A stretch of DNA of 64,000 bases from Octopus sinensis. Taxonomy: Eukaryota. Both the position numbers and the translations under genes were made by a program. The notes below the pieces were generated by a model. The model made no database searches, had not been told where the DNA came from, and saw only the letters and a list, made by a program, of their open reading frames with translations. This document shows, piece by piece, positions 1 through 64,000 of the stretch; the first letter of the stretch is position 1, and each line of letters starts with the position of its first letter. The stretch is from the NCBI RefSeq assembly GCF_006345805.1, contig NW_021826031.1:248001-312000 (forward strand), written 5' to 3'.

Positions 1-579
1 CGCAGATGGTCATTTTTATACAGAATATTCCTAAATACTCAATTCAAAACTTTGATGACTTTTTGTGTAATTTCAAGAGACAGGTTTTGAAAAACTCGTC
101 ACAATTGTCTTTTCTAGAATAAAAAGCGATTATAGAAAAGCCATAAAGATTTTCCAATACTACATACACACCACAATATCACGCTTGTTTTGGACAAGTA
201 AAAAATGGAAAAATTTGGATACTCTTCTGTGATTTGAACGATGTGTGTATTTTTTTAAATCAGTTTTTAAATGAAATCAAATAAGGGCTGATAGAAATGT
301 GTTTTAAAAGTAACATGGCGGCCTTAAATTTAATCACAATTCTAGCTTTCTATCTATGTCAGGGGGAAGACTATTCTGCAAAAAAAATACGAATTAAGTG
401 ATTTGGGAAATCATGTTCTGTCCCAAACGATAGCACTAAAGAGCCAGTCAATTGGACATCTTTTCCATGGTGAAAAAATTAATAACCGACATTTATTAAT
501 TAATATTGAATTACTTATTCGTATAAGTGTTTTATGTCTTTAATAAATTATTAATCTGAATGATTCTGTTTGTGGTGTG

Positions 580-1680
580 ATGGAAGCACGAGGATATGGA
601 CAAGTAGTTTTGACCCTGAATCAAGTCGCACTTCCACCCGAGACGACTTCAAACCCCCCTTCCCTCCAAGAAAACCTCACAATTGACGACGAAAAAGCTT
701 TGCGTTGGATAGGCTGTAGCATGATCCAAAAATGTTGTATCCTACTGAAATTACCCACTGTATTACTCAATAATGACCTCCCAGTCCGCTGCAGCAACAG
801 CACAGTCACTATTCCACCGATATTTCTACAGAAAGTCCTTTACGGGGAAAGTTCACTTGAAAAATGTAGCAATGTCATGTGTAATATTGGCCTCCCGCAT
901 TGAAGAGGAGCCGCGGAGATTCCGCGATGTAATCAACGTGGCAACCATACTCGACCAGTTAGAGAATAACAAGTAAATTACTATTCACAAAACCAGACCA
1001 CTTTGTCCTGTTTTGTTGGATAGTCAATATGTTCATTATAAAAGAGAATTGATTGAAACTGAAAGGAAGATCCTCAAAGAATTGGGATTTGCAGTTTTTC
1101 CTCAACATCCTCATAAAGTTTATCCACTTTCTCACTCTTAGGTTATTATTTTGTACTTACAGACTTTGATGTTGGCGGATTATGCTGAAGTAGTGCAGTG
1201 TTCATGGTATTTTCAGTATTTATTCATAGGAATTTGATGAATGACTGTCAGAGGACGGATATCCTTATTAGGTATAAGCAAGAAGAGGTCGCCATGGGTT
1301 GTATTGACCTGGCCACTCGTCTCTATTCAGTATTGTTGTTTAATTAGCCAGATTGATTTGCCTGGGGATTCTTTTTATCATATTATTCGAGTTAGTTCTG
1401 AAAAGGTACGAAATGTTGCCTCTGAAATACTTTCTCTCTATTCTCTTGGATCTGTAAAGTTTTTGGTTTTTCATATTTAGCCAAAGTCTTCCTCAGTTGC
1501 TTCTCGGTTGGAAAGTTTATTTTTCCGCTGAATACTGTCATTCAAATTAAGAAGATTGTGGAATCTGGTTATTGATCAGATATGGAGTAAATAGATGTTC
1601 ATTCGCCTCCAAAGAAAAGGTCTGAGGTCTGTAAATCGAGGAAAAGTAATAAAAGCAATTCAAGTCGTTTAAGGATTTAA
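580..1680 (+). CDS. CCNL1: Cyclin L (cyclin-L1/L2-like), multi-exon
   Basis: Spliced translation GYGQVVLTL...[20 protein letters not shown]|[19 protein letters not shown]...[25 protein letters not shown] matches the cyclin L N-terminal cyclin box. Two short introns (25 and 24 nt) join the ORF-track pieces. Basic Ser/Lys/Arg-rich tail; 3' end approximate. Confidence 0.85.
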
Positions 1681-2252
1681 ATTGTGACCAATTCGTTTTT
1701 AATTGAAATCATTTTATTAATTACAAAGTTTTGCGGATAGATAGTAAGGAAACTATAACCCCTGATAGCCGGCGAGACTTTCTATGAGGCTTCGTTTGTA
1801 GATCTTCTACATTCATTTCTAAAATAGAAATTCTTTTTTAATTTGTTCCAGTTTGTTAAAAGTGGACGTTTTATTTGCTGCATAACTAAATGTGTGAATA
1901 ATTGGTTAAGAATCAGTAAAAATTATTGTTGGATAAACTATTTCAAAAATAGCAAGACAAATTAAAATGTAAACCTTTTCCATACAATCAATTAGTACGC
2001 TTTGTTCAATTACTATATTTGATTAATTGATATTGAACCGTTGAATTTGAAAATATTGATCTCCAAATATGACTAATTAAAATACATTTGAAGCCTGCAA
2101 ACAATAAAAAAATATCATAATATAAAAAAGTGCGTATTATGTTCTTCAATTTTACTGATAATCTAGGTGAAAAAAACTATTTAATTACAATGAAATAATA
2201 GCTAGTGACGGAATATTAGATTATATAAAAAGAGTTTTTGCATAAATATTAA

Positions 2253-3410
2253 ATGGACATATTAAATGTGCTGAACAATATTTTTGGCACGGAAAATGAC
2301 GATGATGTAATCGATCGTTTTAACCATACCTACACAGCGACACTTCTTGTGATTTTAGCAATTATTGTAACGTCCGACGATTTTGTAGGACCTCCCATCA
2401 AATGTTGGACCCCTGCTGAATTTACAGGTAATACTAATTTTTATTGCAGCAACATTCACCAAATACACGAATTCAATATGTTGGGTTACTAACACGTATT
2501 ATGTTTCAATGAACGACTCGGTCCCAGAAACTGATTATTTCATCGGAAAAAATCAAATAAAATATTACCAATGGACACAATTCATCTTTCTGTTCTTCGC
2601 TCTTTTATATAGACTTCCATTCATGTTTTGGAGGGGCCACAACACGGGTTGCGGACTCAATCTGAAAAACCTTATAAAAATTGGAACAAACTATCAAAAA
2701 TTCTTTCCTGGAGATGATAAAGAAAATCAAATTACTCAAATGATTGCACATTTTGAACGATATTTAGAAGTGAAAAAAAGATGGCATGCAAGAAATATCA
2801 ATTTACTGAACCGTTGGTTCTCCGAACATCGACTCACTTTGACATATTTCCTCGCAAAATTCTTTTATATAATTAACTCTGTCGTCCAATTTCTGCTCTC
2901 AAATTACCTTTTATCCAACAAAACGGGGAATATAGACGGATTTAAAATGATCCAGGACTTTGTACAAAGACAGAACAACGATTCTTCGTTATTTCCAAGA
3001 GTTGGGATGTGTGACTTTTATATTCGCGAACTTGGCAATGTTATGTACCCAGAACGGCATACTGTTCAGTGTGTTTTATCCAATAACGTTTACTTGGAAG
3101 GAATCTTTATTTTCTATTGGTTTTGGATGTGTTTTATCATTATTTCAAATATATCGACGACTATTTCATGGCTTTATCACGTTTTCAATCATGAAAAAAA
3201 ATTCAATTTGTAATGAAAAATATTCATCCTTATTTGAAAGAAGAAATAGCAAATTTGTCGACAGTTAAAGGATTTATTGATAAATATTTGGAGTCTGATG
3301 GGATTTTCGCAATTAATATGATTTCTAACAACACGAATCACAAAGTATCAAGGGCTCTTATCACCGGATTGTTTAAAAACTATAAAATCGTTAACAAGAT
3401 AAGCAGATAA
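2253..3410 (+). CDS. Innexin (invertebrate gap-junction protein)
   Basis: DDDVIDRFNHTYT, FVGPPIKCWTPAEF, YTNSICWV (after 22-nt intron 2428-2449), YYQW, FPRVGMCDF, HTVQCVLSNN and YLESDGIF are innexin motifs. One apparent frameshift near 3194-3213. Confidence 0.92.
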
Positions 3411-3460
3411 TATATTTCTTTATTTTTCTCATAAAATAAATGTTACGCATATGGATTAGA

Positions 3461-3859
3461 TTATAATACGACAACTTGAATATTTTTTTGTAATTTTAAT
3501 CTTTCTGGTTGTAAGTATATTTACCGATGTCTTGTATCATTGACAGTCAAATTACGTAAGTGTGATTGGCTCATATAATTGTGACTGTGAACTTTAGTTT
3601 TACACTTACCGAGACTTTTGTTTAAATGCTGAATGTAGAGTGCCCAAACTTTTGAATTTTACCGCATAGTCACTAAGTTTAAATTTCTTATCGCAATATA
3701 AATTTCTTTACTAGAAAGATCTCTTCTTTATACAGAGTCAACTTAGGAGATTTTTGCAGATTTTAATTTTTCGGCACTGGTTTAGCATAAATATTTTGTC
3801 AAAGTTATTTACATTTGTAAGTTTGGGTTTTACATTCTAAAATCACTCAATTGAGCCAT
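3461..3859 (-). CDS. Small spliced gene with SAM-domain-like C-terminus (not in ORF track)
   Basis: Three consecutive GT-AG introns (3687-3711, 3585-3609, 3501-3524) keep one frame open: ...LYKEEIFL|KFKLSDYAVKFKSLGTLHSAFKQKSR|HNYMSQSHLRNLTVNDTRHR|LKLQKNIQVVVL*. The 5' end is uncertain. Confidence 0.55.
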
Positions 3860-4035
3860 ATTATGACATTATTTACTATTAAATGAATTTTATAAATTAA
3901 AAATTATTGATCAATTTGGGTAACAGGTTCGAATTTATTCAGTTCAAGTGTTTGTTTGTGTCATCATTAAACCTGTAACACATCAAGTACTTATTAAAAT
4001 AAAAGTTAAAAGTAAATAAAAATTAATAATAGAGA

Positions 4036-4841
4036 TTAGTTACAACATTTGCTATGTTTAGCCACCGACTTGTCAATCTCCTTCCGAATTGTGATGTTGT
4101 TTCTTGTCCCTTCTATTCTTTGCAAAACTCGTTCAAGTAAAATATCAAAAGTTTTTTCAATATTTCGCCCGTCAAGTGCGCTGGTCTCCAAATAAACAAG
4201 TCTACAAATATCAAATACAGTACCCCTGTTCTTGGGCAAAAGTTGAGATTTGATGCTGAGGTATTTCCCGCTCGTCCTTTAAATCGGCCTTGTTTCCACA
4301 AAGCAGCATGTCAGGACTTTCACAATAAGCATGGTCTTTTATTTGTTCAATCCAGTATTGAATATTGGCAAGAGTCCGTTCTTTGGTCAGGTCGAAAACC
4401 ATCACGAAGGCCATGGCATCCCTCAAAAACGCCGTCGTGAGACTCCGAAATCTGAAAGTGAGATAATAACTCTAATTAAATATTAACGCCTCATAACTAA
4501 ATCGATGCGACTAATTGTCCATCTGTTTCTAAAAATACCTTTCTTGACCTGCAGTGTCCCAAATTTGTAACTTTACAGTAATCTGCTTATTAGGAATGTC
4601 ATTTTTGAACGGAGATTGGATTGTCTGGAATTAAATAAACAGCCAAGCCTTGATCTTCTCTTTGAAATCAATGCCGACTGTGGTTACAAAATCTTGGGCC
4701 TCTTTTTCTTCGGTATATTTCGAGACAAACCTAGTTTTTCCAACGCCGGAGTCGCCTGTTTTTAAATACAAAATAAATACCAAGCATTATTATTTTGATG
4801 AGGTAGTCATATTCAGTGGTGCCTTCCAAATCCGAGGACAT
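4036..4841 (-). CDS. RAB27: Rab27 small GTPase
   Basis: [11 protein letters not shown]|[60 protein letters not shown]-terminal CCN. RDAM and AYCE.PD are typical of Rab27. Confidence 0.9.
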
Positions 4842-5141
4842 TACTAAAATTATTAACTATTGTAATTTATTACTTTATGTTGGCCAATATAAATTATATA
4901 TTTAATCATCAAAACTTATTTATTTATTACAAAATAATATTTTCATGATTTCTTTACCAAAAAAACTAAACAATACGTATTTTACCTTACTTAACGTATT
5001 TTTAATATTTGGCAAAATATGTTCCTTTTTACGAGTGATAATATTCCCAACATTTTTAACTGCTCTCACTAAAAGGAACGGCGGAGTACAAATTAGAAAA
5101 CACTAATCAAATCAACATTGACAGACCTGGCAGACTCCAAT

Positions 5142-5510
5142 ATGGACAAGAACAATTTAAAGTTATCTAAAAAAACCTCTCGTCGGGAAATAAACCGTCC
5201 TGGAGAGTTAAATGCTCATATTGATGTAATGCTTTTGCTTATTGACAGCAGGCTCAGGGTGGATCATGTTGATGGAATTGACCATAAAAGCACTCTTAAA
5301 AATGGCAATTCCATATCTACCAAGATGTCTGATCGACATGACCATCCGAGAGTAAATGTAATAAACACTAATGGTCTACAGATGAGCCCACACATAAGCC
5401 AACTCACATGTTTTGCCAAACAGGGACATGATAAAGGTCGACCAAAAAATGCCAACCACATTAAGAAAAAATATTCTAAACACTCACCAATACAATATAA
5501 TTACTACTAA
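5142..5510 (+). CDS. Hypothetical intronless ORF, no recognised domain
   Basis: About 120 open codons in AT-rich DNA, divergent from RAB27; no homology recognised. Confidence 0.2.
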   Translation: MDKNNLKLSKKTSRREINRPGELNAHIDVMLLLIDSRLRVDHVDGIDHKSTLKNGNSISTKMSDRHDHPRVNVINTNGLQMSPHISQLTCFAKQGHDKGRPKNANHIKKKYSKHSPIQYNYY

Positions 5511-5994
5511 AATAACATGCAAATCGTTGGACTTTACATTAATCTAAACATATCCTTTTATAATAATAAAAAGAGATTTGGGTGGAGAATTAATACAAAA
5601 TGGAGGAAGAACAGTCTATTAATTGATAGGTTCGCCACATTGACTTAATTGATTTCAAATTAGACAGCATTGAAAGATAAAAATCGGATATTTCGATTTT
5701 TATGTTTTTTTGCTGATTTTTAATAAGTTTCTAAAGATAAAAAACTTTATTTTTGAAATAATATCTCTACATTGTTTAACCACAGCGTTACTCCCGCCTT
5801 GTTTTCCGAGTCTCTTTGCTGCGGCAAAGAGGGTAGTAATCGACTTTTCTGGACTTGTTGATAGTCGGTTTACTAGTAACCACCCTCCAAAACCATAGAG
5901 GTAGTTTTGCAGCTTTTCCAAAAACAATCTTCGCTATGAATAAATCAATGATTTCTCTATTTATTTTTAAAAAAGAAAAATATTTAATTTGACA

Positions 5995-6245
5995 GCCAAG
6001 CATGTCAAGAAATGCCATAAATACGATCTATTGGCAAGGGATTTAACCATTCTTTACGACGCTCAAGTGAAAATAATTCCATTGGTTTTGACTTACGGGC
6101 TCGTTTCCAAGTATTTTAAAAACTAAATTAAAAAGTTGGCTATCGAAGACGGAACTCGGTCTTATATACAGGCAGTTGTATGATTGTTGAACACAGGCAC
6201 TGGATCAGAATCACTGATGAGGAGATAAATTTAGCCAGTAGCCTC
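5995..6245 (+). mobile_element. Decayed RLE-type (R4/NeSL-like) LINE 3' fragment
   Basis: KCHKYDLLARDLTILYDAQVKIIPLVLTYGLVSKYF...IEDGTRSYIQAVV resembles a restriction-like endonuclease tail; homologous to 19985-20290. Confidence 0.6.
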
Positions 6246-6264
6246 TTTTTTTATTTAACCCAAG

Positions 6265-7250
6265 AATTACCAACAGTTAATTAGAGTAATTAATTAGGTG
6301 ATTCCAACAATCCTAAAGATCTTTCTCTGCTTTTCCCGATGAGCTCAACGCAAGTGCAAAACTGACGGGGAACAGTTTTCGTAAGGAATTGAATCGGGGT
6401 AATGTGCTTCTGGTTGATAATTGACATATGATGGTGTTTTGACAGTTGGTCTTGTTAAATGGCTAAGAAGCCCTTTCCATCTTTCTTAATTAGGTGGTCA
6501 AGCAGACTTGGAATAATATTTTTCAAATTGGAAATTTTCATTATGCGAGCCGCAGCTCTGTATAGTGTAATCTCAATTTTAGGTCGGTTAGACCATGAGA
6601 GATTAATTCCCCATGCGGCGCAGGCATAGCCAATTGTCGGTTTGATGAATTTTTTGTAGAGAGCCGGGAACGGTTTCTTTAGTCCGCCAAATATCAATTT
6701 GATTAGTCCAATTTTTCTCTGACTGGATCCGATGGCCTTCTCTAGATGGGCAGTAAAACACATGTCAAAGTGACCCCCAGAATTTTAGGGTTCTTCGTGA
6801 ATGGGATCTTTTCGTTGTCCAGAAAAAGATCAACAGTACGCCTTCCAAGTCTCTTATCCGACGTAAATAAGGTAGTGGACGATTTTTTGGGGGAGAGGTT
6901 CATCCTGTTTTGATATAGCCAAGTTCGAATTTGTAATAAGAGATCTTGTGCTCTTTTGAAAGCTTTCAAGAGATCTTTATCACGTGATCCAATGAGTAGG
7001 TCGTCAGCGTAGGCGAGAACGAATGAGTCTTCCATTTAGGATTAGGAATATCGGATAGGCATAAATTGAAAAGAGCAAGAGAAAGGGGGGAGCCTTGGGG
7101 AACGCCATGTGGAAACAATCTTGAGATTAATTTGATTCCAATCAGGAATACACACCCTCTCCTTCCGCTGAGGAAACTAACTTAGTGACAAAGGAGTGAT
7201 GTTGGTTACTTTCTCTTCTAAAAGGAGGAGATTAACCTTCAGCGGACAAC
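6265..7250 (-). mobile_element. Non-LTR retrotransposon (I/Jockey-like) RT fragment
   Basis: HGVPQGSP, LAYADDL, MNLSPKKS, PKILGVTL, YKKFIKPTIGYACAAW; ORF ends VGIT*. Confidence 0.88.
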
Positions 7251-7267
7251 GGTCGGATTAACATCGA

Positions 7268-7865
7268 TTTTAATAATTATTATTATTATTATTATTTAAG
7301 CCAAAAAACAGATCACCGTCTAACCATTAACTAACGTGTTCAGTGATCCGACACTTCTCAACAGTCTAGCCATCTTTTTACGATGTTCAGACCGTGACCC
7401 CACACACTTTCTTGATGTACGGTGAAATGCTTGTGGTCCATCTCCACGATCCCTCCCACTTGCCTCTACAAGAGACTCCAGTGTTCGATGGACAATTTTC
7501 TGTCGGTATGGCCTTCAGTATGTTTATGGATTTTTCTGGATTTTCTCGATTTTTAGTTGGTTCGTTGCCGCCAGGTTACAGCCCCAAGCACACATGCATA
7601 GCCTATTGTTGGCTCGATATACTGCTTGTAAGGTCTCTACCCCTGGCGGACAAGTTCTCCCACAGTCGAAAGAAAGGCTTTCACAAAATGATTTTCTTTA
7701 TACAAGTTGACACGATCGATTCAACATGAGGTGAGAAACAGAGGAAAGTGTCAACTTACACCCAATATCTTCTGTGTTTTCTTTGGTGTATTGGGACTCC
7801 ATTCAGCGTGACCAATAATTTTCGTCCCCATCTTCTGTTTTTCGTGAATAGGGTACTGCTGATTA
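7268..7865 (-). mobile_element. 5'-truncated LINE of the same family with (TAA)n tail
   Basis: YKQYIEPTIGYAC, EHRKKMARLLR; (TAA)n tail reads as (TTA)n at about 7275-7298. Confidence 0.8.
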
Positions 7866-7980
7866 ATAATATTAACTTAATTATCTATGTATGTTCTATT
7901 AATAAAGTATGTCATTTAATTTATATTTCAATCTAAAAATAAAATTTTAACACATGTGCACTCTTACTAATATTTACTAA

Positions 7981-9338
<1,358 letters not shown>

Positions 9339-9373
9339 ATTATTTTTCTGTTTTATATTAATTTAGTATTAAA

Positions 9374-9986
9374 TGTGACCGGTTCATAATGAGATACGGT
9401 TGAATACGAGCCGTTAAAAAGATCGATAATTAATATACCGATTCAAAAGGCCAATTACAATAAAGGCAGACGTTCTAATCTTAACTTTAACTCTAACTAT
9501 AAATGATTTCAACGTTATTTATAAACATATTCATCATAAAAAAGACACTAAAGAAAACAGACCCTAACCCTAATCCCTGACCCTAATCCCTGACCCTAAT
9601 CCCTGACCCTGACGCTAACCCTGACGCTAACCCTGACGCTAACCCTGACGCTAACCCTGACCCTAACCCTGACCCTAACCCTGACCCTAACCCTGACCCT
9701 AACCCTGACCCTAACCCTGACCCTAACCCTGACCCTAACCCTGACCCTAACCCTAACCCTGACCCTAACCCTGACCCTAACCCTGACCCTAACCCTGACC
9801 CTAACCCTGACCCTAACCCTGACCCTAACCCTGACCCTAACCCTGACCCTAACCCTGACCCTAACCCTGACCCTAACCCTAATATGATTTAACGGCATTC
9901 ACGCCATTTAACGGCTCGTATAACGCCACTTTGACGGCTCGTATAACGGCTCGTATTCAACCTGGGCTCGTATTCAACCGGTCACA
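9374..9986. mobile_element. Non-autonomous TIR element (MITE) with TGTGAC...GTCACA ends and 5-bp TSD TTAAA
   Basis: Left TGTGACCGGTT pairs with right AACCGGTCACA; left GGTTGAATACGAGCCGTT pairs with right AACGGCTCGTATTCAACC; GGCTCGTAT subterminal repeats x4 at the right end; TTAAA at 9369-9373 and 9987-9991. Confidence 0.85.
9562..9882. repeat. Interstitial telomere-like array (CCCTAA/CCCTGA alternating)
   Basis: 3x CCCTAATCCCTGA (9568-9606), 4x CGCTAACCCTGA (9613-9660), 17x CCCTAACCCTGA (9661-9870, one extra CCCTAA), ending CCCTAACCCTAA. Confidence 0.97.
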
Positions 9987-10063
9987 TTAAATATGATGTA
10001 TTTAATTATATTTGAAATAAATATTTAAATTTGTTATTGTCCACTTGTTGACGTGAGTACATT

Positions 10064-11123
10064 ATGGACCAGTGTCAGAACAAAGTCGACTACCACGAAG
10101 AAATTTCGAGACTTCTGGCACTATGCAACAGTGATAAGTACCAGTCTCTCACACAATTCGCCGTCGAAGGGAAACTTGGAAACGGACAGTTCAGTGTAGT
10201 GCTCACTGCACGCAGTCTGCTTGATAACCAATATTATGCCCTCAAACAAGTTCAAGTAACTCTAATAACAGCACTAAATTCCTAGATATTCGAAATGACT
10301 GATGCAAAGGCTCGTTATGACTGTCTGAAGGAGGTTGAATTATTAAAAGTATTTTTTATTACATAATAAAGAAATTAAATCATCCGAATGTAATCCAACA
10401 CCACTCTTCGTTTCTTCACATGAACGATTTGATAATTGTGATGGAACTGGCCGACTGGGGCGATTTGTCCAGACTTTTGAGTGTTTGACTGATATTTTTG
10501 ATTTTTAGACATTTCGGATACAAAATAGGAAATTGGGGGAGTTTTCAATTTGGCGATATTTCCTTCAAATTTGTCAGGGATTGAACCACATGCATTCACG
10601 TAGAATAATGCACAGAGGTCGTTTTTTCCGCTTATTTATAGATATAAAGCCAGCCAATATTTATATCACTTCTGAAGGACTTGTCAAATTGGGGGACTTG
10701 GGATTAGCTCGTTATTTTCCTTCCAATTCTTCTGTGGCTCATTCTTTGGGTTTGTTGGCTTGGTTAGTGTTAGTGGGGACTCCGTATTACATGTCCCCCG
10801 AGAGGATTAGTCAGCATGGGTATGACTTTTCTTCCGATGTGTGGTCCCTGGGTTGTATTCTTTACGAGATGGCTACTTTACGGGTGCCATTTCAGCCAGA
10901 ACAGGCCAATCTGATCGCCCTCTGTCGACAGATACAACACGAGGGCTACACGCCTATGGATCCTGATATTTACTCTTCCCAGGTTGGTTATGTTGGGGAT
11001 ATTTAGATGGTCGATTTGGTGGCTTTGTGTCTCAAGAAAAACCCTCTGGAGAGACCTGGCACTTCGAACATTATTCGTATTGCACACAGAATGTATGTGA
11101 CATTGCAAAAATTAAATACTTGA
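10064..11123 (+). CDS. NEK7: NEK6/NEK7-like Ser/Thr kinase
   Basis: KLGNGQFSVV, ALKQVQ|IFEMTDAKARYDCLKEVELLK, IVMELADWGDLS, MHSRRIMHR|DIKPANIYIT, VKLGDLGLARYF, GTPYYMSPERI; a single kinase domain with no long tail. NEK6 versus NEK7 not resolved. Confidence 0.9.
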
Positions 11124-11549
11124 CTGTTTTTTTCATGTTTATATTATTTATGAAATTCAATTTTTGTATGTTTTAGTGACAGCATTTGTTATTGTTAAGT
11201 TTAAGCTTTGATCATATTAAATGAACGATTTTTTGTTGACGTTGATGATATTGGGTTTTCGAGCTTTAGTGTCAAAAGTTCAGGCATTAGTGTTGAATCT
11301 TCAGGCTTTAGTGTCGAAGGTCTAAAAATAAATAGGCATCGTTGTTTTACGAAATTCAAAAATACGTTTCATTAAATAATTAAAGTTACTTTCTGCTCGA
11401 AAGGGAAACATATCTAGGCATTTTTCAATAAAAAGAGTTAGTGTTAAACTGTTATTTATTCATTTTTTAATTTATCGCATTTTTCAACTCCAATTCTGTC
11501 TTGAAAATTTCACGAAAAATAATTTCATATTTGTTATTGCCGCAAAAAA

Positions 11550-12010
11550 ATGTGTTTCTACTTTTTTACCTGGGGCACAGTCTAATAGGGCGAGTTTTCA
11601 GACTTGGCTCTTGTTTTTTTAGCACGCGTACAAACTGAAAATCATACTTTATTCAGAAAAATGCTGCTCGTACCTTTGATCAGCATATTTTTTCTTTGTT
11701 CAATACGCCTTGCTGGTATTTTCACAATTTATTTTACTGTGTAGTGAAAGTTTTTAAGACATCTGTTAATAGTACTCAGACTAATATTAATCCAATATTC
11801 ATAAAACAACATGTCTTTTAATTTTGATAGTGTCAATAATGAATTATCATCTACCAATCAATCAAGCTGGAAGAATAATTTTCATCACGAGGTTTGCTTT
11901 CAATATCTCGGGATTTTCTCTATTGACAAAGTATTCAGATTATGAAGGATTGAGGCATATTTAGATAGTCACATATTTCTTTGTAAGATTTTCCATTAAT
12001 TAAATGTTCA
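11550..12010 (-). mobile_element. Decayed Tc1/IS630-like transposase N-terminal remnant
   Basis: Cross-frame NGKSYKEICDYLNMP...DNSLLTLSKLKDML...ISLSTINRCLKNFHYT resembles tandem HTH domains; many stops. Confidence 0.45.
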
Positions 12011-12392
12011 ATAATCATTTTTTGTCGAAAGGGGTATAGTATTTCTTTTTTGTTTATATAAAGCTTTATGCATTTCATAAACGAATTAATAAAAAGAAAC
12101 TAATTAACTAAGTAATTTTTCTAACTAAGCGCAGAGCCTTTGAATTGAGCAGAGGATGGCATTCATAAACAAATAATTTATTAGTAAATTATTTATGCAA
12201 AAAGGATCTGAGTTATCAGTTTTTTTATTGAAAGAGATATAGTATTTCTTTTGTGCATATATAGCTTTAATAGAAAACTCTATAATATTAAACTAAATCA
12301 CTTGCGGTAACCTCTTTTCACCCCAAAAGTATAAAATTGTTTAAATTTAAATGAATCTGATAATTATTGACAAATAAAAGTAGTTAAAAACA

Positions 12393-13815
12393 TTAATTAG
12401 GAGAAGAATAGTCATAGATATAGAAAGTCATAATGAAGGGGACTCCCACAATAAGATTAAGCCACATGATAACATTCCCCACCAACGGAGAACAGTACTT
12501 ATCAGTCAAATATATTTGCGGCACCTAATCTCGTAAAAAAACAATACTTGTGACAACATTGACAGAAAAGCTGAAACCCTGAACAAATTGAGAGGCACAC
12601 TCACCAAATACTACAATATTACAAACAAATACTTCGTGGAAGAAAGCCGATACCAAAAATACAGCACAGGAAGCCATCCTTCGGGAATATCCCCGACATA
12701 CAAGTGACCTGTAAATATGTCTGTAGGCCCATCTATAAACAGGCAAATTCCAAGTCTTCCAAAACGTACGAAGCCCAGGACTATTCCTAAATGTCCTCAC
12801 ACAACACCACCAACCACCACGCCCCATAAAAAGCCCGATCTTCAAACCCCAACAATTCGGCCATAAAGTTAAGACAGGAGTGAAAAAACCAATAAAACCC
12901 AACCAAATGAATCATATGGTTGTGAATTGCTATTTTTATAACTTTCCACGGAATTTGAGTGATTTGTGTGGTTTGATACAACACAGGCTGCAACCACTGC
13001 TGGATGAGGAACACAATCAAATATAACAACACCACCACTTCAAACAATCTTTTCCCGAGGAATACAAAACTGATTCCGCGTTTGCACGGATAGTTAAGTT
13101 CGTAGCACAAAGTGGGGGACAACATGAAATAAATGAGGTCACGTGCGGTCAGATTGGAAGGATATTCCACCAAAGTCGAGGATACAGCAACTTTTGGAGA
13201 AATTATTCTTTTTATGCCTGAGGATGTCTCCTCGAAGACAATTCCGTTACGACACCAGGAATTGACCCGGATGTAGGAATATAGTTTGAGAAAACCCACG
13301 GAAACGAAAAACGTGGTGATAAAGGACACCAGGGGAGTGGGAGATTGTTCGATTATTATCCCAGCCGGAATTACAAGGAAAGATATTAAATTAATTGCAT
13401 GAATTATATTTATATATTTTTCAAATTTTTTATTCTATAATTTATTAAATAAAATATTACATTTATCAAGTATATTTCTAGTAGGAATGTGAGTAATATT
13501 GAGGCAAGACACTCTAAATAAATGCAACAAAAAATACAACGTAAAAGAATAATAAATAAATATGCTTTTTGTTCTTTGTTAATTAATACCACAAAAGTTA
13601 CGACAGGACTCCCAATCAGGCCATAGCTTTGTATATATAAAGAAAATACGTTTTTATGTTGTCAATGACGAACCGTAGGGATGATATAACCAGCAAAATG
13701 AAGGCCAGTGTGATCAGTCCTCGGAAGTCTGTGTAGCCGCTTGAGTAACTGAATAGGGAGGGTGATTTCTTGTGGATTCTAATTATTTATTATTTGTTTC
13801 ACAACGGGTCATCAT
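12393..13815 (-). CDS. DGAT1: Diacylglycerol O-acyltransferase 1 (MBOAT family)
   Basis: SLFSYSSGYTDFRGL, YPSNLT, FMLSPTLCYELNYP, FYWFFHSCLNFMAELLGFEDRAFYGAWW, FWKTWNLPVYRWAYRHIY, FLVSAFFHE (catalytic His), YIYDY end. Confidence 0.9.
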
Positions 13816-14089
13816 TCCGCATTCACAACAAATTGAAATAAATATTTATTAGAAATTATTTTATTAATAATGATTTATTACTTAAATAATATTAAATCCA
13901 AAATTCGTGATTGCTGTGAAGCTGCGAATTCCAATCATATAAAATTCACATCAAAATTTGTATCTTTCATTCATAATAATAATAATAATAGAGGCACGTC
14001 CGCAAGATCGCAACTTAATGTGAAATCTCGCACTGGCCAGCCACATAAGATCAAGATAGAAAGAGAGAACATGTTATTAGGAACTAACT

Positions 14090-14316
14090 AATCCAAACGA
14101 ACGAATCCAAACGAGCTGTCCCCCGCATCTATTTTCTCTCGTGCTGTGGCTGATGTAGACATCCGGTTCCGCAGTGAAATCACTGATGACGGCGTCACTC
14201 GTCAATCCTGGGTGCATGTAATGCATGGAACCTTCAGCCGGAATGATAGCAGTGAGATTCGAACCAGAGCTTCGCTAAACTGCCAAATTCTTCAAGCACT
14301 GCACCACCCGGCCATC
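14090..14316 (-). ncRNA. tRNA-headed SINE-like or structured Pol III RNA
   Basis: Minus strand starts GATGGCCGGG-TGGTGCAGTG (A box)...GGTTCGAATCTC (B box) 41 nt later, followed by a GC-rich multi-hairpin body and a (GTTTGGATT)x2 tail; stands out against AT-rich flanks. Confidence 0.55.
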
Positions 14317-14902
14317 TTTCATTCATAGGGAAATTAAAAAGATTTGTACAAAAAAGGTTTAATTGTATAAAAAATCATATTCACTGTTAATATTTTCAAA
14401 TCATTTTGTTAATAAAAAAATTGAAAGAACCAATAAACATAAGAATAATGAGTATTGATAAATAAACTGAATTAATAATGCAATAACATTTTCAGTTTCC
14501 ACTTAATTTCAACAACACAGCTCTTAGTTACTTTCTGAAAACGTTAATAAAACTTTAATAATTTCGTTTTAAACTCGAATTCTTGGACTTTTGACATTTA
14601 TGAGTGACGTTTCTGCGTTATTTATGTAACTTACTGATCAATTAAGATATTTTATTTGTGAATAAAAAACATGTATAGCTCTGTCTTTATTTGATCGGGG
14701 CACATTTCAAGCCTTATTTCTTGATGCATGTATTGAACAAGTACCGAAATGGATAATAAAAATTTTAAAATTTATTTAGTTTATTAAAATTTTAATACCC
14801 AATTTTTAATATATTTAATGAGGCTAACATGATATTGAATAAAATACATTTGTTACAATTTTTGTTGTAACAATAAAGGTCACATCTGGAATTGTTACTT
14901 AA

Positions 14903-16782
14903 ATGTCTAATTCCAGAAGTCCAATCAACATTCTGACCGAGTTTTGCTTAAAACACAAATTAAATCGTACTTTTAATACAATCCAAAAATAATAGTTAAA
15001 TTAAAAGAAAAGCTAATAAATTTTCCACCACTGAACCTTGGAATATATTATGAAATAGACGGTTCTGACTGTGAAATGGCAATTGGATTCTCCAAAAAAG
15101 AAATGAAATTGAAAGCTGCTTTACACGCCATTAATAAATTGAATAAAAAAAATTATGTAATAAATTATAAAATTGACGGTTTGTATACTTTTAACTAAAA
15201 AATATTCAAATCAAAAAATATGTAATTTAGAAGAGACAGCCAAAGACACGATTCACAACTCTGCCTCCATTTTAGTAGAATATTGTGGAATGAGAAAAAT
15301 CGCCGTCGATTTTGAATGCAAAAAATCATGTTTTTATGGGTTTATTAAACATGGAATATCCTAGCTATGACGGGACTTTATATATAGAATCACAACTCGT
15401 TTCAAGTGCGACTGGAATAACTAAAAAAATCACAAAACGAAAATGTATGGAGGAAGCTCTCACATATCTTATTAATTTAAATAAAGTAGTTGATTAGGTT
15501 AAGTTTAGTCGAATATCCTGCACTTGTCCCCGGAAGAGGTGGCTGAGGACATGGGCAGAAAAATCGCCTACAACTGCGAGGAGATTTATCACCAATTTAT
15601 TCTGCTCAACCCCCAATATGCCCTCGGGAACAGGATGTTGGCCGGAATAGTCATCGAAGGTGTCATTTTATTATTCTTAAAAATAATTTAGATACAGAAA
15701 CTGGCCAAATGGAGACCATTGCCATCGGAACTGGGAATAATCATATTGTGGGAGAGTTTCTTACTCTCAACGGAACTTGCATTCTCGACAGTCACGCAGA
15801 AGTGATTGCAAGGAGAGCCTTTCTCAAGTCAGTTTTAAATATTTGTTTTAGATTTGTTTATTCGGAAATAAAACAGTTTTACACAACCGGAGTTATGCCT
15901 CGTCATTTTAAACTAGAAAGTGGCCCGCTATTTCAGTTACGGGAAAACTTTCGACTTCATTTGTATGTGAGTAGCATTCCGTGTGGGGTGGCTTCCAAAA
16001 TATGGAAATTGTATTACAAAATAAAACAATGTTTAGAGAGGATTCGGAAGAGATGGAGTGTCCTAAGAGACTAGGACTAAAATAGAGAGGGGGGTAATTA
16101 TTTTAAGGTGAATTGTAGGAGAAGGGACGAAGGATTCGTTGAGCAATGTTCTACAAACTTGGGACGGGATATTTGAGGGGAATAGACTTTTGACTATGTC
16201 TGTTCAGATAAGATTCTGAAATGGAATGTTCTGGGCATTCAGGGATCTCTTTTGGGGAATTTTGTGAAGCCCATGTTTTTGAGTTCCGTGACTATTGGTG
16301 GGTACATTGAAAGATTAAGAAATAGTTACGTTTATTGAAAAGGAAGACATGTTTCAGGCGTTTATGGGAAGATATGCTCAGTCGGGGGATTTGAAAATAC
16401 ATATTATTAATACGACAAAATTTTGAAACCTCAAAAATTGCAGAGATTTAGTCTAAACTGGTTTTCGGGATGCAAAGATCTCGAATCGGTCGATGGAATG
16501 ACTGGTTTGGCCACATATAGGCAAAGCAATGTCGATTCCTGTTCGACCATCCCAATGAGGAATATTCCGAGTAGATTAAGCAAAAAAGAATTTTTTAAGG
16601 ATTTTGATGATATTTTAAAATTGTCAAAAAAGAAGACTTTTTTGGGATATTCTACTTATTATGATGCTAAAAATATGAATACAGTCTATAATGATAATAT
16701 GAAAGAATTCAAAAATAATTTGATTGAAAATGATCTTGGTTTTTGGATTTCTAAACCATATGAACTTTCAATGTTCAAATAA
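14903..16782 (+). CDS. ADAR: ADAR-type adenosine deaminase with two dsRNA-binding domains
   Basis: dsRBD motifs (SPINILTEF...[16 protein letters not shown]; [16 protein letters not shown]); deaminase motifs [52 protein letters not shown]. Confidence 0.88.
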
Positions 16783-16853
16783 AATTTTTCTATGTTTTAT
16801 TGACACAGTTTTTGCAAAAAATTAGTTAGTTTTTGAGGCGAATATAAAACATG

Positions 16854-16925
16854 AAAAATGATCACTTTGAGATTCGAACCCAGGTAAAACCAAATGAGTG
16901 GTTTAATGATTATACCAATCAGGTG
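16854..16925 (-). promoter_or_regulatory. Pol III type-2 promoter-like element (A box, B box, T5) upstream of BRF1
   Basis: Minus strand: TGGTATAATC (16917-16908), GGGTTCGAATCTC (16881-16869), TTTTT (16858-16854). It does not fold as a full cloverleaf. Confidence 0.5.
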
Positions 16926-17002
16926 TTTATTTAATACTTTAAAAAGAATTAATTTTTATATTTAAAATTAATAGATTGTTTACAAAGTTTGGTTTTGTTG
17001 GC

Positions 17003-18887
17003 ATGTCTGGTATTGCTTTAAACTCACAAATAGAACAAAAGTCCAAATGTCCAGAATGCGGGATGACAGATTTGGAGCTATTTAAAAATACAGGAATAAC
17101 CACCTGCATCAACTGTGGCTGTGTCGTGAACAAACTGCTACTCTCAGACGAAGTCGAGTTCCAAGAACTCTCCTCCGGCCGATGTGTGGCCCTCGGACAA
17201 GTCGTCTCTAAAAGCGGTTTCAATCCCGTCTCAGCATTCCAGGCGATACTGGAGCCACAGGCAAGTTGGGCCGGATTTTGAACACAAAGGCAATCTCCAA
17301 GGAAAAGTCTCTAATTAAGGGTAATTTATAAACTCGAATTTTCAGTAAAGGCAATGTCCCATGCCTTGGTCTATAAATTACACATCCCGTCCAACGTGGA
17401 GAAACACGCAATGAAGAACTTCCAACTATTTTCCTCCAAAGGATACACTCTCGGGAAGAAGTTGACTCATTTTGTGGGGGTTTGTCTCTACATTGGCTGC
17501 CGTGTTCACAAAACACCACGTTTATTCCTCAATTCTCAGTTTTAGACATGTTGTTGGATTTTAGCGAGATTTTGCGGACGGATATCAACGGATTGTACCG
17601 CATTCTGTTGATGTTGACAAAAAACGAACAGCTGGTCTTCCCGGTTGATGGTAAGTTTTATTTTCGACGTAGATCCCTCAATTTACTGTTCAAGGTTCGC
17701 GGAAGAAATGAATTTGGGGACCAATTTGTACACAGTCACTTGCTTTGCTGTCAAGATTATAAAAGCAATGCAAATCAACTGGATTGCCATTGGAAGGAAG
17801 CCTGTGGGGGTTTGTGCTGCTGCTTTGATTGTGGCTTGTTTGCTTCACGGAATAAACCGCGATTTCCGTGATGTGGCGGCCATGGTGGGTCTGAGGCCGG
17901 AGACTGTGGAGAAGCGTTTGTGTGAGTTCAAAAACACGGATTTTGGAGAGTGGACTGTCAAAAAGTTCAAAAATATGGAAATCAGCGAAGAGGACTGTCT
18001 GAAGCCCAGCATTCCTCAATTTAATGGAAAAAAAGTCAAAAAAGTGCAAATGGAACAAATATCACAAAAAGTTGAGGAAATCAGTCAAGAATTGGAATAT
18101 TTGATCGACCAGGAGAAATTTACGACTGAAATTCCTGTTTTCCCCACGGAAGAATCATTAAAGTTGGCAACGACTGCGGAATTGGGATTGAATGAGTCAG
18201 TCGAGGATTTGCTGGCCTTTAAGCCGCCTCCAAACGAACAGTCAGTCAGCGAAATGGTGGAGACTGACTTGGCAGACGTCGACGATGACGAAATCGCTCA
18301 AGTTCTGAACAGTCTGGAGGAAGTGGAGACCAAAAGGCGGATTTGGGAAGCCGAATATTCCGAGTTTATAGTCGAAATGACCAGTTCCCTCCAGTTTTTA
18401 TACTTCCAGGGAAAAGGGAGGAAAGAGAGCGGATAAAACAGCAGAATCAGGTTGGACTCAATTCGCGCAGAAAACGGGCTTCTTGTAAGCGAAAGCAGCC
18501 GGTTTGTCAGTGTGGATAATCCCAGCCAATTTCTGCCATGAAGTTTGAGACTGCAGGCCAGGCAATGGCGGAGGCAGTAAAGAGGAAAGGATTGCCAATG
18601 TCGTGTATTGAGGGACTCGATTCATTCACTCTTCCTACAGAGAAGGTGAAAAAACTGAGCGAGGAAGAAGATGTGGAGATGTTGAATGCTCCAGTCGTGA
18701 CGGTAGTGGAATGGTGGTATGGTAGGGGGATGATGGTGTCAAACATGAGTTGAAGGGGGACGAGGAAGGTTGGTAGTGTTAGTTCTAATAGTTGTAGAGT
18801 ACGACGACTTTGATAGGGGTCTTTGGTGGATTGTCATTTCTAGATTTGGATGATTTTGATGCTGAGCAGGATTATGATGGATTTTAA
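17003..18887 (+). CDS. BRF1: TFIIIB subunit BRF1
   Basis: Zinc ribbon CPECG...CINCGCV, SDEVEFQE, VGVCLYIGCR...HMLLDFS, VDPSIYCSRFA, WIAIGRKPVGVCAAALIVAC, TVEKRLCEFKNT, DVDDDEI, acidic C-terminus. Confidence 0.93.
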
Positions 18888-19047
18888 ACTTTTTTTATTT
18901 ATTTTTATAATATTCAAAAACCTATGTTTTTTTAGACTATTTTATAAGCAGAGAATTAATTTTGAGTTCAAGAATGATGGATTTTAAACCTTATTTATTT
19001 TTATAACATTAAAAAACCTATGTTTTTTATTTTAGTAGCGTTTAGAT

Positions 19048-19810
19048 CAGGGGTTCTCAACCTTTTTAGCTCATGGGCCAAATCGATAATTAAGAATATC
19101 TTTGCGGGCCGGACAAAAAATATTTTATGTTATTAATGAAAAGAAGGCTTTATTAAGTTATAAAAATCAATGCGAGACTTGATTCTGTTTGGCGTCTATT
19201 ATTTTGTCGAAACAGGGAGTAAAAGTCGAACACGATGTGCGTAAAAGTTGATTTAGGTGTCCATCAGTCAATCGATTTCGATACTTTGTTTTTATTTGCG
19301 TAAGTTTGCTGAAAAGAGCTTCACATGTATACGTTGATCCGAAGACTGATGCATTTTTTTAGCATTATCGACCAAGTTCGGATATTTCTACTGTGTAATT
19401 CGACCCCAAAAATCCAATAGTTCACTTGACTTAAATAGCGCGGTAAGTTGTAAATCTGCCTGCATTTCAATTAGTTCCAGTTGATATATGTATGGAGCGG
19501 TTGCAGCATCTGTTTCCATAGGTGACGAAAATATTTTCATAATAGGTAGAGCTTCTTAAAAATCATTAAAACGTGTTTCGAATTAGGCAATGTACGTTAC
19601 CATTTTCTTCAAAAACAAAAAATTTTTCCTCCCATTCGGGGTTAAATGCACGATTTTCATGAATAATTTTTCTACTTCAGACATCACAAACAATATTATT
19701 TAAACATTAATGTACAAAATATTTAATATAAAAACAAAAAATATTTAATATATTTTCATAATTTTATCGGGCCGCACCAAAATTGTGGCGGGCCGCGGTT
19801 GAGATGATTG
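19048..19810. mobile_element. Non-autonomous hAT element (same family as 33814-34648, inverted)
   Basis: Left TIR CAGGGGTTCTCAACC, degenerate right TIR GGTTGAGATGATTG, GGGCCGC subterminal motifs, hAT dimerisation-domain remnant on the minus strand. Confidence 0.7.
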
Positions 19811-19984
19811 TTATTCGAATATGTTTAGGTCATGGAAGATGACGGAATCAATTCCCGTTATTCCTTTGACGACTTCTTCTACTTTCCCATCACACAGGAG
19901 ACCGAGGACTTCCCCCTTTAGCCACACGACAGTCACTTTCTGCAGTACCCACAACTCCCCGAAGGCCTATTTCCTCGACTCGAG

Positions 19985-20290
19985 TGACACTTGACATGGG
20001 ATGGAGTTGTCTCAAGGTTCTTTAAAAGTCATATGGACAAGTTATCCATTGAAGAAGGAACGAGGACATACATCCAGTCGGTTGTGCTGAAGAGGACTCT
20101 AGAGAGTATGCTTATTGAACACAGACATGGGATGAAGGTAGACAACGAGGAGTACGCCTCTGCCGCCAATCAACTTGCGGAGCTGGCATGTCGTGAGGAC
20201 ACTCAGCTAAACAATTACTTGACGCAGAAATGGAAAATGATGAGAATTTTGTTGCAAACTCTTCTTCCAAGCGAAGAAGAGAATCACTGA
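19985..20290 (+). mobile_element. RLE-type LINE 3' fragment
   Basis: LTWDGVVSRFFKSHMDKLSIEEGTRTYIQSVVLKRTLES; homologous to 5995-6245. Confidence 0.6.
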
Positions 20291-20396
20291 CGATATGGAT
20301 TCTTAAATAATAATTTAAGATAATTAATTTTTATTAAACATTGTTGTTTTTTTTATAACATTCAAAAACCTATGTTTTTTATTTATTTTTATAATA

Positions 20397-20830
20397 TGTG
20401 ACATGGGCGGCTGGATACGCATGGGCAACCGGTTACATTTTTGACCTTGTGATGTCAATTATTTTTTTTAATTTTTTTTCTTCACTTGAAGAATAATGCA
20501 TTTTAACAAAAAATTAAAATTAATCATTTTTCGTCTTGCCATTGGTACCGTCCATATCTCTCCTTAGCATATTTTATCTATTAAATAAAAATGATTGATT
20601 TACCTCGACTCGATTATTTGATAAAATTTTAATTATCTCAGCGGTCGGATAGAATGGAGACTCGAATTTATCCAACCGCAACGAAGGGTTTGTTCCATAA
20701 TCTTTTTTAACTCGAACCTATCTATAATTTTTTATCTAAACTTTATCTCCGACACTAGATTCGTATTTAATATTGTGGACATTCATTTTCCTATTCATTG
20801 CTTTATAGTAGGCTGAGTTTCCATCAATCG
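20397..20830 (-). mobile_element. Ginger-like element 3' end (TIR plus integrase C-terminal remnant)
   Basis: TGTGACATGGGCGG TIR at 20397; minus strand reads KYESSVGDKV.IKNYR...KFESPFYPTAEIIKILSNNRVE, like gypsy/Ginger integrase C-termini. Partner TIR not found. Confidence 0.55.
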
Positions 20831-21452
20831 GATTAAATAAAATTTGAATTTTTGGACTTGGAATCGCCTAAATATAAATTCAAAGTTAAATACTTGAATT
20901 TTCAATTGAGTCTAAATTTGAACAAATCTCTGAATTTTCAAAATAATTAATTAGTATTTATGCGGCTTATTAGAATATATATACGAGACATGAACAATAC
21001 TGTTAGGTAGTAAAGTAATTACACTAATATAGATTACAGTTTCCAAGTCAAAGTCACTTGACTCTAAAAATATGATTTTAAAAAGGAAAAAGTCTTTGGA
21101 AGAAGTTTCTCAAATCGACTACAATGAAACAGGCGATTCAAAGATATGAAAAAAATGCTGCCAAATTTAAACTGGAGACCATGAAGGTTCTGAAGGCCAA
21201 AAATATTAAAGTAAATAATCAAAAAATGAATATGGAACAAAACAAAATAGATTTTCTACAAAAAAGAGTTGATAGATTTATAAATTTTCATTAAATTTGT
21301 ATTAACATGTTCTTGCTTCAATCTGAGATTGAATTTATTATGCAATTTTACAAATAAGCAACTAATTGCTCCTTTTTGAAGTGAAAGCTGTTGATCAACT
21401 TATTTGTAGGTCAAAATTCTCTGTAAATCATTATTAGTATTATGGTTTTTTT

Positions 21453-21845
21453 AGCGGTTTTCAACCTTTTTTAGACTGGGGACCACTTTAAATAAAATAA
21501 TTTTGCTACTAGCCTACAATTTCTGGCATCGTCGGGGGCTGGTTTAAACATGTTCGACAATTTATTATATAAAAATAACATGAAAGTTCTCCAAATAACA
21601 GACATTTAACAGTAATTCAGTGAGATTTCCAATCTGTTTTTAAGAATAATTTTATTTTAGTCAAGCTGTATTTTCGACTTAGCTACTTGCATATCATTTT
21701 GTACCCGTAGTCTATTTCTTATATTTGTTTTAGCAAAAGTAGACATGACGTGGCCATTTCACAGTAATAAGTAGTTTGGAATGCAAGTATTGATTTCAAT
21801 GCAGTTTTACTAAAAATGGGCAATTCTTTCGCCATTTGACACTTA
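21453..21845 (-). mobile_element. Buster-type hAT 3' fragment
   Basis: TIR-like GCGGTTTTCAACCTTTTT; ALKSILAFQTTYYCEMATS...RNRLRVQNDM dimerisation motif. Confidence 0.6.
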
Positions 21846-22400
21846 TTATTATTAGAACCAAGATCACCGTCCAAAACATAAAACTAATTAATCAGGTGAT
21901 CCCGGCTTCTCTGAGGAGGGTCCTCATCTTTGCCCGGTGCTCCTCCCTAGTCCCGACACAATTTCTGTGAAGGCGCGGTGGTGGAGTTTTAGGACCTGTA
22001 GACCGGAGGTTTCTTTTCAAGATTTCTTTAAATGGGGCGATAAATAAATGTTTATTCAGTCTTTGTGCTTTCCGAAAACTTTCTTGAGTTTTTTCGATTT
22101 TTACGCGGTTCGTTTCACTGACAAACCCTCCCCACGCCCCACGAGCATAACTAATGGAGGGTTCCATGTATTGCCGGTATAGTGATTGGCGTGTGGGGAA
22201 GCTGATGATCCATTGTTTGTATTTTCGGAGAAACACTTTTAAGATGTTCAGTTGCTTATGCAGCTAGTAGTAGTAACATTTTCAACTTGTTGGGGAGAAA
22301 CACATATGACAATCGTAATTACGCCGAGGATTTTCTGGGATTTTTTAAAGGGGATTTCCATGTTGTTTAGATATAAGTTCCTTGCTGAAGTCAAGCTTTC
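21845..22400 (-). mobile_element. I/Jockey-like LINE 3' fragment (copy also at 29860-30400)
   Basis: YRQYMEPSISYA...W, EEHRAKMRTLLREAGIT*, short (TAA)n tail. Confidence 0.8.
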
Positions 22401-22796
22401 TTGCTGAAGTCAGGCGGTAAGTCATATTGTGGCTGAGAGGCGAGCGTGTGTGCGGGACTGAAAAGCAGGAATGCAGATGTCTTTATCTACCCTCTACTAA
22501 CAGCCTCTATTAAAAAAATATTTTTCTTCTTTCGTGGACTACTTTTAAATACTGTTTTGCACCAAAAAATTTATTAACAGATTATAGTAATTATCGATTT
22601 AATTACGGCTGTGTGGCCAAAGAATGTATCCGCGTGATCTCAAAAAATCTATTAAAGCATATATCAGGTCGTATACTTTCATATGTACTGATTCCTATAA
22701 TATTAAAAAAACAAAACTAAACTAATATTTGCATATAAGCATTGTCCGATTCTTCATTATATAATTGATGGTTTTTTACGAAGTTCTGCAATATTG

Positions 22797-23443
22797 TTAA
22801 GATCTTACTGTCATATTTATTATTTGTTGAATATAAGTCTCCAAAAAAGAGGTGGTAAAATTATTCATCACAATCTTCTTCGGACAATGATTTGAAGTTC
22901 CGTTATAATAACCATCCTGTTATAAATATGCTTTTGATTACCTTTAATTAAGGAAGTATTTTTCATATGGTGTGGCAGAGGATCCTTGAAATTTAATTAA
23001 TTCGTAACCTTTCTCTGTGATATTACCATATAAGCAGTTAATGCAGTATTCTAGGGCCACTTCCTAGCAATTTAAAAATGTAATAACATACTAGAGGATA
23101 GAACCATTGATATTTGGCTCTAGATATGAAAATTAATAAACTTACCAATATCAGAGCTCCTGCATGAATCAAATTATGTATTTTTTTCTACAATTAGTTA
23201 TAGGAAGGTAACCTACCCCACAATCGATAGAAATATTCCTATCAATTGTATCTAGACTAATACGAAGAACGAAATGTATAAACCAACGGGTTAATTCACC
23301 CTAAAATATTAAACGAATATCAAAACAATGCATTCCCTGTAATCATATCTCTGTGTGGAGAGAGCCTGGTGAATTATCAAAAAAGTGAGAAACATTAAAA
23401 AAAAGTTCGGCAATTCAAGTTTATATTATTCTATTTGGAGCAG
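22797..23443 (-). pseudogene. Degenerate paralogue of the orphan gene at 30821-31470
   Basis: Same exons and tiny introns (e.g. 26-nt 23120-23145), but ATG changed to CTG and a 1-nt loss creates a stop before the fifth intron. Confidence 0.5.
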
Positions 23444-23809
23444 TTAATTAGATTTTCATTCCTGAAAATTACCAAAAGACTATTTTGGCTTGTTTTAATG
23501 GGTTCATGTTAAAAAAAATTGACAGTAATTGTTTTGTGCGTCTATATCTTATTCTGTGATTTAACTGGGCAATTCTTTACTATTATCAGATTTCAGCTCT
23601 TTTAAGGAATTCAACAAATTTGAATAAATATTTAAAAAATGTAAAGAATTTGGTTTTTTAAAAATGATTCCTGTTCAATGACAGCAGAAAAAAACCACTT
23701 GTTTACTAATTCTTTGGTTCAAAATTTAAATATATAAACAAAATTGAAAAATCCACATAAAATTAGTTTTTAATCAATGCCTCTGCTTTCAGTCGATCCT
23801 CCTTTTTTT

Positions 23810-24121
23810 CTAGTCCGAGTCAATGTCTTCGACGGATACACTTATCCATTTTACTGCGCAGGTAACTTTTGTGGTTGTTCTCGAGTCTGATTCTATGGTC
23901 TCATTCAGAGAAGCTTCCTCCGTCGTTGCCTTTGCAAAAAGAGTCATTTGACGATCTTCGGGTGGGTACATGGTTTCGGGTTCGAATCCCACCGGTTGCC
24001 TCTGCTTTAAACTCCGTTCGAGTTTTACGCGTAACGACGTCATGGATATCTCATCACATACAGACTCCGGATAAAACATCTCCAAATGTCTGTCGAGCTT
24101 CCTACCGTTAATCAACCGCAC
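23810..24121 (-). CDS. 3' exon of an unidentified gene (fragment)
   Basis: 103-codon ORF preceded by a pyrimidine-rich AG acceptor; its last ~35 codons recur at 31810-31927. No family recognised. Confidence 0.3.
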   Translation of the reverse strand: MRLINGRKLDRHLEMFYPESVCDEISMTSLRVKLERSLKQRQPVGFEPETMYPPEDRQMTLFAKATTEEASLNETIESDSRTTTKVTCAVKWISVSVEDIDSD

Positions 24122-24949
24122 TACAATAAAAGAAATAAAGACAAGAGTAGCTAATCGACTTTTTTACCTCGAAATTAATTAAATATCTATTTTCTTGTTC
24201 TCTTTGGATTTTGAAAACTGTGTGGGAGGCACAAGTGAAGATTCAGGAGTACATAGTGTCTCTGTCTTTGCAGAAGTGTTGTATTATGATTAAAAATATT
24301 TCTGAAAAACTATTTTGGACTAAAAAACTTTTTACTACAGATTATAGTAAACCACGGATTATTAAGAAATTGTTTGTTAGTTAGTAGCCCCGATCTCCTA
24401 GATATGCAGGAAATCCGCGGCTATTAAGCGATGCACAACGTGGGCTGATTGCTTCCAGAGACTCCAAAGTGCTGCGTGTTGTTGCGACAATGCCGGTGGT
24501 CCAGGACAGTAGAACAAGTGATGGACGGAGATCAGATTGGAGTTATATACGTGGCAAGGCCTTCTTCCTGGTTTTTCTTCTATATATTTGCGTCTAAGAA
24601 ATTGTCGATTTTATTATAAAAAAGAAATATGAATTTATCCCTGCTGATCACAAAATGACATTAAACATTCGCCAGTAAATATAATTTTGTCGAGTAAAAT
24701 AACTTTTAGTTACATCTCTTCTTTTTGTTGAATGTATTAGAACAAAATTCTTTCAATTTATGATGTGAAACATTTACAATTGGAATTAATTGCAGAATCT
24801 AGGCATTATTAACACTATCCTAAAAAACTTTAATTTTATAATTTGCAAACTCAATTTTATAATTGGCAACTTCAATTTTATAATTTACGATTTAACTAAT
24901 CGAAAACGTATAAAATTAGAGAAAAAAGGAAAGATGAGCGTTTTTTTAA

Positions 24950-25190
24950 ATTGGACGTTCTGTATTTGAATTTCACCTGTAAGTTCGCGCTGTATGTTTG
25001 CTATAAATGCAAAACATCTTTGAACAGTTATTAGTCCAATGTTTTTTTCAATAATCCTCTCAAGACACTGTAAGCGATATTCTTTTCCGTTAAGTCCATT
25101 TGATTATATTCTTAAAATGTATGGGCAACGAGTTGATAAATCTTTTTTCCTGCCTTTAAAATTGACCATGCATTTTCAATTGGATTGAGC
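24950..25190 (-). mobile_element. Tc1/IS630-like DDE transposase C-terminal fragment
   Basis: LNPIENAWSILK motif. Confidence 0.6.
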
Positions 25191-25495
25191 TTAGTAGTAT
25201 TTGAGGCAATCGAAGAATTGGCTGAGAGGGATCGCATTATCGTTAAGCTCGAAAAGACAAGACGAAATTCCATCAAATTGGCAAATACGCTCCAGCTGGA
25301 CCAAGCTATCACTCAGGAGATAGAAGACACGACAGAAAAAATTGGAAATGTTCTTGTGAAAGCATTTGCCTCTCGAATTTGTAATTAAACAAAAAAGAAG
25401 AGGGAAACAATGTAGAAGAGGCATTCGTTGTCTTATTAATTTCCTCTCTCCTTTTTGTTTTTCCTTTTCGAATAAATACTAATTCATTCATTTAT
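25190..25495 (+). mobile_element. LINE 3' fragment with (TTCA)n tail (homologue at 42570-42865)
   Basis: KLEKTRRNSIKLA...; shared 3' UTR GAGGGAAACAA..GAAGAGGCAT.CGTTGTCTTATTAA. Confidence 0.6.
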
Positions 25496-25599
25496 GTATA
25501 TGTTTACGTATGCTTTCGGTTGACAAATGTAAACCGTAACGTTCTAACTATTTTTCAAACAATTCTTTCATTGAGAGCATAATATTCAATTCAATGCAT

Positions 25600-26150
25600 G
25601 CAAACATGTTTTCGCCAACTCTTTTTTTTCGCCGACAAGACCTCAACTTGTCTCCTCATGCCAGAGGACAGGGCATTGGAGCTCGGACTCACGCACAAAG
25701 GATATCTCCGCGAAAATACATTTTATGTACAGGACCCCATAGACGAGTTATTGATCGGGTTTGTCAAGCAGTGATTGAGAATAGACCGTCAACTCCATTC
25801 TACGTTTGCTCAACTCCTGGAGATGACAATTGGCCGACATTGACGTCTTGACCTATGGCTTACATGCCTGGAACTTCTGCAAGGACAGGGAGAAGTACGT
25901 TGATGCGCTCAAGAAAGCTAGAAGACGAGCCATCCGGTTAGCCCATGATTTTGGATTGCGAGAGAAGCTCAAGGATACTCAGGAATTGTCCCTCAAAGGC
26001 CTCCCTGAGGTCCTAGAGAAGATAATATCTGGGTGGCAGGTCAGGAGGTAAGTCAGTTTAAGGCTGAGAGGTGAGCGTGTGTGCGGGATTGAAAAGGTAG
26101 GAATGCAAAGGTCTTTATCTACTCTCTATTAACAGCTCTTTTTAAATAAA
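25600..26150 (+). mobile_element. LINE RT C-terminal fragment with 3' UTR
   Basis: VLTYGLHAWNFCK...LKKARRRAIRLA; the 3' UTR GGCTGAGAGG.GAGCGTGTGTGCGGGA also occurs at about 22430 and 30435. Confidence 0.65.
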
Positions 26151-26177
26151 TATTTTTCTTTTTCTGCAACTATTTAC

Positions 26178-26263
26178 GCCTAGCTGATCCTTGGTGTCCA
26201 AGGTACGGGCTTCAAACCCGTGGCCGGTTGACACCGGAGTGGTTCGATTCCAGTTAATGGGCG
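26178..26263 (+). tRNA. tRNA-Sec (anticodon TCA)
   Basis: Collinear with metazoan tRNA-Sec: 6-bp D stem CCTTGG/CCAAGG, 6-bp anticodon stem TACGGG/CCCGTG around CTTCAAA, long variable arm CCGGT/ACCGG, GTGG-TTCGATT-CCA T arm, 9/4 spacing, discriminator G, then TTTT. Confidence 0.88.
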
Positions 26264-26599
26264 TTTTATCTATGTAAAGCTTGATCAATTCTCTCGTTCC
26301 AATAAATAAATATCTTTTGCCGAAAAAAAAACTGTGAAAAAGTAATAAAAATAATAGACAGATAATTAGAACTAATTTAGACAGGCCAGCGAACAAATTG
26401 AAAACAATTTCCTTGGAGAATGGCAAAAAGTTCATCTGAAATAACCAGCTGCCAAAGAGGCCTCCAAAAATATTTTCCCGTTGTAAAAATGTCCTTTTTG
26501 GAAATTTATATGTTTTTAGTTAGCATTTTTGAAAGTTTAACTCCAATCACAAGACATCAAATGCTTTAATAAGTTTTTGAGTGATATAAGTTTAAAGTT

Positions 26600-28070
26600 T
26601 AACTTCAATCACTTGCATAATTCTGTTGTCATTACTAGAAATCAGTTTCTGAACTCAAAAACGGATTTTTAAAAATTAGCCCGTGATGGGGAGACGATTG
26701 AGGTAGCCCAGGGCATAAGAAAAGACATTTGGATGCACGGAGTGATGTGGTCTTGGAAGAGGGGATGGTGGACTGAGCGGACTCCTGTGTATATGGATTT
26801 TCCTGTTTAGAAATGATTCGGATCCATCGATATACAAAGTCTAGTAGTTTATTGTGTTCGAATGATCTGATGCCCTGAATGGAAATTTGATTGTTTATCT
26901 GTTTGGACATGGTTGATCTGTTTTTCGGAAAAGGTATTTTTAAGAGTGGTCTCAATTGGTCCGAAGAGTGGAGATGATATGCCTTTCGTTTTTTTCACAG
27001 GGAAACACAATGTTGTTGGGTGTCTAGGATCTCTGAGGAATTGTAATCCACAAATTTCCAAGTGATGCCAGACGGGGAAGATCCTGGATTCCCAGTGGAT
27101 GTGGTTGATAGGCGTTGATGGAAGACATCCAGTGACTGTATGCAAGCCAGCTTTCTGGAGGCGCTGAAGTTTTTTTAAGTTCGTAATGGATACATTTCAA
27201 GACCAGCATGGGGTGGCATGATTCAGGGATGTTCGAACAAATTGTTTATATACAATTAATAGGCTTTCTATTACTTGACTATAGAATTGGCCCGATATGG
27301 CTTTTAGGGCGTTTAGTTTGCGCTTTACTTACTGCATGTGAAGTCAATGTTTTGAGAAAAGGTGAGGCATTAGTCAAAGATGACCCACAAAATTCTTAAA
27401 TTTTTGAGGGTGGGTAGTTTTTGTGTGTTATGTAGATCAGGGGTTAAACTGTCGCCGTTCAGAAAATTTGAGTGTGCTTGATTAACTAAAGAATTAATCT
27501 TTTGAGGATTTTTGAAATTATGGAGAAGATAGAGATCGGTCTAAACAATTCAGGTTTACATAAATCCTTGTTTGGTTTGAGGATTGGAATGATGATTGAT
27601 TTTTTTATTTCATAGGTATTATAAAAAGAATTTAATGATGAATTCATAATATTTGATAGCGCCTTCAGCCCCCATAAATCTAAATTCTTTAGGTGGAGGC
27701 CATTAGGTCCCCTGGCGCGTGAGTTTTTTTTGCATTTTTGATCCGCTCGCACATTTTTTAGGAAGAAATAGTAATTAGATCTGAGTGTTTTTTCTTGTCA
27801 AAGAAGGGACTTCGGTTGCGGTTATTTTTGTTTATTTTATTTGGCTAATTTTCTGGTAGTGGTTGATGAGAGTGTTTGTCTGTTCGAGGAATTTTTTTCT
27901 TTTGTGTTTATTGTTTAGACACGATTTTGAATTTAAGTTTCTCTTGAATAAGGTTGATTATTTCTCGGTTTAGGAGAGGTTTTTGGTCATTGAAAAATTT
28001 TCTTGGTGTGAATTTTCTTAAATTTTAAACTCAATGTTTTTGATGTACGATTAACTACTCTTTTATTTTA
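26600..28070 (-). mobile_element. I/Jockey-like LINE with RT core deleted
   Basis: ARGPNGL...IIPILKPNKD...FRPISIFSIISKILKRLIL jumps to VIFD.CLTFSQ...KRKLNALKAISG...VYKQFVR...TGCLPSTP. Confidence 0.8.
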
Positions 28071-28089
28071 ATTATCAACACAAATCAAT

Positions 28090-29700
28090 CATTTTAATCA
28101 CATATTTTATCCTTATTAATTAAATGTTCCCAGGCTCGCTGAATTTGGTCAGGACTCAAATAATGTGACGAGATGATTTGTTTAAAATTACAAAAGTTTC
28201 CAGAGTATCTCACAAAATTGATTCCATTGTGGTGTATGAGACTGACATCCGTGTTCTTAATGCACATACCTGTAATATATATATGTAGCATTTCAACCCG
28301 TTATGTAAATGTCCTCAAACTTGATTATATTGGAAAAGTCACAATTTTCACAAAAGTCAAAAGTTGCAGATTTAGCCGCATATACAGTGGGATGAGATAT
28401 GTGATTCCAGTGTAGAACCACTTATCCGGTGTGTATTCACCATGGATTATCTTGACTAGTTCTTCACACAAGTGATCATGAATTGAGGTAATTTTTTAGA
28501 AAGAAATTATACACCCCATTACAACCGCTAGCTCTCCAGTTTGGGAGTTGTTTAATTATTTCAAGGATGCTTTCTTTACTAAACTCTGCAAATGTATCCT
28601 CTGCCCATGTCACTCTCTTGTTAATATGTAACACATTATCGCTCTTCTCATTTCTACTCCATATTTTTTTCCAATATGATAAACATTCACTGTTATTAAA
28701 CATAAACTCTGCACTCTTTTTTTCATCATTTAAACTGCGATAGAAACAACGCCGATTCAGTTCAAAGAACCAATTCTGTTTCCGAAATTCTTTTCTTGCA
28801 TCATGGAGTCGAAGTTTTTTCTCAACAATCTTTATTTCGTCTCCAATGCAAGCAGAAATTCTTCCAAGTTCTCCTTTCTTTGCCTTTCGATATCCATATT
28901 CACTCAGCGTATCCCTCGTTGCATTATCAAACTTCAAGCTTCCTTTTTGATCAATAAGTGTATTAGTCTGTTGGTATTGTTCTTTAAGTTTAATTAGTTT
29001 TGCTTCCATAATTCCTTTCCAGTTGTTATTCTTAGGAGAGTATTTTGTAAGAGCTTGGTATGTCAGCTGTGCAGCATAAATGATATCGGTGATATCATTC
29101 AAATTGACAGGAGGGTTGGTCTTTATATATTCATTAATCACTGCATTTATTCCAGACAATATTTTTTTTAAGTAGTTGATATGGGACTTTTTTGGTCGGC
29201 TTTCGTTTTTTTTGAGAGATAGATTTTACTTGCTCTATTCGGGAAGAAAATTCAATTGAGCAATCTCTAAAATTAGAGATCTCAGTCTTGTGATTCTTTT
29301 CTTGATCCATTGGAGAGTTAGACTTTGTTCCCGTCATCTTAGCCAGACTGTTCACGTTCGCCACAGATTTGGACGTGAGGAACTTTTCGTTAAAAGCCTG
29401 AGTAATCATAGGCCATCCACCACGTGGTATTCTTTTGAATCTTGCTCTAGAAACGTTAACCACTTCATTCGCCCATTTGATCATGTCCACCTGCGTTACT
29501 TGATCGATGATAGCCCATAGAGTTAACAGATTAGCAGGACAATCCGGTTGCAACACCGAATTTGGAGGGGGAATATCAGATTCTTGCGTTCCAAGCTGCC
29601 CACGGACCACACAATTTACGTTATTATTGGTTTCTCATTCATTATCTTTCGTAGATAGGTCCATTGGAAATGTTTCATTAATACCCAGTAGAAACAAACA
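28090..29700 (-). mobile_element. R4/Dong-like LINE, 5' region to start of RT
   Basis: RKPTKKVP, DITDIIYAAQ, ARKEFRKQNWFFELNRRCFYRSL, YWKKIW, LPNWRASGCNGVYNFFLK. Confidence 0.7.
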
Positions 29701-29720
29701 TGCACGTAACAACAAGAATT

Positions 29721-31927
29721 GTCTATTTCTATATTTTGCTTTAACATAAGTCAGACATGACGTGGCCATTTTACAGTAATAAGTAGTTTGGAATGCAAGT
29801 ATTGATTCAAATGCAGTTTTACAAAAAATGGGCAATTCTTTCGCCATTTGACACTTATTATTAGAACCAAAATCACCGTCCAAAACATAAAACTAATTAA
29901 TCAGGTGATCCCGGCTTCTCTGAGGAGGGTCCTCATCTTTGCCCGGGGCTCCTCCCTAGTCCCGACACAATTTCTGTTAAGGCGTGATGGTGGAGTTTTA
30001 GGGCCTATAGACCGGAGGTTTCTTTCCAAGATTTCTTTAAATGGGGCGATGAAAAGATGTTCATTCAGTCCTTGTGCTTTCTGAAAACTTTCTTGAGTTT
30101 TTTCGATTTTTACGCGGTTCGTTTCACTGACAAACCCTCCCCACACCCCAAAAGCATAACTAAGGGAGGGTTCGATGTATTGCCGGTATATTGATTGGCA
30201 TGTGGGGAAGCTGATCCATTGTTTGCATTTTCGGAGAAACACTTTTAAGATGTTCAGTTTCTTCATGCAACTGGTAGTAACATTTTCAACTTGTTGGGAG
30301 AAATACATATGACTATCGTAAGTCACGCCGAGGATTTTCTGGGATTTTTTAAAGGGGATTTCCATGTTGTTTAGATATAAGTTCCTTGCTGAAGTCAAGC
30401 TTTCTTGCTGAAGTCAGGCGGTAAGTCATATTGTGGCTGAGAGGCGAGCGTGTGTGCGGGACTAAAAAGGCAGGAATGCAGATGTCTTTATCTACCCTCT
30501 ACTAACAGCCTCTATTAAAAAAATATTTTCCTTCTTTCGTGGACTACTTTTAAATACTGTTTTGCACAAAAAAAATTTATTAACAGATTATAGTAAGCTT
30601 CGGATTATCGAGAAATTATCGAGTTAATTACGGCTGCGTTGCCAAAGAATGTATCCGTGTGATTCCAAAAAGTATATTAAAGCACTTCTCAGGTAAAATG
30701 ATTTTATATATACTGATCTCTATAATATTAAAAAACAAAACTAAACTAATATTTGCAAATAAGCGTTGTCCGATTCTTCATTATATAATTGATGGTTTTT
30801 TACGGCGTTCTGCAATATTGTTAAGATATTACTGTCATATTTATTATTTGTTGAAAATAAGTCTCCAAAAAAGAGGTGGTAAAATTATTCATCTCGATAT
30901 TCTCCGAACAATGATTTAAAATCACGTTATAATAATCAACCTGTTATAAATATGCTTTTGATTACCTCCAATTTAAAGAAGTATGTTTCATATGGTGTGG
31001 CAGAGGATCCTTGGAATTTAATTAATTCGTAACCTTTCTCTGTGATATTACCATATAAGCAGTTAATGCAGTATTCAAGGGCCACTTCCTAGCAATTTAA
31101 AAATATAATAACATACTAGAGGATAGATACCATCGATATTTGGCACTAGATATGAAAAGTAATAAACTTACCAATATCAGAGCCTCCTCCATGAATCAAA
31201 TTATGTATTTTTTTCTACAATTAGTTATAGGAACGTAACCTACCCCACAATCGATAGAAATATTCCTATCAATTTTACTTAGATCAATATGAGAAACGAA
31301 TTGTATTAACGAACGGGTTAATTCACCCTAAAATATTAAACAAATATCAAAACAATGCATTCCGTGTCATTATATCTCTGTGTGGAGAGAGCCTGGTGAA
31401 TTATCAAAAAAGTGAGAAACATTAAAAAAAAGTTCGGCAATTCAAGTTTATATTTTTCTATTTGGAGCATTTAATTAGAATTCCATTCCTGAAAATTATC
31501 AAAAGCCTATTTTGGCTTGTTTTAATGGGTTCATGTTAAAAAACATATGGACAGTAATTGTTTTATTCGTCTATATCTTATTCTGTGATTTAACTGGGCA
31601 ATTCTTTACTTTTTTCTGATTTTAGCTTTTTAGACGAATTCAAAAAATTTGAATAAATATTTTAAACAATGTAAAGAATTTGGTTTTTAAAAATGATTCC
31701 TGTTCAATGACAGCAGAAAAAAATCACTTGTTTACTAATTCTTTGGTTCAAAATTTAAATATATAAACAAAATTAAAAAATCTACATAATATTATTTTTT
31801 TAATCAGTGCCTCTGCTTTAAGTCGATTCTCCTTTTCTTATAGTCCGAGTCAATGTCTTTGACGGGTACACTTATCTATTTTACTGCGCAGGCAACTTTT
31901 GTGGTTGTTCTCGAGTCTGATTCTATG
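29721..31927 (+). repeat. Direct duplication copy 2 (partner 21710-23897)
   Basis: Collinear with copy 1; left junction against the R4-like LINE, right junction against the POR fragment. Confidence 0.9.
30821..31470 (-). CDS. Orphan spliced gene, ~170 aa, signal-peptide-like N-terminus (not in ORF track)
   Basis: Five GT-AG introns of 25-29 nt (incl. 31215-31243, 31146-31171, 31089-31116, 30941-30965) keep one frame: MLQIEKYKLELPNFFLMFLTFLIIHQALSTQRYNDTECI|GELTRSL...DCG|KKIHNLIHGGGSDI|VPNIDGIYPL|EVALEYCINC...TPYETYFFKLE|VDYYN... True stop uncertain. Confidence 0.55.
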
Positions 31928-31934
31928 ATTTCGC

Positions 31935-32790
31935 GAATTCTTTATGAAAATTAAAATCCGTCAAACTCTGATTCTTTCTCCTGGCCTGTTTCTCCCTCAA
32001 AAAACCCAAAAAGGAGCGATTCCGGTCCCTGGCCCGATCATGATTATAGCCAGAGAAGGCCTTTTCGGTAATTTAAAGTTGGATCTCCAAGACCTCTCTT
32101 CTAAGGGGGGAAGTTATGTCAACATAGTGTAATAGTGCTGCTCGGTAGGTGGTCAGGCAGGAAAATGTATTTTTATGCTTTAAATCATCTAAAATCATAA
32201 AGAAATAAGACCCACCATCAATGCTCTCAAATGTAAAGACGTGATCCAGATCCACATTAAGGATCTCTCCCAGTCTCTTTACCACAGACGGGTTATTAGT
32301 AGGATAAATCCAAATATGGTCCCCTGCAGTATATCTAAGACAATTAGCACAGTCAAATCAAAACTTGCAGAAAAGAAAATCCTTTCCCCCCACGACCGAG
32401 TCTCAGTCTGTCCATATTCCTCCACATAAAGGGGTTGTAGGAGTCATAAATACTACAATTTGGTCATAACAACCCATCCCAGTGTTTCACGAGTAGAAAT
32501 CTGATAAGTGAAGTGTTCTACGTCGTAGGAGTGCTTGATTAGGCGGAAATATCTTTTTCTAAGCATATTTATTTAAAGATGCCACATTTCTTGTGTCTCG
32601 ATTAAACCAAAGAGGTCGAAAATCCGTGACATGAGACGAGCCTTCCAATGTATAAAATCTCCTTCAATGCTTCGAATTTGTGTGCTTTAGTTTTACTTGT
32701 CATTGCTGTCACCCAGACCCATAAAATATTTATAAAATTGTTCAACAATAAAAGATGAAATATCACTTGTCTGCTTATTCAAAGATGGAG
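31935..32790 (-). pseudogene. POR: NADPH-cytochrome P450 reductase fragment
   Basis: GLGDSND|[50 protein letters not shown], then directly [17 protein letters not shown]. Internal deletion, stops, and both ends missing. Confidence 0.8.
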
Positions 32791-33117
32791 TTTGATTTTT
32801 TAGTAATGATTCCAATTTATTAAAATTCTTTTACTAAAAATTATAACCTCTTGTCTGGGAATTCCAAATTGTGATTTTATTTGACTCTGGTATGTTTACT
32901 GAGGTCGCACCTCTTGCATGTAATAAAAACAATGGTAAATAAAAATGGAAGAGAATTGCCAACATAATCGCTTTCTAAACGAAAAAGAGAAGTTACGAAC
33001 GATTTGGAATAAAAGATTTAGTTTAAAAAACATGTTCAAATTTGGTTCAATAAGATATATGATGCCAGCGCTGTGTTTTCAAAATGTCAACAAATTCATG
33101 AATAATTAAATATGATA

Positions 33118-35291
33118 CAGTAAAACCTCTGGTACTCGCCATTTTTGGGACCGAAGAAAAAATGGCGAACAATAGAATTTGGCGAGCAATGGAAATAATC
33201 AATAAATTTTTTGACTTTGAAATTTTGAAAACATTTCGGTTTTCGATACTTTCCGATCATAAGTGAGCCTTCCAAGTCATATTTGAGCAAAGAAACAAAG
33301 AGAATCGAAAGAAATTAAAAGGAAAAAATCAACTAAAAAAATCTTTAATAGTTTTTTTTAATTCAGCCATGTTTCTAATAACGGTGTCGATTAGTTCCGA
33401 CAAATTTATATCAAAATTTTCATTTTGATAAAAGAATGATTTTATTCTTTTCAACATTTTCAAAGCCTTTTCTAAATTCACATGAGATTCGTCATTATGA
33501 GTATCTTCATCGTCATATTTTTGTGGGAAAGAATCTCCAGCAATATTAAGGTATTCTTTAATTTCATCTATTTCGGTAAATTCATTATTAATAAAATCAT
33601 CTTTATCCACCGGGTCCAATATTTTCAAGATATTTACCATTTGATCATAATTATCAATTTCAACAGTTGGTTTTTCCAGGCAAAATATGTAAAAAAAGAC
33701 CATCTTTTAAGGTTAATTTTTTATGAGCTTCCAGTGGATTTTCTCCATTTTCAATTTTTTCTAACATAAACTCAAATTTAAGTTTATTAAAATGTCCTTT
33801 GAAGGATCTAATGCAGCGGTTCTCAAATGCGGCCCCCGGGGCCGCATGTGGCCCCCAGGATTTTTTTGCGGCCCCTCTAGAGCAACTAACTTTTTTAATT
33901 TTTTAATAATGTTTAAATTTAATTATTCATTCTTAAGGTTAAACATATCCATAATTAATGATTTCATTAATCAATTTGAAGCACGTTTTGGGGTACATTT
34001 ATATAAATTTAATTTTTAGAATTTTAAAGAATTCCTTCCTTTAATGAAAATATTCGCAACTCCATTCAGCGTGGAAATTAAGGATGCGCCTGCAAAGTTT
34101 CAACTAGAACTCATTAATTTACAACATGATATAGAACTGGCGGCATTGTTCAAAAATGCGTCCATTATTAATTTTTACGAATTAATTCCTCAAGACAAAT
34201 TCCAAAATATAACACACAATGCATATATGAATATATCAATGTTTGGATCTACATATTTATGCGAATCAATATTTAGTAAAATGATTCGAATAAAAATAAA
34301 TATCGTAACAAACTCACGGATAATAACTTGAGTCAGCTTTTACGAACTTCTTCGACTTTACTTATTCCGGATTTCAAAAACTTAATAAACAAATAATACT
34401 TTCTTTTTAGTTGCAACGCCTTTTGTAGAATTTTTAGCTTGTATTTCTTCATAAAGGAAATGGAAATTAAAAAAAGAAAAAAAAGAGTCCAAAAACTCAT
34501 TACTCATCAGCAGTGGCTGCATTTCGGATTGCAAGCGAGTTACCGGCTTGGAAAATATAAAAAATATATATAATATTTTTTGTGCGGCCCGCGAAGCTAA
34601 TCTTAATTATCGATTTGGCCCTTGAGCTAAAAAGGTTGAGAACCCCTGATCTAATGATTCCTTGATCCATTGGTTGTAAAATTGTTGTAGTCTTCGAAGG
34701 TAGGTAAAGAACTTCAATTGACTCTAAATCAGCTTAAAGTTTATGTGATGGGCATCGATATTAGCAATGTTCTTTTCTTTCAACAAAATTGAATTATCGT
34801 CCAGAAAACCCCATATAAGCTCAATGTATTCCATCCAAGTTAATAGTTCGGTATCAATAACAGAATAAGTTAAGTTAGACAATCTCTTCTTATTGGAGAA
34901 AATAGGATCAGTAGACATTATTTTCTCTTTTCCAAGTCTTAAATCGTTCACAGCCCTTCGAGATATTTTTTCTTGAAAACAGAAGAAGAAATGTAAGCTA
35001 TACGGTCCATCGTGAGACTTCTGCTCTCCTCCATGTACGTAATAATGCGATGTTTTTCATTAAAAGACAATCTTGTGCACTTATGCATGTTGAATTTAGC
35101 GTGGTTGAAATATTTATATAAAAAATAGTTTAACCAAAAAAAATATTTTTAAAAATTAATGGCGAGATTTAGAAAATGGCGAGCAATAGAATATTTATCA
35201 AAATTTACTAGAATTTTTTAATTTTTTGAAAAATATGTGGCGAGCAATAGAGGTGGCGAGTAACAGAGGTGGCGAACCAGAGGTTTTGCTG
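33118..35291 (-). mobile_element. pogo/Tigger DNA transposon (deleted)
   Basis: TIR CAGTAAAACCTCTGGT..TCGCC / GGCGAACCAGAGGTTTTGCTG, TA on both sides, GGCGAG subterminal repeats, CENP-B HTH and LMIGKYRKPKCF remnants. Confidence 0.88.
33814..34648 (+). mobile_element. Non-autonomous hAT inserted in the pogo element
   Basis: TIR CAGCGGTTCTCAA / GGTTGAGAACCCCTG; perfect 8-bp TSD ATCTAATG (33806-33813, 34649-34656); FGSTYLCESIFSKM motif. Confidence 0.9.
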
Positions 35292-35531
35292 TAATTCTTT
35301 GTGAAGTTTAACCCCAAATATTATTCAAAATGGTTATAAAAAATCAAGTAATAAATATAAAACAAACCATTTACTTTTTGTGGATGAAAAGCTCTGGACT
35401 TAAAAAAAATTAATTAGTTTCTTTTTCATTTTATTAATAAGAGCAATATTTGTGGATGAATAAAGTGAATGGATTCTTAACAACTGTTGGACAAAACATT
35501 AACAAATATTAAAAATAATTTCAATCAAATT

Positions 35532-36097
35532 TTATAATTTTTTATGTATTTTTGGAATATTAATTGGAATGGCAGGCCACAGCTTAGGATTGTGTGAATC
35601 GTAAATCCGGTCAAAAGTCATCCTCATGGCCGTCTCAAATTCGTGAATCATCTTTGTGGTATTATTGTCCCCGTAAATTTGAATCAACTCCTGCTCTCTT
35701 TCCTTTCCTGGCTGTATAACTGGAGTTGCCTCGCTGTGCACTACATTGAACATGTCAACTAATATCCATACATTACAAATACTACCCTGAGACATTTTTA
35801 TAACTTCAATCTCATCTGAATCTTATTATTATTTAAATAATAATAAATACCATCTATTTTTGTATCAATTTGTGTAATAAATTCTTTCATTTGCTCACTT
35901 AACAATATTTCTTGTTGGTCGCTGTAGTCTTGTTCTATTTCTAAGTCCATTTCATAGTTCTGATTCGATTCAATTGGAATATCTTCAGCAAAATCTGTCG
36001 GGTCGGGAGACTTTTTTAACTTGACGTTTTGTTTTTGGTTCATTTCAGAATTTACTCTGAACCATTTCCTCATTTCCTTAACGTGGGTCCAATACAT
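35532..36097 (-). CDS. GEMIN8: Gemin8-like SMN-complex protein
   Basis: C-terminal QPGKEREQELIQIYGD...IHEFETAMRMTFDRIYDSHNPKLWPAIPINI matches the Gemin8 tail; N-terminal YWTHVKEMRKW and LSEQMKEFITQ also fit. Confidence 0.75.
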
Positions 36098-36226
36098 GTG
36101 ATAACGTGAACAATTTAATTCAAATTGTTAAATATACTATTTGTGTGTTTAAAACAAATTAAAAATCTAATCAAAATAAAATAATTTTAAATAATAAGAT
36201 ATTAAATATAAAATAAAAATATATCC

Positions 36227-38524
36227 ATGACTACAATGAAAACGAATCAAATCAGAGAAGGCCAGTACACTCTTTGTATATACGAACTTGTACATTTCTA
36301 AGCCTATAAATACTCAGATAAAAAACAAAAAGTACAAAGAAGCAGTCCTAATTTTGAACGAGATATCCGACATGCATCCAAAGGTGGTCCCTATTGCCAT
36401 TGACCACAGTCACGTGCCGCCTTATCTCTTCTCGGCTACTGCTATTATGAAATGCAGGACTATGTCCAGGCTGCTGATATGTACGAAAGACTAAGCCAGT
36501 TGTATCCCAAAACTGCCCAATATCGTTTATATTACGCACAGTCGTTGCTAAATGCTTGTTTCTATGACGAGGCAATGCGAGTGGTGAGTAAAGTGGAGGA
36601 ATCGGATTTCAAAGACGAAGTAAAATCACATACCCTAATTCTAAGACATTTAGAATTCGTTTAGCTGTTTTTTACGCAAAAAATGATTTGCAAACATGTA
36701 GAGTTAGTTAAATATATTCAAACATAGGCCTTATTACTTGAAAGCAACCACAACGACCTCGACTCTGTCCTCAAATATGGATGTATATGCTACAAAGTAA
36801 GTCCCATGTTACAATCACAGGACGGCCGATACCACGACAGTCTGAAATATTTTGAAAAAGCTGTCTCTATCAATGGATCTACTCCAGAACTGCTATATAA
36901 CATGGCAGTCTGTCATTACAAACTCCAGCAATATGCAATGGCTTTAAGACATGTTGGAGAAATTGTAGAAATGGGAATCAGAGACCACCCAGGTCTTATT
37001 CTACAAAAAATTGTAGAACTCGGAATAGGATCGTCAAGTGATGGAATCGACATGCAGAGTGTTGGAAACTCCCTAATTCTCTACGATTCGGCAATAGTGG
37101 AGGCATTCAACCTGAAGGCAGCAATTGAATATCAACTAAGCAACAGTAATGATTTATGATTTGACGGAAATTAAGTTCAAGCAGCCAAAGAAGCCATTTC
37201 AGACATTCCTCCGCGTTTAGAAGAAGAGTTAGACCCCGTAACACTCCACAACACAGCTCTGGTCAACATGGACACCCAAGCCAATCAAGGATTTGAAAAA
37301 TTCCAATATTTATTACAGCAACCCACATGGCCCGAACATACCTTCTCCAATATTTTAATTTTATACTTAAAATACGGAGTTTGTAAGTTTGGGTCACTTT
37401 TAGCACTACGACGTGGCTGCCGACGTGATGGCGGACAACGACTACTATGTCGAACATTATTTGAGCACAGTATGGATGTTTTAGTCACTCCAGTACTTGC
37501 GAAACTTGCTTGAAGCGACCATTCTAAGCCGACAGTCTCCAGAAGAAGCTTACAAAAAACTAGAAGCACTGGCAGCCCAGGAAACGGATGTTTTAAGACA
37601 ACTTGGCAAAGAGGTGTTGTGAGTGTTTTAGTTTTAGGTACAAGAATGTCGTTCGCAGAGAAGTGACGAAATTTTGCGTAAAAAAGTGGACGAATATGAC
37701 GAGGCTTTGGAACGGTACGAAGAGAATTAAATAATTAGATTTCTGCCAATTTTGATGCAGCAGTCTAAAATTTACTGGGATGTAGAAAACTATCAAAAAG
37801 TCGAACGAATATTCCGTTCTTCGGTGGAATTCTGCAACGAAAATGAAGTCTGGCGACTCAATGTGGCTCACGTGCTGTTTATGCAAGAAAAGTACAAAGA
37901 GGCAATTAGTTTCTACGAACCAATCGTAAAGAAAAACTATGAAAACGTACTTTGTATGATTTCCATTTCAGACTGTCGACATAAGTGCAATAATTCTGGC
38001 CAATTTGTGCGTTTCTTACATCATGATCAACCGGAATGAGGAAGCAGAGGAAATTATGCGCAAGATTGAGAAGGACGAACTGCAGGCATGTTATGAGGAG
38101 CCAGAAAGGAGGATATATCACCTCTGCATTGTCAATCTAGTCATCGGGTTGGCAGTAGACACATTATTAGGACACTTTACTGCTCTAAAGGCAATTTTGA
38201 GTTTGGATTGTCCCGAGTGATGAAAAGCATGGAACCCTATCAAAAAAAACTTTCCGTTGACACTTGGTTTTATACAAAAATCACGTTTTTGTCGTTGATA
38301 AATCACCTGACTCGACAACTTGTGATAATCAAAGACATCATTATTGAGGACTGCATTGCCTTTCTGGAGAATTGTGAGGGTTATTTGTTGTAGAATAATT
38401 TTAAGAATATGGCCAGACAGTTCCCGCCAATATTGATTGTAAAAAATCAAGTAATCCAGCCAAAAACACGGTGAGTTATGAAGCTAGACTACTCAAGAGT
38501 TTTCTCTTGAGATTTTTAGATTAA
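36227..38524 (+). CDS. IFT70: IFT70/TTC30 (fleer/DYF-1) TPR protein
   Basis: IREGQYTLCIYEL, YRLYYAQSL, EAFNLKAAIEYQL, IPPRLEEELDPVTLHN, YWDVENYQKVERIFRSSVEFCNE, HLCIVNLVIG, NFEFGLSRVMKS, NTVSYEARLLK. Confidence 0.95.
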
Positions 38525-38623
38525 AATTTTGATTTTATTTGACTAAATAATGGAACTCTTTACCTTTTTTAATTTTATGTTAATTAAATTATTTATAATA
38601 AAATATAAGCGTTGTTGTGAGTC

Positions 38624-39113
38624 ATGGCTTCTGCATTTGTGACAAGTAGCGATCTTGAATATGTCGGCATAAAATTTTGTAAAGAATGGTATAATACTTG
38701 TAAATAATTATATTAGTAATAATATGTTATATGCCAAGGAAAACAAGGATGAAAAACGTCTATACTACACTGTATTTAGCCTAACTAACAACGCAGTGCA
38801 GAAACTGCGGATATTCCGTTCTTTCTGACAGTCCATGTCTCTTTGTGAATAAAATAAGACATGACGTCGAGTAAAATACCAATTTGTGTATTTAAAGTGA
38901 ACTGAGCCGCATTGTGAGTGATGTAATTACAGACCCCACACTCCCACGGACCCGTGAGCATCATTGTCCGCGATGTAATCACAGAGAGGCGGTGTTTTTC
39001 CAGTCCCGATCTGTACATCCTGAAGTATTTTGGTGTCGTTTTATGCTCAGGCTGCCATGAAATTATATTATGTTTGTACCAATATTAACTGCAAACACAA
39101 ATGGACTCAGTAA
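38624..39113 (+). CDS. POLR2I: RNA polymerase II subunit RPB9 (absent from ORF track)
   Basis: Four introns of 28, 25, 27 and 26 nt give [34 protein letters not shown]...[25 protein letters not shown]...[19 protein letters not shown]. Confidence 0.95.
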
Positions 39114-39799
39114 TTTTGTTAAAATTGAGTTTTAAACTTTTTTCTTTGATTGCATTTTAATTTTTCATTATTTGGTAGAGTTTAGTTTTATTTTTTCGAC
39201 TTAGCATATTTGAATAACCTAAAGATTCAAGAATTCGATATCGTGTAATGGATCTGTATTATTGAGTCTTCTTGGAATTAATTTTTAAATTGATTGTGAA
39301 GACTTTATGACTAATGCGTTTAATACTGTTGCCCCAAAATTTAATATTCGTCTAAATTTTATTTTTGTGCTTTAAAAGTAATTAATTTTGCCAAAAATGT
39401 AACGAAGTATATCTTTAAACGTTACAGCTTATTAATGAATTTATTTAGAGAACTAAAATTAAAGAAATAACAATGGGTTTATCAATTTATAACAATAAAA
39501 CTGTCGGAAATGTTTTTGTTTTACTCTAAGATTTATTGTACCTCACTCTGTGACAATAAAGTGTGAATTTGTGCTATTTATTCCAGTTCTTTTCGAGTTA
39601 GATTTTTTGTTAAACTAGACAGTGGCTTCATTTAAATTAAAATAAGTTAGTTAAACATATTTGTCATACGGGAACTGAATGTTTTATGCATATTGTGTGA
39701 AGTATTCTATGACAATGACCAATCATAAACTCATCGGGGTCTTTTTCTAACAAATAAACAAAGCCCTGATACATTTTGAGTTTTATATCTTGATTTTAT

Positions 39800-40480
39800 T
39801 TTTTAATTCGATCTTAATGTTAGGAAATACAACTAACCAGTAATCTGTTATTAGACATATTTTTACTTTTCCCTTTATTTCGTATGAGAATTCAAATCTG
39901 TGTGACTTCGATAAAGGCCAAATCTTGGATCCAAGATTCACTTTTCATCTCATTTGTGTTTTGACCTTTCATTTCCATTCAGATTTTAATCGCTCTTTCA
40001 AATGCAGACATTTCTTTTATATGTTCGGCAACTGTATTTCTGATCAAAGAAATTTCTTTAAACAAATGCGCATAATCAGGACTGTTTTCACAAGACATTT
40101 TTGATGAAATCGCCATCACAATATGATTTCCCATTCATTTCAAGCATTCTGCTGATTTCATAATTTGCAGTAGCTTATGCAGTACTTCGATTGTGATTTT
40201 TTGTGAAATGAGCCTTGACGAAGTCAGATTATTTCGTAATTCATTAAGCTTTAAAACAGGCATTGAACCTTTTAGTTAATAAACAACTTAGTACCTTCGA
40301 AATAATCGTATGATCTATGATTGGAATTGTAATTCCGTTTTAGGTTGTATTCTTTCGGTATAGCGACTACATATCAAACAATGTATTTTTGCATCTATCG
40401 TTGCACAAAAATCGTCGGAATATAACAAATTCGTGAATAACTTCATATTAGGACCCCATATTGTCTCTTAGCTTTTTAAG
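39800..40480 (-). mobile_element. Decayed GTF2IRD2/SPIN-like hAT transposase
   Basis: Cross-frame CLICS...KEYNLKRNY, GKSYCDGDFIK, ISL.RNTVA. Confidence 0.55.
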
Positions 40481-40629
40481 CTGCTAAAAGCAATTTTTTT
40501 ATTTAGTTAGTCACCAAATAAAACATGAGGTGCTCAAGACAGTAGGATGTATATCTACAGACTTATATTGTTCTTAACAAGATTTCGGAGAGTATCTCGG
40601 TTGATGCTCGCCAATCCTGAAATATAGTC

Positions 40630-42184
40630 ATGAAAAAACTGTCGAAGGTCTATAGAGCCAGTCCTTTTCTAAAATTTAGTGTGGAGAACCACCCTTTGTT
40701 TACTTCGAAAGCTGAGGACTTGGTTAGGCAATTAATTAGTTTCTTTTTATTAATAAAAATTGATATAGTCAGTGACATTGACTTTATAAGCGTTTTCTTA
40801 GTAGTTTATTATTATTAAATTAAATTTTGTATAATAGTTTTTGTTATTTAAAAACAAATAGTATAATTAATGGTTCTTTGTGATGTGTTGTACATTTTCA
40901 GGATTTTGTCAACGTTTACAAAATTTATAAAACCCTTCTGGAATGTGCCGAGTCCTTCCTAGCAGAGCACGATCAATGTAGATTGGAGGACCTCATGCCA
41001 CCCGAAACAGCAGGTCAAATTCCCCATCTGGAGGAGAGTTGTGAGTAAGCAGAAGTTAGGCATTTATAGTCCAAAATTGCTTGATTTGGACCAACCAAAA
41101 GGACGAACAGAACCTCACATCAACCTCCATACAAACTTAGAAAATTTAAAGTATTTATTTATATTTAAAAATGAAATATTTATTAAAATAAATATAATTA
41201 GACTTAAAATGGAGGACTCCAAAAAACGTCTTCTCGACAACAACTACATTCAAAAACGAAGAAAATATCAAAGCTATTCTTCCCGCCATTTATATCCAGG
41301 AATAGTATTTCCCGCCATTTTACCAGTAGACAAGCAAAGACAAAACCATGTCTCCATTCTCCAACACCCTGGCTTTGACCGTCCAGGTCTTCCGTCCCAA
41401 CAACCCCTCGGTTGGTCCCCTCTTGTGAGTGCAGAATTCCCCAATCCCCGAGCAAGAGTACGTCGTGTTGGGCCACCAATACCTCAGCAACCTTCGGGAT
41501 GCAATTCGGTGTCCCCGGGACTTGGAAATTGCTGGAGATTTAAGTTCCCGCGTAGAATTAGAGGTTAACCACAACAGAGCATCGGTTTATGAATTTGTGA
41601 GTATTTGTAGGATTTGTATACGTCTGGTCTTTTCTATATTGGGGATTCCTTCTACGATGACTGTAGGAGTCCCTTCTCTTTGAAATATAGCTCGTAATTG
41701 GCTTGTATTCTGACTTACAGGCCAATAAAGGAATGGGCGCGAAATTTTACAGGAAATTGTAAATGGCGGGAAAAACTGTCTAAATCGGGAGTATATAAGA
41801 TGGAGGGGACTCAATTTAGTGATTTGACTCTGCAGTTGGGATATCCCTACGTTTATATGCATCAGGGGAACTGTCAGCATGTTGTTGTGTTCTCGGATGT
41901 GAGGTTGGCTTTTTGGGTGATTTGTTAGGCTACTCACGTGCAATGATGAGTTGGATTTTGGGAAGTACCCTCTGAGAATAGGCAAGTCAAAGCGGCTGAA
42001 GATGGCATGTCAGTGTTGTAAGATGTTTGTGGCGAGATGGATCACTACTCAGAACAACCTGTGTCCTCATGACCCATGCTATTTGTGTCAGTCGTGCTAT
42101 TCCTTGCTCTGTTTTGACGAAAGTGGCAATAAAATCGGGAATTTTGTGACTCATTATTATGCGGAGTCTGACTTTGTTCTTTGA
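40630..42184 (+). CDS. SNAPC3: snRNA-activating protein complex subunit 3 (SNAP50)
   Basis: QEYVVLGHQYLSNLRDAIRCPRD, TQFSDLTLQLGYPYVYMHQGNCQHVVVFSDVRL, CQCC...ARWIT...PHDPCYLCQSCY (zf-SNAP50). 5' exons inferred. Confidence 0.88.
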
Positions 42185-43189
42185 TTTTTTATTATTTTTT
42201 GAGGAAAATGTTTTTATTTTAATTGATCCAACTACGTCTACTAAGATTTAAAGCCAGCTTGTTTATGGAGGGTCGTGTAACTATGAATTAAGCATACTTT
42301 TAGTCTTTTGTTATATGGAAAGAAGTTGATTTACTAGGAAATCTGATCTTTCCTGTTTTAGAAGATGCATTAATTCTTTAAAAATTTCTGTAAGAATGGA
42401 TTAGTATCTCTATATTAGGTTATGTAAAGAAAGAATCCGAAATGTTTGAGATCAAACACAATTATTTAAGTACCATAGGTAAAACCGAGCAATAGAATTT
42501 GGCGAGCAATAAAATTTTTAAAATGAAAAAATTATTAAATTGTAGTTCTTTTAAGAAATTTCGAACCATTGCTTACCTACGGGTTCGCTGAGATGGATGG
42601 CATTATCACTAGGCTCAAAAAGACGAGACGATATGCCATCAAATTGGCAAATGGACTCCAGCTGGACCAACCCATTCCTCAAGAGATGGAAGACACGACG
42701 TAAACGATTGGAAGTGTTCTTGAGAGAGCCTTTTCTCCTCCAATCTTGAATTAAATATAAAAAAAGAGGGAAACAACGGAGAAGAGGCATACGTTGTCTT
42801 ATTAACTTTTTCTCTCTTTTTTCGGCTTTTCCGTTATAATAAAAAAATTCATTCATTCATTTAGTAAATTTATATGTTCGAATAAATTCATTTTGATAAA
42901 AAAGGATTCCAATTTTTAAAGTATTTTGAATGTTTTTTTCCGAATTCACAAGAGAATCTGTTCGTTTAAGTTCTTTATTCTCACCATCAATGGTTAAAGA
43001 ATTAAAATTCCTATTAAAGTAGTCGCGTCTCATCTTATTCCGCCAATTTTTGATTCATGAATTCATTTTGATCGACTAAAAATATTTAAAAATTAAATTC
43101 TTGAAAAATATGTCACAAGACAATTAAAAGTATTGAAATTCCAAAATTCAGATTAATAAACTTAATTAAAATTGGTTATTTTAATTTTG

Positions 43190-43450
43190 GCCACATTCTG
43201 CGGATAGACGTCGCCACTCCTGCTAACATTGCTATGTAAACATATTTCATGCAATGCGGAGACGCATTCCAAGGAAGACCAAGGACAACACTTCCATCGG
43301 TGCTAAATCAGGATCTCAAAATTATTGGGAGGAAACTCGAAACTGCTGATGATCTCGACAACCTGAGAGAATTGGCAAAGAGGAGAGGCATCTGGAGAAG
43401 TTTGTGTGACAGTATTGTTGTTCACGCAGCACAAGGGAAGCTTAATTAGT
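43190..43450 (+). mobile_element. RTE-like LINE 3' fragment
   Basis: HILRID..TPANIAM..YF...FQGRPRTTLPSVLNQDL...DDLDNLRELAKRRGIW. Confidence 0.6.
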
Positions 43451-43679
43451 TTTATGACTTCTCGGGAGCTCTTTTAATAATAATATTTTAATTTTCATAT
43501 GGCAAAAATAACCATCTTTTTTAATCTTGATGTTTTTATTTTATGAAATTCAAATATTTGTGCAAAAAATACATTTGTATACAAATTGACAAGTTTTTGA
43601 TTATTTAATAAATATCCGTAAATTAAATTTGAAAAGCGATGCTTATAATTCTCAGTTATTCTGAAACAAGTTAAGGTCG

Positions 43680-44030
43680 ATGCTAATTTATTTATTTATT
43701 TTTTTAGAGTGATTAGTTTATTACGAAAAAAGAATTCGGTCAAGTGTTGAAAGCTTCATGGACGGGAAGCCGACGCGATCGAGAAAGATTTAGAACGTAC
43801 TATCGCAAGGGATATCCGCTCGAAAAACCATCTTGATTCGCGGGCGTCGCCTGTGATAGCAGACATGCGGGACCCGATCTCCTGAACGAAGCTGATTGCC
43901 TTACTGCCCAAGGAACCGGAAGTCTCAACCGCGAATGGGAGGAATTGGAACTTTTCCATAAGTGAGGAGTACTTCCGCATCTTTTTGCATTTCGCGGTTC
44001 TGACAATAGATCCAGGGGCGGATGCGGACA
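43680..44030 (-). mobile_element. CRE-like RLE LINE 3' fragment with (TAAA)n tail
   Basis: KMRKY....FQFLPFAVETSGSLG...FFERISLAIVRS endonuclease tail; absent at the matching site in copy 2. Confidence 0.75.
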
Positions 44031-44110
44031 TTAGGAAACTAATAAAAAGAATCAAATAAGAACACACATTAAAAATCATAATATTCTAATTTAGCAGTTC
44101 ATTAAATAAA

Positions 44111-44397
44111 TCAAATTTTCTTAACTTCCAACGGCTTCTCTACAAATAACCCCAACCCAAAACCACTTCCTTGTTTTCTGTGAGCGTGTTTAAACGCACT
44201 CCCCGACTTGAGTGCCTCGAACAAACTCTCCATGATCCCCTCATTCGCCCCATACTTACTCAAAGTCGCCTTCCGCTTGTTAAGCGAGTTCTTCCTACGA
44301 TTCTCATTCTCCTTACGATTATTGATCTCGTCCACCGTGTCTTTAAAAATGCCACAAAATGAAAACCTTGAACTGCTTACTGAATTTGGCAATCGAC
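44111..44397 (-). pseudogene. DIAPH: Duplicated diaphanous C-terminus (DAD)
   Basis: SIAKFSKQFK|intron|DTVDEI...EGIMESLFEALKSGSAF; near-identical to 60080-60366. Confidence 0.88.
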
Positions 44398-45075
44398 AAC
44401 CTCGTTGTCCACTCCCCCGGCCTTCCACAAGGTTGATATCCACCTCTGTCGACACTGTCCAGGAGTCTTCATCCCCACACGAATGGCCACGTCCCCCCAG
44501 CGATATCTGGTCAGTCCATTCGTCCTCATGGCTGCCAACAATCTCTGGGAGTGACCAGGACAGACAACCTCGTCCTCCTCCACTCCCCACGTTTCTGGAC
44601 ATGTTTCTCGTTGTACCGTTTCTGGCACTCCACTCTGCTTCAATTGGACATGTACAGACTCAGTCACGTAGAATAACATTCTAACCTTCCTTGAAGGACA
44701 CTCGGTCACCCAAACACAGACTGTCCACTACTTCCAGCAAAATGTCATCCTCGGCTGACCCCCACGTCCTGCATACTCCACACAAACCACCTGTTTTGAT
44801 GCGATAACCGAATCTTCTGGTACCTCTGCAGACAAAAGAAGGTTTGATCTTCAGTCAGTGGGGTTTCATATTTTCCAAAATAAGATTGCATGAGGTCATA
44901 ATTCAGAGGGGGCTCATATGCATTCGAGTAAGTAGGTGTATATTCCTCAATAGATTGCCAAGGGATATCTTTTGACCAAATATCTTCATAAAAGGTGTAT
45001 GTATTGCCTGCCGCAAGTTGTAAACGATATTTTAACATCTCGCTCAAGACAAACAGAGAACATGTTACCAAAGAA
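44398..45075 (-). pseudogene. SNAPC4: SNAPC4/SNAP190-like Myb-repeat fragment
   Basis: IPWQSIE...CLQRY...TWGSAEDDILL...YMSN*SRVECQKRY...RGEW..EDE|RLLAAM...RWGDVA.RVGMKTPGQCRQRW: several Myb repeats with 22-27 nt introns, one TGA and frameshifts. SNAPC4 versus another multi-Myb protein is inferred. Confidence 0.55.
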
Positions 45076-45595
45076 CTAACTAATCCAAATGAAGTCCTTT
45101 AACTTTTTTTCTTTTGTAGTGTGGCCGATGAGTCAATTTTTAATTTGGAATCGAAATCTTCATTTCCTAAAATAGAAAAAGTTTGTCTGTTTTATGTCCA
45201 CCAGTCATAAGAATATCAACCAGCAATTTTCCGAATTAGCAATCTTCATGGCTGTCAAACATTGTAAAATTTGTACTATTTACAACAAAGGAGTCGAGAA
45301 TTATTACATCAAAGAAAATCAGATATTTCCTTTGATAGAACTTTTTGTCAGTTATAAAAGTTGATACCCGAAAAAATAAAAGATCGTGAGTTTATGGAAG
45401 AGGCTAAATTCTTTAAGACTGAATAATAAAAAAATTCATAAAAATGCTTGGCTTCAGTTTAAACAAAAATAAATCAAAATTGGTGATGGAGTCTATGAAG
45501 CAAGGACACGTTGGGGACGTAATTCGCAAAAGATAAAGAAAAACTATCAAAGTCAACATGTTAGCAAATACAAGTTGATTTCTTTAGTCTAAATC

Positions 45596-45920
45596 AGTGA
45601 TTCTCAAGTGCGGCCCCTAGGATTTAATTGAGGGGTTTATGTTTCTATAAATATTTTATTTTTTGTCACGTTTTTTTATTTGTTGTTTTGATGTCGAATT
45701 CTAAACGTTTTCGAAAATTTTCCAAGGAAAATAGGATTTTTAAACTCATCTGGGAAGAAAAATATTTCATTATTCATTTCCAAGTAGTATTTATTCTCCG
45801 CAGAACGCAAACACGTATTTATATTGTTCGTGGAGACGTAAATTACGGCAATTTTTGCGAATTTACGTCTTTTTTATTAAAACGGCGTCAATTCCGGTTT
45901 GTTTTGAAGGTAAATTCGTA
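45596..45920 (+). mobile_element. hAT 5' fragment
   Basis: TIR-like CAGTGATTTCTCAAGTGCGGCCC; KRFRKFSKENRIFKLIWEEKYF resembles GTF2IRD2-type N-termini. Confidence 0.5.
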
Positions 45921-45949
45921 ATCATTAAATATAAATAAATTTACACCTG

Positions 45950-46560
45950 CTCTCTGTGGTAATGCCTACTCTGTTGAGTGCCTGCAAAGACTCCTTTGTG
46001 TTTTATCAAATTTGTTGCAACTGTGATAGACAGGTGGAATGTGCATCTACACTACAACAAATGCGCTATAGGCGAGGTTAAATTAGAGAGGGGCATATTA
46101 CAGGGCGACAGCATGTCTCCGCTGCTGTTTGTTCTCTGCCTAGAACCGCTGAGTAGATTTCTCACTGGTCGATTCAAACAAATGTCGATCGAACATGAAG
46201 GAGGATGTTTTAGCACCAACCACCTCATGTTCATAGACGACATTAAATTGTTCGCTCGGTCTTGAGAGATCCTCCACTCAATGGGCAAAGTCTTGGAAGG
46301 TTTCATGAAGGCCGTGGGGCTGGAACTCAACTACAACAAGTCGGCGACTAACAACCCTGTGTGCGGTGACCTAGTCAAAGTCTCGGAGGAACCCCAACGG
46401 TATAAGTATCTTGGTGTGGTTGAGAGCCGAGCGAAATTGAACGAGTACGCCATCCCATTGCGAGTACGCGATCTACTAGGTTGTTCTGATCGAATTCGAA
46501 CCGAGAGATGAAATGGACCTTATTTTCCGAGAGTACTCCGAGAGAATCACAAAAATTGCT
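45950..46560 (+). mobile_element. R4/NeSL-like RT fragment
   Basis: RGILQGDSMSPLLFVLCLEPLS, NHLMFIDDIKLFA, GLELNYNKSA, YKYLGV. Confidence 0.85.
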
Positions 46561-48651
46561 GCAGTCCTGAGATGCCACAAATCCAACAAACCACAGTCAT
46601 TCACCACCGACCAGAGGGTGGCAAAGTCCTTGTAAAAATCCTTGATTTCTGGAAGGAAGTGTGGATTGTGGCTGTTATGTAATTTATTAACTTGTCCTTT
46701 CCGTTGTTGCTGGGGATGTTGCAGATCTGCTTTTAACTAACAGTTTTACTTTCTCGACAGAACTTATTCTGAATCCGACGGCAGGGGCCCTCCCTCCGTC
46801 CGTAGTTCATGTAATTCCCAATGGCCAGGATTACCTAGGTCAAAAACTTGGCCTTACTTCAATGACTTGGTCAATTTTTTGGAGTTCATTACGCTGTCAA
46901 TGGCTGACTTTAATAAAAAACTGGTCTTCTTTAGGAAGGTCGGCTGCCGACTCCTTACCACTGATGTACTTCTTAAAAGTTTCGATCTTTCAAAAATAGT
47001 CAATATATTCACCTCCTCCTTGATGGGAGTGATTTGGCGGAGAATTTCAAGGCTCTCCATCTCCTGTAGATGTTTCTCATACCTAATTGTTTCATTTCTC
47101 GACAACCTGTCCAAGGATTAAGTCAGGCATTCTCAACCTTTTTTGTTCATCACCCCCTTAGATATTTTATCGCCCCCTTCTCCACATACAATTTAAAAAT
47201 TTTTGGGCATTGTCCCTTAATTGGTTGTTTTTTGTACATAACTCAAAAATCAAAATATAAAATAATAAATCAAATGTAAAAAATTGAATTTTTATTAAAA
47301 ATTATTAGTGAGACCCTTGATATTGATGTTTACTCGCTAAATATTCTATGTCGGGTTTAATTCTGCTCAACTTTAGGCGTATATCGCCTCTATAACACAC
47401 TTCCAGTCTATTTCTTTCACATTGTGTATTATGATTGACAAAACTAAATCCACTTTCAACTAAATAAGTGGTAGGGAATGTCAATAGTACATTACTCATT
47501 TCCTTCCATAAATTTGGAAATTTCATTTGTAGATCTTTTGATTGCCAAAATTTAGAGATACCATCCTGTTGAAATCTGTGAATATATTCTTCATTATATT
47601 TCAATTCAATTATCTCTTCTTGGATTGTTTCGTTCATATCTTCTGGCACACATGAAAACGGATCAATCATCCATGCTTCAAATTCAAAATCAAACGAATC
47701 TTTGAATCTAGAGATATATCCGCTTCTAGTTCCGTCAAATGTTGACAATATGTCATAATATTGCTTTGACTAAAATATTTACTTATCTCAGATAGTTGTG
47801 AAATGTTTCCAAACTGATTTATAAAAAAATTATGTCGATAAAGCAATAATTTTCTTGCAAATGTTTTCATTATTCTTTTGCAATCAATCATGTTGACAAA
47901 ATTTCCTTGAAGAATAGTAATTTCATATAAATTTTGTAAAAATGCAATTCAAATAGAATATATCATTTTTTCGTGAAATTATCTCTTCTGCCAAAACCAA
48001 GTCTTCTTCAGTCTGCAAAAATGCGACTATTGCATCATAAAAATTAACAAATCTTTCTAAAGCAATTCCTTTTGAAAGCCATCTTACTTCCGTGTGTAAT
48101 AAAAGTCGAATAAAATCTTCACCAGCATCCTTACAAAACTTTCTAAAAAGACGATCACATTTGCTTCGTGTTTTTATTCTGTTAATTGTTTTAATTAAAA
48201 TATTGATGTAAATCAGGACATATAGTCTGATGTAAATCAGGACATATAGTCTTCGATACCAGTTGATGGCGATGTAAAATACAATGAACCGTAATGACCC
48301 ATGGATAAAGATTGATGTAAATCAGGACATATAGTCTTCGATACCAGTTGATGGCGATGTAAAATACAATGAACCGTAATGACCCATGGATAATCTTTTT
48401 AATAAGAGAAACAAATCCCTTATATCTTCCAACCATTGACATAGCACCATCAGTCGCACAGGAAACCAAATTTTCAAATAATATTCCATTTGTTTCAAAA
48501 AACCCTTTTACTACGGAATATATTGACATTCCAGTTGTACAGGTTTCCAATAATTCGACAAACAATAAATCCTCATTTAATACACATTCATTATCGAAAT
48601 ACCTAAATTTTATTAAAACTTCGAAAATAACCTCACAAATCCCATTTTATT

Positions 48652-48945
48652 AAGCGGCAACGAACCGGCTAAAAATCAAAAAAATTCAAGAAAGATCTAT
48701 CAACCTACTGAAGAACCATACCGATAGGGAAATTGTCCATAGAACACTGGAGTCTCTCGTAGAGGCAAATGGGGGGGATCGTGGAAATGGACCACAAACA
48801 ATTCACCGTACATACAGAAAGTGTGTGGGGTCAAGGTCGGAACATCGTGAAAAGATGGCTCGACTGTTGAGAAATGTCGGAATCACCTGAACGTGTTAGT
48901 TAATGGTTAAGAAGGTGATTTTGTTTGGCTTAAATAATAATAATA
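48652..48945 (+). mobile_element. I/Jockey-like LINE 3' fragment inside the hAT transposase
   Basis: RKCVGSRSEHREKMARLLRNVGIT* plus (TAA)n; splits DSKAVL from MGFVR. Confidence 0.8.
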
Positions 48946-49964
48946 ATTAAAACAGCTTTACTATCTACAATGACGCTTTCATCAATTTGTAATGAAAACT
49001 TACTTTGCTTCAGTCTTTCAATAAGGATTTCCTTTACATTGTCACCCATTTCATCAATTCTTCGACGAATCGAATCATTGCTAAGAGGTAGACTTTTAAT
49101 AATTTTAGAAGCATCTTGATGCATTACATCCGATATTATTACTTCCAGTGATGGAATTATTACATTTTCTGCGATAGTATGAGAACTGGAAGTTTTCGCA
49201 ATAATTTCAGCAATTTTATAAGAAGCGATGTGCCCACCCACAACTACATATAAATAAATGTTAAATAAATAACCATCATGTAATGCCTACCGAAAAAGGA
49301 CTTCTAGATCTAAGACCCTGGGACATCGTCGTCTCAGGGCGATCATGCGGGCAGGATCGAACCTTTCAGTAGGATCTCCCTCGTTCAGATCGGCGATCAC
49401 AGGGATTATTATAGTTAACTGGCTTACCCGTCTTTGGTCTTTAATAAATAAATAAATTATATTATGTGACATGGGCGACTATGTCGCTATGGGCAGCCTG
49501 TCCTTATACGTGTTTCTATGGAAACCGTAGAAAACGTATTAAATATTGAATATAGCAATTTATATATGGAAGAGTGTAGATTAATCAATTATTCTAATTA
49601 AAAATTGCATTTGAATTATCTTTTAAAAATGGCTTACCCAAAAGTATATTAATTTTAACAGCGTGGTTTCTCACACTTTGTGATGTTTGGGTTTAAGGGT
49701 TACGTCAGAAATATTAACGAATACAATCAAATTAAGGAAGCGTTAATCGGGATATTCCCGGAGGATATGCATGCTCGAAGCAAACGCCGGTTTGCCAAAA
49801 AAGAAAAACAAGGAAGAAATCATCAACGGGGAGATAAAAACAAGGCACCGAAGTGTCTCTTTCCATGCGTATCCACAATTGTAGTCATAGTTGACGACAC
49901 TTCTCCAAGACCATCCGAACAAACTAAACGTTGGAAAACTACAATTTGACGAGACAGCTTAAGG

Positions 49965-51616
49965 CAGTGGTTCTCAACCTGGGGTCCGCGAAAGATTCCA
50001 GGGGGTCCGCGAGATTTTTCTGAAACTTTATTTAATGTTTCTATTTAATGATAACAATTTTAAATTAATATATAATAGAATTAAATCATAATTAATAATA
50101 ATCATAATTAATATATTATATTATTTATTTCAGGTGGTAGAACAAATAAAAACTTCATGCCATCAAAATTTCGCTATACAAGTTGATGAATCCACCGATG
50201 TAGCGAACTGTGCTCAATTAATAATATTTGCTCGTTATGTCTATGACGGAGATTTTAAAGAGGAATTTTTATTTTCCTATTCGCTTGAATCGACCACTAA
50301 AGGAGAAGATATTTTTCAAGCAATTTCTATGTTTTTTGACAGTGTTGGGTTATCTTGGAATAATGTATGTTGTTGCACAACCGATGGAGCTCCAGCAATG
50401 CTTGGCTTTCATTCTGGCTTTAGAGACCAAGTTAGACTTGCTAACCAGGAAACGAAACATATGCATTGTATGCTACATCGATATGCACTTGCTGCAAAAA
50501 CATTACCTTCAGATTTAAGATATGTTCTCGATGATGTCGTACATATCATAATTATATTAAAAAGAGTGCTTTAAATTCGCGCATTTTCAGACTTATTTGC
50601 GAAGAATTTGAAAAGGATGGAAAGGCTTTGTTATTCCACACTGAGGTGAGATGGCTATCTCGGGGAAACATTTTTGCCAGAGTTTTTTCTTTGAGGAATG
50701 AATTATCTGAATATTTTATTCGCGAAAACAATTCCAAATCATCGGAATTTATTTCGAAATTAATGGATAGTTCATGGCTATCTAAACTTGCTTACTTGAG
50801 AGATGTCTTCTCTCGTATAAATTCACTCAACAAATCGCTTCAGGGAAGACATGAAACAATAATTGATTTTGTGGATAAAATTAAGTTTGTTAACTGTTTC
50901 ATATTAATTATTAGTGCTTTTTTGATAAAGTTAACACTGTGGAAAGAAAAAGTAAAACTAAATAATTTTACTATGTTTGAATCTTTTGAAGAACAATCTG
51001 TAAATATAGATGCATTTGAAATCAAAAAAATAACCGAACTTATTTATGCACATTTAACATATCTAAAACAAGAAGTAAATAAATACTTTCCAGAATTGAA
51101 CGAAATTGATTTGAAATTCATTCGTACACCATTCAGTGTTGATCCACGTTTGGTCGATGAAAATATCGAAGAGGCTTTTATTGACATGATCAATAATTCA
51201 AACGCAAGAGATTTGTATGAAAAACTTGCTTTATCAAGATTTGAGTGCGAAATGTGTAAGCATTATCCTTCCGTAAGCGCAAATGCATTAAATTTGTTGC
51301 TTATATTCCCGACAACATATTTATGCGAACATGGCTTCTCAGCACTTCTCAATATAAAAAATAATCATCGCGCAAGACTGAATATTGAAGATGACATCAG
51401 GGTTTGCTTGTCGACAACCGAGCCTCTTATTGAAAAATTGCCTCGAAAAAACAATATCAACCTTCTCACTAATTTTCTCTATTGATTTAATAATAAATTT
51501 TGTTTTTAGATAAGTAAAATTTTTTTGACAAACAACTTAATAAATATGTAGGGGGTCCGCGAAATTTTTCATTTACTAACAAGGGGTCCGCGGACAAAAA
51601 AGGTTGAGAACCACTG
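49965..51616 (+). mobile_element. Buster-type hAT (5'-deleted transposase)
   Basis: Perfect 15-bp TIR CAGTGGTTCTCAACC; TSD GCTTAAGG (49957-49964, 51617-51624); FAIQVDESTD, TTDGAPAM, HCMLHR, LFHTEVRWLSRG, FPTTYLCEHGFS. Confidence 0.95.
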
Positions 51617-51789
51617 GCTTAAGGTTTGGAAATTAGATTTTGAATATATTTATGTTGTCATTTGCCAACGTTAGGGTCTGGGTTAAAGTTAAAGTTGTTA
51701 CAAACTTGCAAACAATTTGATGTAAATTATAATTTGCTAATGTTGCAATTTATATTATCAAAAATAAAAATAATTCACGTTATAATTTA

Positions 51790-51925
51790 CATGTGTTTTG
51801 GACGTCTCAAGACCCTGAGAACGCACAATCCTCTGGAGACGAGATGGCTCCTCCAGAACGTGTCCCAAGCAATAGTGAGGGGAAACTGGATCGCCATCAG
51901 TTCTTCTGCTTTACATACATTAGTT
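51790..51925 (+). mobile_element. CRE-like LINE tail fragment
   Basis: ETRWLLQNVSQAIVRGNWIAI. Confidence 0.55.
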
Positions 51926-52173
51926 TAACTTGATTAAATTTTCATTGGAATAAATTAACAATCATTAAAAAAAAATTTACTAGTGTTGTAAATAATTTTA
52001 CTATTTTAAAGCAAGCATTTTTCAAATATAAAACATCATTTTTTCAAAAATTTAAAGTTCAATCATTATTTCGGAACGCTTGCCTCTATATTAGTTGGCC
52101 TTTTAGTAAATATTTGCTAAGTAGTTGCCATAGAAACACGTAAAGGACAGGTTGCCTATATGGGTCTGATCAC

Positions 52174-53844
52174 TAGGGCAACCAAAAGTCATATAAGTCA
52201 TATTATTTTTTATTGGTCATATTGATGTTATTTCTATAATTAATAAACTATTATTATATTTTTTAATAGTTTTATTAATTTTTTTAGGTCTTATAGGTCA
52301 TATTTTATGCCGTTAGGTCATATTATTTTTTTATGTCATATTTTTTTTGTCAGGTCATATTTATATTTATTAAATCATATATTTTTATTAATCTTTGTTT
52401 AAATTTTGACAATAACACGTTTTCACACGTTTTGGTAGTTGGCCGCTTAAATATTATAGATTTTTACATGCCGAAACAAAAGCAATCTAACAATCAAAAG
52501 TTAAATAAAATAATTAAACGATACCCGTCTGAATTTCAGATTGATTCAGCCGGACGTTTATTTTGTTTGAAATGCTCAGTTTTTGTTAATTTTACGAAAA
52601 CGTTTAATGTGGTGCAGCACAGGGAAACTACCCGGCATAAAAAGGAACAGACAAAATTTCAAACGCAACTCAACACTCCTCCGAAACTTGAAGCAAAGAA
52701 AAATTTCGGAATTTGCTTAGTCGAAATGATGACGAAGGCGAATATACCTTTTTACAAAATAAGAAATGAACACTTTATTAATTTTTTTAATAATCTCGGA
52801 TTTACTGTTCCCAGCGAAAGTTGGTGCAGAAATATAGTTCCAGATTTGCAATATCAATTGATTGAAATGCTTAAAACAATTATGATATAAAAAGGGAAAA
52901 TTTTTTATTATTTATTTCTGATGCTGCCCGTTATATGACTTTAGCAGCGAGTACATTGAAGGTTATGTATATTAAAATGATTCATATAACTTGTTTTGCT
53001 CATCTTCTGCACAATTGTGCATTAAAGATTAGAGCACATTATAAATATATTGACGACTTAATCTTGTCTATCAAAATGTCGATTGTAAAAAATCCCTCCC
53101 GGAGGAGTCTTTTTACAGTTATTGGACTTCCACCTGATGTTGTTCTAACAAGATGGGGCAGCTGGTCGGACGCAGCAAAATATTATAGTCGACATCTTTC
53201 AAGAGTTCGCGAAATTGTCTTATCCTATCCAAATTGTGGAAAGATTGTGATGAATGCGAAAAATGCTGTTAGCTCTGAAAATTTGGAGAAAAATCTGGCA
53301 GAGTTAATGGCTTCATACAACCCTATTATTGATGAAATCAGAAAATGCCAAGAAAAATTTTATACAATTAAAGATGCAATTGAATTCATTGATTCCGTTA
53401 ATTTTGGTGAGGATAATTGTGACATCAACAAGTATTTTTTAAAGCGGATAAGTATGTTACCATGGACGAATATTAAAAATGCTAGAATTTCTAGTATTTC
53501 TCCAGAAACATTTATTTACTTATGGAAATGTCCTTCAACATCAATATCTGCAGAAAGAAGCTTTTCTATGCTGAATAAATTGCTCGAAAAGGATAGAAAC
53601 TTCAAGCCAGAAAATATTAAATATTATATGATGCAATATTATAATAAATTCATTGATTGAAATGTTTAATTTTTTCATATTTTCAAATTCAGAATATCTA
53701 AAAATCAAAATTCGATAGGTCATATTTTGATTTTTTAGGTCATATTTTAATATTTTTAAGTTATATTTTAGAATTTTAAAGTCATAAAGTCATATTTTTT
53801 ACGGTCATATTTAACTTTTTAAGGTCATATTTCTGGTTGCCCTA
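52174..53844 (+). mobile_element. hAT with CGGBP1-like transposase (internally deleted)
   Basis: TIR TAGGGCAACC / GGTTGCCCTA; TSD CTGATCAC (52166-52173, 53845-53852); GGTCATATT subterminal repeats; RLFCLKC...VVQHRETTRH zinc finger, ANIPFYKI, SDAA.YM, IHITCFAHLLH, TRWGSW, STSISAERSFS. Confidence 0.9.
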
Positions 53845-54595
53845 CTGATCACCCATGTCACATATTAAAATTCGAATATTTTATTAAATATATTATCGCC
53901 CCCCTGTACAAAATTTTCGCCCCTAGGGGGCGATTCGCTCCCGGTTGAGAACACCTGGATTAAGTGATCTGGTCGATTCTGTTCCCAATAGTCCGAATTG
54001 CGATTGTTTACTATAGTGGGGTGGTCTATCAATGTTTCGTTGTCGGTCGGGGGAAAGAAGACTCATGTTCGGCATTGTTGGCTCTTGGTTGAGGTTTTCC
54101 CTTCTCTTTTTCGATAAAAAATTTGATTTCGATTTCTTCCAGGTCGAGGTGCTGGATTGAGTTTTCTAGTTTGTTACCTCGTACACTTCTTCGTCGTTTA
54201 TTCCATCAAAAATTTTGTTTTTGATGTTTTCCTGTTGATTGCATTCCAGTGGATGTTCGGCAGTGGTTTCCTCGCCGTGGGAATATTTTTTGTTTTTATG
54301 CCTGCAATAATCACTCATAAATAACTCCTCCGCGATGACCCCGGGGGAGGAGGAGGCGGAGGAGCCTCACCAGTCTGCATAAAACCACGTTAATATACCT
54401 TATTCAGCGGCAGAGGAGGTAAAGGGGTCATATCAGTATGCATAAAACCACGTGAATATACTTTATTGGGCGATGGGGAAGTAACTGGACATTGTATCTC
54501 CTCCTTTGGGAAAGAAGGGACTGAAAATTGATGGTTCGGGAGGGACTTCTTGGAAGTGTCCGAGTCTTTTATAATCTTAATAATAAAATGGTATG

Positions 54596-54648
54596 GTGTG
54601 TGTCTGTCTGTCTGTCTGTGTGTCTGTCTGTCTGTCTGTCTGTCTGTG
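54596..54648. repeat. (GTCT)n/(GT)n microsatellite
   Basis: Direct reading of the sequence. Confidence 0.95.
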
Positions 54649-54684
54649 CACACCCACATTCAAATTGTTACAAACCAGATCAAT

Positions 54685-55718
54685 AAAAAAATTATTTTCT
54701 GCGTTTTTGTTAAAATGAACAACAAGAAAGTCCTCGACTCACATGATGTGGTCCCCCAAAACCTTCAAGGTAAAAATTAAAAAAATTATTTTCTGCGTTT
54801 TTGTTAAAATGAACAACAAGAAAGTCCTCGACTCACATGATGTGGTCCCCCAAAACTTCAAGCAAAAAATTAAAAAAAATTATTTTCTGCGTTTTTGTTA
54901 AAATAACAACAAGAAAGTCCTCGACTCACATGATGTGGTCCCCCAAAACCTTCAAGCCAAAAATTAAAAAAAATTATTTTCTGCGTTTTTGTTAAATGAA
55001 CAACAAGAAAGTCCTCGACTCACATGATGTGGTCCCCCAAAACTTTCAAGCCAAAAAATTAAAAAAATTATTTTCTGCGTTTTTGTTAAAATGAACAACA
55101 AGAAAGTCCTCGACTCACATGATGTGGTCCCCCAAAACCTTCAAGCCAAAAATTAAAAAAATTATTTTCTGCGGTTTGTTAAAATGAACAACAAGAAAGT
55201 CCTCGACTCACATGATGTGGTCCCCCAAAACCTTCAAGCCAAAAAATTAAAAAAATTATTTTCTGCGTTTTTGTTAAAATGAACAACAAGAAAGTCCTCG
55301 ACTCACATGATGTGGTCCCCCAAAACCTTCAAGCCAAAAAATTAAAAAAAATTATTTTCTGCGTTTTTGTTAAAATGAACAACAAGAAAGTCCTCGACTC
55401 ACATGATGTGGTCCCTCAAAACCTTCAAGCCAAAAAATTAAAAAAATTATTTTCTGCGTTTTTGTTAAAATGAACAACAAGAAAGTCCTCGACTCACATG
55501 ATGTGGTCCCTCAAAACCTTCAAGCCAAAAAATTAAAAAAAATTATTTTCTGCGTTTTTGTTAAATGAACAACAAGAAAGTCCTCGACTCACATGATGTG
55601 GTCCCCCAAAACCTTCAAGCCCAAAAATTAAAAAAAAAATATTTTCTGCGTTTTTGTTAAAATGAACGACAAGAAAGTCCTCGACTCACATGATGAGGTC
55701 CTCCACAACCTTCAAGCC
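54685..55718. repeat. Tandem array, 11 units of 93-97 bp
   Basis: TCCTCGACTCAC recurs at 54731, 54825, 54918, 55012, 55107, 55200, 55295, 55391, 55486, 55581 and 55678; length variation lies mainly in A/T runs. Confidence 0.97.
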
Positions 55719-57634
55719 TCGTGAGGCCATTAATTAGCTTAGCTATCTTTTTTCGATGACATAAATTCTTTTTTGTTAAATTTTCGTTAAAAAAATAAAA
55801 TAAAAGCTCTAATTGTTATCGACCATGAATAGACTGTGCAATTATCAGATTTTGAAAACCACTAAAAAGGAAAAAGCAAAAATTATTAGAGATTTACATA
55901 ATTGATTCTTTTTAACTGCCGAAACTGACAAATTCGATTATGCTACTGTTTAGATTTCTTAAAAGATAGAGGCAAATAAAATTTAAATTAGTCATGTAAA
56001 TTTCAATTTGCCTATATTTAAATCTCCTTGATTTAACAGGCTTTAATTTTTTTCCTTATAATACTACAAAGATGAAGCTGATTATCATTTTCTTTACCGA
56101 AACAGACAAGTTCGATTATGCTAAAGTTTCAATTCCTTTAAACATAGAGGCAATTAAGTATAATGGCTTTGATTGGATAATACACTTTACATAAATTTCA
56201 CTAAATAAATTTACGTAGAAAATTTAATATAAATTACTGATTCGCGTTTACAAAATCATAAGCATGTCCTATAAAGAGAGATCTGAGAATGTTAACAAAC
56301 AAGAGAATATGAACCATATAACAAAAAAAGAGAAACGAGGGAAGATGTGCTTAAATGGTGAGGGAACTTAGACAACAGCTGAACAAGGTCAGGACTGCTG
56401 TTAGACTCAACTACGGGTAATAGAATTATGCATTCTAGGTTAATTGTTTGGGATGAATGTACGATGGCTCATAAAGGCGCATTCAAGCAGTTGACCGAAC
56501 ATATAGAGATATCAAGAATTGTAGCGACCATTTGTTTGGGGGAGCATTAGTTGTATTGGCAGGTGATTTTAGACAGACGCTGCCAATTATTCAAAGAGGG
56601 ACGCCTGCGGATGAATTGAATGCCTGCCTCAAATCGTCATATTTGTGGACACACGTGAAAAAGGTAAGCTTAGATGTAAATGTACATGCACATTTACAAG
56701 GCGTTAATAGCATATTCCCACAAATCCCTCTAGATATTGGAAATGGGGCAATCACTTCAGAAATGCACGACCAGAAAATTAGGCTACCGGAAGAATTATG
56801 TATTTTCGTAGAAACAGCAGAAGAATTATTGAATGCCGTCTATTCCGAACTATCTGAACACTACGTGAATTTCGACTGGCTGCGTGAACGAGCTATATCA
56901 GCTCCACTTAATGATGAGGTACTTAATATAAATTTAGATTTATTAATGAAAATCCCTGGCAGAGAAAGAATATATAAATCGGTCGACGTTATTATGGACC
57001 ATGAAAGGGCCTGCGATAGATTTAAGAGACTACAATTTCCGCTGAAGATAAGTTTTGCTATGACAATAAACAAGGCCCAGGGACAGTCTTTAAAGGTAGT
57101 AGGCTTATTTTTAGAGAACGAGTGCTTTTCACATGGCCAGCTGTATGTGGGGTGCTCAAGGGTAGGTAGAAGAGAAATTTATTTATATTTGCCAAGGATG
57201 GACGGACTGCAAACATCGTTTATCCACAGGCCTTAGAATAAGGTTATATCAAAGCAGGTCGCATTTATATATCTACATAAATTTATAGTTATTTAAGGAA
57301 ACTGCGAGCGTAGCGAGCAGGGCCTCCGCAGGAGCTAGCTCGCAGTGAGCGAAGCGAACTGCTGAGCTAGTGGATATCTAAAATGGGTTGTTTTGGAGTA
57401 CATAGGTCTTGTGGAATGGTTTGAGAGAGTCCTAAGAATTACTACTTTGGGGGACCACTTTGATGAGACAGTCCTTGACTGACTTATAATCCATATAGCG
57501 TGCCTTTGTGGGTAATGTGAGGCTGCAGTTCTTCAAATTAATTTTTTGACTTTTTTACATTGATTGAACTTGTCTAGTCTGCTCTGAAAATTGAGTTTGT
57601 TGTCCTGGTAGTGCTGGATGGCCTTGGAGGCCGG

Positions 57635-60366
57635 ATGCTATTTGTGTCAGTCGTGCTATTCCTTGCTCTGTTTTGACAAAAGTGGCAATAAAATCGGGAA
57701 TTTTGTGACTTATGCAGAGTCTGACTTTGTTCTTTGATTTTTTATTATTTTTTAAGGAAAATGTTTTTATTTTAATTGATCCAAGTTCGTTTACTAGAAC
57801 ATTAAAGTCAGCTTGTTTATGAAAGGTCGTGTAACTATGAATTAAGCATATTTTTAGTCTGTTGTTGTATGGAAAGAAGTTGATTTACTAGGAAATCTGA
57901 TCTTTGCTGTTTTAGAAGAATGCATTAATTCTTTAAAAATTTCTGTAAGGATGGATTAGTATCTCTATATTAGTGTATGTAAAAAGGGATTCGAAATGTT
58001 TGAGATCAAACGGGTGGATACGGTCATTTCGCTTGAAGGAAAAATCGTAAAACACAGTTATTTAAGTACCATAGGTAAAACTGAGCCATAGAATTTACCG
58101 AGCAATAAAATTTTTAAAATGAAAAGATCATTAAAAAAAATCATTAAATTGTTGTTCTTTTTTAATTAATTTATACGTTCGAGTAAATTCATTTTGATAA
58201 AAAAGGATTTCAATTTTTAAAGTACAGTAAAGTCTCTCGAATTCGCCAATTTCGGGGATCGGCAAAATCTGGCGGATTCGAAAGACTTATCGATTTTTTA
58301 ATCCATTAATAATTTAAATTATAAACTTTATTAATTTTTTTTTAAATAAAAATAACCAATAACTACAAGTTAATTAATTAAAAGCTTCAAGGGCGGGAAG
58401 CCGACGCGATCGAGAAAGAGTTAGAGCGTACTATCGCAAGGGATATCCGCTCGAAAAACCATCTCGATTCGCGGGCGTCGCCTGTGATGGCAGACATGCG
58501 GGACCCGATCTCCTGATTTAAATTATTAAGCCAAAATAATTAATTAAAAACAAAAAAATCAGTAAGTTTCGACTTGTTTCTTCTTAGAGTTTGGATCATT
58601 GAAGATCCAATGTTTTCAATATACTCAAGATTTTCTATATTAAAGAATTTAGCTTTATAGCCAGATTTAATGGTTTTACAAACACTCTTAGACGGTATCA
58701 TTTTGTAAAATAAGCCAGTTTCATCGGCATTATAAACATTTTGAGCTCCGTAAAGACTGATTTTATTTTTGATTAATTCAATGAAATCTGATACTAAATT
58801 AGGGTCAAAATTTCGAGTTGCAGATTCTCCATGCATATTACGTAATTTCAAACCATTCCTCTTTTTAAATTTAACTAACCACCCTTTGCTTCCTTTGAAT
58901 TCAGTAATCCCGAGATTCAATGCAAAGGCTTTTGCTTTCTCAGTAATAATCCTATCATTTAAAATGGCTCCTTTAAGATCCATTGAATTGACCCAAGCAA
59001 TAGTATTATCATCGATTTCAGCAAACTTTAAATATTGTTTGCGGGAAATTTCAGATCTTAGGTTATGAAACATAATGTTAGATCCTCTTTTAATTTTCAG
59101 ATCATCAATAGATCGGCGAGAAACAGGCAAGTTGTATTTTTTTGAAAAAATCTCAGAAATTTTGAGTGAAGATAATTCATTATTTGTTTGAATAAACTTC
59201 AAAATCTCAATTTTTTGATTGTTTTTTAGTCTTGTACAGTTACGTTTCATTAATACAACAACAAAGACAGATGTAACGTGTTAATAAATTGATTATATAT
59301 CAGTAAATTTAATTAAAAAAATTATTTAAAATTAGGACACATGGCGGATTCATTATAAAAAATATGGCGGATTCGAGAATTTGGCGGATTCGAGAATTTT
59401 TTCTAGGAAAAATGGCGGATAAGAGAATTTATTAATTATAATTGGCGGATTCGAGGGTATGGCGGATTCGAGAGACTTTACTGTATTTTGAATGTTTTTT
59501 TCGAATTTACAAGAGAATTTGTTCTTTTAAGTTCTATTCTCATCATCAATGGTTAAAAAACCAGAATGACTATTAAAGTAGTCGCCATTTCATTTAATTC
59601 CGCCAATTTTTGAATTGATGAATTTATTTTGATCAACTAAAATTATTTAAAAATTAAAACCTATTTTTAATTATTTTTTGGCAGACACTTTTAGAAAAGA
59701 CAGATTTATAGAAATTCGATTTAACCACAAAATATTTTAAATATCCAAATCCTTAAAATATTATGTCACAAGCCAATAAAAAATATTGAAATTTCAAAAT
59801 TGAGATTAATAAACTTAATTAAAATTGGGTTTTTTAATTTTCATACGGTAAAAATGACCATCTTTTCTAATCTTGATGTTTTTTATTTTATGAAATTTAA
59901 ATATTTGTGCAAAAAATACATTTGTATAAAAATGGACAAATTTCTGATTATTTTATAAAGCTTCGTAGATTAAATTTGAAAATAGATCCTAACTTATAAC
60001 AGGAAACTAATAAAAAGAATAAAAATAAGAACACACGTTAAAAATCATAATATTCTACTTTGAAAGTTCATTAAATAAATCAAATTTTCTTAACTTCCAA
60101 CGGCTTCTCTACAAATAACCCCAACCCAAAACCATTTCCTCGTTTTCTGTGAGCGTGTTTAAACGCACTCCCCGACTTGAGTGCCTCCAACAAACTCTCC
60201 ATGATCCCCTCATTCGCATCATACTTACTAAAAGTCGCCTTCCGCTTGTTAAGCGAGTTCTTCCTACGATTCTCATTCTCCTTACGCTGATTGATCTCGT
60301 CCACCGTGTCCTTAAAAATGCCACAAAATGAAAACCTTAAACTGCTTACTGAATTTAGCAATCGAC
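57635..60366 (+). repeat. Segmental duplication copy 2 (partner 42076-44397)
   Basis: Starts inside the last SNAPC3 exon (CYLCQSCYSLLCFD) and runs into the intact formin gene. Confidence 0.92.
58225..59483 (-). mobile_element. Tigger/pogo element (internally deleted)
   Basis: TIR CAGTAAAGTCTCTCGAAT.CGCCA, TA on both sides; empty site AAAGTATTTTG in copy 1 (about 42918-42928); CENP-B HTH, FKGSKGWLVKFKKR, VYNADETGLFYKMIP; GGCGGATTCGAG subterminal repeats. Confidence 0.95.
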
Positions 60367-63300
60367 TCCAAAATTGCAGTACAAGAAGTAGATCGTGAAG
60401 AAAGCGCAAAAAACTTGAACATCGAGTTGACCGAGTCGTCCATCCGTGACTTCATGTCCACAATAAGTTCTTGCTGGGGGATAACCTTCTCATAAAAGTC
60501 CTCAAAATCACCCAAATCACCAACTTGGAAAACGTCGACAAAATAATCTCCCTCAACTAGTGACTCGTAGTTGGGGATAAGCGTTGCCAATCTGTTCAGA
60601 TTTCGTTCATATTGAGAAATAGACTGACAGATTACGTCAATACTCACTATCATGTTTTATCACTGTCCTACCATTGGCCGCACTCCTCACCGATACAAGA
60701 TCCTCCCCAAAGGTCAGGCTCTCCGGACATTTCTTCTCGACAGTCTCGACCAAGAAATGCATAAACGAAGTTGTTCCGTCGGCCGAACGAGTGTCCACCA
60801 ACTGGAATCACCACGGAAATATACTCGGGGCAGAATATTGATGTCAAATCCGTAAGTTTCCGCATTCCGAGTGTTGAGGTTGAGGATGTTCCCAATAAGG
60901 AGAACTACTTCCATCACTTGGGACAACTTGAGGGACTCCATTACTTGTCCACATGCCTCTGTCATGGTCGCAATAGCCTGAAATTAGAAGAAATGTTTAC
61001 AGATTTAGTCTCGATTACTGACTCATCAAACTGGGACATGAATAACATCAATTCGACACGATTGCGTAATCCCTGAATTTCAGATAACTTTAATTTGGTC
61101 ACAAAACAGTTACTTTAAAAAGATATTTCTCGGAATCTGCCAAATCGTCGTATTCCTTGGAATGGTCCAACAATTTCTTCATCAAATTCTCTTCAGGGAG
61201 TGCCTTTAAAAGCTGTTCCAAAGTAGCCGGCTGAATAATCGCACAATTCACCGCCAAAAACTCTTTCTGAAGTTCTTCCGGAGAAAGTTTCAAATTGGCA
61301 ATAAGAATGGCTGGAATATGAAGGAATGAACTAACAAATGGCCTGGGAAGTGTTGCTGTCGATCACACGGAGTTCTCTCAGTCTCCGTTTATTTCCGTCC
61401 TCGTTTCCTGCTGTGTGAGTCTTCTGAGAGGCAAAGATCTGTTCCAACGACTCCAATAACGAAGCATCAAAAAATCGGCCCTCCCGTGCCTTCACCCACA
61501 AACAATCCTCCCCAAAAGTCTCTGGCTTTATCTAAAACATCAATCACGGCCACAACCTGAGTCCAGTTTATATGCTTTGTGACAGCGGAAGACTCCATTT
61601 TGGGTTTTTGTGTCATTCCGTGGGGAAGTTGTACCGCCTGAGGTCTTTTTATAACAGTTGGGGCACGGAGTTGAAGAGACGGTGGCGGGGGAGGCACTTT
61701 CCCCCCAATCACCATGGGAGGTGGAGGAGGAGGCACAGCACACTCAATTTTTGGACAAGCCGAAACTGGTCGTTCTATTTTAAACGATTTTTGTCGAATT
61801 GGTGTTTTGTTGACTGATTTGGGACTCATTCCGTCACAAAGTTCAAATCTTGTGCCGAGTAGAGAACTTTTAGATTCGGCCTCCATCTTTGCAGTGAGTG
61901 CTGCGTTGAGTCTGGTCTCGTACTGTTCTCTCAGGGCGGCCATCTCTCTGTCCTTCTTTTTCATTCTGGCCTCAAACTTGTCTGTTGGTTATTTCAGACC
62001 AAGAAACTGGTTAAATGTTCAAAATCAAACTGAATCGTCCTATATTGGGGATCCGGGTTGATTCCTCCCTTTTGTAACACAATCTGACTCACAACCGACT
62101 CAATCACAGAGAAATACGAGTTTCTGTAGTTTAATCTACAAAGTTTCTCACCGACTGAAGGAATCATCTCGAATGAATAACATATGTTGGAAAATTGATG
62201 TTAAAAGTATCTCAGACTCAGTTCCAGTCACCACTGTCCTTAAAAAATTCCAAGTGTCGTCCAATGATCTTAATTTAGAATAAATTATTACTGAAATTGT
62301 CCAGAAAAGTGATCAAATCGTGATTTAAGTTCTTCAAGGTCGTAATCAAATTGTTTTTGGAATATTTCGACTTGTCTTTTCACATCTGGGGACGAATTTT
62401 GACAGAAAGACTAAAATAGTCCACTCAACCAAACCTCATAAATCAGTCCCAATCCAGCCCGCATAATCTCACATCTCAAATGCTGTCGAAATTCCCATTC
62501 CTCAGGAGTAGAGACCACAGCATTCACAAGTTGGAGACACACCGACTAATCTTACCACCACATACCCTTACTTGTACTTGGAGAGAGAAACCACCGTTCA
62601 AAATTGACACCACCTCCGCAAAACGGTGGTGACTGTTCCTCTTGTTTCTCACGGAAGTGAACCCTTCCAAAACCTTCTCGTGTCTGAGTCTATAAATTCA
62701 AGAAATGAGGACCCAGATGGGTATATGCAGATAGCAGCGATTATTTTGATTACTTCGACCAGAATTTGTGCATCGGGAAAGGGAATACACTCAATGAGGG
62801 AACATATCAATTCAGGAGTAGCCAATGCCTCGTCCATTCCATATTTGGAGTTTATAAAACAGCCAATACACAGAACTGCCTGTTTAAGACAGTCAGTTTC
62901 CTCTGCCCTGATAATATAAAATGCCCAAAGTCACTTTAAATGGGTGTTTATGGAATTAATTAAAACAAGCAGGCCATTCCTTCCAAATGACTTTTTCCAC
63001 CTGCAATATTAAGACAGAATAGACTGGAGAGTGTCGTTACGGAGATGTACTCTCACTGTCTGTAGGAGATTGTATCTACGGATGTTTTTGTTGTTTGGTT
63101 TGGACAGCATGGCCACAAATTTCCCAGCATTCTCGTTCTTGTCCTGCTGGGTTATGATGATAGGCCACATTGAATGTCCGACGGTAGTTCATATCGAGAA
63201 TTTGCTTTTTGTGGACGTTACTTTGTAGACGAAGTGTCTGTTTCTTGTCGTCTGGAAGGTTCATGTCGTCCTATGGAGTTGTGGAACAGGATAGATACCA

Positions 63301-63436
63301 GAACTGTTTCGAAGGCTGCATCTATTTGTTCAGAAGTCATGTCTTCCACTATAGGTATGGACCCGTTGGAGATGGTTGAGAGATTTCGAGATTTTGTAAA
63401 TTTGTCAGTTGAATATTTTTTAAGAAAATTGCTCAT
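60080..63436 (-). CDS. DIAPH: Diaphanous-related formin (GBD-FH3-FH1-FH2-DAD)
   Basis: AFETVL..MNLPDDKKQTLR, IGCFINSKYGM, short poly-Pro FH1, INW, GFKGTPRP, LIGNILN..TRNAETYGFDI, EGIMESLLEALKSGSAF. Confidence 0.92.
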
Positions 63437-63769
63437 TTATTTGTTGATTAATTTATCAATAAAAAAGACCAACAAGAGCAAGTATAAAAGATAATATTAC
63501 CCGCACTTTACTTAATCTATATTTATTAACAGAATAAATCCCGTTAATTACTAAATTAAAATAATTACTGAATTAAACTATTTTATTAATTAATTTAATT
63601 AATTCAACAAAAACAAAAAAACGACAAACGAGCTAATCACTGTTTTGTAATATGGTTAACCACCACAATCAAAGCAAAACGAACATTCCTTTGTGGTGTA
63701 TATTTCGTTCTCTCTTCTTCATTTCCCTGCATATCAATCTTTGTATTACTTATTTCTTCTGCTCCAATA

Positions 63770-64000
63770 TGTCACATGGGCGGCGCGTTACGCATGGGCA
63801 GCCTGTTGCATTTTTTGACCTCGAAAATGTCTTTTGATCATTATCCCACATTTAATTTTGTATATTCGATTTTTATTGTTATTTATCCTATTAGATGATA
63901 TTTAGCATGAATGATTATTTTGTTGCAATGGCTTCTTACAAGGGTTTTGTAAAAGATTGCGTTGAATATCAAATTTTAAAAGATGCTTTACATGATAAAT
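63770..64000. mobile_element. Start of another Ginger-like element (runs off the window)
   Basis: TGTCACATGGGCGGCGCGTTACGCATGGGCAGCCTGTTGCATTTTTTGACC closely resembles the TIR at 20397. Confidence 0.6.

What the first reader, a model, noticed from the sequence alone, without database searches (positions are those of the whole stretch)
9374..9986. Telomere-repeat-bearing transposon: ordered TTAGGG/TCAGGG array inside a TIR element
The 321-bp array is enclosed by TIRs and a 5-bp TSD, so it is cargo of a mobile element rather than a fusion scar. It alternates strictly canonical and variant hexamers and is zoned (13-mer, then CGCTAA variant, then pure 12-mer). The variants lie at the end that would be distal in a real telomere, the opposite of normal polarity. 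On the G strand, GGGTCA half-sites form DR6 (12-mer), DR7 (13-mer) and DR0 spacings, the types reported for NR2C/F nuclear-receptor binding at human ALT telomeres. Dicyemids are reported to undergo chromatin elimination and to carry circular DNAs. A mobile telomere seed or breakage and healing mark, analogous to ciliate telomere-bearing elements, is therefore a testable hypothesis (inference).
Basis: partly seen in the sequence, partly recalled or inferred. Interest (0 to 1): 0.8.

Follow-up and report, generated by a model that had tools for sequence, protein, structure and literature searches.

The report
Transposon carrying a telomere-like repeat array
A 613-base mobile-element copy sitting between two ordinary genes carries a 321-base run of telomere-type repeats in its middle; it looks like a small transposon with an expanded internal minisatellite, and nothing testable here shows that it acts as a chromosome end.

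Summary
Window 9374-9986 is a 613-bp unit with perfect 11-bp terminal inverted repeats (TGTGACCGGTT), imperfect 43-50-bp arms and GGCTCGTAT subterminal repeats. A duplicated AT-rich target flanks it. Its core (9562-9882, 321 bp) is 53 telomere-type units: TTAGGG alternating with TCAGGG, plus two blocks of variants.

- The alternation has four breaks.
- The duplication length is ambiguous (2 to 7 bp).
- There is no exact DR0 of GGGTCA.

The most likely reading is a non-autonomous cut-and-paste transposon inserted in the roughly 110-bp spacer between a queuine tRNA-ribosyltransferase gene and a kinase gene. Its internal array looks like a 12-bp-unit minisatellite grown by slippage or unequal exchange, not by telomerase.

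The "not a fusion scar" reading is supported. The "mobile telomere seed / breakage mark" idea is untested and mildly disfavoured: the array is internal, runs one way, and has its variants at the would-be distal end.

No second copy could be found. The source genome is absent from every searchable collection, so I cannot tell whether the array is family cargo or a one-locus expansion. The organism fits a dicyemid but is not proven. Moderate interest.

The parts
9369..9373 (.). Left copy of the duplicated target (TTAAA; the maximal direct repeat is ATTAAAT, 9368-9374). It coincides with a variant poly(A) signal, ATTAAA, 30 nt after the upstream gene's stop codon.
   Evidence: Read from sequence; direct repeat D5; control for inverted repeat plus duplication.
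9374..9416 (+). Left terminal inverted repeat arm: 11 perfect bases TGTGACCGGTT, then a 12-nt divergent stretch, then CGGTTGAATACGAGCC (one inverted copy of the subterminal motif GGCTCGTAT).
9417..9561 (.). AT-rich unique internal segment. It includes five tandem hexamers at 9474-9503 (TCTAAT CTTAAC TTTAAC TCTAAC TATAAA) that may be decayed CCTAAC units on the same strand as the main array (weak).
   Evidence: TRF score 30 at 9481-9502; weak blast matches of this stretch to telomere-like arrays in metagenome loci.
9562..9882 (-). Telomere-like array, G-rich strand on the minus strand. 53 units; the basic unit is the 12-mer TTAGGG+TCAGGG. Variant blocks: ATTAAGGG-type 13-mers x3 at 9568-9606 and TTAGCG x4 within 9613-9654. 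One extra TTAGGG at 9745-9756. 49 GGG tracts and 11 non-overlapping G4 motifs.
9883..9943 (.). Right internal/subterminal segment with a 23-bp direct repeat (x2.1) that carries two GGCTCGTAT motifs.
   Evidence: TRF 9901-9948; family D2.
9944..9986 (-). Right terminal inverted repeat arm: two copies of GGCTCGTATTCAACC, then the terminal AACCGGTCACA.
9987..9991 (.). Right copy of the duplicated target (TTAAA; maximal ATTAAAT, 9986-9992).
7981..9338 (+). Upstream neighbour: queuine tRNA-ribosyltransferase (QTRT1/TGT) gene with 23-28-bp GT-AG introns. Its stop codon at 9336-9338 is 35 bp before the element.
   Evidence: Pfam TGT hit, 6.1e-23; the spliced protein is 55-59% identical to mollusc and insect QTRT1; introns read from sequence.
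10064..11006 (+). Downstream neighbour: Ser/Thr protein kinase gene. Its ATG at 10064 is 78 bp after the element.
   Evidence: ORF list; Pfam Pkinase hit, 6e-31.

Best explanation
Window 9374-9986 is one copy of a small non-autonomous cut-and-paste DNA transposon (MITE-like, no coding capacity).

Inferred mechanism. A transposase or integrase supplied in trans would recognise the 11-bp termini and the GGCTCGTAT subterminal repeats. The element inserted into an AT-rich site (ATTAAAT) in the roughly 110-bp spacer between a QTRT1 gene and a kinase gene, and duplicated 2-7 bp of target.

The array. The central 321 bp is a telomere-like minisatellite whose real unit is the 12-mer TTAGGG+TCAGGG. After a single T-to-C change in a short TTAGGG seed, it grew by replication slippage or unequal exchange in 12/13-bp register. 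This explains the contiguous blocks of identical variant units and the single 6-bp phase slip. The array is interstitial and, as far as the sequence shows, passive: a G4-prone, recombination-prone tract carried or grown inside a transposon, not a working telomere.

Shown: the anatomy of ends, duplication and array; the intergenic position; the absence of coding capacity and of any known RNA family.

Inferred: mobility in trans, the slippage history, and passivity.

Unknown: the superfamily, the copy number, and whether other copies carry the array.
For: - Perfect 11-bp inverted termini, unique in 64 kb.
- 50-nt arms at 82% complementarity, with a 16/16 block at equal offset in both arms.
- The subterminal motif GGCTCGTAT occurs 4+1 times here and nowhere else exactly.
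- A flanking direct repeat sits directly against the termini.
- The inverted-repeat-plus-duplication signature is found only here and at two textbook hAT-like elements with 8-bp duplications (49965-51616 and 52174-53844). Simulated sequence gives 0.053 per window.
- No ORF of at least 20 aa other than repeat-frame artefacts, and no Rfam match.
- Array period 12, 27 copies; variants occur as contiguous blocks of 3 and 4 identical units; one 6-bp phase slip.
- Genes lie 35 bp upstream and 78 bp downstream on the same contiguous sequence.
- Tandem-repeat-containing MITEs with ordered variant arrays and an attached microsatellite are documented in bivalves (PMC3879986).
Against: - Only one copy was seen, so mobility is inferred from anatomy alone.
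- No second copy in the window, only a doubtful 41-bp relic at 20397-20437.
- No autonomous partner or matching transposase in the window.
- The duplication length, and hence the superfamily, is undetermined.
- The species' true telomere motif is unknown. A telomerase that makes a 12-nt unit cannot be excluded.
- The sequencing platform is unknown, and nanopore basecallers are known to miscall telomere-type repeats (PMC9414165), although not in the pattern seen here.
Confidence: 0.68

Rival explanations
1. Functional telomere seed or breakage-and-healing mark. The element delivers a ready-made telomeric tract. Programmed or accidental breakage next to the tract lets the fragment be capped.
For: - The G-rich strand runs 5'->3' toward lower coordinates. 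A break left of 9562 would leave the kinase-side fragment with a correctly oriented terminal G-strand (reading of the sequence).
- Dicyemids are reported to undergo chromatin elimination and to make circular DNAs (PMC6543705, citing Noto et al. 2003 and Awata et al. 2006).
- The tract is long (321 bp) and very homogeneous.
Against: - The locus is continuous in the assembly, with intact genes on both sides.
- The array is internal, not terminal, within the element, and is present once in one orientation. This is unlike ciliate telomere-bearing elements.
- Variant units occupy the would-be distal end.
- The block-wise 12/13-bp variant pattern indicates slippage, not telomerase.
- No read-level, stage-level or copy-level data could be obtained.
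- The organism's identity and telomere motif are unverified.
- The same paper questions whether circles are actually diminished (PMC6543705, section 6).
Confidence: 0.04
2. Solo LTR of an LTR retrotransposon that acquired an internal minisatellite. The fit rests on TG...CA termini, a 5-bp duplication and a length of about 600 bp.
For: - Termini are 5'-TG...CA-3' and the start TGTGA fits the TGTNR pattern of Gypsy LTRs (PMC2836005).
- Reverse-transcriptase fragments exist in the window, for example 6742-7118.
Against: - The inverted similarity extends over 43-50 nt, with a repeated subterminal motif in inverted orientation on both sides. This is typical of DNA transposons, not LTRs.
- No matching LTR or internal region elsewhere in the window.
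Confidence: 0.08
3. The repeats were put in by telomerase during repair of a double-strand break inside a pre-existing element (a classic short interstitial telomeric insertion) and only later expanded. In this reading the transposon is an accidental host, not a carrier.
For: - Telomerase-mediated insertion at breaks is an accepted origin of short interstitial telomeric sequences (PMC6410037).
- Cut-and-paste elements are break-prone.
- Pure TTAGGG dimers remain at both array ends (9562-9573 and 9871-9882).
Against: - It cannot be told apart from an ancestral seed with one copy.
- The possible decayed hexamer tract at 9474-9503 would suggest that telomere-like units are older than the present array.
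Confidence: 0.15
4. The fine pattern (TCAGGG alternation, 13-mers, TTAGCG) is partly a basecalling or assembly artefact laid over a plain (TTAGGG)n interstitial tract.
For: Nanopore basecallers systematically miscall telomere-type repeats, including length changes of TCAGGG-type units (PMC9414165). The sequencing platform of this window is unknown.
Against: - The reported artefacts are TTAAAA, CTTCTT, CCCTGG and 5/7-mer collapses, not a regular CCCTAA/CCCTGA alternation.
- The zones are sharply bounded, and the flanks are clean.
- Two other transposons in the window have perfect duplications, which argues for good consensus quality.
Confidence: 0.05
5. The array is a regulatory module brought by the element: an array of direct-repeat hormone-response half-sites (GGGTCA, DR6) or a G4 block acting on the adjacent kinase promoter or on 3'-end formation of the upstream gene.
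For: - 21 exact GGGTCA half-sites, 16 of them with DR6 spacing.
- The element lies 78 bp from the kinase ATG. Its target duplication is an ATTAAA poly(A)-type signal 30 nt after the QTRT1 stop codon.
- NR2C/F receptors bind TCAGGG repeats in human ALT cells (PMC6410037, PMC7691514).
Against: - No evidence that this organism has such receptors.
- No expression data.
- The half-site periodicity is an automatic by-product of the 12-mer.
Confidence: 0.03

Closest known systems
Tandem-repeat-containing MITEs of bivalves (DTC84 of Donax trunculus; 'pearl' elements of Crassostrea virginica), PMC3879986
   Same: Short non-coding element bounded by inverted repeats and a short target duplication. The centre is a tandem array whose variant units sit in a fixed order, with a simple-repeat segment at one end of the array. 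The host is a lophotrochozoan-type genome.
   Different: Here the array is made of telomere-type hexamers (12-bp unit), not roughly 160-bp core repeats. There is no sequence similarity. The duplication is not AA. Only one copy is known.
Ciliate telomere-bearing transposons (Tetrahymena Tel-1; Oxytricha TBE1). Cherry & Blackburn 1985 as cited in PMC2831315; the rest from general knowledge.
   Same: A transposon-like element that contains the telomeric repeat of a eukaryote at an internal chromosomal site.
   Different: In the ciliate elements the telomeric repeats are at the extreme termini, in inverted orientation, as part of the ends. Here there is a single internal, unidirectional block 188 bp and 104 bp from the ends, and the termini are unrelated to telomeric sequence.
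Interstitial telomeric sequences of vertebrates (short and heterochromatic ITS), PMC6410037
   Same: Telomere-type repeats away from chromosome ends, amplified by slippage or unequal exchange, often next to transposons. Transposition by mobile elements is one proposed route.
   Different: Here the enclosing element is defined to the base by its inverted repeats and duplication. The unit is a regular TTAGGG/TCAGGG dimer rather than degenerate TTAGGG.
Ginger2/Tdd DNA transposons (Gypsy-integrase-related), PMC2836005
   Same: Termini fit TGTNR (TGTGA) and TG...CA. Inverted repeats are about 50 bp. The duplication is 4-5 bp in an AT-rich target, under the 5-bp reading.
   Different: No integrase is available to test. 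The preferred target RTATAY is not matched. The duplication could equally be TA with a 16-bp inverted repeat (Tc1/mariner-like) or TAA. This is a lead only.
Variant-repeat (TCAGGG) tracts of human ALT telomeres bound by NR2C/F receptors, PMC6410037 and PMC7691514
   Same: TCAGGG units interspersed with TTAGGG create GGGTCA half-sites.
   Different: The ALT tracts are at real telomeres and are irregular. Here the alternation is regular, interstitial and inside a transposon. No receptor or binding data exist for this organism.
Telomere-repeat-tipped retroelements (Penelope-like Athena/Terminon-type elements), as summarised in PMC4522978
   Same: Mobile elements that carry species-specific telomeric repeats.
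   Different: Those are reverse-transcriptase elements with a few repeats at the 3' end, which are used to prime on chromosome ends. Here the element is a non-coding inverted-repeat element with a long internal array.

Membership tests
Class II (cut-and-paste, TIR) non-autonomous transposon / MITE | Terminal inverted repeats | tested here: met
   11/11 perfect; 50 nt at 82%.
Class II (cut-and-paste, TIR) non-autonomous transposon / MITE | Target-site duplication directly abutting the termini | tested here: met
   TTAAA / ATTAAAT direct repeat. This signature is rare in simulated sequence. The length is ambiguous, 2-7 bp.
Class II (cut-and-paste, TIR) non-autonomous transposon / MITE | Multiple dispersed copies in the genome / an empty site | not testable with these tools
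   The source genome is absent from the protein and DNA collections. No second copy in the window.
Class II (cut-and-paste, TIR) non-autonomous transposon / MITE | No transposase of its own; small size | tested here: met
   613 bp; only repeat-frame ORFs.
Tandem-repeat-containing MITE (pearl/DTC84 kind) | Central tandem array with ordered variants, flanked by inverted-repeat-bearing arms | tested here: met
   Array zones; arms; definition from PMC3879986.
Tandem-repeat-containing MITE (pearl/DTC84 kind) | Sequence relatedness, AA duplication, roughly 160-bp core repeats | tested here: not met
   The unit is 12 bp and telomere-like. The duplication is not AA. This is an analogy of design, not membership.
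Ciliate-type telomere-bearing element | Telomeric repeats at both element termini in inverted orientation | tested here: not met
   The termini are TGTGACCGGTT. There is a single internal array in one orientation.
Ginger2/Tdd | TGTNR termini | tested here: met
   TGTGA at both ends; feature from PMC2836005.
Ginger2/Tdd | 4-bp (metazoan) or 5-bp (TDD-4/5) duplication; RTATAY target preference | tested here: inconclusive
   A 5-bp TTAAA or 4-bp TTAA reading is possible, but 2, 3 and 7 bp are too. RTATAY is not present at the site.
Ginger2/Tdd | Gypsy-like integrase in autonomous copies sharing the termini | not testable with these tools
   No rve/integrase ORF in the window. The genome is not searchable.
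hAT | 8-bp target-site duplication | tested here: not met
   The flanking 8-mers differ (GTATTAAA vs TTAAATAT). The two hAT-like elements in the same window do show exact 8-bp duplications.
True telomere or telomere-fusion scar | Terminal position, or head-to-head arrays with degenerate repeats proximal | tested here: not met
   Internal to a gene-dense contig; one orientation; variants at the would-be distal end; enclosed by inverted repeats and a duplication.
True telomere or telomere-fusion scar | Same motif as the species' chromosome ends | not testable with these tools
   No chromosome ends or reads are available. The dicyemid genome papers do not mention telomeres.

The most novel reading that the evidence does not exclude
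In an animal reported to eliminate chromatin and to make circular DNAs, a family of small transposons spreads ready-made telomere tracts through gene-dense DNA. Programmed breakage or excision at these elements then yields fragments that are capped from the internal TTAGGG/TCAGGG array, or circles that are tethered through it. A related possibility is that the species' telomerase itself makes the 12-nt TTAGGGTCAGGG unit.
Probability: 0.04. Interest if true: 0.9.

Novelty: new variant of a known kind. Interest (0 to 1): 0.4.

Why it matters
If the array proves to be family cargo, this would be a base-resolved animal example of a DNA transposon moving telomere-type repeats to internal sites. That route has long been proposed for interstitial telomeric sequences but is rarely shown at sequence level. 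It would also give a handle on telomere biology in a phylum where nothing about telomeres or transposon families has been published (the two dicyemid genome papers I read do not mention either). If it is a one-locus expansion, it is an ordinary minisatellite inside a MITE, of interest mainly as a fragile, G4-prone tract wedged into a 110-bp intergenic spacer.

Tried and rejected
1. Looked for other copies through proteins. I translated the array-specific frames (LGSG and PNPD) and searched the 5.8-billion-protein set. This returned only low-complexity proline/asparagine-rich proteins and no alternating arrays. One capped search was wasted.

2. Exact look-ups of four window ORFs: the RV-repeat ORF, the innexin exon, a hAT-like ORF and a pogo-like ORF. 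None is on record.

3. The innexin exon search found nothing at E<=1e-10, not even itself. The spliced QTRT1 found only 55-59% relatives. The source genome is therefore not in the collections, and copy number cannot be assessed.

4. Scanned metagenome and prokaryote genome collections for the 22-nt right terminus: 0 hits.

5. Window-internal searches for the termini, the subterminal motif and the unique arms found no second copy. A 41-bp island at 20397-20437 resembles both termini, but 10 of 300 shuffles score as well, so I did not count it.

6. Rfam: nothing in 9300-10100.

7. Pfam on 28 ORFs: no integrase or transposase that could be the partner.

8. Rejected the fusion-scar and mis-assembly readings, because the orientation is single and the flanks match across the array.

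9. Rejected hAT membership, because there is no 8-bp duplication.

10. The metagenome hits to (TTAGGGTCAGGG)x3 are GC-rich marine eukaryote contigs with no flank similarity to this element. They are not relatives.

11. The motifs that Zverkov et al. report as specific to dicyemid circles are only in figures, so I could not compare them.

Full report
**What is there**

Reading 9000-10400 directly and running Tandem Repeats Finder confirm a 321-bp array of telomere-type hexamers. My own parse places it at 9562-9882. It resolves 53 units on the + strand: CCCTGA x25, CCCTAA x21, CGCTAA x4 and CCCTAAT x3. The G-rich strand (TCAGGG/TTAGGG) is therefore the minus strand.

The layout:
- A CCCTAA, then (CCCTAAT CCCTGA)x3.
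- An extra CCCTGA, then (CGCTAA CCCTGA)x4.
- (CCCTAA CCCTGA)x7, then a lone CCCTAA.
- (CCCTAA CCCTGA)x10, then two CCCTAA.

The alternation is thus regular but broken four times. The longest perfect run is 10 twelve-mers. TTAGGGTTAGGG with one mismatch occurs 40 times in the window, all here, against 0.16 expected.

**The envelope**

- TGTGACCGGTT occurs exactly twice in 64 kb, at 9374-9384 and inverted at 9976-9986.
- The arms pair over 50 nt at 82%. A 16/16 block, CGGTTGAATACGAGCC, sits at the same distance from each end.
- The motif GGCTCGTAT is present four times in the right arm and once, inverted, in the left arm. It occurs nowhere else exactly.
- TTAAA abuts both termini. The full direct repeat is ATTAAAT and overlaps the last base of each end (family D5).
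- The target is a near-palindromic AT run. One copy therefore cannot separate a duplication of TAA, TTAA, TTAAA or ATTAAAT from a TA duplication with a 16-bp inverted repeat carrying one mismatch.

As a control, I scanned the window for outermost perfect 11-mer inverted pairs with at least 45% G+C, 50-3000 bp apart, and with a flanking duplication of at least 5 bp. Three were found. They are this element and two obvious hAT-like elements with exact 8-bp duplications: 49965-51616 (GCTTAAGG) and 52174-53844 (CTGATCAC). Second-order Markov simulations give 0.053 per window. The envelope is therefore real. The assembly also preserves transposon boundaries cleanly.

**Context**

The element lies in a 725-bp spacer.
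- Upstream is a queuine tRNA-ribosyltransferase gene. It has a Pfam TGT hit. Its introns of 23-28 bp were read. The spliced product is 55-59% identical to mollusc and insect QTRT1. Its stop codon is at 9336-9338.
- Downstream is a Ser/Thr kinase gene starting at 10064.
- Without the element the spacer would be about 110 bp.
- The duplicated target is itself an ATTAAA poly(A)-type signal 30 nt after the stop codon. The duplication leaves one copy on each side.
- The element has no ORF apart from repeat-frame artefacts, and no Rfam match.

**What organism**

The evidence:
- An innexin exon.
- Ultra-short GT-AG introns.
- About 35% G+C.
- Best QTRT1 hits to protostomes.

This fits a dicyemid. Dicyema japonicum has 36.7% G+C, 49% repeats and tiny introns (PMC6736024). 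Only dicyemids and myxobolid cnidarians are reported to have such introns among animals (PMC13644364). I could not confirm it, because the genome is not in any searchable collection. Neither dicyemid genome paper mentions telomeres, telomerase or DNA transposon families.

**How it most likely works**

The anatomy is that of a non-autonomous cut-and-paste transposon: inverted termini, subterminal repeats that would serve as transposase binding sites, a target duplication, and no coding capacity.

The array's real period is 12 (13 in one zone). Its variants form contiguous blocks of identical units: three 13-mers and four TTAGCG-containing 12-mers. There is also one 6-bp phase slip. That is the signature of replication slippage or unequal exchange on a dimeric unit. 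It is not the signature of hexamer-by-hexamer synthesis by a TTAGGG telomerase.

Several points argue against a relic telomere or a mis-join:
- The variants lie at the 3' end of the G-strand, which is the wrong end for a relic telomere.
- The array has one orientation.
- The left and right flanks are tied together by the inverted repeats and the duplication.

A five-unit stretch at 9474-9503 (TCTAAT CTTAAC TTTAAC TCTAAC TATAAA) could be an older tract of the same repeat, decayed by C-to-T changes. The evidence is weak.

**Superfamily**

Under the 5-bp reading, the TG...CA / TGTNR termini, the roughly 50-bp inverted repeats and the AT-rich target resemble Ginger2/Tdd elements (PMC2836005). They also resemble a solo LTR, although long inverted arms with inverted subterminal repeats argue against an LTR. 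Under the TA reading, the element would be Tc1/mariner-like. No integrase or matching transposase is present in the window. I leave it unclassified.

**Attempts to find relatives**

- The 22-nt right terminus has no exact match in JGI metagenomes or in 185,579 prokaryote genomes.
- A protein-level trick using the array-specific reading frames gave only low-complexity noise.
- The generic pattern (TTAGGGTCAGGG)x3 does occur in at least 120 marine metagenome contigs. These are GC-rich (median 0.64), have irregular mixtures of variants with only 3-7 strictly alternating units, and share no flank similarity with this element. Short TTAGGG/TCAGGG alternation is thus not unique, but a 27-unit regular array inside an inverted-repeat element has no counterpart in what I could search.

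**Comparison with known systems**

- The design matches the tandem-repeat-containing MITEs of bivalves: arms with inverted repeats framing an ordered array plus a simple repeat (PMC3879986). It shares no sequence or unit size with them.
- It is a concrete instance of the proposal that mobile elements can transpose telomeric repeats to internal sites (PMC6410037).
- It fails the defining feature of ciliate telomere-bearing elements, whose telomeric repeats form the element termini (Cherry & Blackburn 1985, as cited in PMC2831315).
- The nuclear-receptor arithmetic is largely right: exact GGGTCA x21, with DR6 x16 and DR7 x2. There is no exact DR0, and the periodicity follows automatically from the 12-mer. 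Binding of NR2C/F to TCAGGG is documented only for human ALT cells (PMC6410037, PMC7691514).

**Caveats**

- There is one copy only.
- The telomere motif of the species is unknown.
- The sequencing platform is unknown. Nanopore basecallers do distort telomere-type repeats, though not in this pattern (PMC9414165).

**Verdict**

'Transposon-borne, not a fusion scar' is supported. 'Cargo of a family' and 'telomere seed / breakage mark' remain untested, and the second is mildly disfavoured by the anatomy. This is a new variant of a known kind (a tandem-repeat-bearing MITE, or an interstitial telomeric tract) of moderate interest. It would rise sharply only if genome-wide copies or read-level data tie it to chromosome breakage, or if the species' telomeres turn out to use the 12-mer.

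Noticed in passing
L009 701-783; L083 978-1018; L055 1429-1531; L026 1023-1070 (and 67 more arrays in L001-L120): In GC-rich marine metagenome contigs fetched with (TTAGGGTCAGGG)x3, TRF finds 274 internal telomere-like arrays. 71 of them are flanked by exact direct repeats of 12-38 bp, against 0.07% for shuffled flank pairs. 78 of 120 contigs have arrays that start right after CTGG (a splice-donor-like G|GT). This looks like a distinct, recurrent way of inserting telomere-type repeats with long target duplications, possibly intron-associated, in a marine alga. It is unrelated to the window's element.
   Followed up: partly
window 49965-51616 and 52174-53844: Two hAT-like elements with perfect 8-bp target duplications (GCTTAAGG; CTGATCAC) and 11-15-bp inverted termini (CAGTGGTTCTCAACC; TAGGGCAACCA). 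Each carries an ORF with a weak hAT dimerisation-domain hit.
   Followed up: partly
window 20397-20437: A 41-bp GC-rich island in an AT-rich spacer, TGTGAC...AACCGGTTACA. It resembles the two termini of the element (one mismatch in the right end) with no clear duplication. It may be a heavily deleted relative or chance: 10 of 300 shuffles align as well.
   Followed up: partly
window 9474-9503: Five in-phase hexamers, TCTAAT CTTAAC TTTAAC TCTAAC TATAAA, inside the element and about 60 bp left of the main array. Each differs from CCTAAC mostly by C-to-T. Possibly an old, decayed tract of the same repeat.
   Followed up: partly
window 9368-9373 and 9986-9991: The duplicated target is ATTAAA, a variant poly(A) signal, 30 nt after the QTRT1 stop codon. 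The insertion therefore left one copy upstream of the element and one copy 73 bp before the kinase ATG.
   Followed up: no
window 54684-55718: A 95-bp satellite, 10.9 copies at 96% identity (also readable as a 188-bp dimer). It sits next to a PIF1-like helicase ORF (56532-57236) and a Tc5/pogo DNA-binding-domain ORF (58540-59250), in a transposon-rich stretch at 48-60 kb.
   Followed up: no
window 26178-26262 (+): A selenocysteine tRNA gene (Rfam RF01852, 56.6 bits). It is the only Rfam match in the window at gathering threshold.
   Followed up: no
window 6742-7118 (-), 28476-29159 (-): Fragments of non-LTR-type reverse transcriptase (YADD motif; Pfam RVT_1 just below cut-off) just upstream of the QTRT1 gene. 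A further retroelement-like ORF has no Pfam hit.
   Followed up: no
window 9240-9338: The last QTRT1 exon needs a +1 frame change between ...SDFLI and [21 protein letters not shown] to reach the conserved C-terminus. This is either an unrecognised very short intron or a one-base error in the sequence.
   Followed up: no

What the first reader, a model, noticed from the sequence alone, without database searches (positions are those of the whole stretch)
26141..26267. Divergent tRNA-Sec with its upstream region replaced by a LINE tail
The D, anticodon and variable stems differ from human tRNA-Sec yet all pair (compensatory changes), implying selenoprotein recoding was retained. However, the D loop has 3 nt (TGT versus TGGT), the acceptor stem has G-A and C-A mismatches, and the T stem has a G-G pair. 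Metazoan tRNA-Sec depends on upstream PSE and TATA elements. Here a LINE 3' end stops about 26 nt upstream, and its TTTAAATA tail sits at -37 to -30, where a TATA box belongs. This is either a decaying duplicate or a gene using a retrotransposon-derived promoter.
Basis: partly seen in the sequence, partly recalled or inferred. Interest (0 to 1): 0.7.

Follow-up and report, generated by a model that had tools for sequence, protein, structure and literature searches.

The report
Degenerate selenocysteine tRNA gene beside retroposon
This is a selenocysteine-tRNA gene copy, probably in a dicyemid parasite genome, that keeps its anticodon, three perfect stems and terminator but has a damaged acceptor/T helix, a shortened D loop and a retroposon tail where its upstream promoter should be, so it is more likely dying than working.

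Summary
Rfam calls one tRNA-Sec at 26178-26262 (+), at 56.6 bits against a gathering score of 47. It has a UCA anticodon, G73 at 26263 and a TTTT terminator. The D, anticodon and variable stems pair perfectly. The defects are also real:
- The D loop is UGU, so one of the universally conserved G18/G19 is missing.
- The acceptor stem has G.A, C.A and U.U, and U in place of the universal C66.
- The first T-stem pair is G.G.

Only 9 of the 13 acceptor/T pairs are standard. ARAGORN misses the gene at default settings but finds human tRNA-Sec placed in the same flanks.

Upstream, a 125-nt repeat (26040-26164, with two more copies in the window) ends at -14, not -26. It contains the TTTAAATA motif. 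It follows a decayed reading frame and looks like a 5'-truncated non-LTR retroposon tail of at least 600 nt.

Introns of 20-30 nt, 35% GC and the innexin matches point to a dicyemid mesozoan. I found no report on selenocysteine use in that group.

The likeliest reading (about 0.55) is a non-functional tRNA-Sec gene whose promoter was displaced. A working, divergent gene using the retroposon's TATA-like tail (about 0.3) is not excluded. No related genome could be reached, so this stays undecided.

The parts
26178..26263 (+). tRNA-Sec-type gene of 86 nt including discriminator G73. Segments: acceptor 5' strand 26178-26186; D arm 26189-26203 (loop TGT at 26195-26197); anticodon arm 26204-26222 (TCA at 26212-26214); variable arm 26224-26237; T arm 26239-26253; acceptor 3' strand 26254-26262.
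   Evidence: Rfam RF01852 at 56.6 bits, E 8.6e-9. Segments and pairs are listed.
26254..26258 (+). Defective stretch of the acceptor 3' strand, TTAAT. It gives a G-U wobble at pair 9 (U instead of the universal C66), U.U at pair 8, C.A at pair 7 and G.A at pair 6. The adjacent G at 26253 makes the G.G first T-stem pair.
   Evidence: NC line of the Rfam alignment, pair list, and the invariant positions reported in PMC5330540.
26241..26251 (+). GGTTCGATTCC, an intact internal B-box-like sequence in the T arm.
   Evidence: Read from the sequence. The B-box consensus GGTTCGANTCC is from general knowledge of Pol III promoters.
26264..26267 (+). TTTT run directly after G73, a Pol III terminator. There is no encoded CCA.
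26141..26153 (+). TTTAAATAAATAT, a TATA-like run at -37 to -25 (TAAATA at -31 to -26). It lies inside the repeat tail.
   Evidence: A TAWAWA hexamer falls in the -37..-22 interval at 5.6% of arbitrary window positions.
26040..26164 (+). 125-nt repeat, taken to be the end of a reading frame plus the 3' UTR of a non-LTR retroposon. It ends at -14. Other copies are at 22409-22533 and 30413-30538, about 85% identical.
   Evidence: blastn, MAFFT and local alignments. The TAA stop at 26049-26051 is conserved in the other copies.
25560..26051 (+). Decayed, frameshifted reading-frame remnant leading into the repeat tail (the last open piece is 25830-26051). Interpreted as the C-terminal part of a 5'-truncated LINE ORF2.
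   Evidence: Six-frame translations. There were no Pfam or pairwise hits, so the LINE identity is inferred.
27486..27752 (-). Reverse-transcriptase N-terminal fragment of another LINE on the opposite strand, downstream of the tRNA and pointing towards it.
   Evidence: phmmer match to human LINE-1 ORF2p residues 512-547, E 0.005.

Best explanation
This is a genomic copy of the selenocysteine tRNA gene, not a retro-copy of the mature tRNA, in what is probably a dicyemid mesozoan genome. It was under structural selection for a long time but is now most likely non-functional or severely hypomorphic.

Proposed sequence of events:
1. A 5'-truncated non-LTR retroposon fragment of at least 600 nt came to lie with its 3' end 14 nt upstream of the gene.
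2. That pushed whatever upstream Pol III elements the gene depended on at least 600 nt away. tRNA-Sec genes lack a usable A box and, in vertebrates, need a TATA box at -30, a PSE at -70 and a DSE at -200.
3. With transcription lost or reduced, the gene accumulated changes that damage parts selenocysteine tRNA needs. These are a one-base deletion in the D loop (loss of G18 or G19, the elbow contacts), two extra mismatches in the acceptor stem, C66 changed to U, and a G.G pair at the top of the T stem. Together they break up the 13-bp acceptor/T helix, the hallmark 9/4 fold of eukaryotic tRNA-Sec (that SepSecS and EFSec read this helix is my recollection, not checked here).

Shown: the gene, its pairs and defects, the repeat and its boundary, and the terminator. 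Inferred: the order of events, the loss of transcription, the LINE identity and the organism.

I could not test whether a canonical copy exists elsewhere (a decaying duplicate) or whether this is the only copy in a lineage that is losing selenocysteine (a relic).
For: - Rfam scores the gene 56.6 bits, only 9.6 above the gathering score. Non-standard pairs are marked at acceptor pairs 6-8 and T-stem pair 1, and there is a gap in the D loop.
- The pair list gives 9 standard pairs out of 13 in the acceptor/T helix.
- G18, G19 and C66 are among only six positions that are 100% conserved in 553 eukaryotic tRNA-Sec genes. Here one G is missing and position 66 is U.
- In the same survey, 145 of 252 extra G73 copies carried structure-disrupting mutations and were judged non-functional. 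So G73 plus UCA does not prove function.
- ARAGORN found tRNA-Sec in all 55 metazoan benchmark genomes that have one. It finds nothing here at default settings or at -ps, and calls the gene only at -ps80. It does find human tRNA-Sec placed in the same flanks, and it finds the window gene once the acceptor and T pairs are idealised in silico.
- The cloverleaf costs -28.1 kcal/mol against an MFE of -32.8. For human tRNA-Sec the cloverleaf is the MFE, at -37.1.
- In humans, a single G.G mismatch at the adjacent pair (C65G) halves Pol III occupancy, lowers tRNA level by about 65%, impairs U34 modification and UGA recoding, and causes disease.
- The upstream sequence from -14 to at least -620 is repeat-derived.
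- In mouse, a 3.2-kb insertion between the PSE and DSE abolishes Trsp transcription.
Against: - All disruptive changes fall in the acceptor/T helix and D loop. The 34 stem nucleotides of the D, anticodon and variable arms have none. Under random decay that happens with probability of roughly (26/60)^4, about 0.04 (my estimate). It could instead mean the three arms are still under selection and the helix is relaxed in this lineage.
- The U.U mismatch is ancestral, since human tRNA-Sec has it.
- G73, U33, U55, C61, the anticodon loop CUUCAAA, the B box and a clean TTTT terminator are all intact.
- A TATA-like run sits at -31 to -26.
- Dicyemids evolve very fast and were not in the 553-genome survey.
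- No second, canonical copy has been shown to exist.
Confidence: 0.55

Rival explanations
1. This is the working tRNA-Sec of a fast-evolving dicyemid. The 3-nt D loop and the loosened acceptor/T helix are tolerated lineage-specific features. The gene is transcribed by Pol III from the TATA-like run supplied by the retroposon tail, with the intact B box, so a retroposon 3' end has been co-opted as promoter.
For:
- The UCA anticodon, G73, U33, U55, C61, the B box and an immediate TTTT are all intact.
- TAAATA sits at -31 to -26, where vertebrate Trsp has its TATA box. Such a hexamer falls in that interval at only 5.6% of window positions.
- The defects avoid three of the five stems.
- The score is above the Rfam gathering score and above Secmarker's 40-bit cut-off, although that cut-off belongs to a different model.
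- The human C65G tRNA still supports basal selenoprotein synthesis.
Against: - Two of the six universally invariant positions are violated.
- Three consecutive non-standard pairs plus a G.G leave one G-U wobble as the only standard pair among pairs 6-10 of the 13-bp helix.
- ARAGORN rejects the gene.
- The TATA-like run is an inherent part of the repeat, since the other copies have ATTAAAAAAATA, so its presence needs no selection.
- No PSE could be recognised or tested.
Confidence: 0.3
2. The copy was created by the retroposon itself. Read-through transcription of a LINE sitting upstream of the true tRNA-Sec gene carried the gene along (3' transduction), and the whole unit was inserted here, dead or weakened on arrival.
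For: - The order of elements (retroposon 3' end, 13 nt, tRNA gene with its own flank and no CCA) is what 3' transduction produces.
- An imperfect direct repeat, AATAAATA(T/A)..., flanks the gene at 26145-26169 and 26301-26325.
Against: - No convincing target-site duplication was found for the combined unit.
- The flanking repeat is AT-rich, low-complexity and only 76% identical.
- The parent locus would need the same LINE immediately upstream.
- Nothing distinguishes this from a plain insertion next to a resident gene.
Confidence: 0.08
3. It is not derived from tRNA-Sec at all, but is a chance or tRNA-Ser-like sequence that happens to pass the Rfam threshold.
For: RF01852 has imperfect specificity in Metazoa: 86.7%, with 4.1 predictions per positive genome.
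Against: - The full-length match has E 8.6e-9.
- It shows the features specific to tRNA-Sec: a 6-bp D stem with a very short loop, a 9+4 arrangement, a long variable arm, a UCA anticodon in a CUUCAAA loop, and G73.
- The 5' T-stem strand and T loop are almost identical to human.
Confidence: 0.03

Closest known systems
Eukaryotic selenocysteine tRNA (Rfam RF01852; human TRU-TCA1-1 / mouse Trsp)
   Same: 9+4 layout, 6-bp D stem, long variable arm, CUUCAAA anticodon loop with UCA, G73, the U.U mismatch at acceptor pair 8, a GUGG 5' T-stem strand and a UUCGAUU-type T loop. There is no usable A box, and a TATA-like run sits near -30.
   Different: The D loop has 3 nt instead of 4, so one of G18/G19 is missing. 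There are extra G.A and C.A mismatches, U instead of C66, and a G.G first T-stem pair. No PSE or DSE is recognisable, because the upstream region is retroposon-derived.
Human TRNAU2 (the chromosome 22 tRNA-Sec pseudogene) and the many structure-disrupted extra tRNA-Sec copies reported by Secmarker (PMC5330540)
   Same: A tRNA-Sec-like sequence with several disrupted acceptor-stem pairs, embedded among retroposons and lacking the native promoter. That paper judges such copies non-functional.
   Different: TRNAU2 has C73 and arose by retroposition of the tRNA, so homology is limited to the mature sequence. This copy keeps G73 and a TTTT terminator, encodes no CCA, and has three flawless stems.
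Human TRU-TCA1-1 C65G patient allele (PMC10415148)
   Same: A G.G purine-purine clash at the junction of the acceptor and T stems.
   Different: The human mutation is at acceptor pair 9. Here the G.G is one pair further in, at T-stem pair 1. The human allele has a single defect and is a viable hypomorph. This gene has that kind of defect plus three or four more.
Retroelements that integrate next to Pol III genes (Dictyostelium TRE5/TRE3, yeast Ty3). Recalled from general knowledge, not tested here.
   Same: A non-LTR retroposon end lies within about 14 nt of a tRNA gene start, and another LINE fragment on the opposite strand points at its 3' side.
   Different: There is only one locus. No target-site duplication was found and there is no evidence of a targeting preference. 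In a genome that is about 49% repeats, this may be coincidence.

Membership tests
Eukaryotic tRNA-Sec (functional gene) | Covariance-model match above the curated threshold | tested here: met
   RF01852 gives 56.6 bits against a gathering score of 47, E 8.6e-9, over the full length.
Eukaryotic tRNA-Sec (functional gene) | UCA anticodon in a 7-nt loop, with U33 | tested here: met
   The loop is CTTCAAA at 26210-26216, with TCA at 26212-26214.
Eukaryotic tRNA-Sec (functional gene) | G at discriminator position 73 | tested here: met
   G at 26263. The criterion is from PMC5330540.
Eukaryotic tRNA-Sec (functional gene) | 13-bp acceptor/T helix in a 9/4 fold | tested here: not met
   The lengths fit 9+4, but only 9 of the 13 pairs are standard. 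G.A, C.A and U.U are at acceptor pairs 6-8 and G.G is at T-stem pair 1. Human has one non-standard pair.
Eukaryotic tRNA-Sec (functional gene) | 6-bp D stem with a 4-nt D loop containing G18 and G19 (invariant in 553 eukaryotes) | tested here: not met
   The stem is 6 bp and perfect, but the loop is TGT with a single G. Invariance is reported.
Eukaryotic tRNA-Sec (functional gene) | Invariant U55, C61 and C66 | tested here: not met
   U55 and C61 are present, but position 66 is U at 26254, giving a G-U wobble.
Eukaryotic tRNA-Sec (functional gene) | Long variable arm (the SerRS identity element) | tested here: met
   A 5-bp stem with a 4-nt loop, all standard pairs.
Eukaryotic tRNA-Sec (functional gene) | Recognised by ARAGORN at default settings (100% sensitivity on 55 metazoan genomes) | tested here: not met
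   No call at default or -ps; a call only at -ps80. The human control in the same flanks is found.
Eukaryotic tRNA-Sec (functional gene) | Upstream type-3 Pol III promoter (TATA near -30 and a PSE near -55 to -70) | tested here: inconclusive
   A TATA-like TAAATA is at -31 to -26, but it belongs to the repeat. No PSE consensus exists for this organism, and the window contains no snRNA gene to derive one from.
Eukaryotic tRNA-Sec (functional gene) | The genome encodes the Sec machinery and selenoproteins, and the tRNA is expressed and CCA-tailed | not testable with these tools
   The source genome and its relatives are absent from every searchable collection. No paper links dicyemids and selenocysteine.
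Non-LTR (LINE) retroposon 3' fragment | Copies share a 3' end but differ in 5' extent (5' truncation) | tested here: met
   The locus copy continues upstream into a reading-frame remnant. The 22.4k/30.4k instance starts at the 125-nt point. Both end at the same ...TTTC.
Non-LTR (LINE) retroposon 3' fragment | Reverse-transcriptase coding sequence upstream of the tail | tested here: inconclusive
   The fragment retains only about 500 nt of decayed frame. There was no Pfam hit, no tblastx match to other LINE pieces in the window and no BLASTP similarity. A DRE-type C-terminal motif was seen by eye only.
Non-LTR (LINE) retroposon 3' fragment | Target-site duplication flanking the insert | tested here: inconclusive
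   The only candidate is a gapped match, TTCT(GC)AACTATTT, at 25542-25555 and 26162-26175.

The most novel reading that the evidence does not exclude
Dicyemid mesozoans still decode UGA as selenocysteine, and this is their working tRNA-Sec. On that reading it would be the first eukaryotic tRNA-Sec known to lack one of the otherwise invariant G18/G19 residues and C66. It would have a markedly irregular acceptor/T helix, and it would be transcribed from a TATA-like element donated by the 3' tail of a retroposon that replaced the ancestral upstream promoter.
Probability: 0.25. Interest if true: 0.7.

Novelty: new member of a known kind. Interest (0 to 1): 0.4.

Why it matters
tRNA-Sec is the best single genomic marker of whether an organism uses selenocysteine. 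Complete loss of that trait in animals is reported only for some insects, mites and plant-parasitic nematodes (PMC5330540). I found no paper on selenocysteine in dicyemids.

This locus shows that the dicyemid lineage had a structurally selected tRNA-Sec until recently. Each possible outcome would be informative:
- If this is the only copy and it is dead, dicyemids would be a new, independent loss of selenocysteine in an extremely reduced parasite.
- If it works, it relaxes rules for tRNA-Sec that were thought universal (G18/G19, C66, a regular 13-bp helix), and it gives an example of a retroposon tail serving as a Pol III promoter.
- If it is merely a decaying duplicate, it is ordinary.

A scan of the whole genome would separate the three outcomes.

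Tried and rejected
- **Finding orthologues or other copies.**
  - Three protein homology searches found no close relative. The queries were a BRF1 exon, an innexin exon, and full-length BRF1 spliced by hand.
  - The best partial BRF1 hit, P0163, lies on a compact unrelated eukaryotic contig, L001.
  - Exact look-ups of three window ORFs found nothing on record. One of them was the spurious ORF antisense to the tRNA.
- **DNA pattern scans.**
  - The D arm plus anticodon loop gave 0 hits in metagenome contigs.
  - It gave one hit in a bacterial MAG, L010. That hit lies where Rfam finds no RNA match and the sequence does not look like a tRNA, so it is a chance match.
  - The anticodon loop plus GTGGTTCGATTCCAG gave 8 metagenome hits, none of which is a tRNA by Rfam.
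- **Alternative folds that would rescue the acceptor stem.** A 3-nt bulge would let GCC/UAGCUG pair perfectly with CAGUUA..GGC, but it uses up the T stem. Rejected by inspection. The MFE fold is not tRNA-like.
- **Twin-priming link** between the 125-nt tail at 30.4k and the adjacent minus-strand LINE ORF. Rejected, because that ORF has its own stop codon and the tail already contains the stop of a different frame.
- **tRNA-derived SINE head.** Rejected, because TTTT follows G73 directly and there is no other copy in the window, even at E<=1.
- **Retro-copy of the mature tRNA.** Rejected, because no CCA is encoded.
- **Pfam or PDB evidence that the upstream fragment is a LINE.** None was found. 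Only the downstream minus-strand fragment matched L1 ORF2p.
- **Literature and supplements on selenocysteine in dicyemids.** Nothing was found beyond a KEGG pathway label.

Full report
**What is there**

Rfam finds exactly one RNA family match in the 64-kb window. It is tRNA-Sec (RF01852) at 26178-26262 on the + strand, at 56.6 bits against a gathering score of 47, with E 8.6e-9 and covering the full model. Nothing else appears even at E<=1.

Read as the eukaryotic 9/4 cloverleaf, the gene divides as follows:

| Segment | Sequence |
|---|---|
| Acceptor 5' strand | GCCUAGCUG |
| Linker | AU |
| D arm | CCUUGG-UGU-CCAAGG |
| Anticodon arm | UACGGG-CUUCAAA-CCCGUG |
| Spacer | G |
| Variable arm | CCGGU-UGAC-ACCGG |
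| Spacer | A |
| T arm | GUGG-UUCGAUU-CCAG |
| Acceptor 3' strand | UUAAUGGGC |
| Discriminator | G73 (26263) |
| Terminator | TTTT (26264-26267) |

The D, anticodon and variable stems (17 pairs) are all standard pairs. Six of those pairs differ on both sides and still pair.

No CCA is encoded and a Pol III terminator follows G73 directly. This is therefore a gene-type copy, not a retro-copy of the mature tRNA.

**What is wrong with it**

- The acceptor stem reads G-C, C-G, C-G, U-G, A-U, G.A, C.A, U.U, G-U.
- The T stem reads G.G, U-A, G-C, G-C.

The U.U is shared with human and so is ancestral. The G.A, C.A and G.G pairs are extra, so only 9 of the 13 pairs of the acceptor/T helix are standard. 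Among pairs 6-10 the only pairing left is one G-U wobble.

The D loop is UGU rather than UGGU. The Secmarker survey of 553 eukaryotic tRNA-Sec genes found only six invariant positions besides the anticodon and G73: G18, G19, U33, U55, C61 and C66 (PMC5330540). Here one of G18/G19 is missing and position 66 is U.

Three further results point the same way:
- **ARAGORN.** It found tRNA-Sec in all 55 metazoan benchmark genomes that have one. It finds nothing here at default settings or at -ps, and calls the gene only at -ps80. It does find human tRNA-Sec placed in the same flanks, and it finds the window gene once the acceptor and T pairs are idealised in silico.
- **Folding energy.** The cloverleaf costs -28.1 kcal/mol against an MFE of -32.8 for a fold that is not tRNA-like. 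For the human sequence the cloverleaf is the MFE, at -37.1.
- **Human genetics.** A single G.G clash at the neighbouring pair (C65G) halves Pol III occupancy, lowers tRNA level by about 65%, impairs U34 modification and UGA recoding, and causes disease (PMC10415148).

**Upstream region**

A 125-nt stretch at 26040-26164 recurs at 22409-22533 and 30413-30538 at about 85% identity. Those two copies lie inside a larger duplicated block, so there are effectively two independent instances. They share the same 3' end (...AAATATTTTTCTT-TTTC) and differ in 5' extent, which is how 5'-truncated non-LTR retroposons behave.

At this locus the shared stretch begins 9 nt before the TAA stop (26049-26051) of a reading frame. 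That stop is conserved in the other copies. Frameshifted remnants of the frame can be followed back to about 25560.

I could not show reverse-transcriptase homology for this fragment, so 'LINE tail' remains an inference. A different LINE fragment downstream on the other strand (27486-27752) does match human L1 ORF2p, at E 0.005.

The TTTAAATA at -37..-30 is as described, and TAAATA at -31..-26 lies inside the repeat, where the other copies read ATTAAAAAAATA. A TAWAWA hexamer falls in the -37..-22 interval at 5.6% of arbitrary positions in this AT-rich window. Its presence is therefore only mildly unusual and needs no selection.

No convincing target-site duplication was found. A low-complexity direct repeat flanks the gene.

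**Organism**

- The window is 35% GC.
- It carries an innexin gene.
- Its NEK-type kinase and BRF1 genes have 13 introns of 20-30 nt.
- Gene density is about one gene per 10 kb, among LINE, hAT, Helitron-type and Tc5/pogo fragments.

Among animals, introns shorter than 30 nt are known only from dicyemids and myxozoans (PMC13644364; PMC6543705). Dicyema japonicum has 36.7% GC, 49% repeats and expanded LINE ORF2 genes (PMC6736024).

The best innexin matches (E 1e-52 to 1e-36) are proteins labelled Octopus sinensis, on small contigs, with no other octopus members in their clusters. One Trichinella innexin (E 2e-47) ranks among them. The next matches are rotifer, nematode and mussel innexins at about 1e-30. 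O. sinensis is the host of D. japonicum. I therefore take those proteins to be dicyemid contamination of the octopus assembly, and the window to be dicyemid. This is an inference.

I found no paper that mentions selenocysteine or selenoproteins together with dicyemids.

**Mechanism and verdict**

tRNA-Sec genes have no usable A box. In vertebrates they depend on a TATA box at about -30, a PSE at about -70 and a DSE at about -200, and in mouse a 3.2-kb insertion between the PSE and DSE abolishes Trsp transcription (PMC3459062).

Here everything from -14 to at least -620 is repeat-derived. The most economical story is that the retroposon fragment separated the gene from its promoter, and that the gene has since picked up four or five damaging changes.

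I put about 0.55 on the gene being non-functional or severely hypomorphic. Within that, I cannot say whether a canonical copy exists elsewhere or whether the lineage is losing selenocysteine.

The main rival, at about 0.3, is a working but unorthodox tRNA-Sec. It would use the TATA-like run in the tail together with the intact B box (GGTTCGATTCC, 26241-26251). In its favour, all the damage avoids the D, anticodon and variable stems. By my estimate that has roughly a 0.04 chance under random decay. G73, the anticodon loop and the terminator are also intact.

Origin by 3' transduction (about 0.08) and a false positive (about 0.03) are minor alternatives.

**Limits**

No related genome could be reached with the available collections. 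Conservation, copy number, expression and the presence of the selenocysteine machinery are therefore all untested. The steps listed under decisive next steps should settle the matter.

Noticed in passing
window 10200-11010 and 17003-18520: Thirteen spliceosomal introns of 20-30 nt (GT...AG) in a NEK-type kinase gene and a BRF1 (TFIIIB) gene. BRF1 could be spliced by hand into an open frame of more than 440 aa. Introns this short are known in animals only from dicyemids and myxozoans.
   Followed up: yes
window 2509-3213 (+): The best database matches of this innexin exon are five proteins labelled Octopus sinensis, on 160-550 kb contigs, with no orthologues from other octopuses in their clusters. 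They score far above any other mollusc innexin, which suggests dicyemid contamination in that octopus reference assembly.
   Followed up: partly
window 21890-23900 and 29900-31930: A block of about 2 kb is present twice in the same orientation at about 93% identity. Each copy carries a minus-strand LINE C-terminal ORF (21892-22236 and 29901-30398) abutting the plus-strand 125-nt tail copy.
   Followed up: partly
window 26145-26169 and 26301-26325: An imperfect AT-rich direct repeat (76% over 25 nt; core AAATAAATAT) brackets the tRNA gene at a spacing of 156 nt. It could be a target-site duplication of a small inserted unit or just low-complexity chance.
   Followed up: partly
window 26600-29700 (-): A mosaic of decayed LINE pieces on the minus strand, pointing towards the 3' side of the tRNA. 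It includes two separate starts of the reverse-transcriptase domain (ending at 28476 and at 27486-27752) and a thumb-like region at about 26650-27400. The tRNA therefore sits between retroposon 3' parts that converge on it from both sides.
   Followed up: partly
window 50600-59300: A cluster of DNA-transposon remnants: hAT-like ORFs (50628-51485, 52333-53660; weak hAT dimerisation hit), a PIF1-type (Helitron-like) helicase fragment (56532-57236) and a Tc5/pogo DNA-binding domain (58540-59250, minus strand).
   Followed up: partly
window 25218-25492 and 42584-42857: Another interspersed repeat at 81% identity, just upstream of the retroposon fragment that abuts the tRNA. Not classified.
   Followed up: no
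window 44111-44602 (-) and 61467-61964 (-): Pieces of formin-like genes: a Diaphanous autoregulatory-domain match (below the Pfam cut-off) and a proline-rich FH1-like ORF. Not examined further.
   Followed up: no
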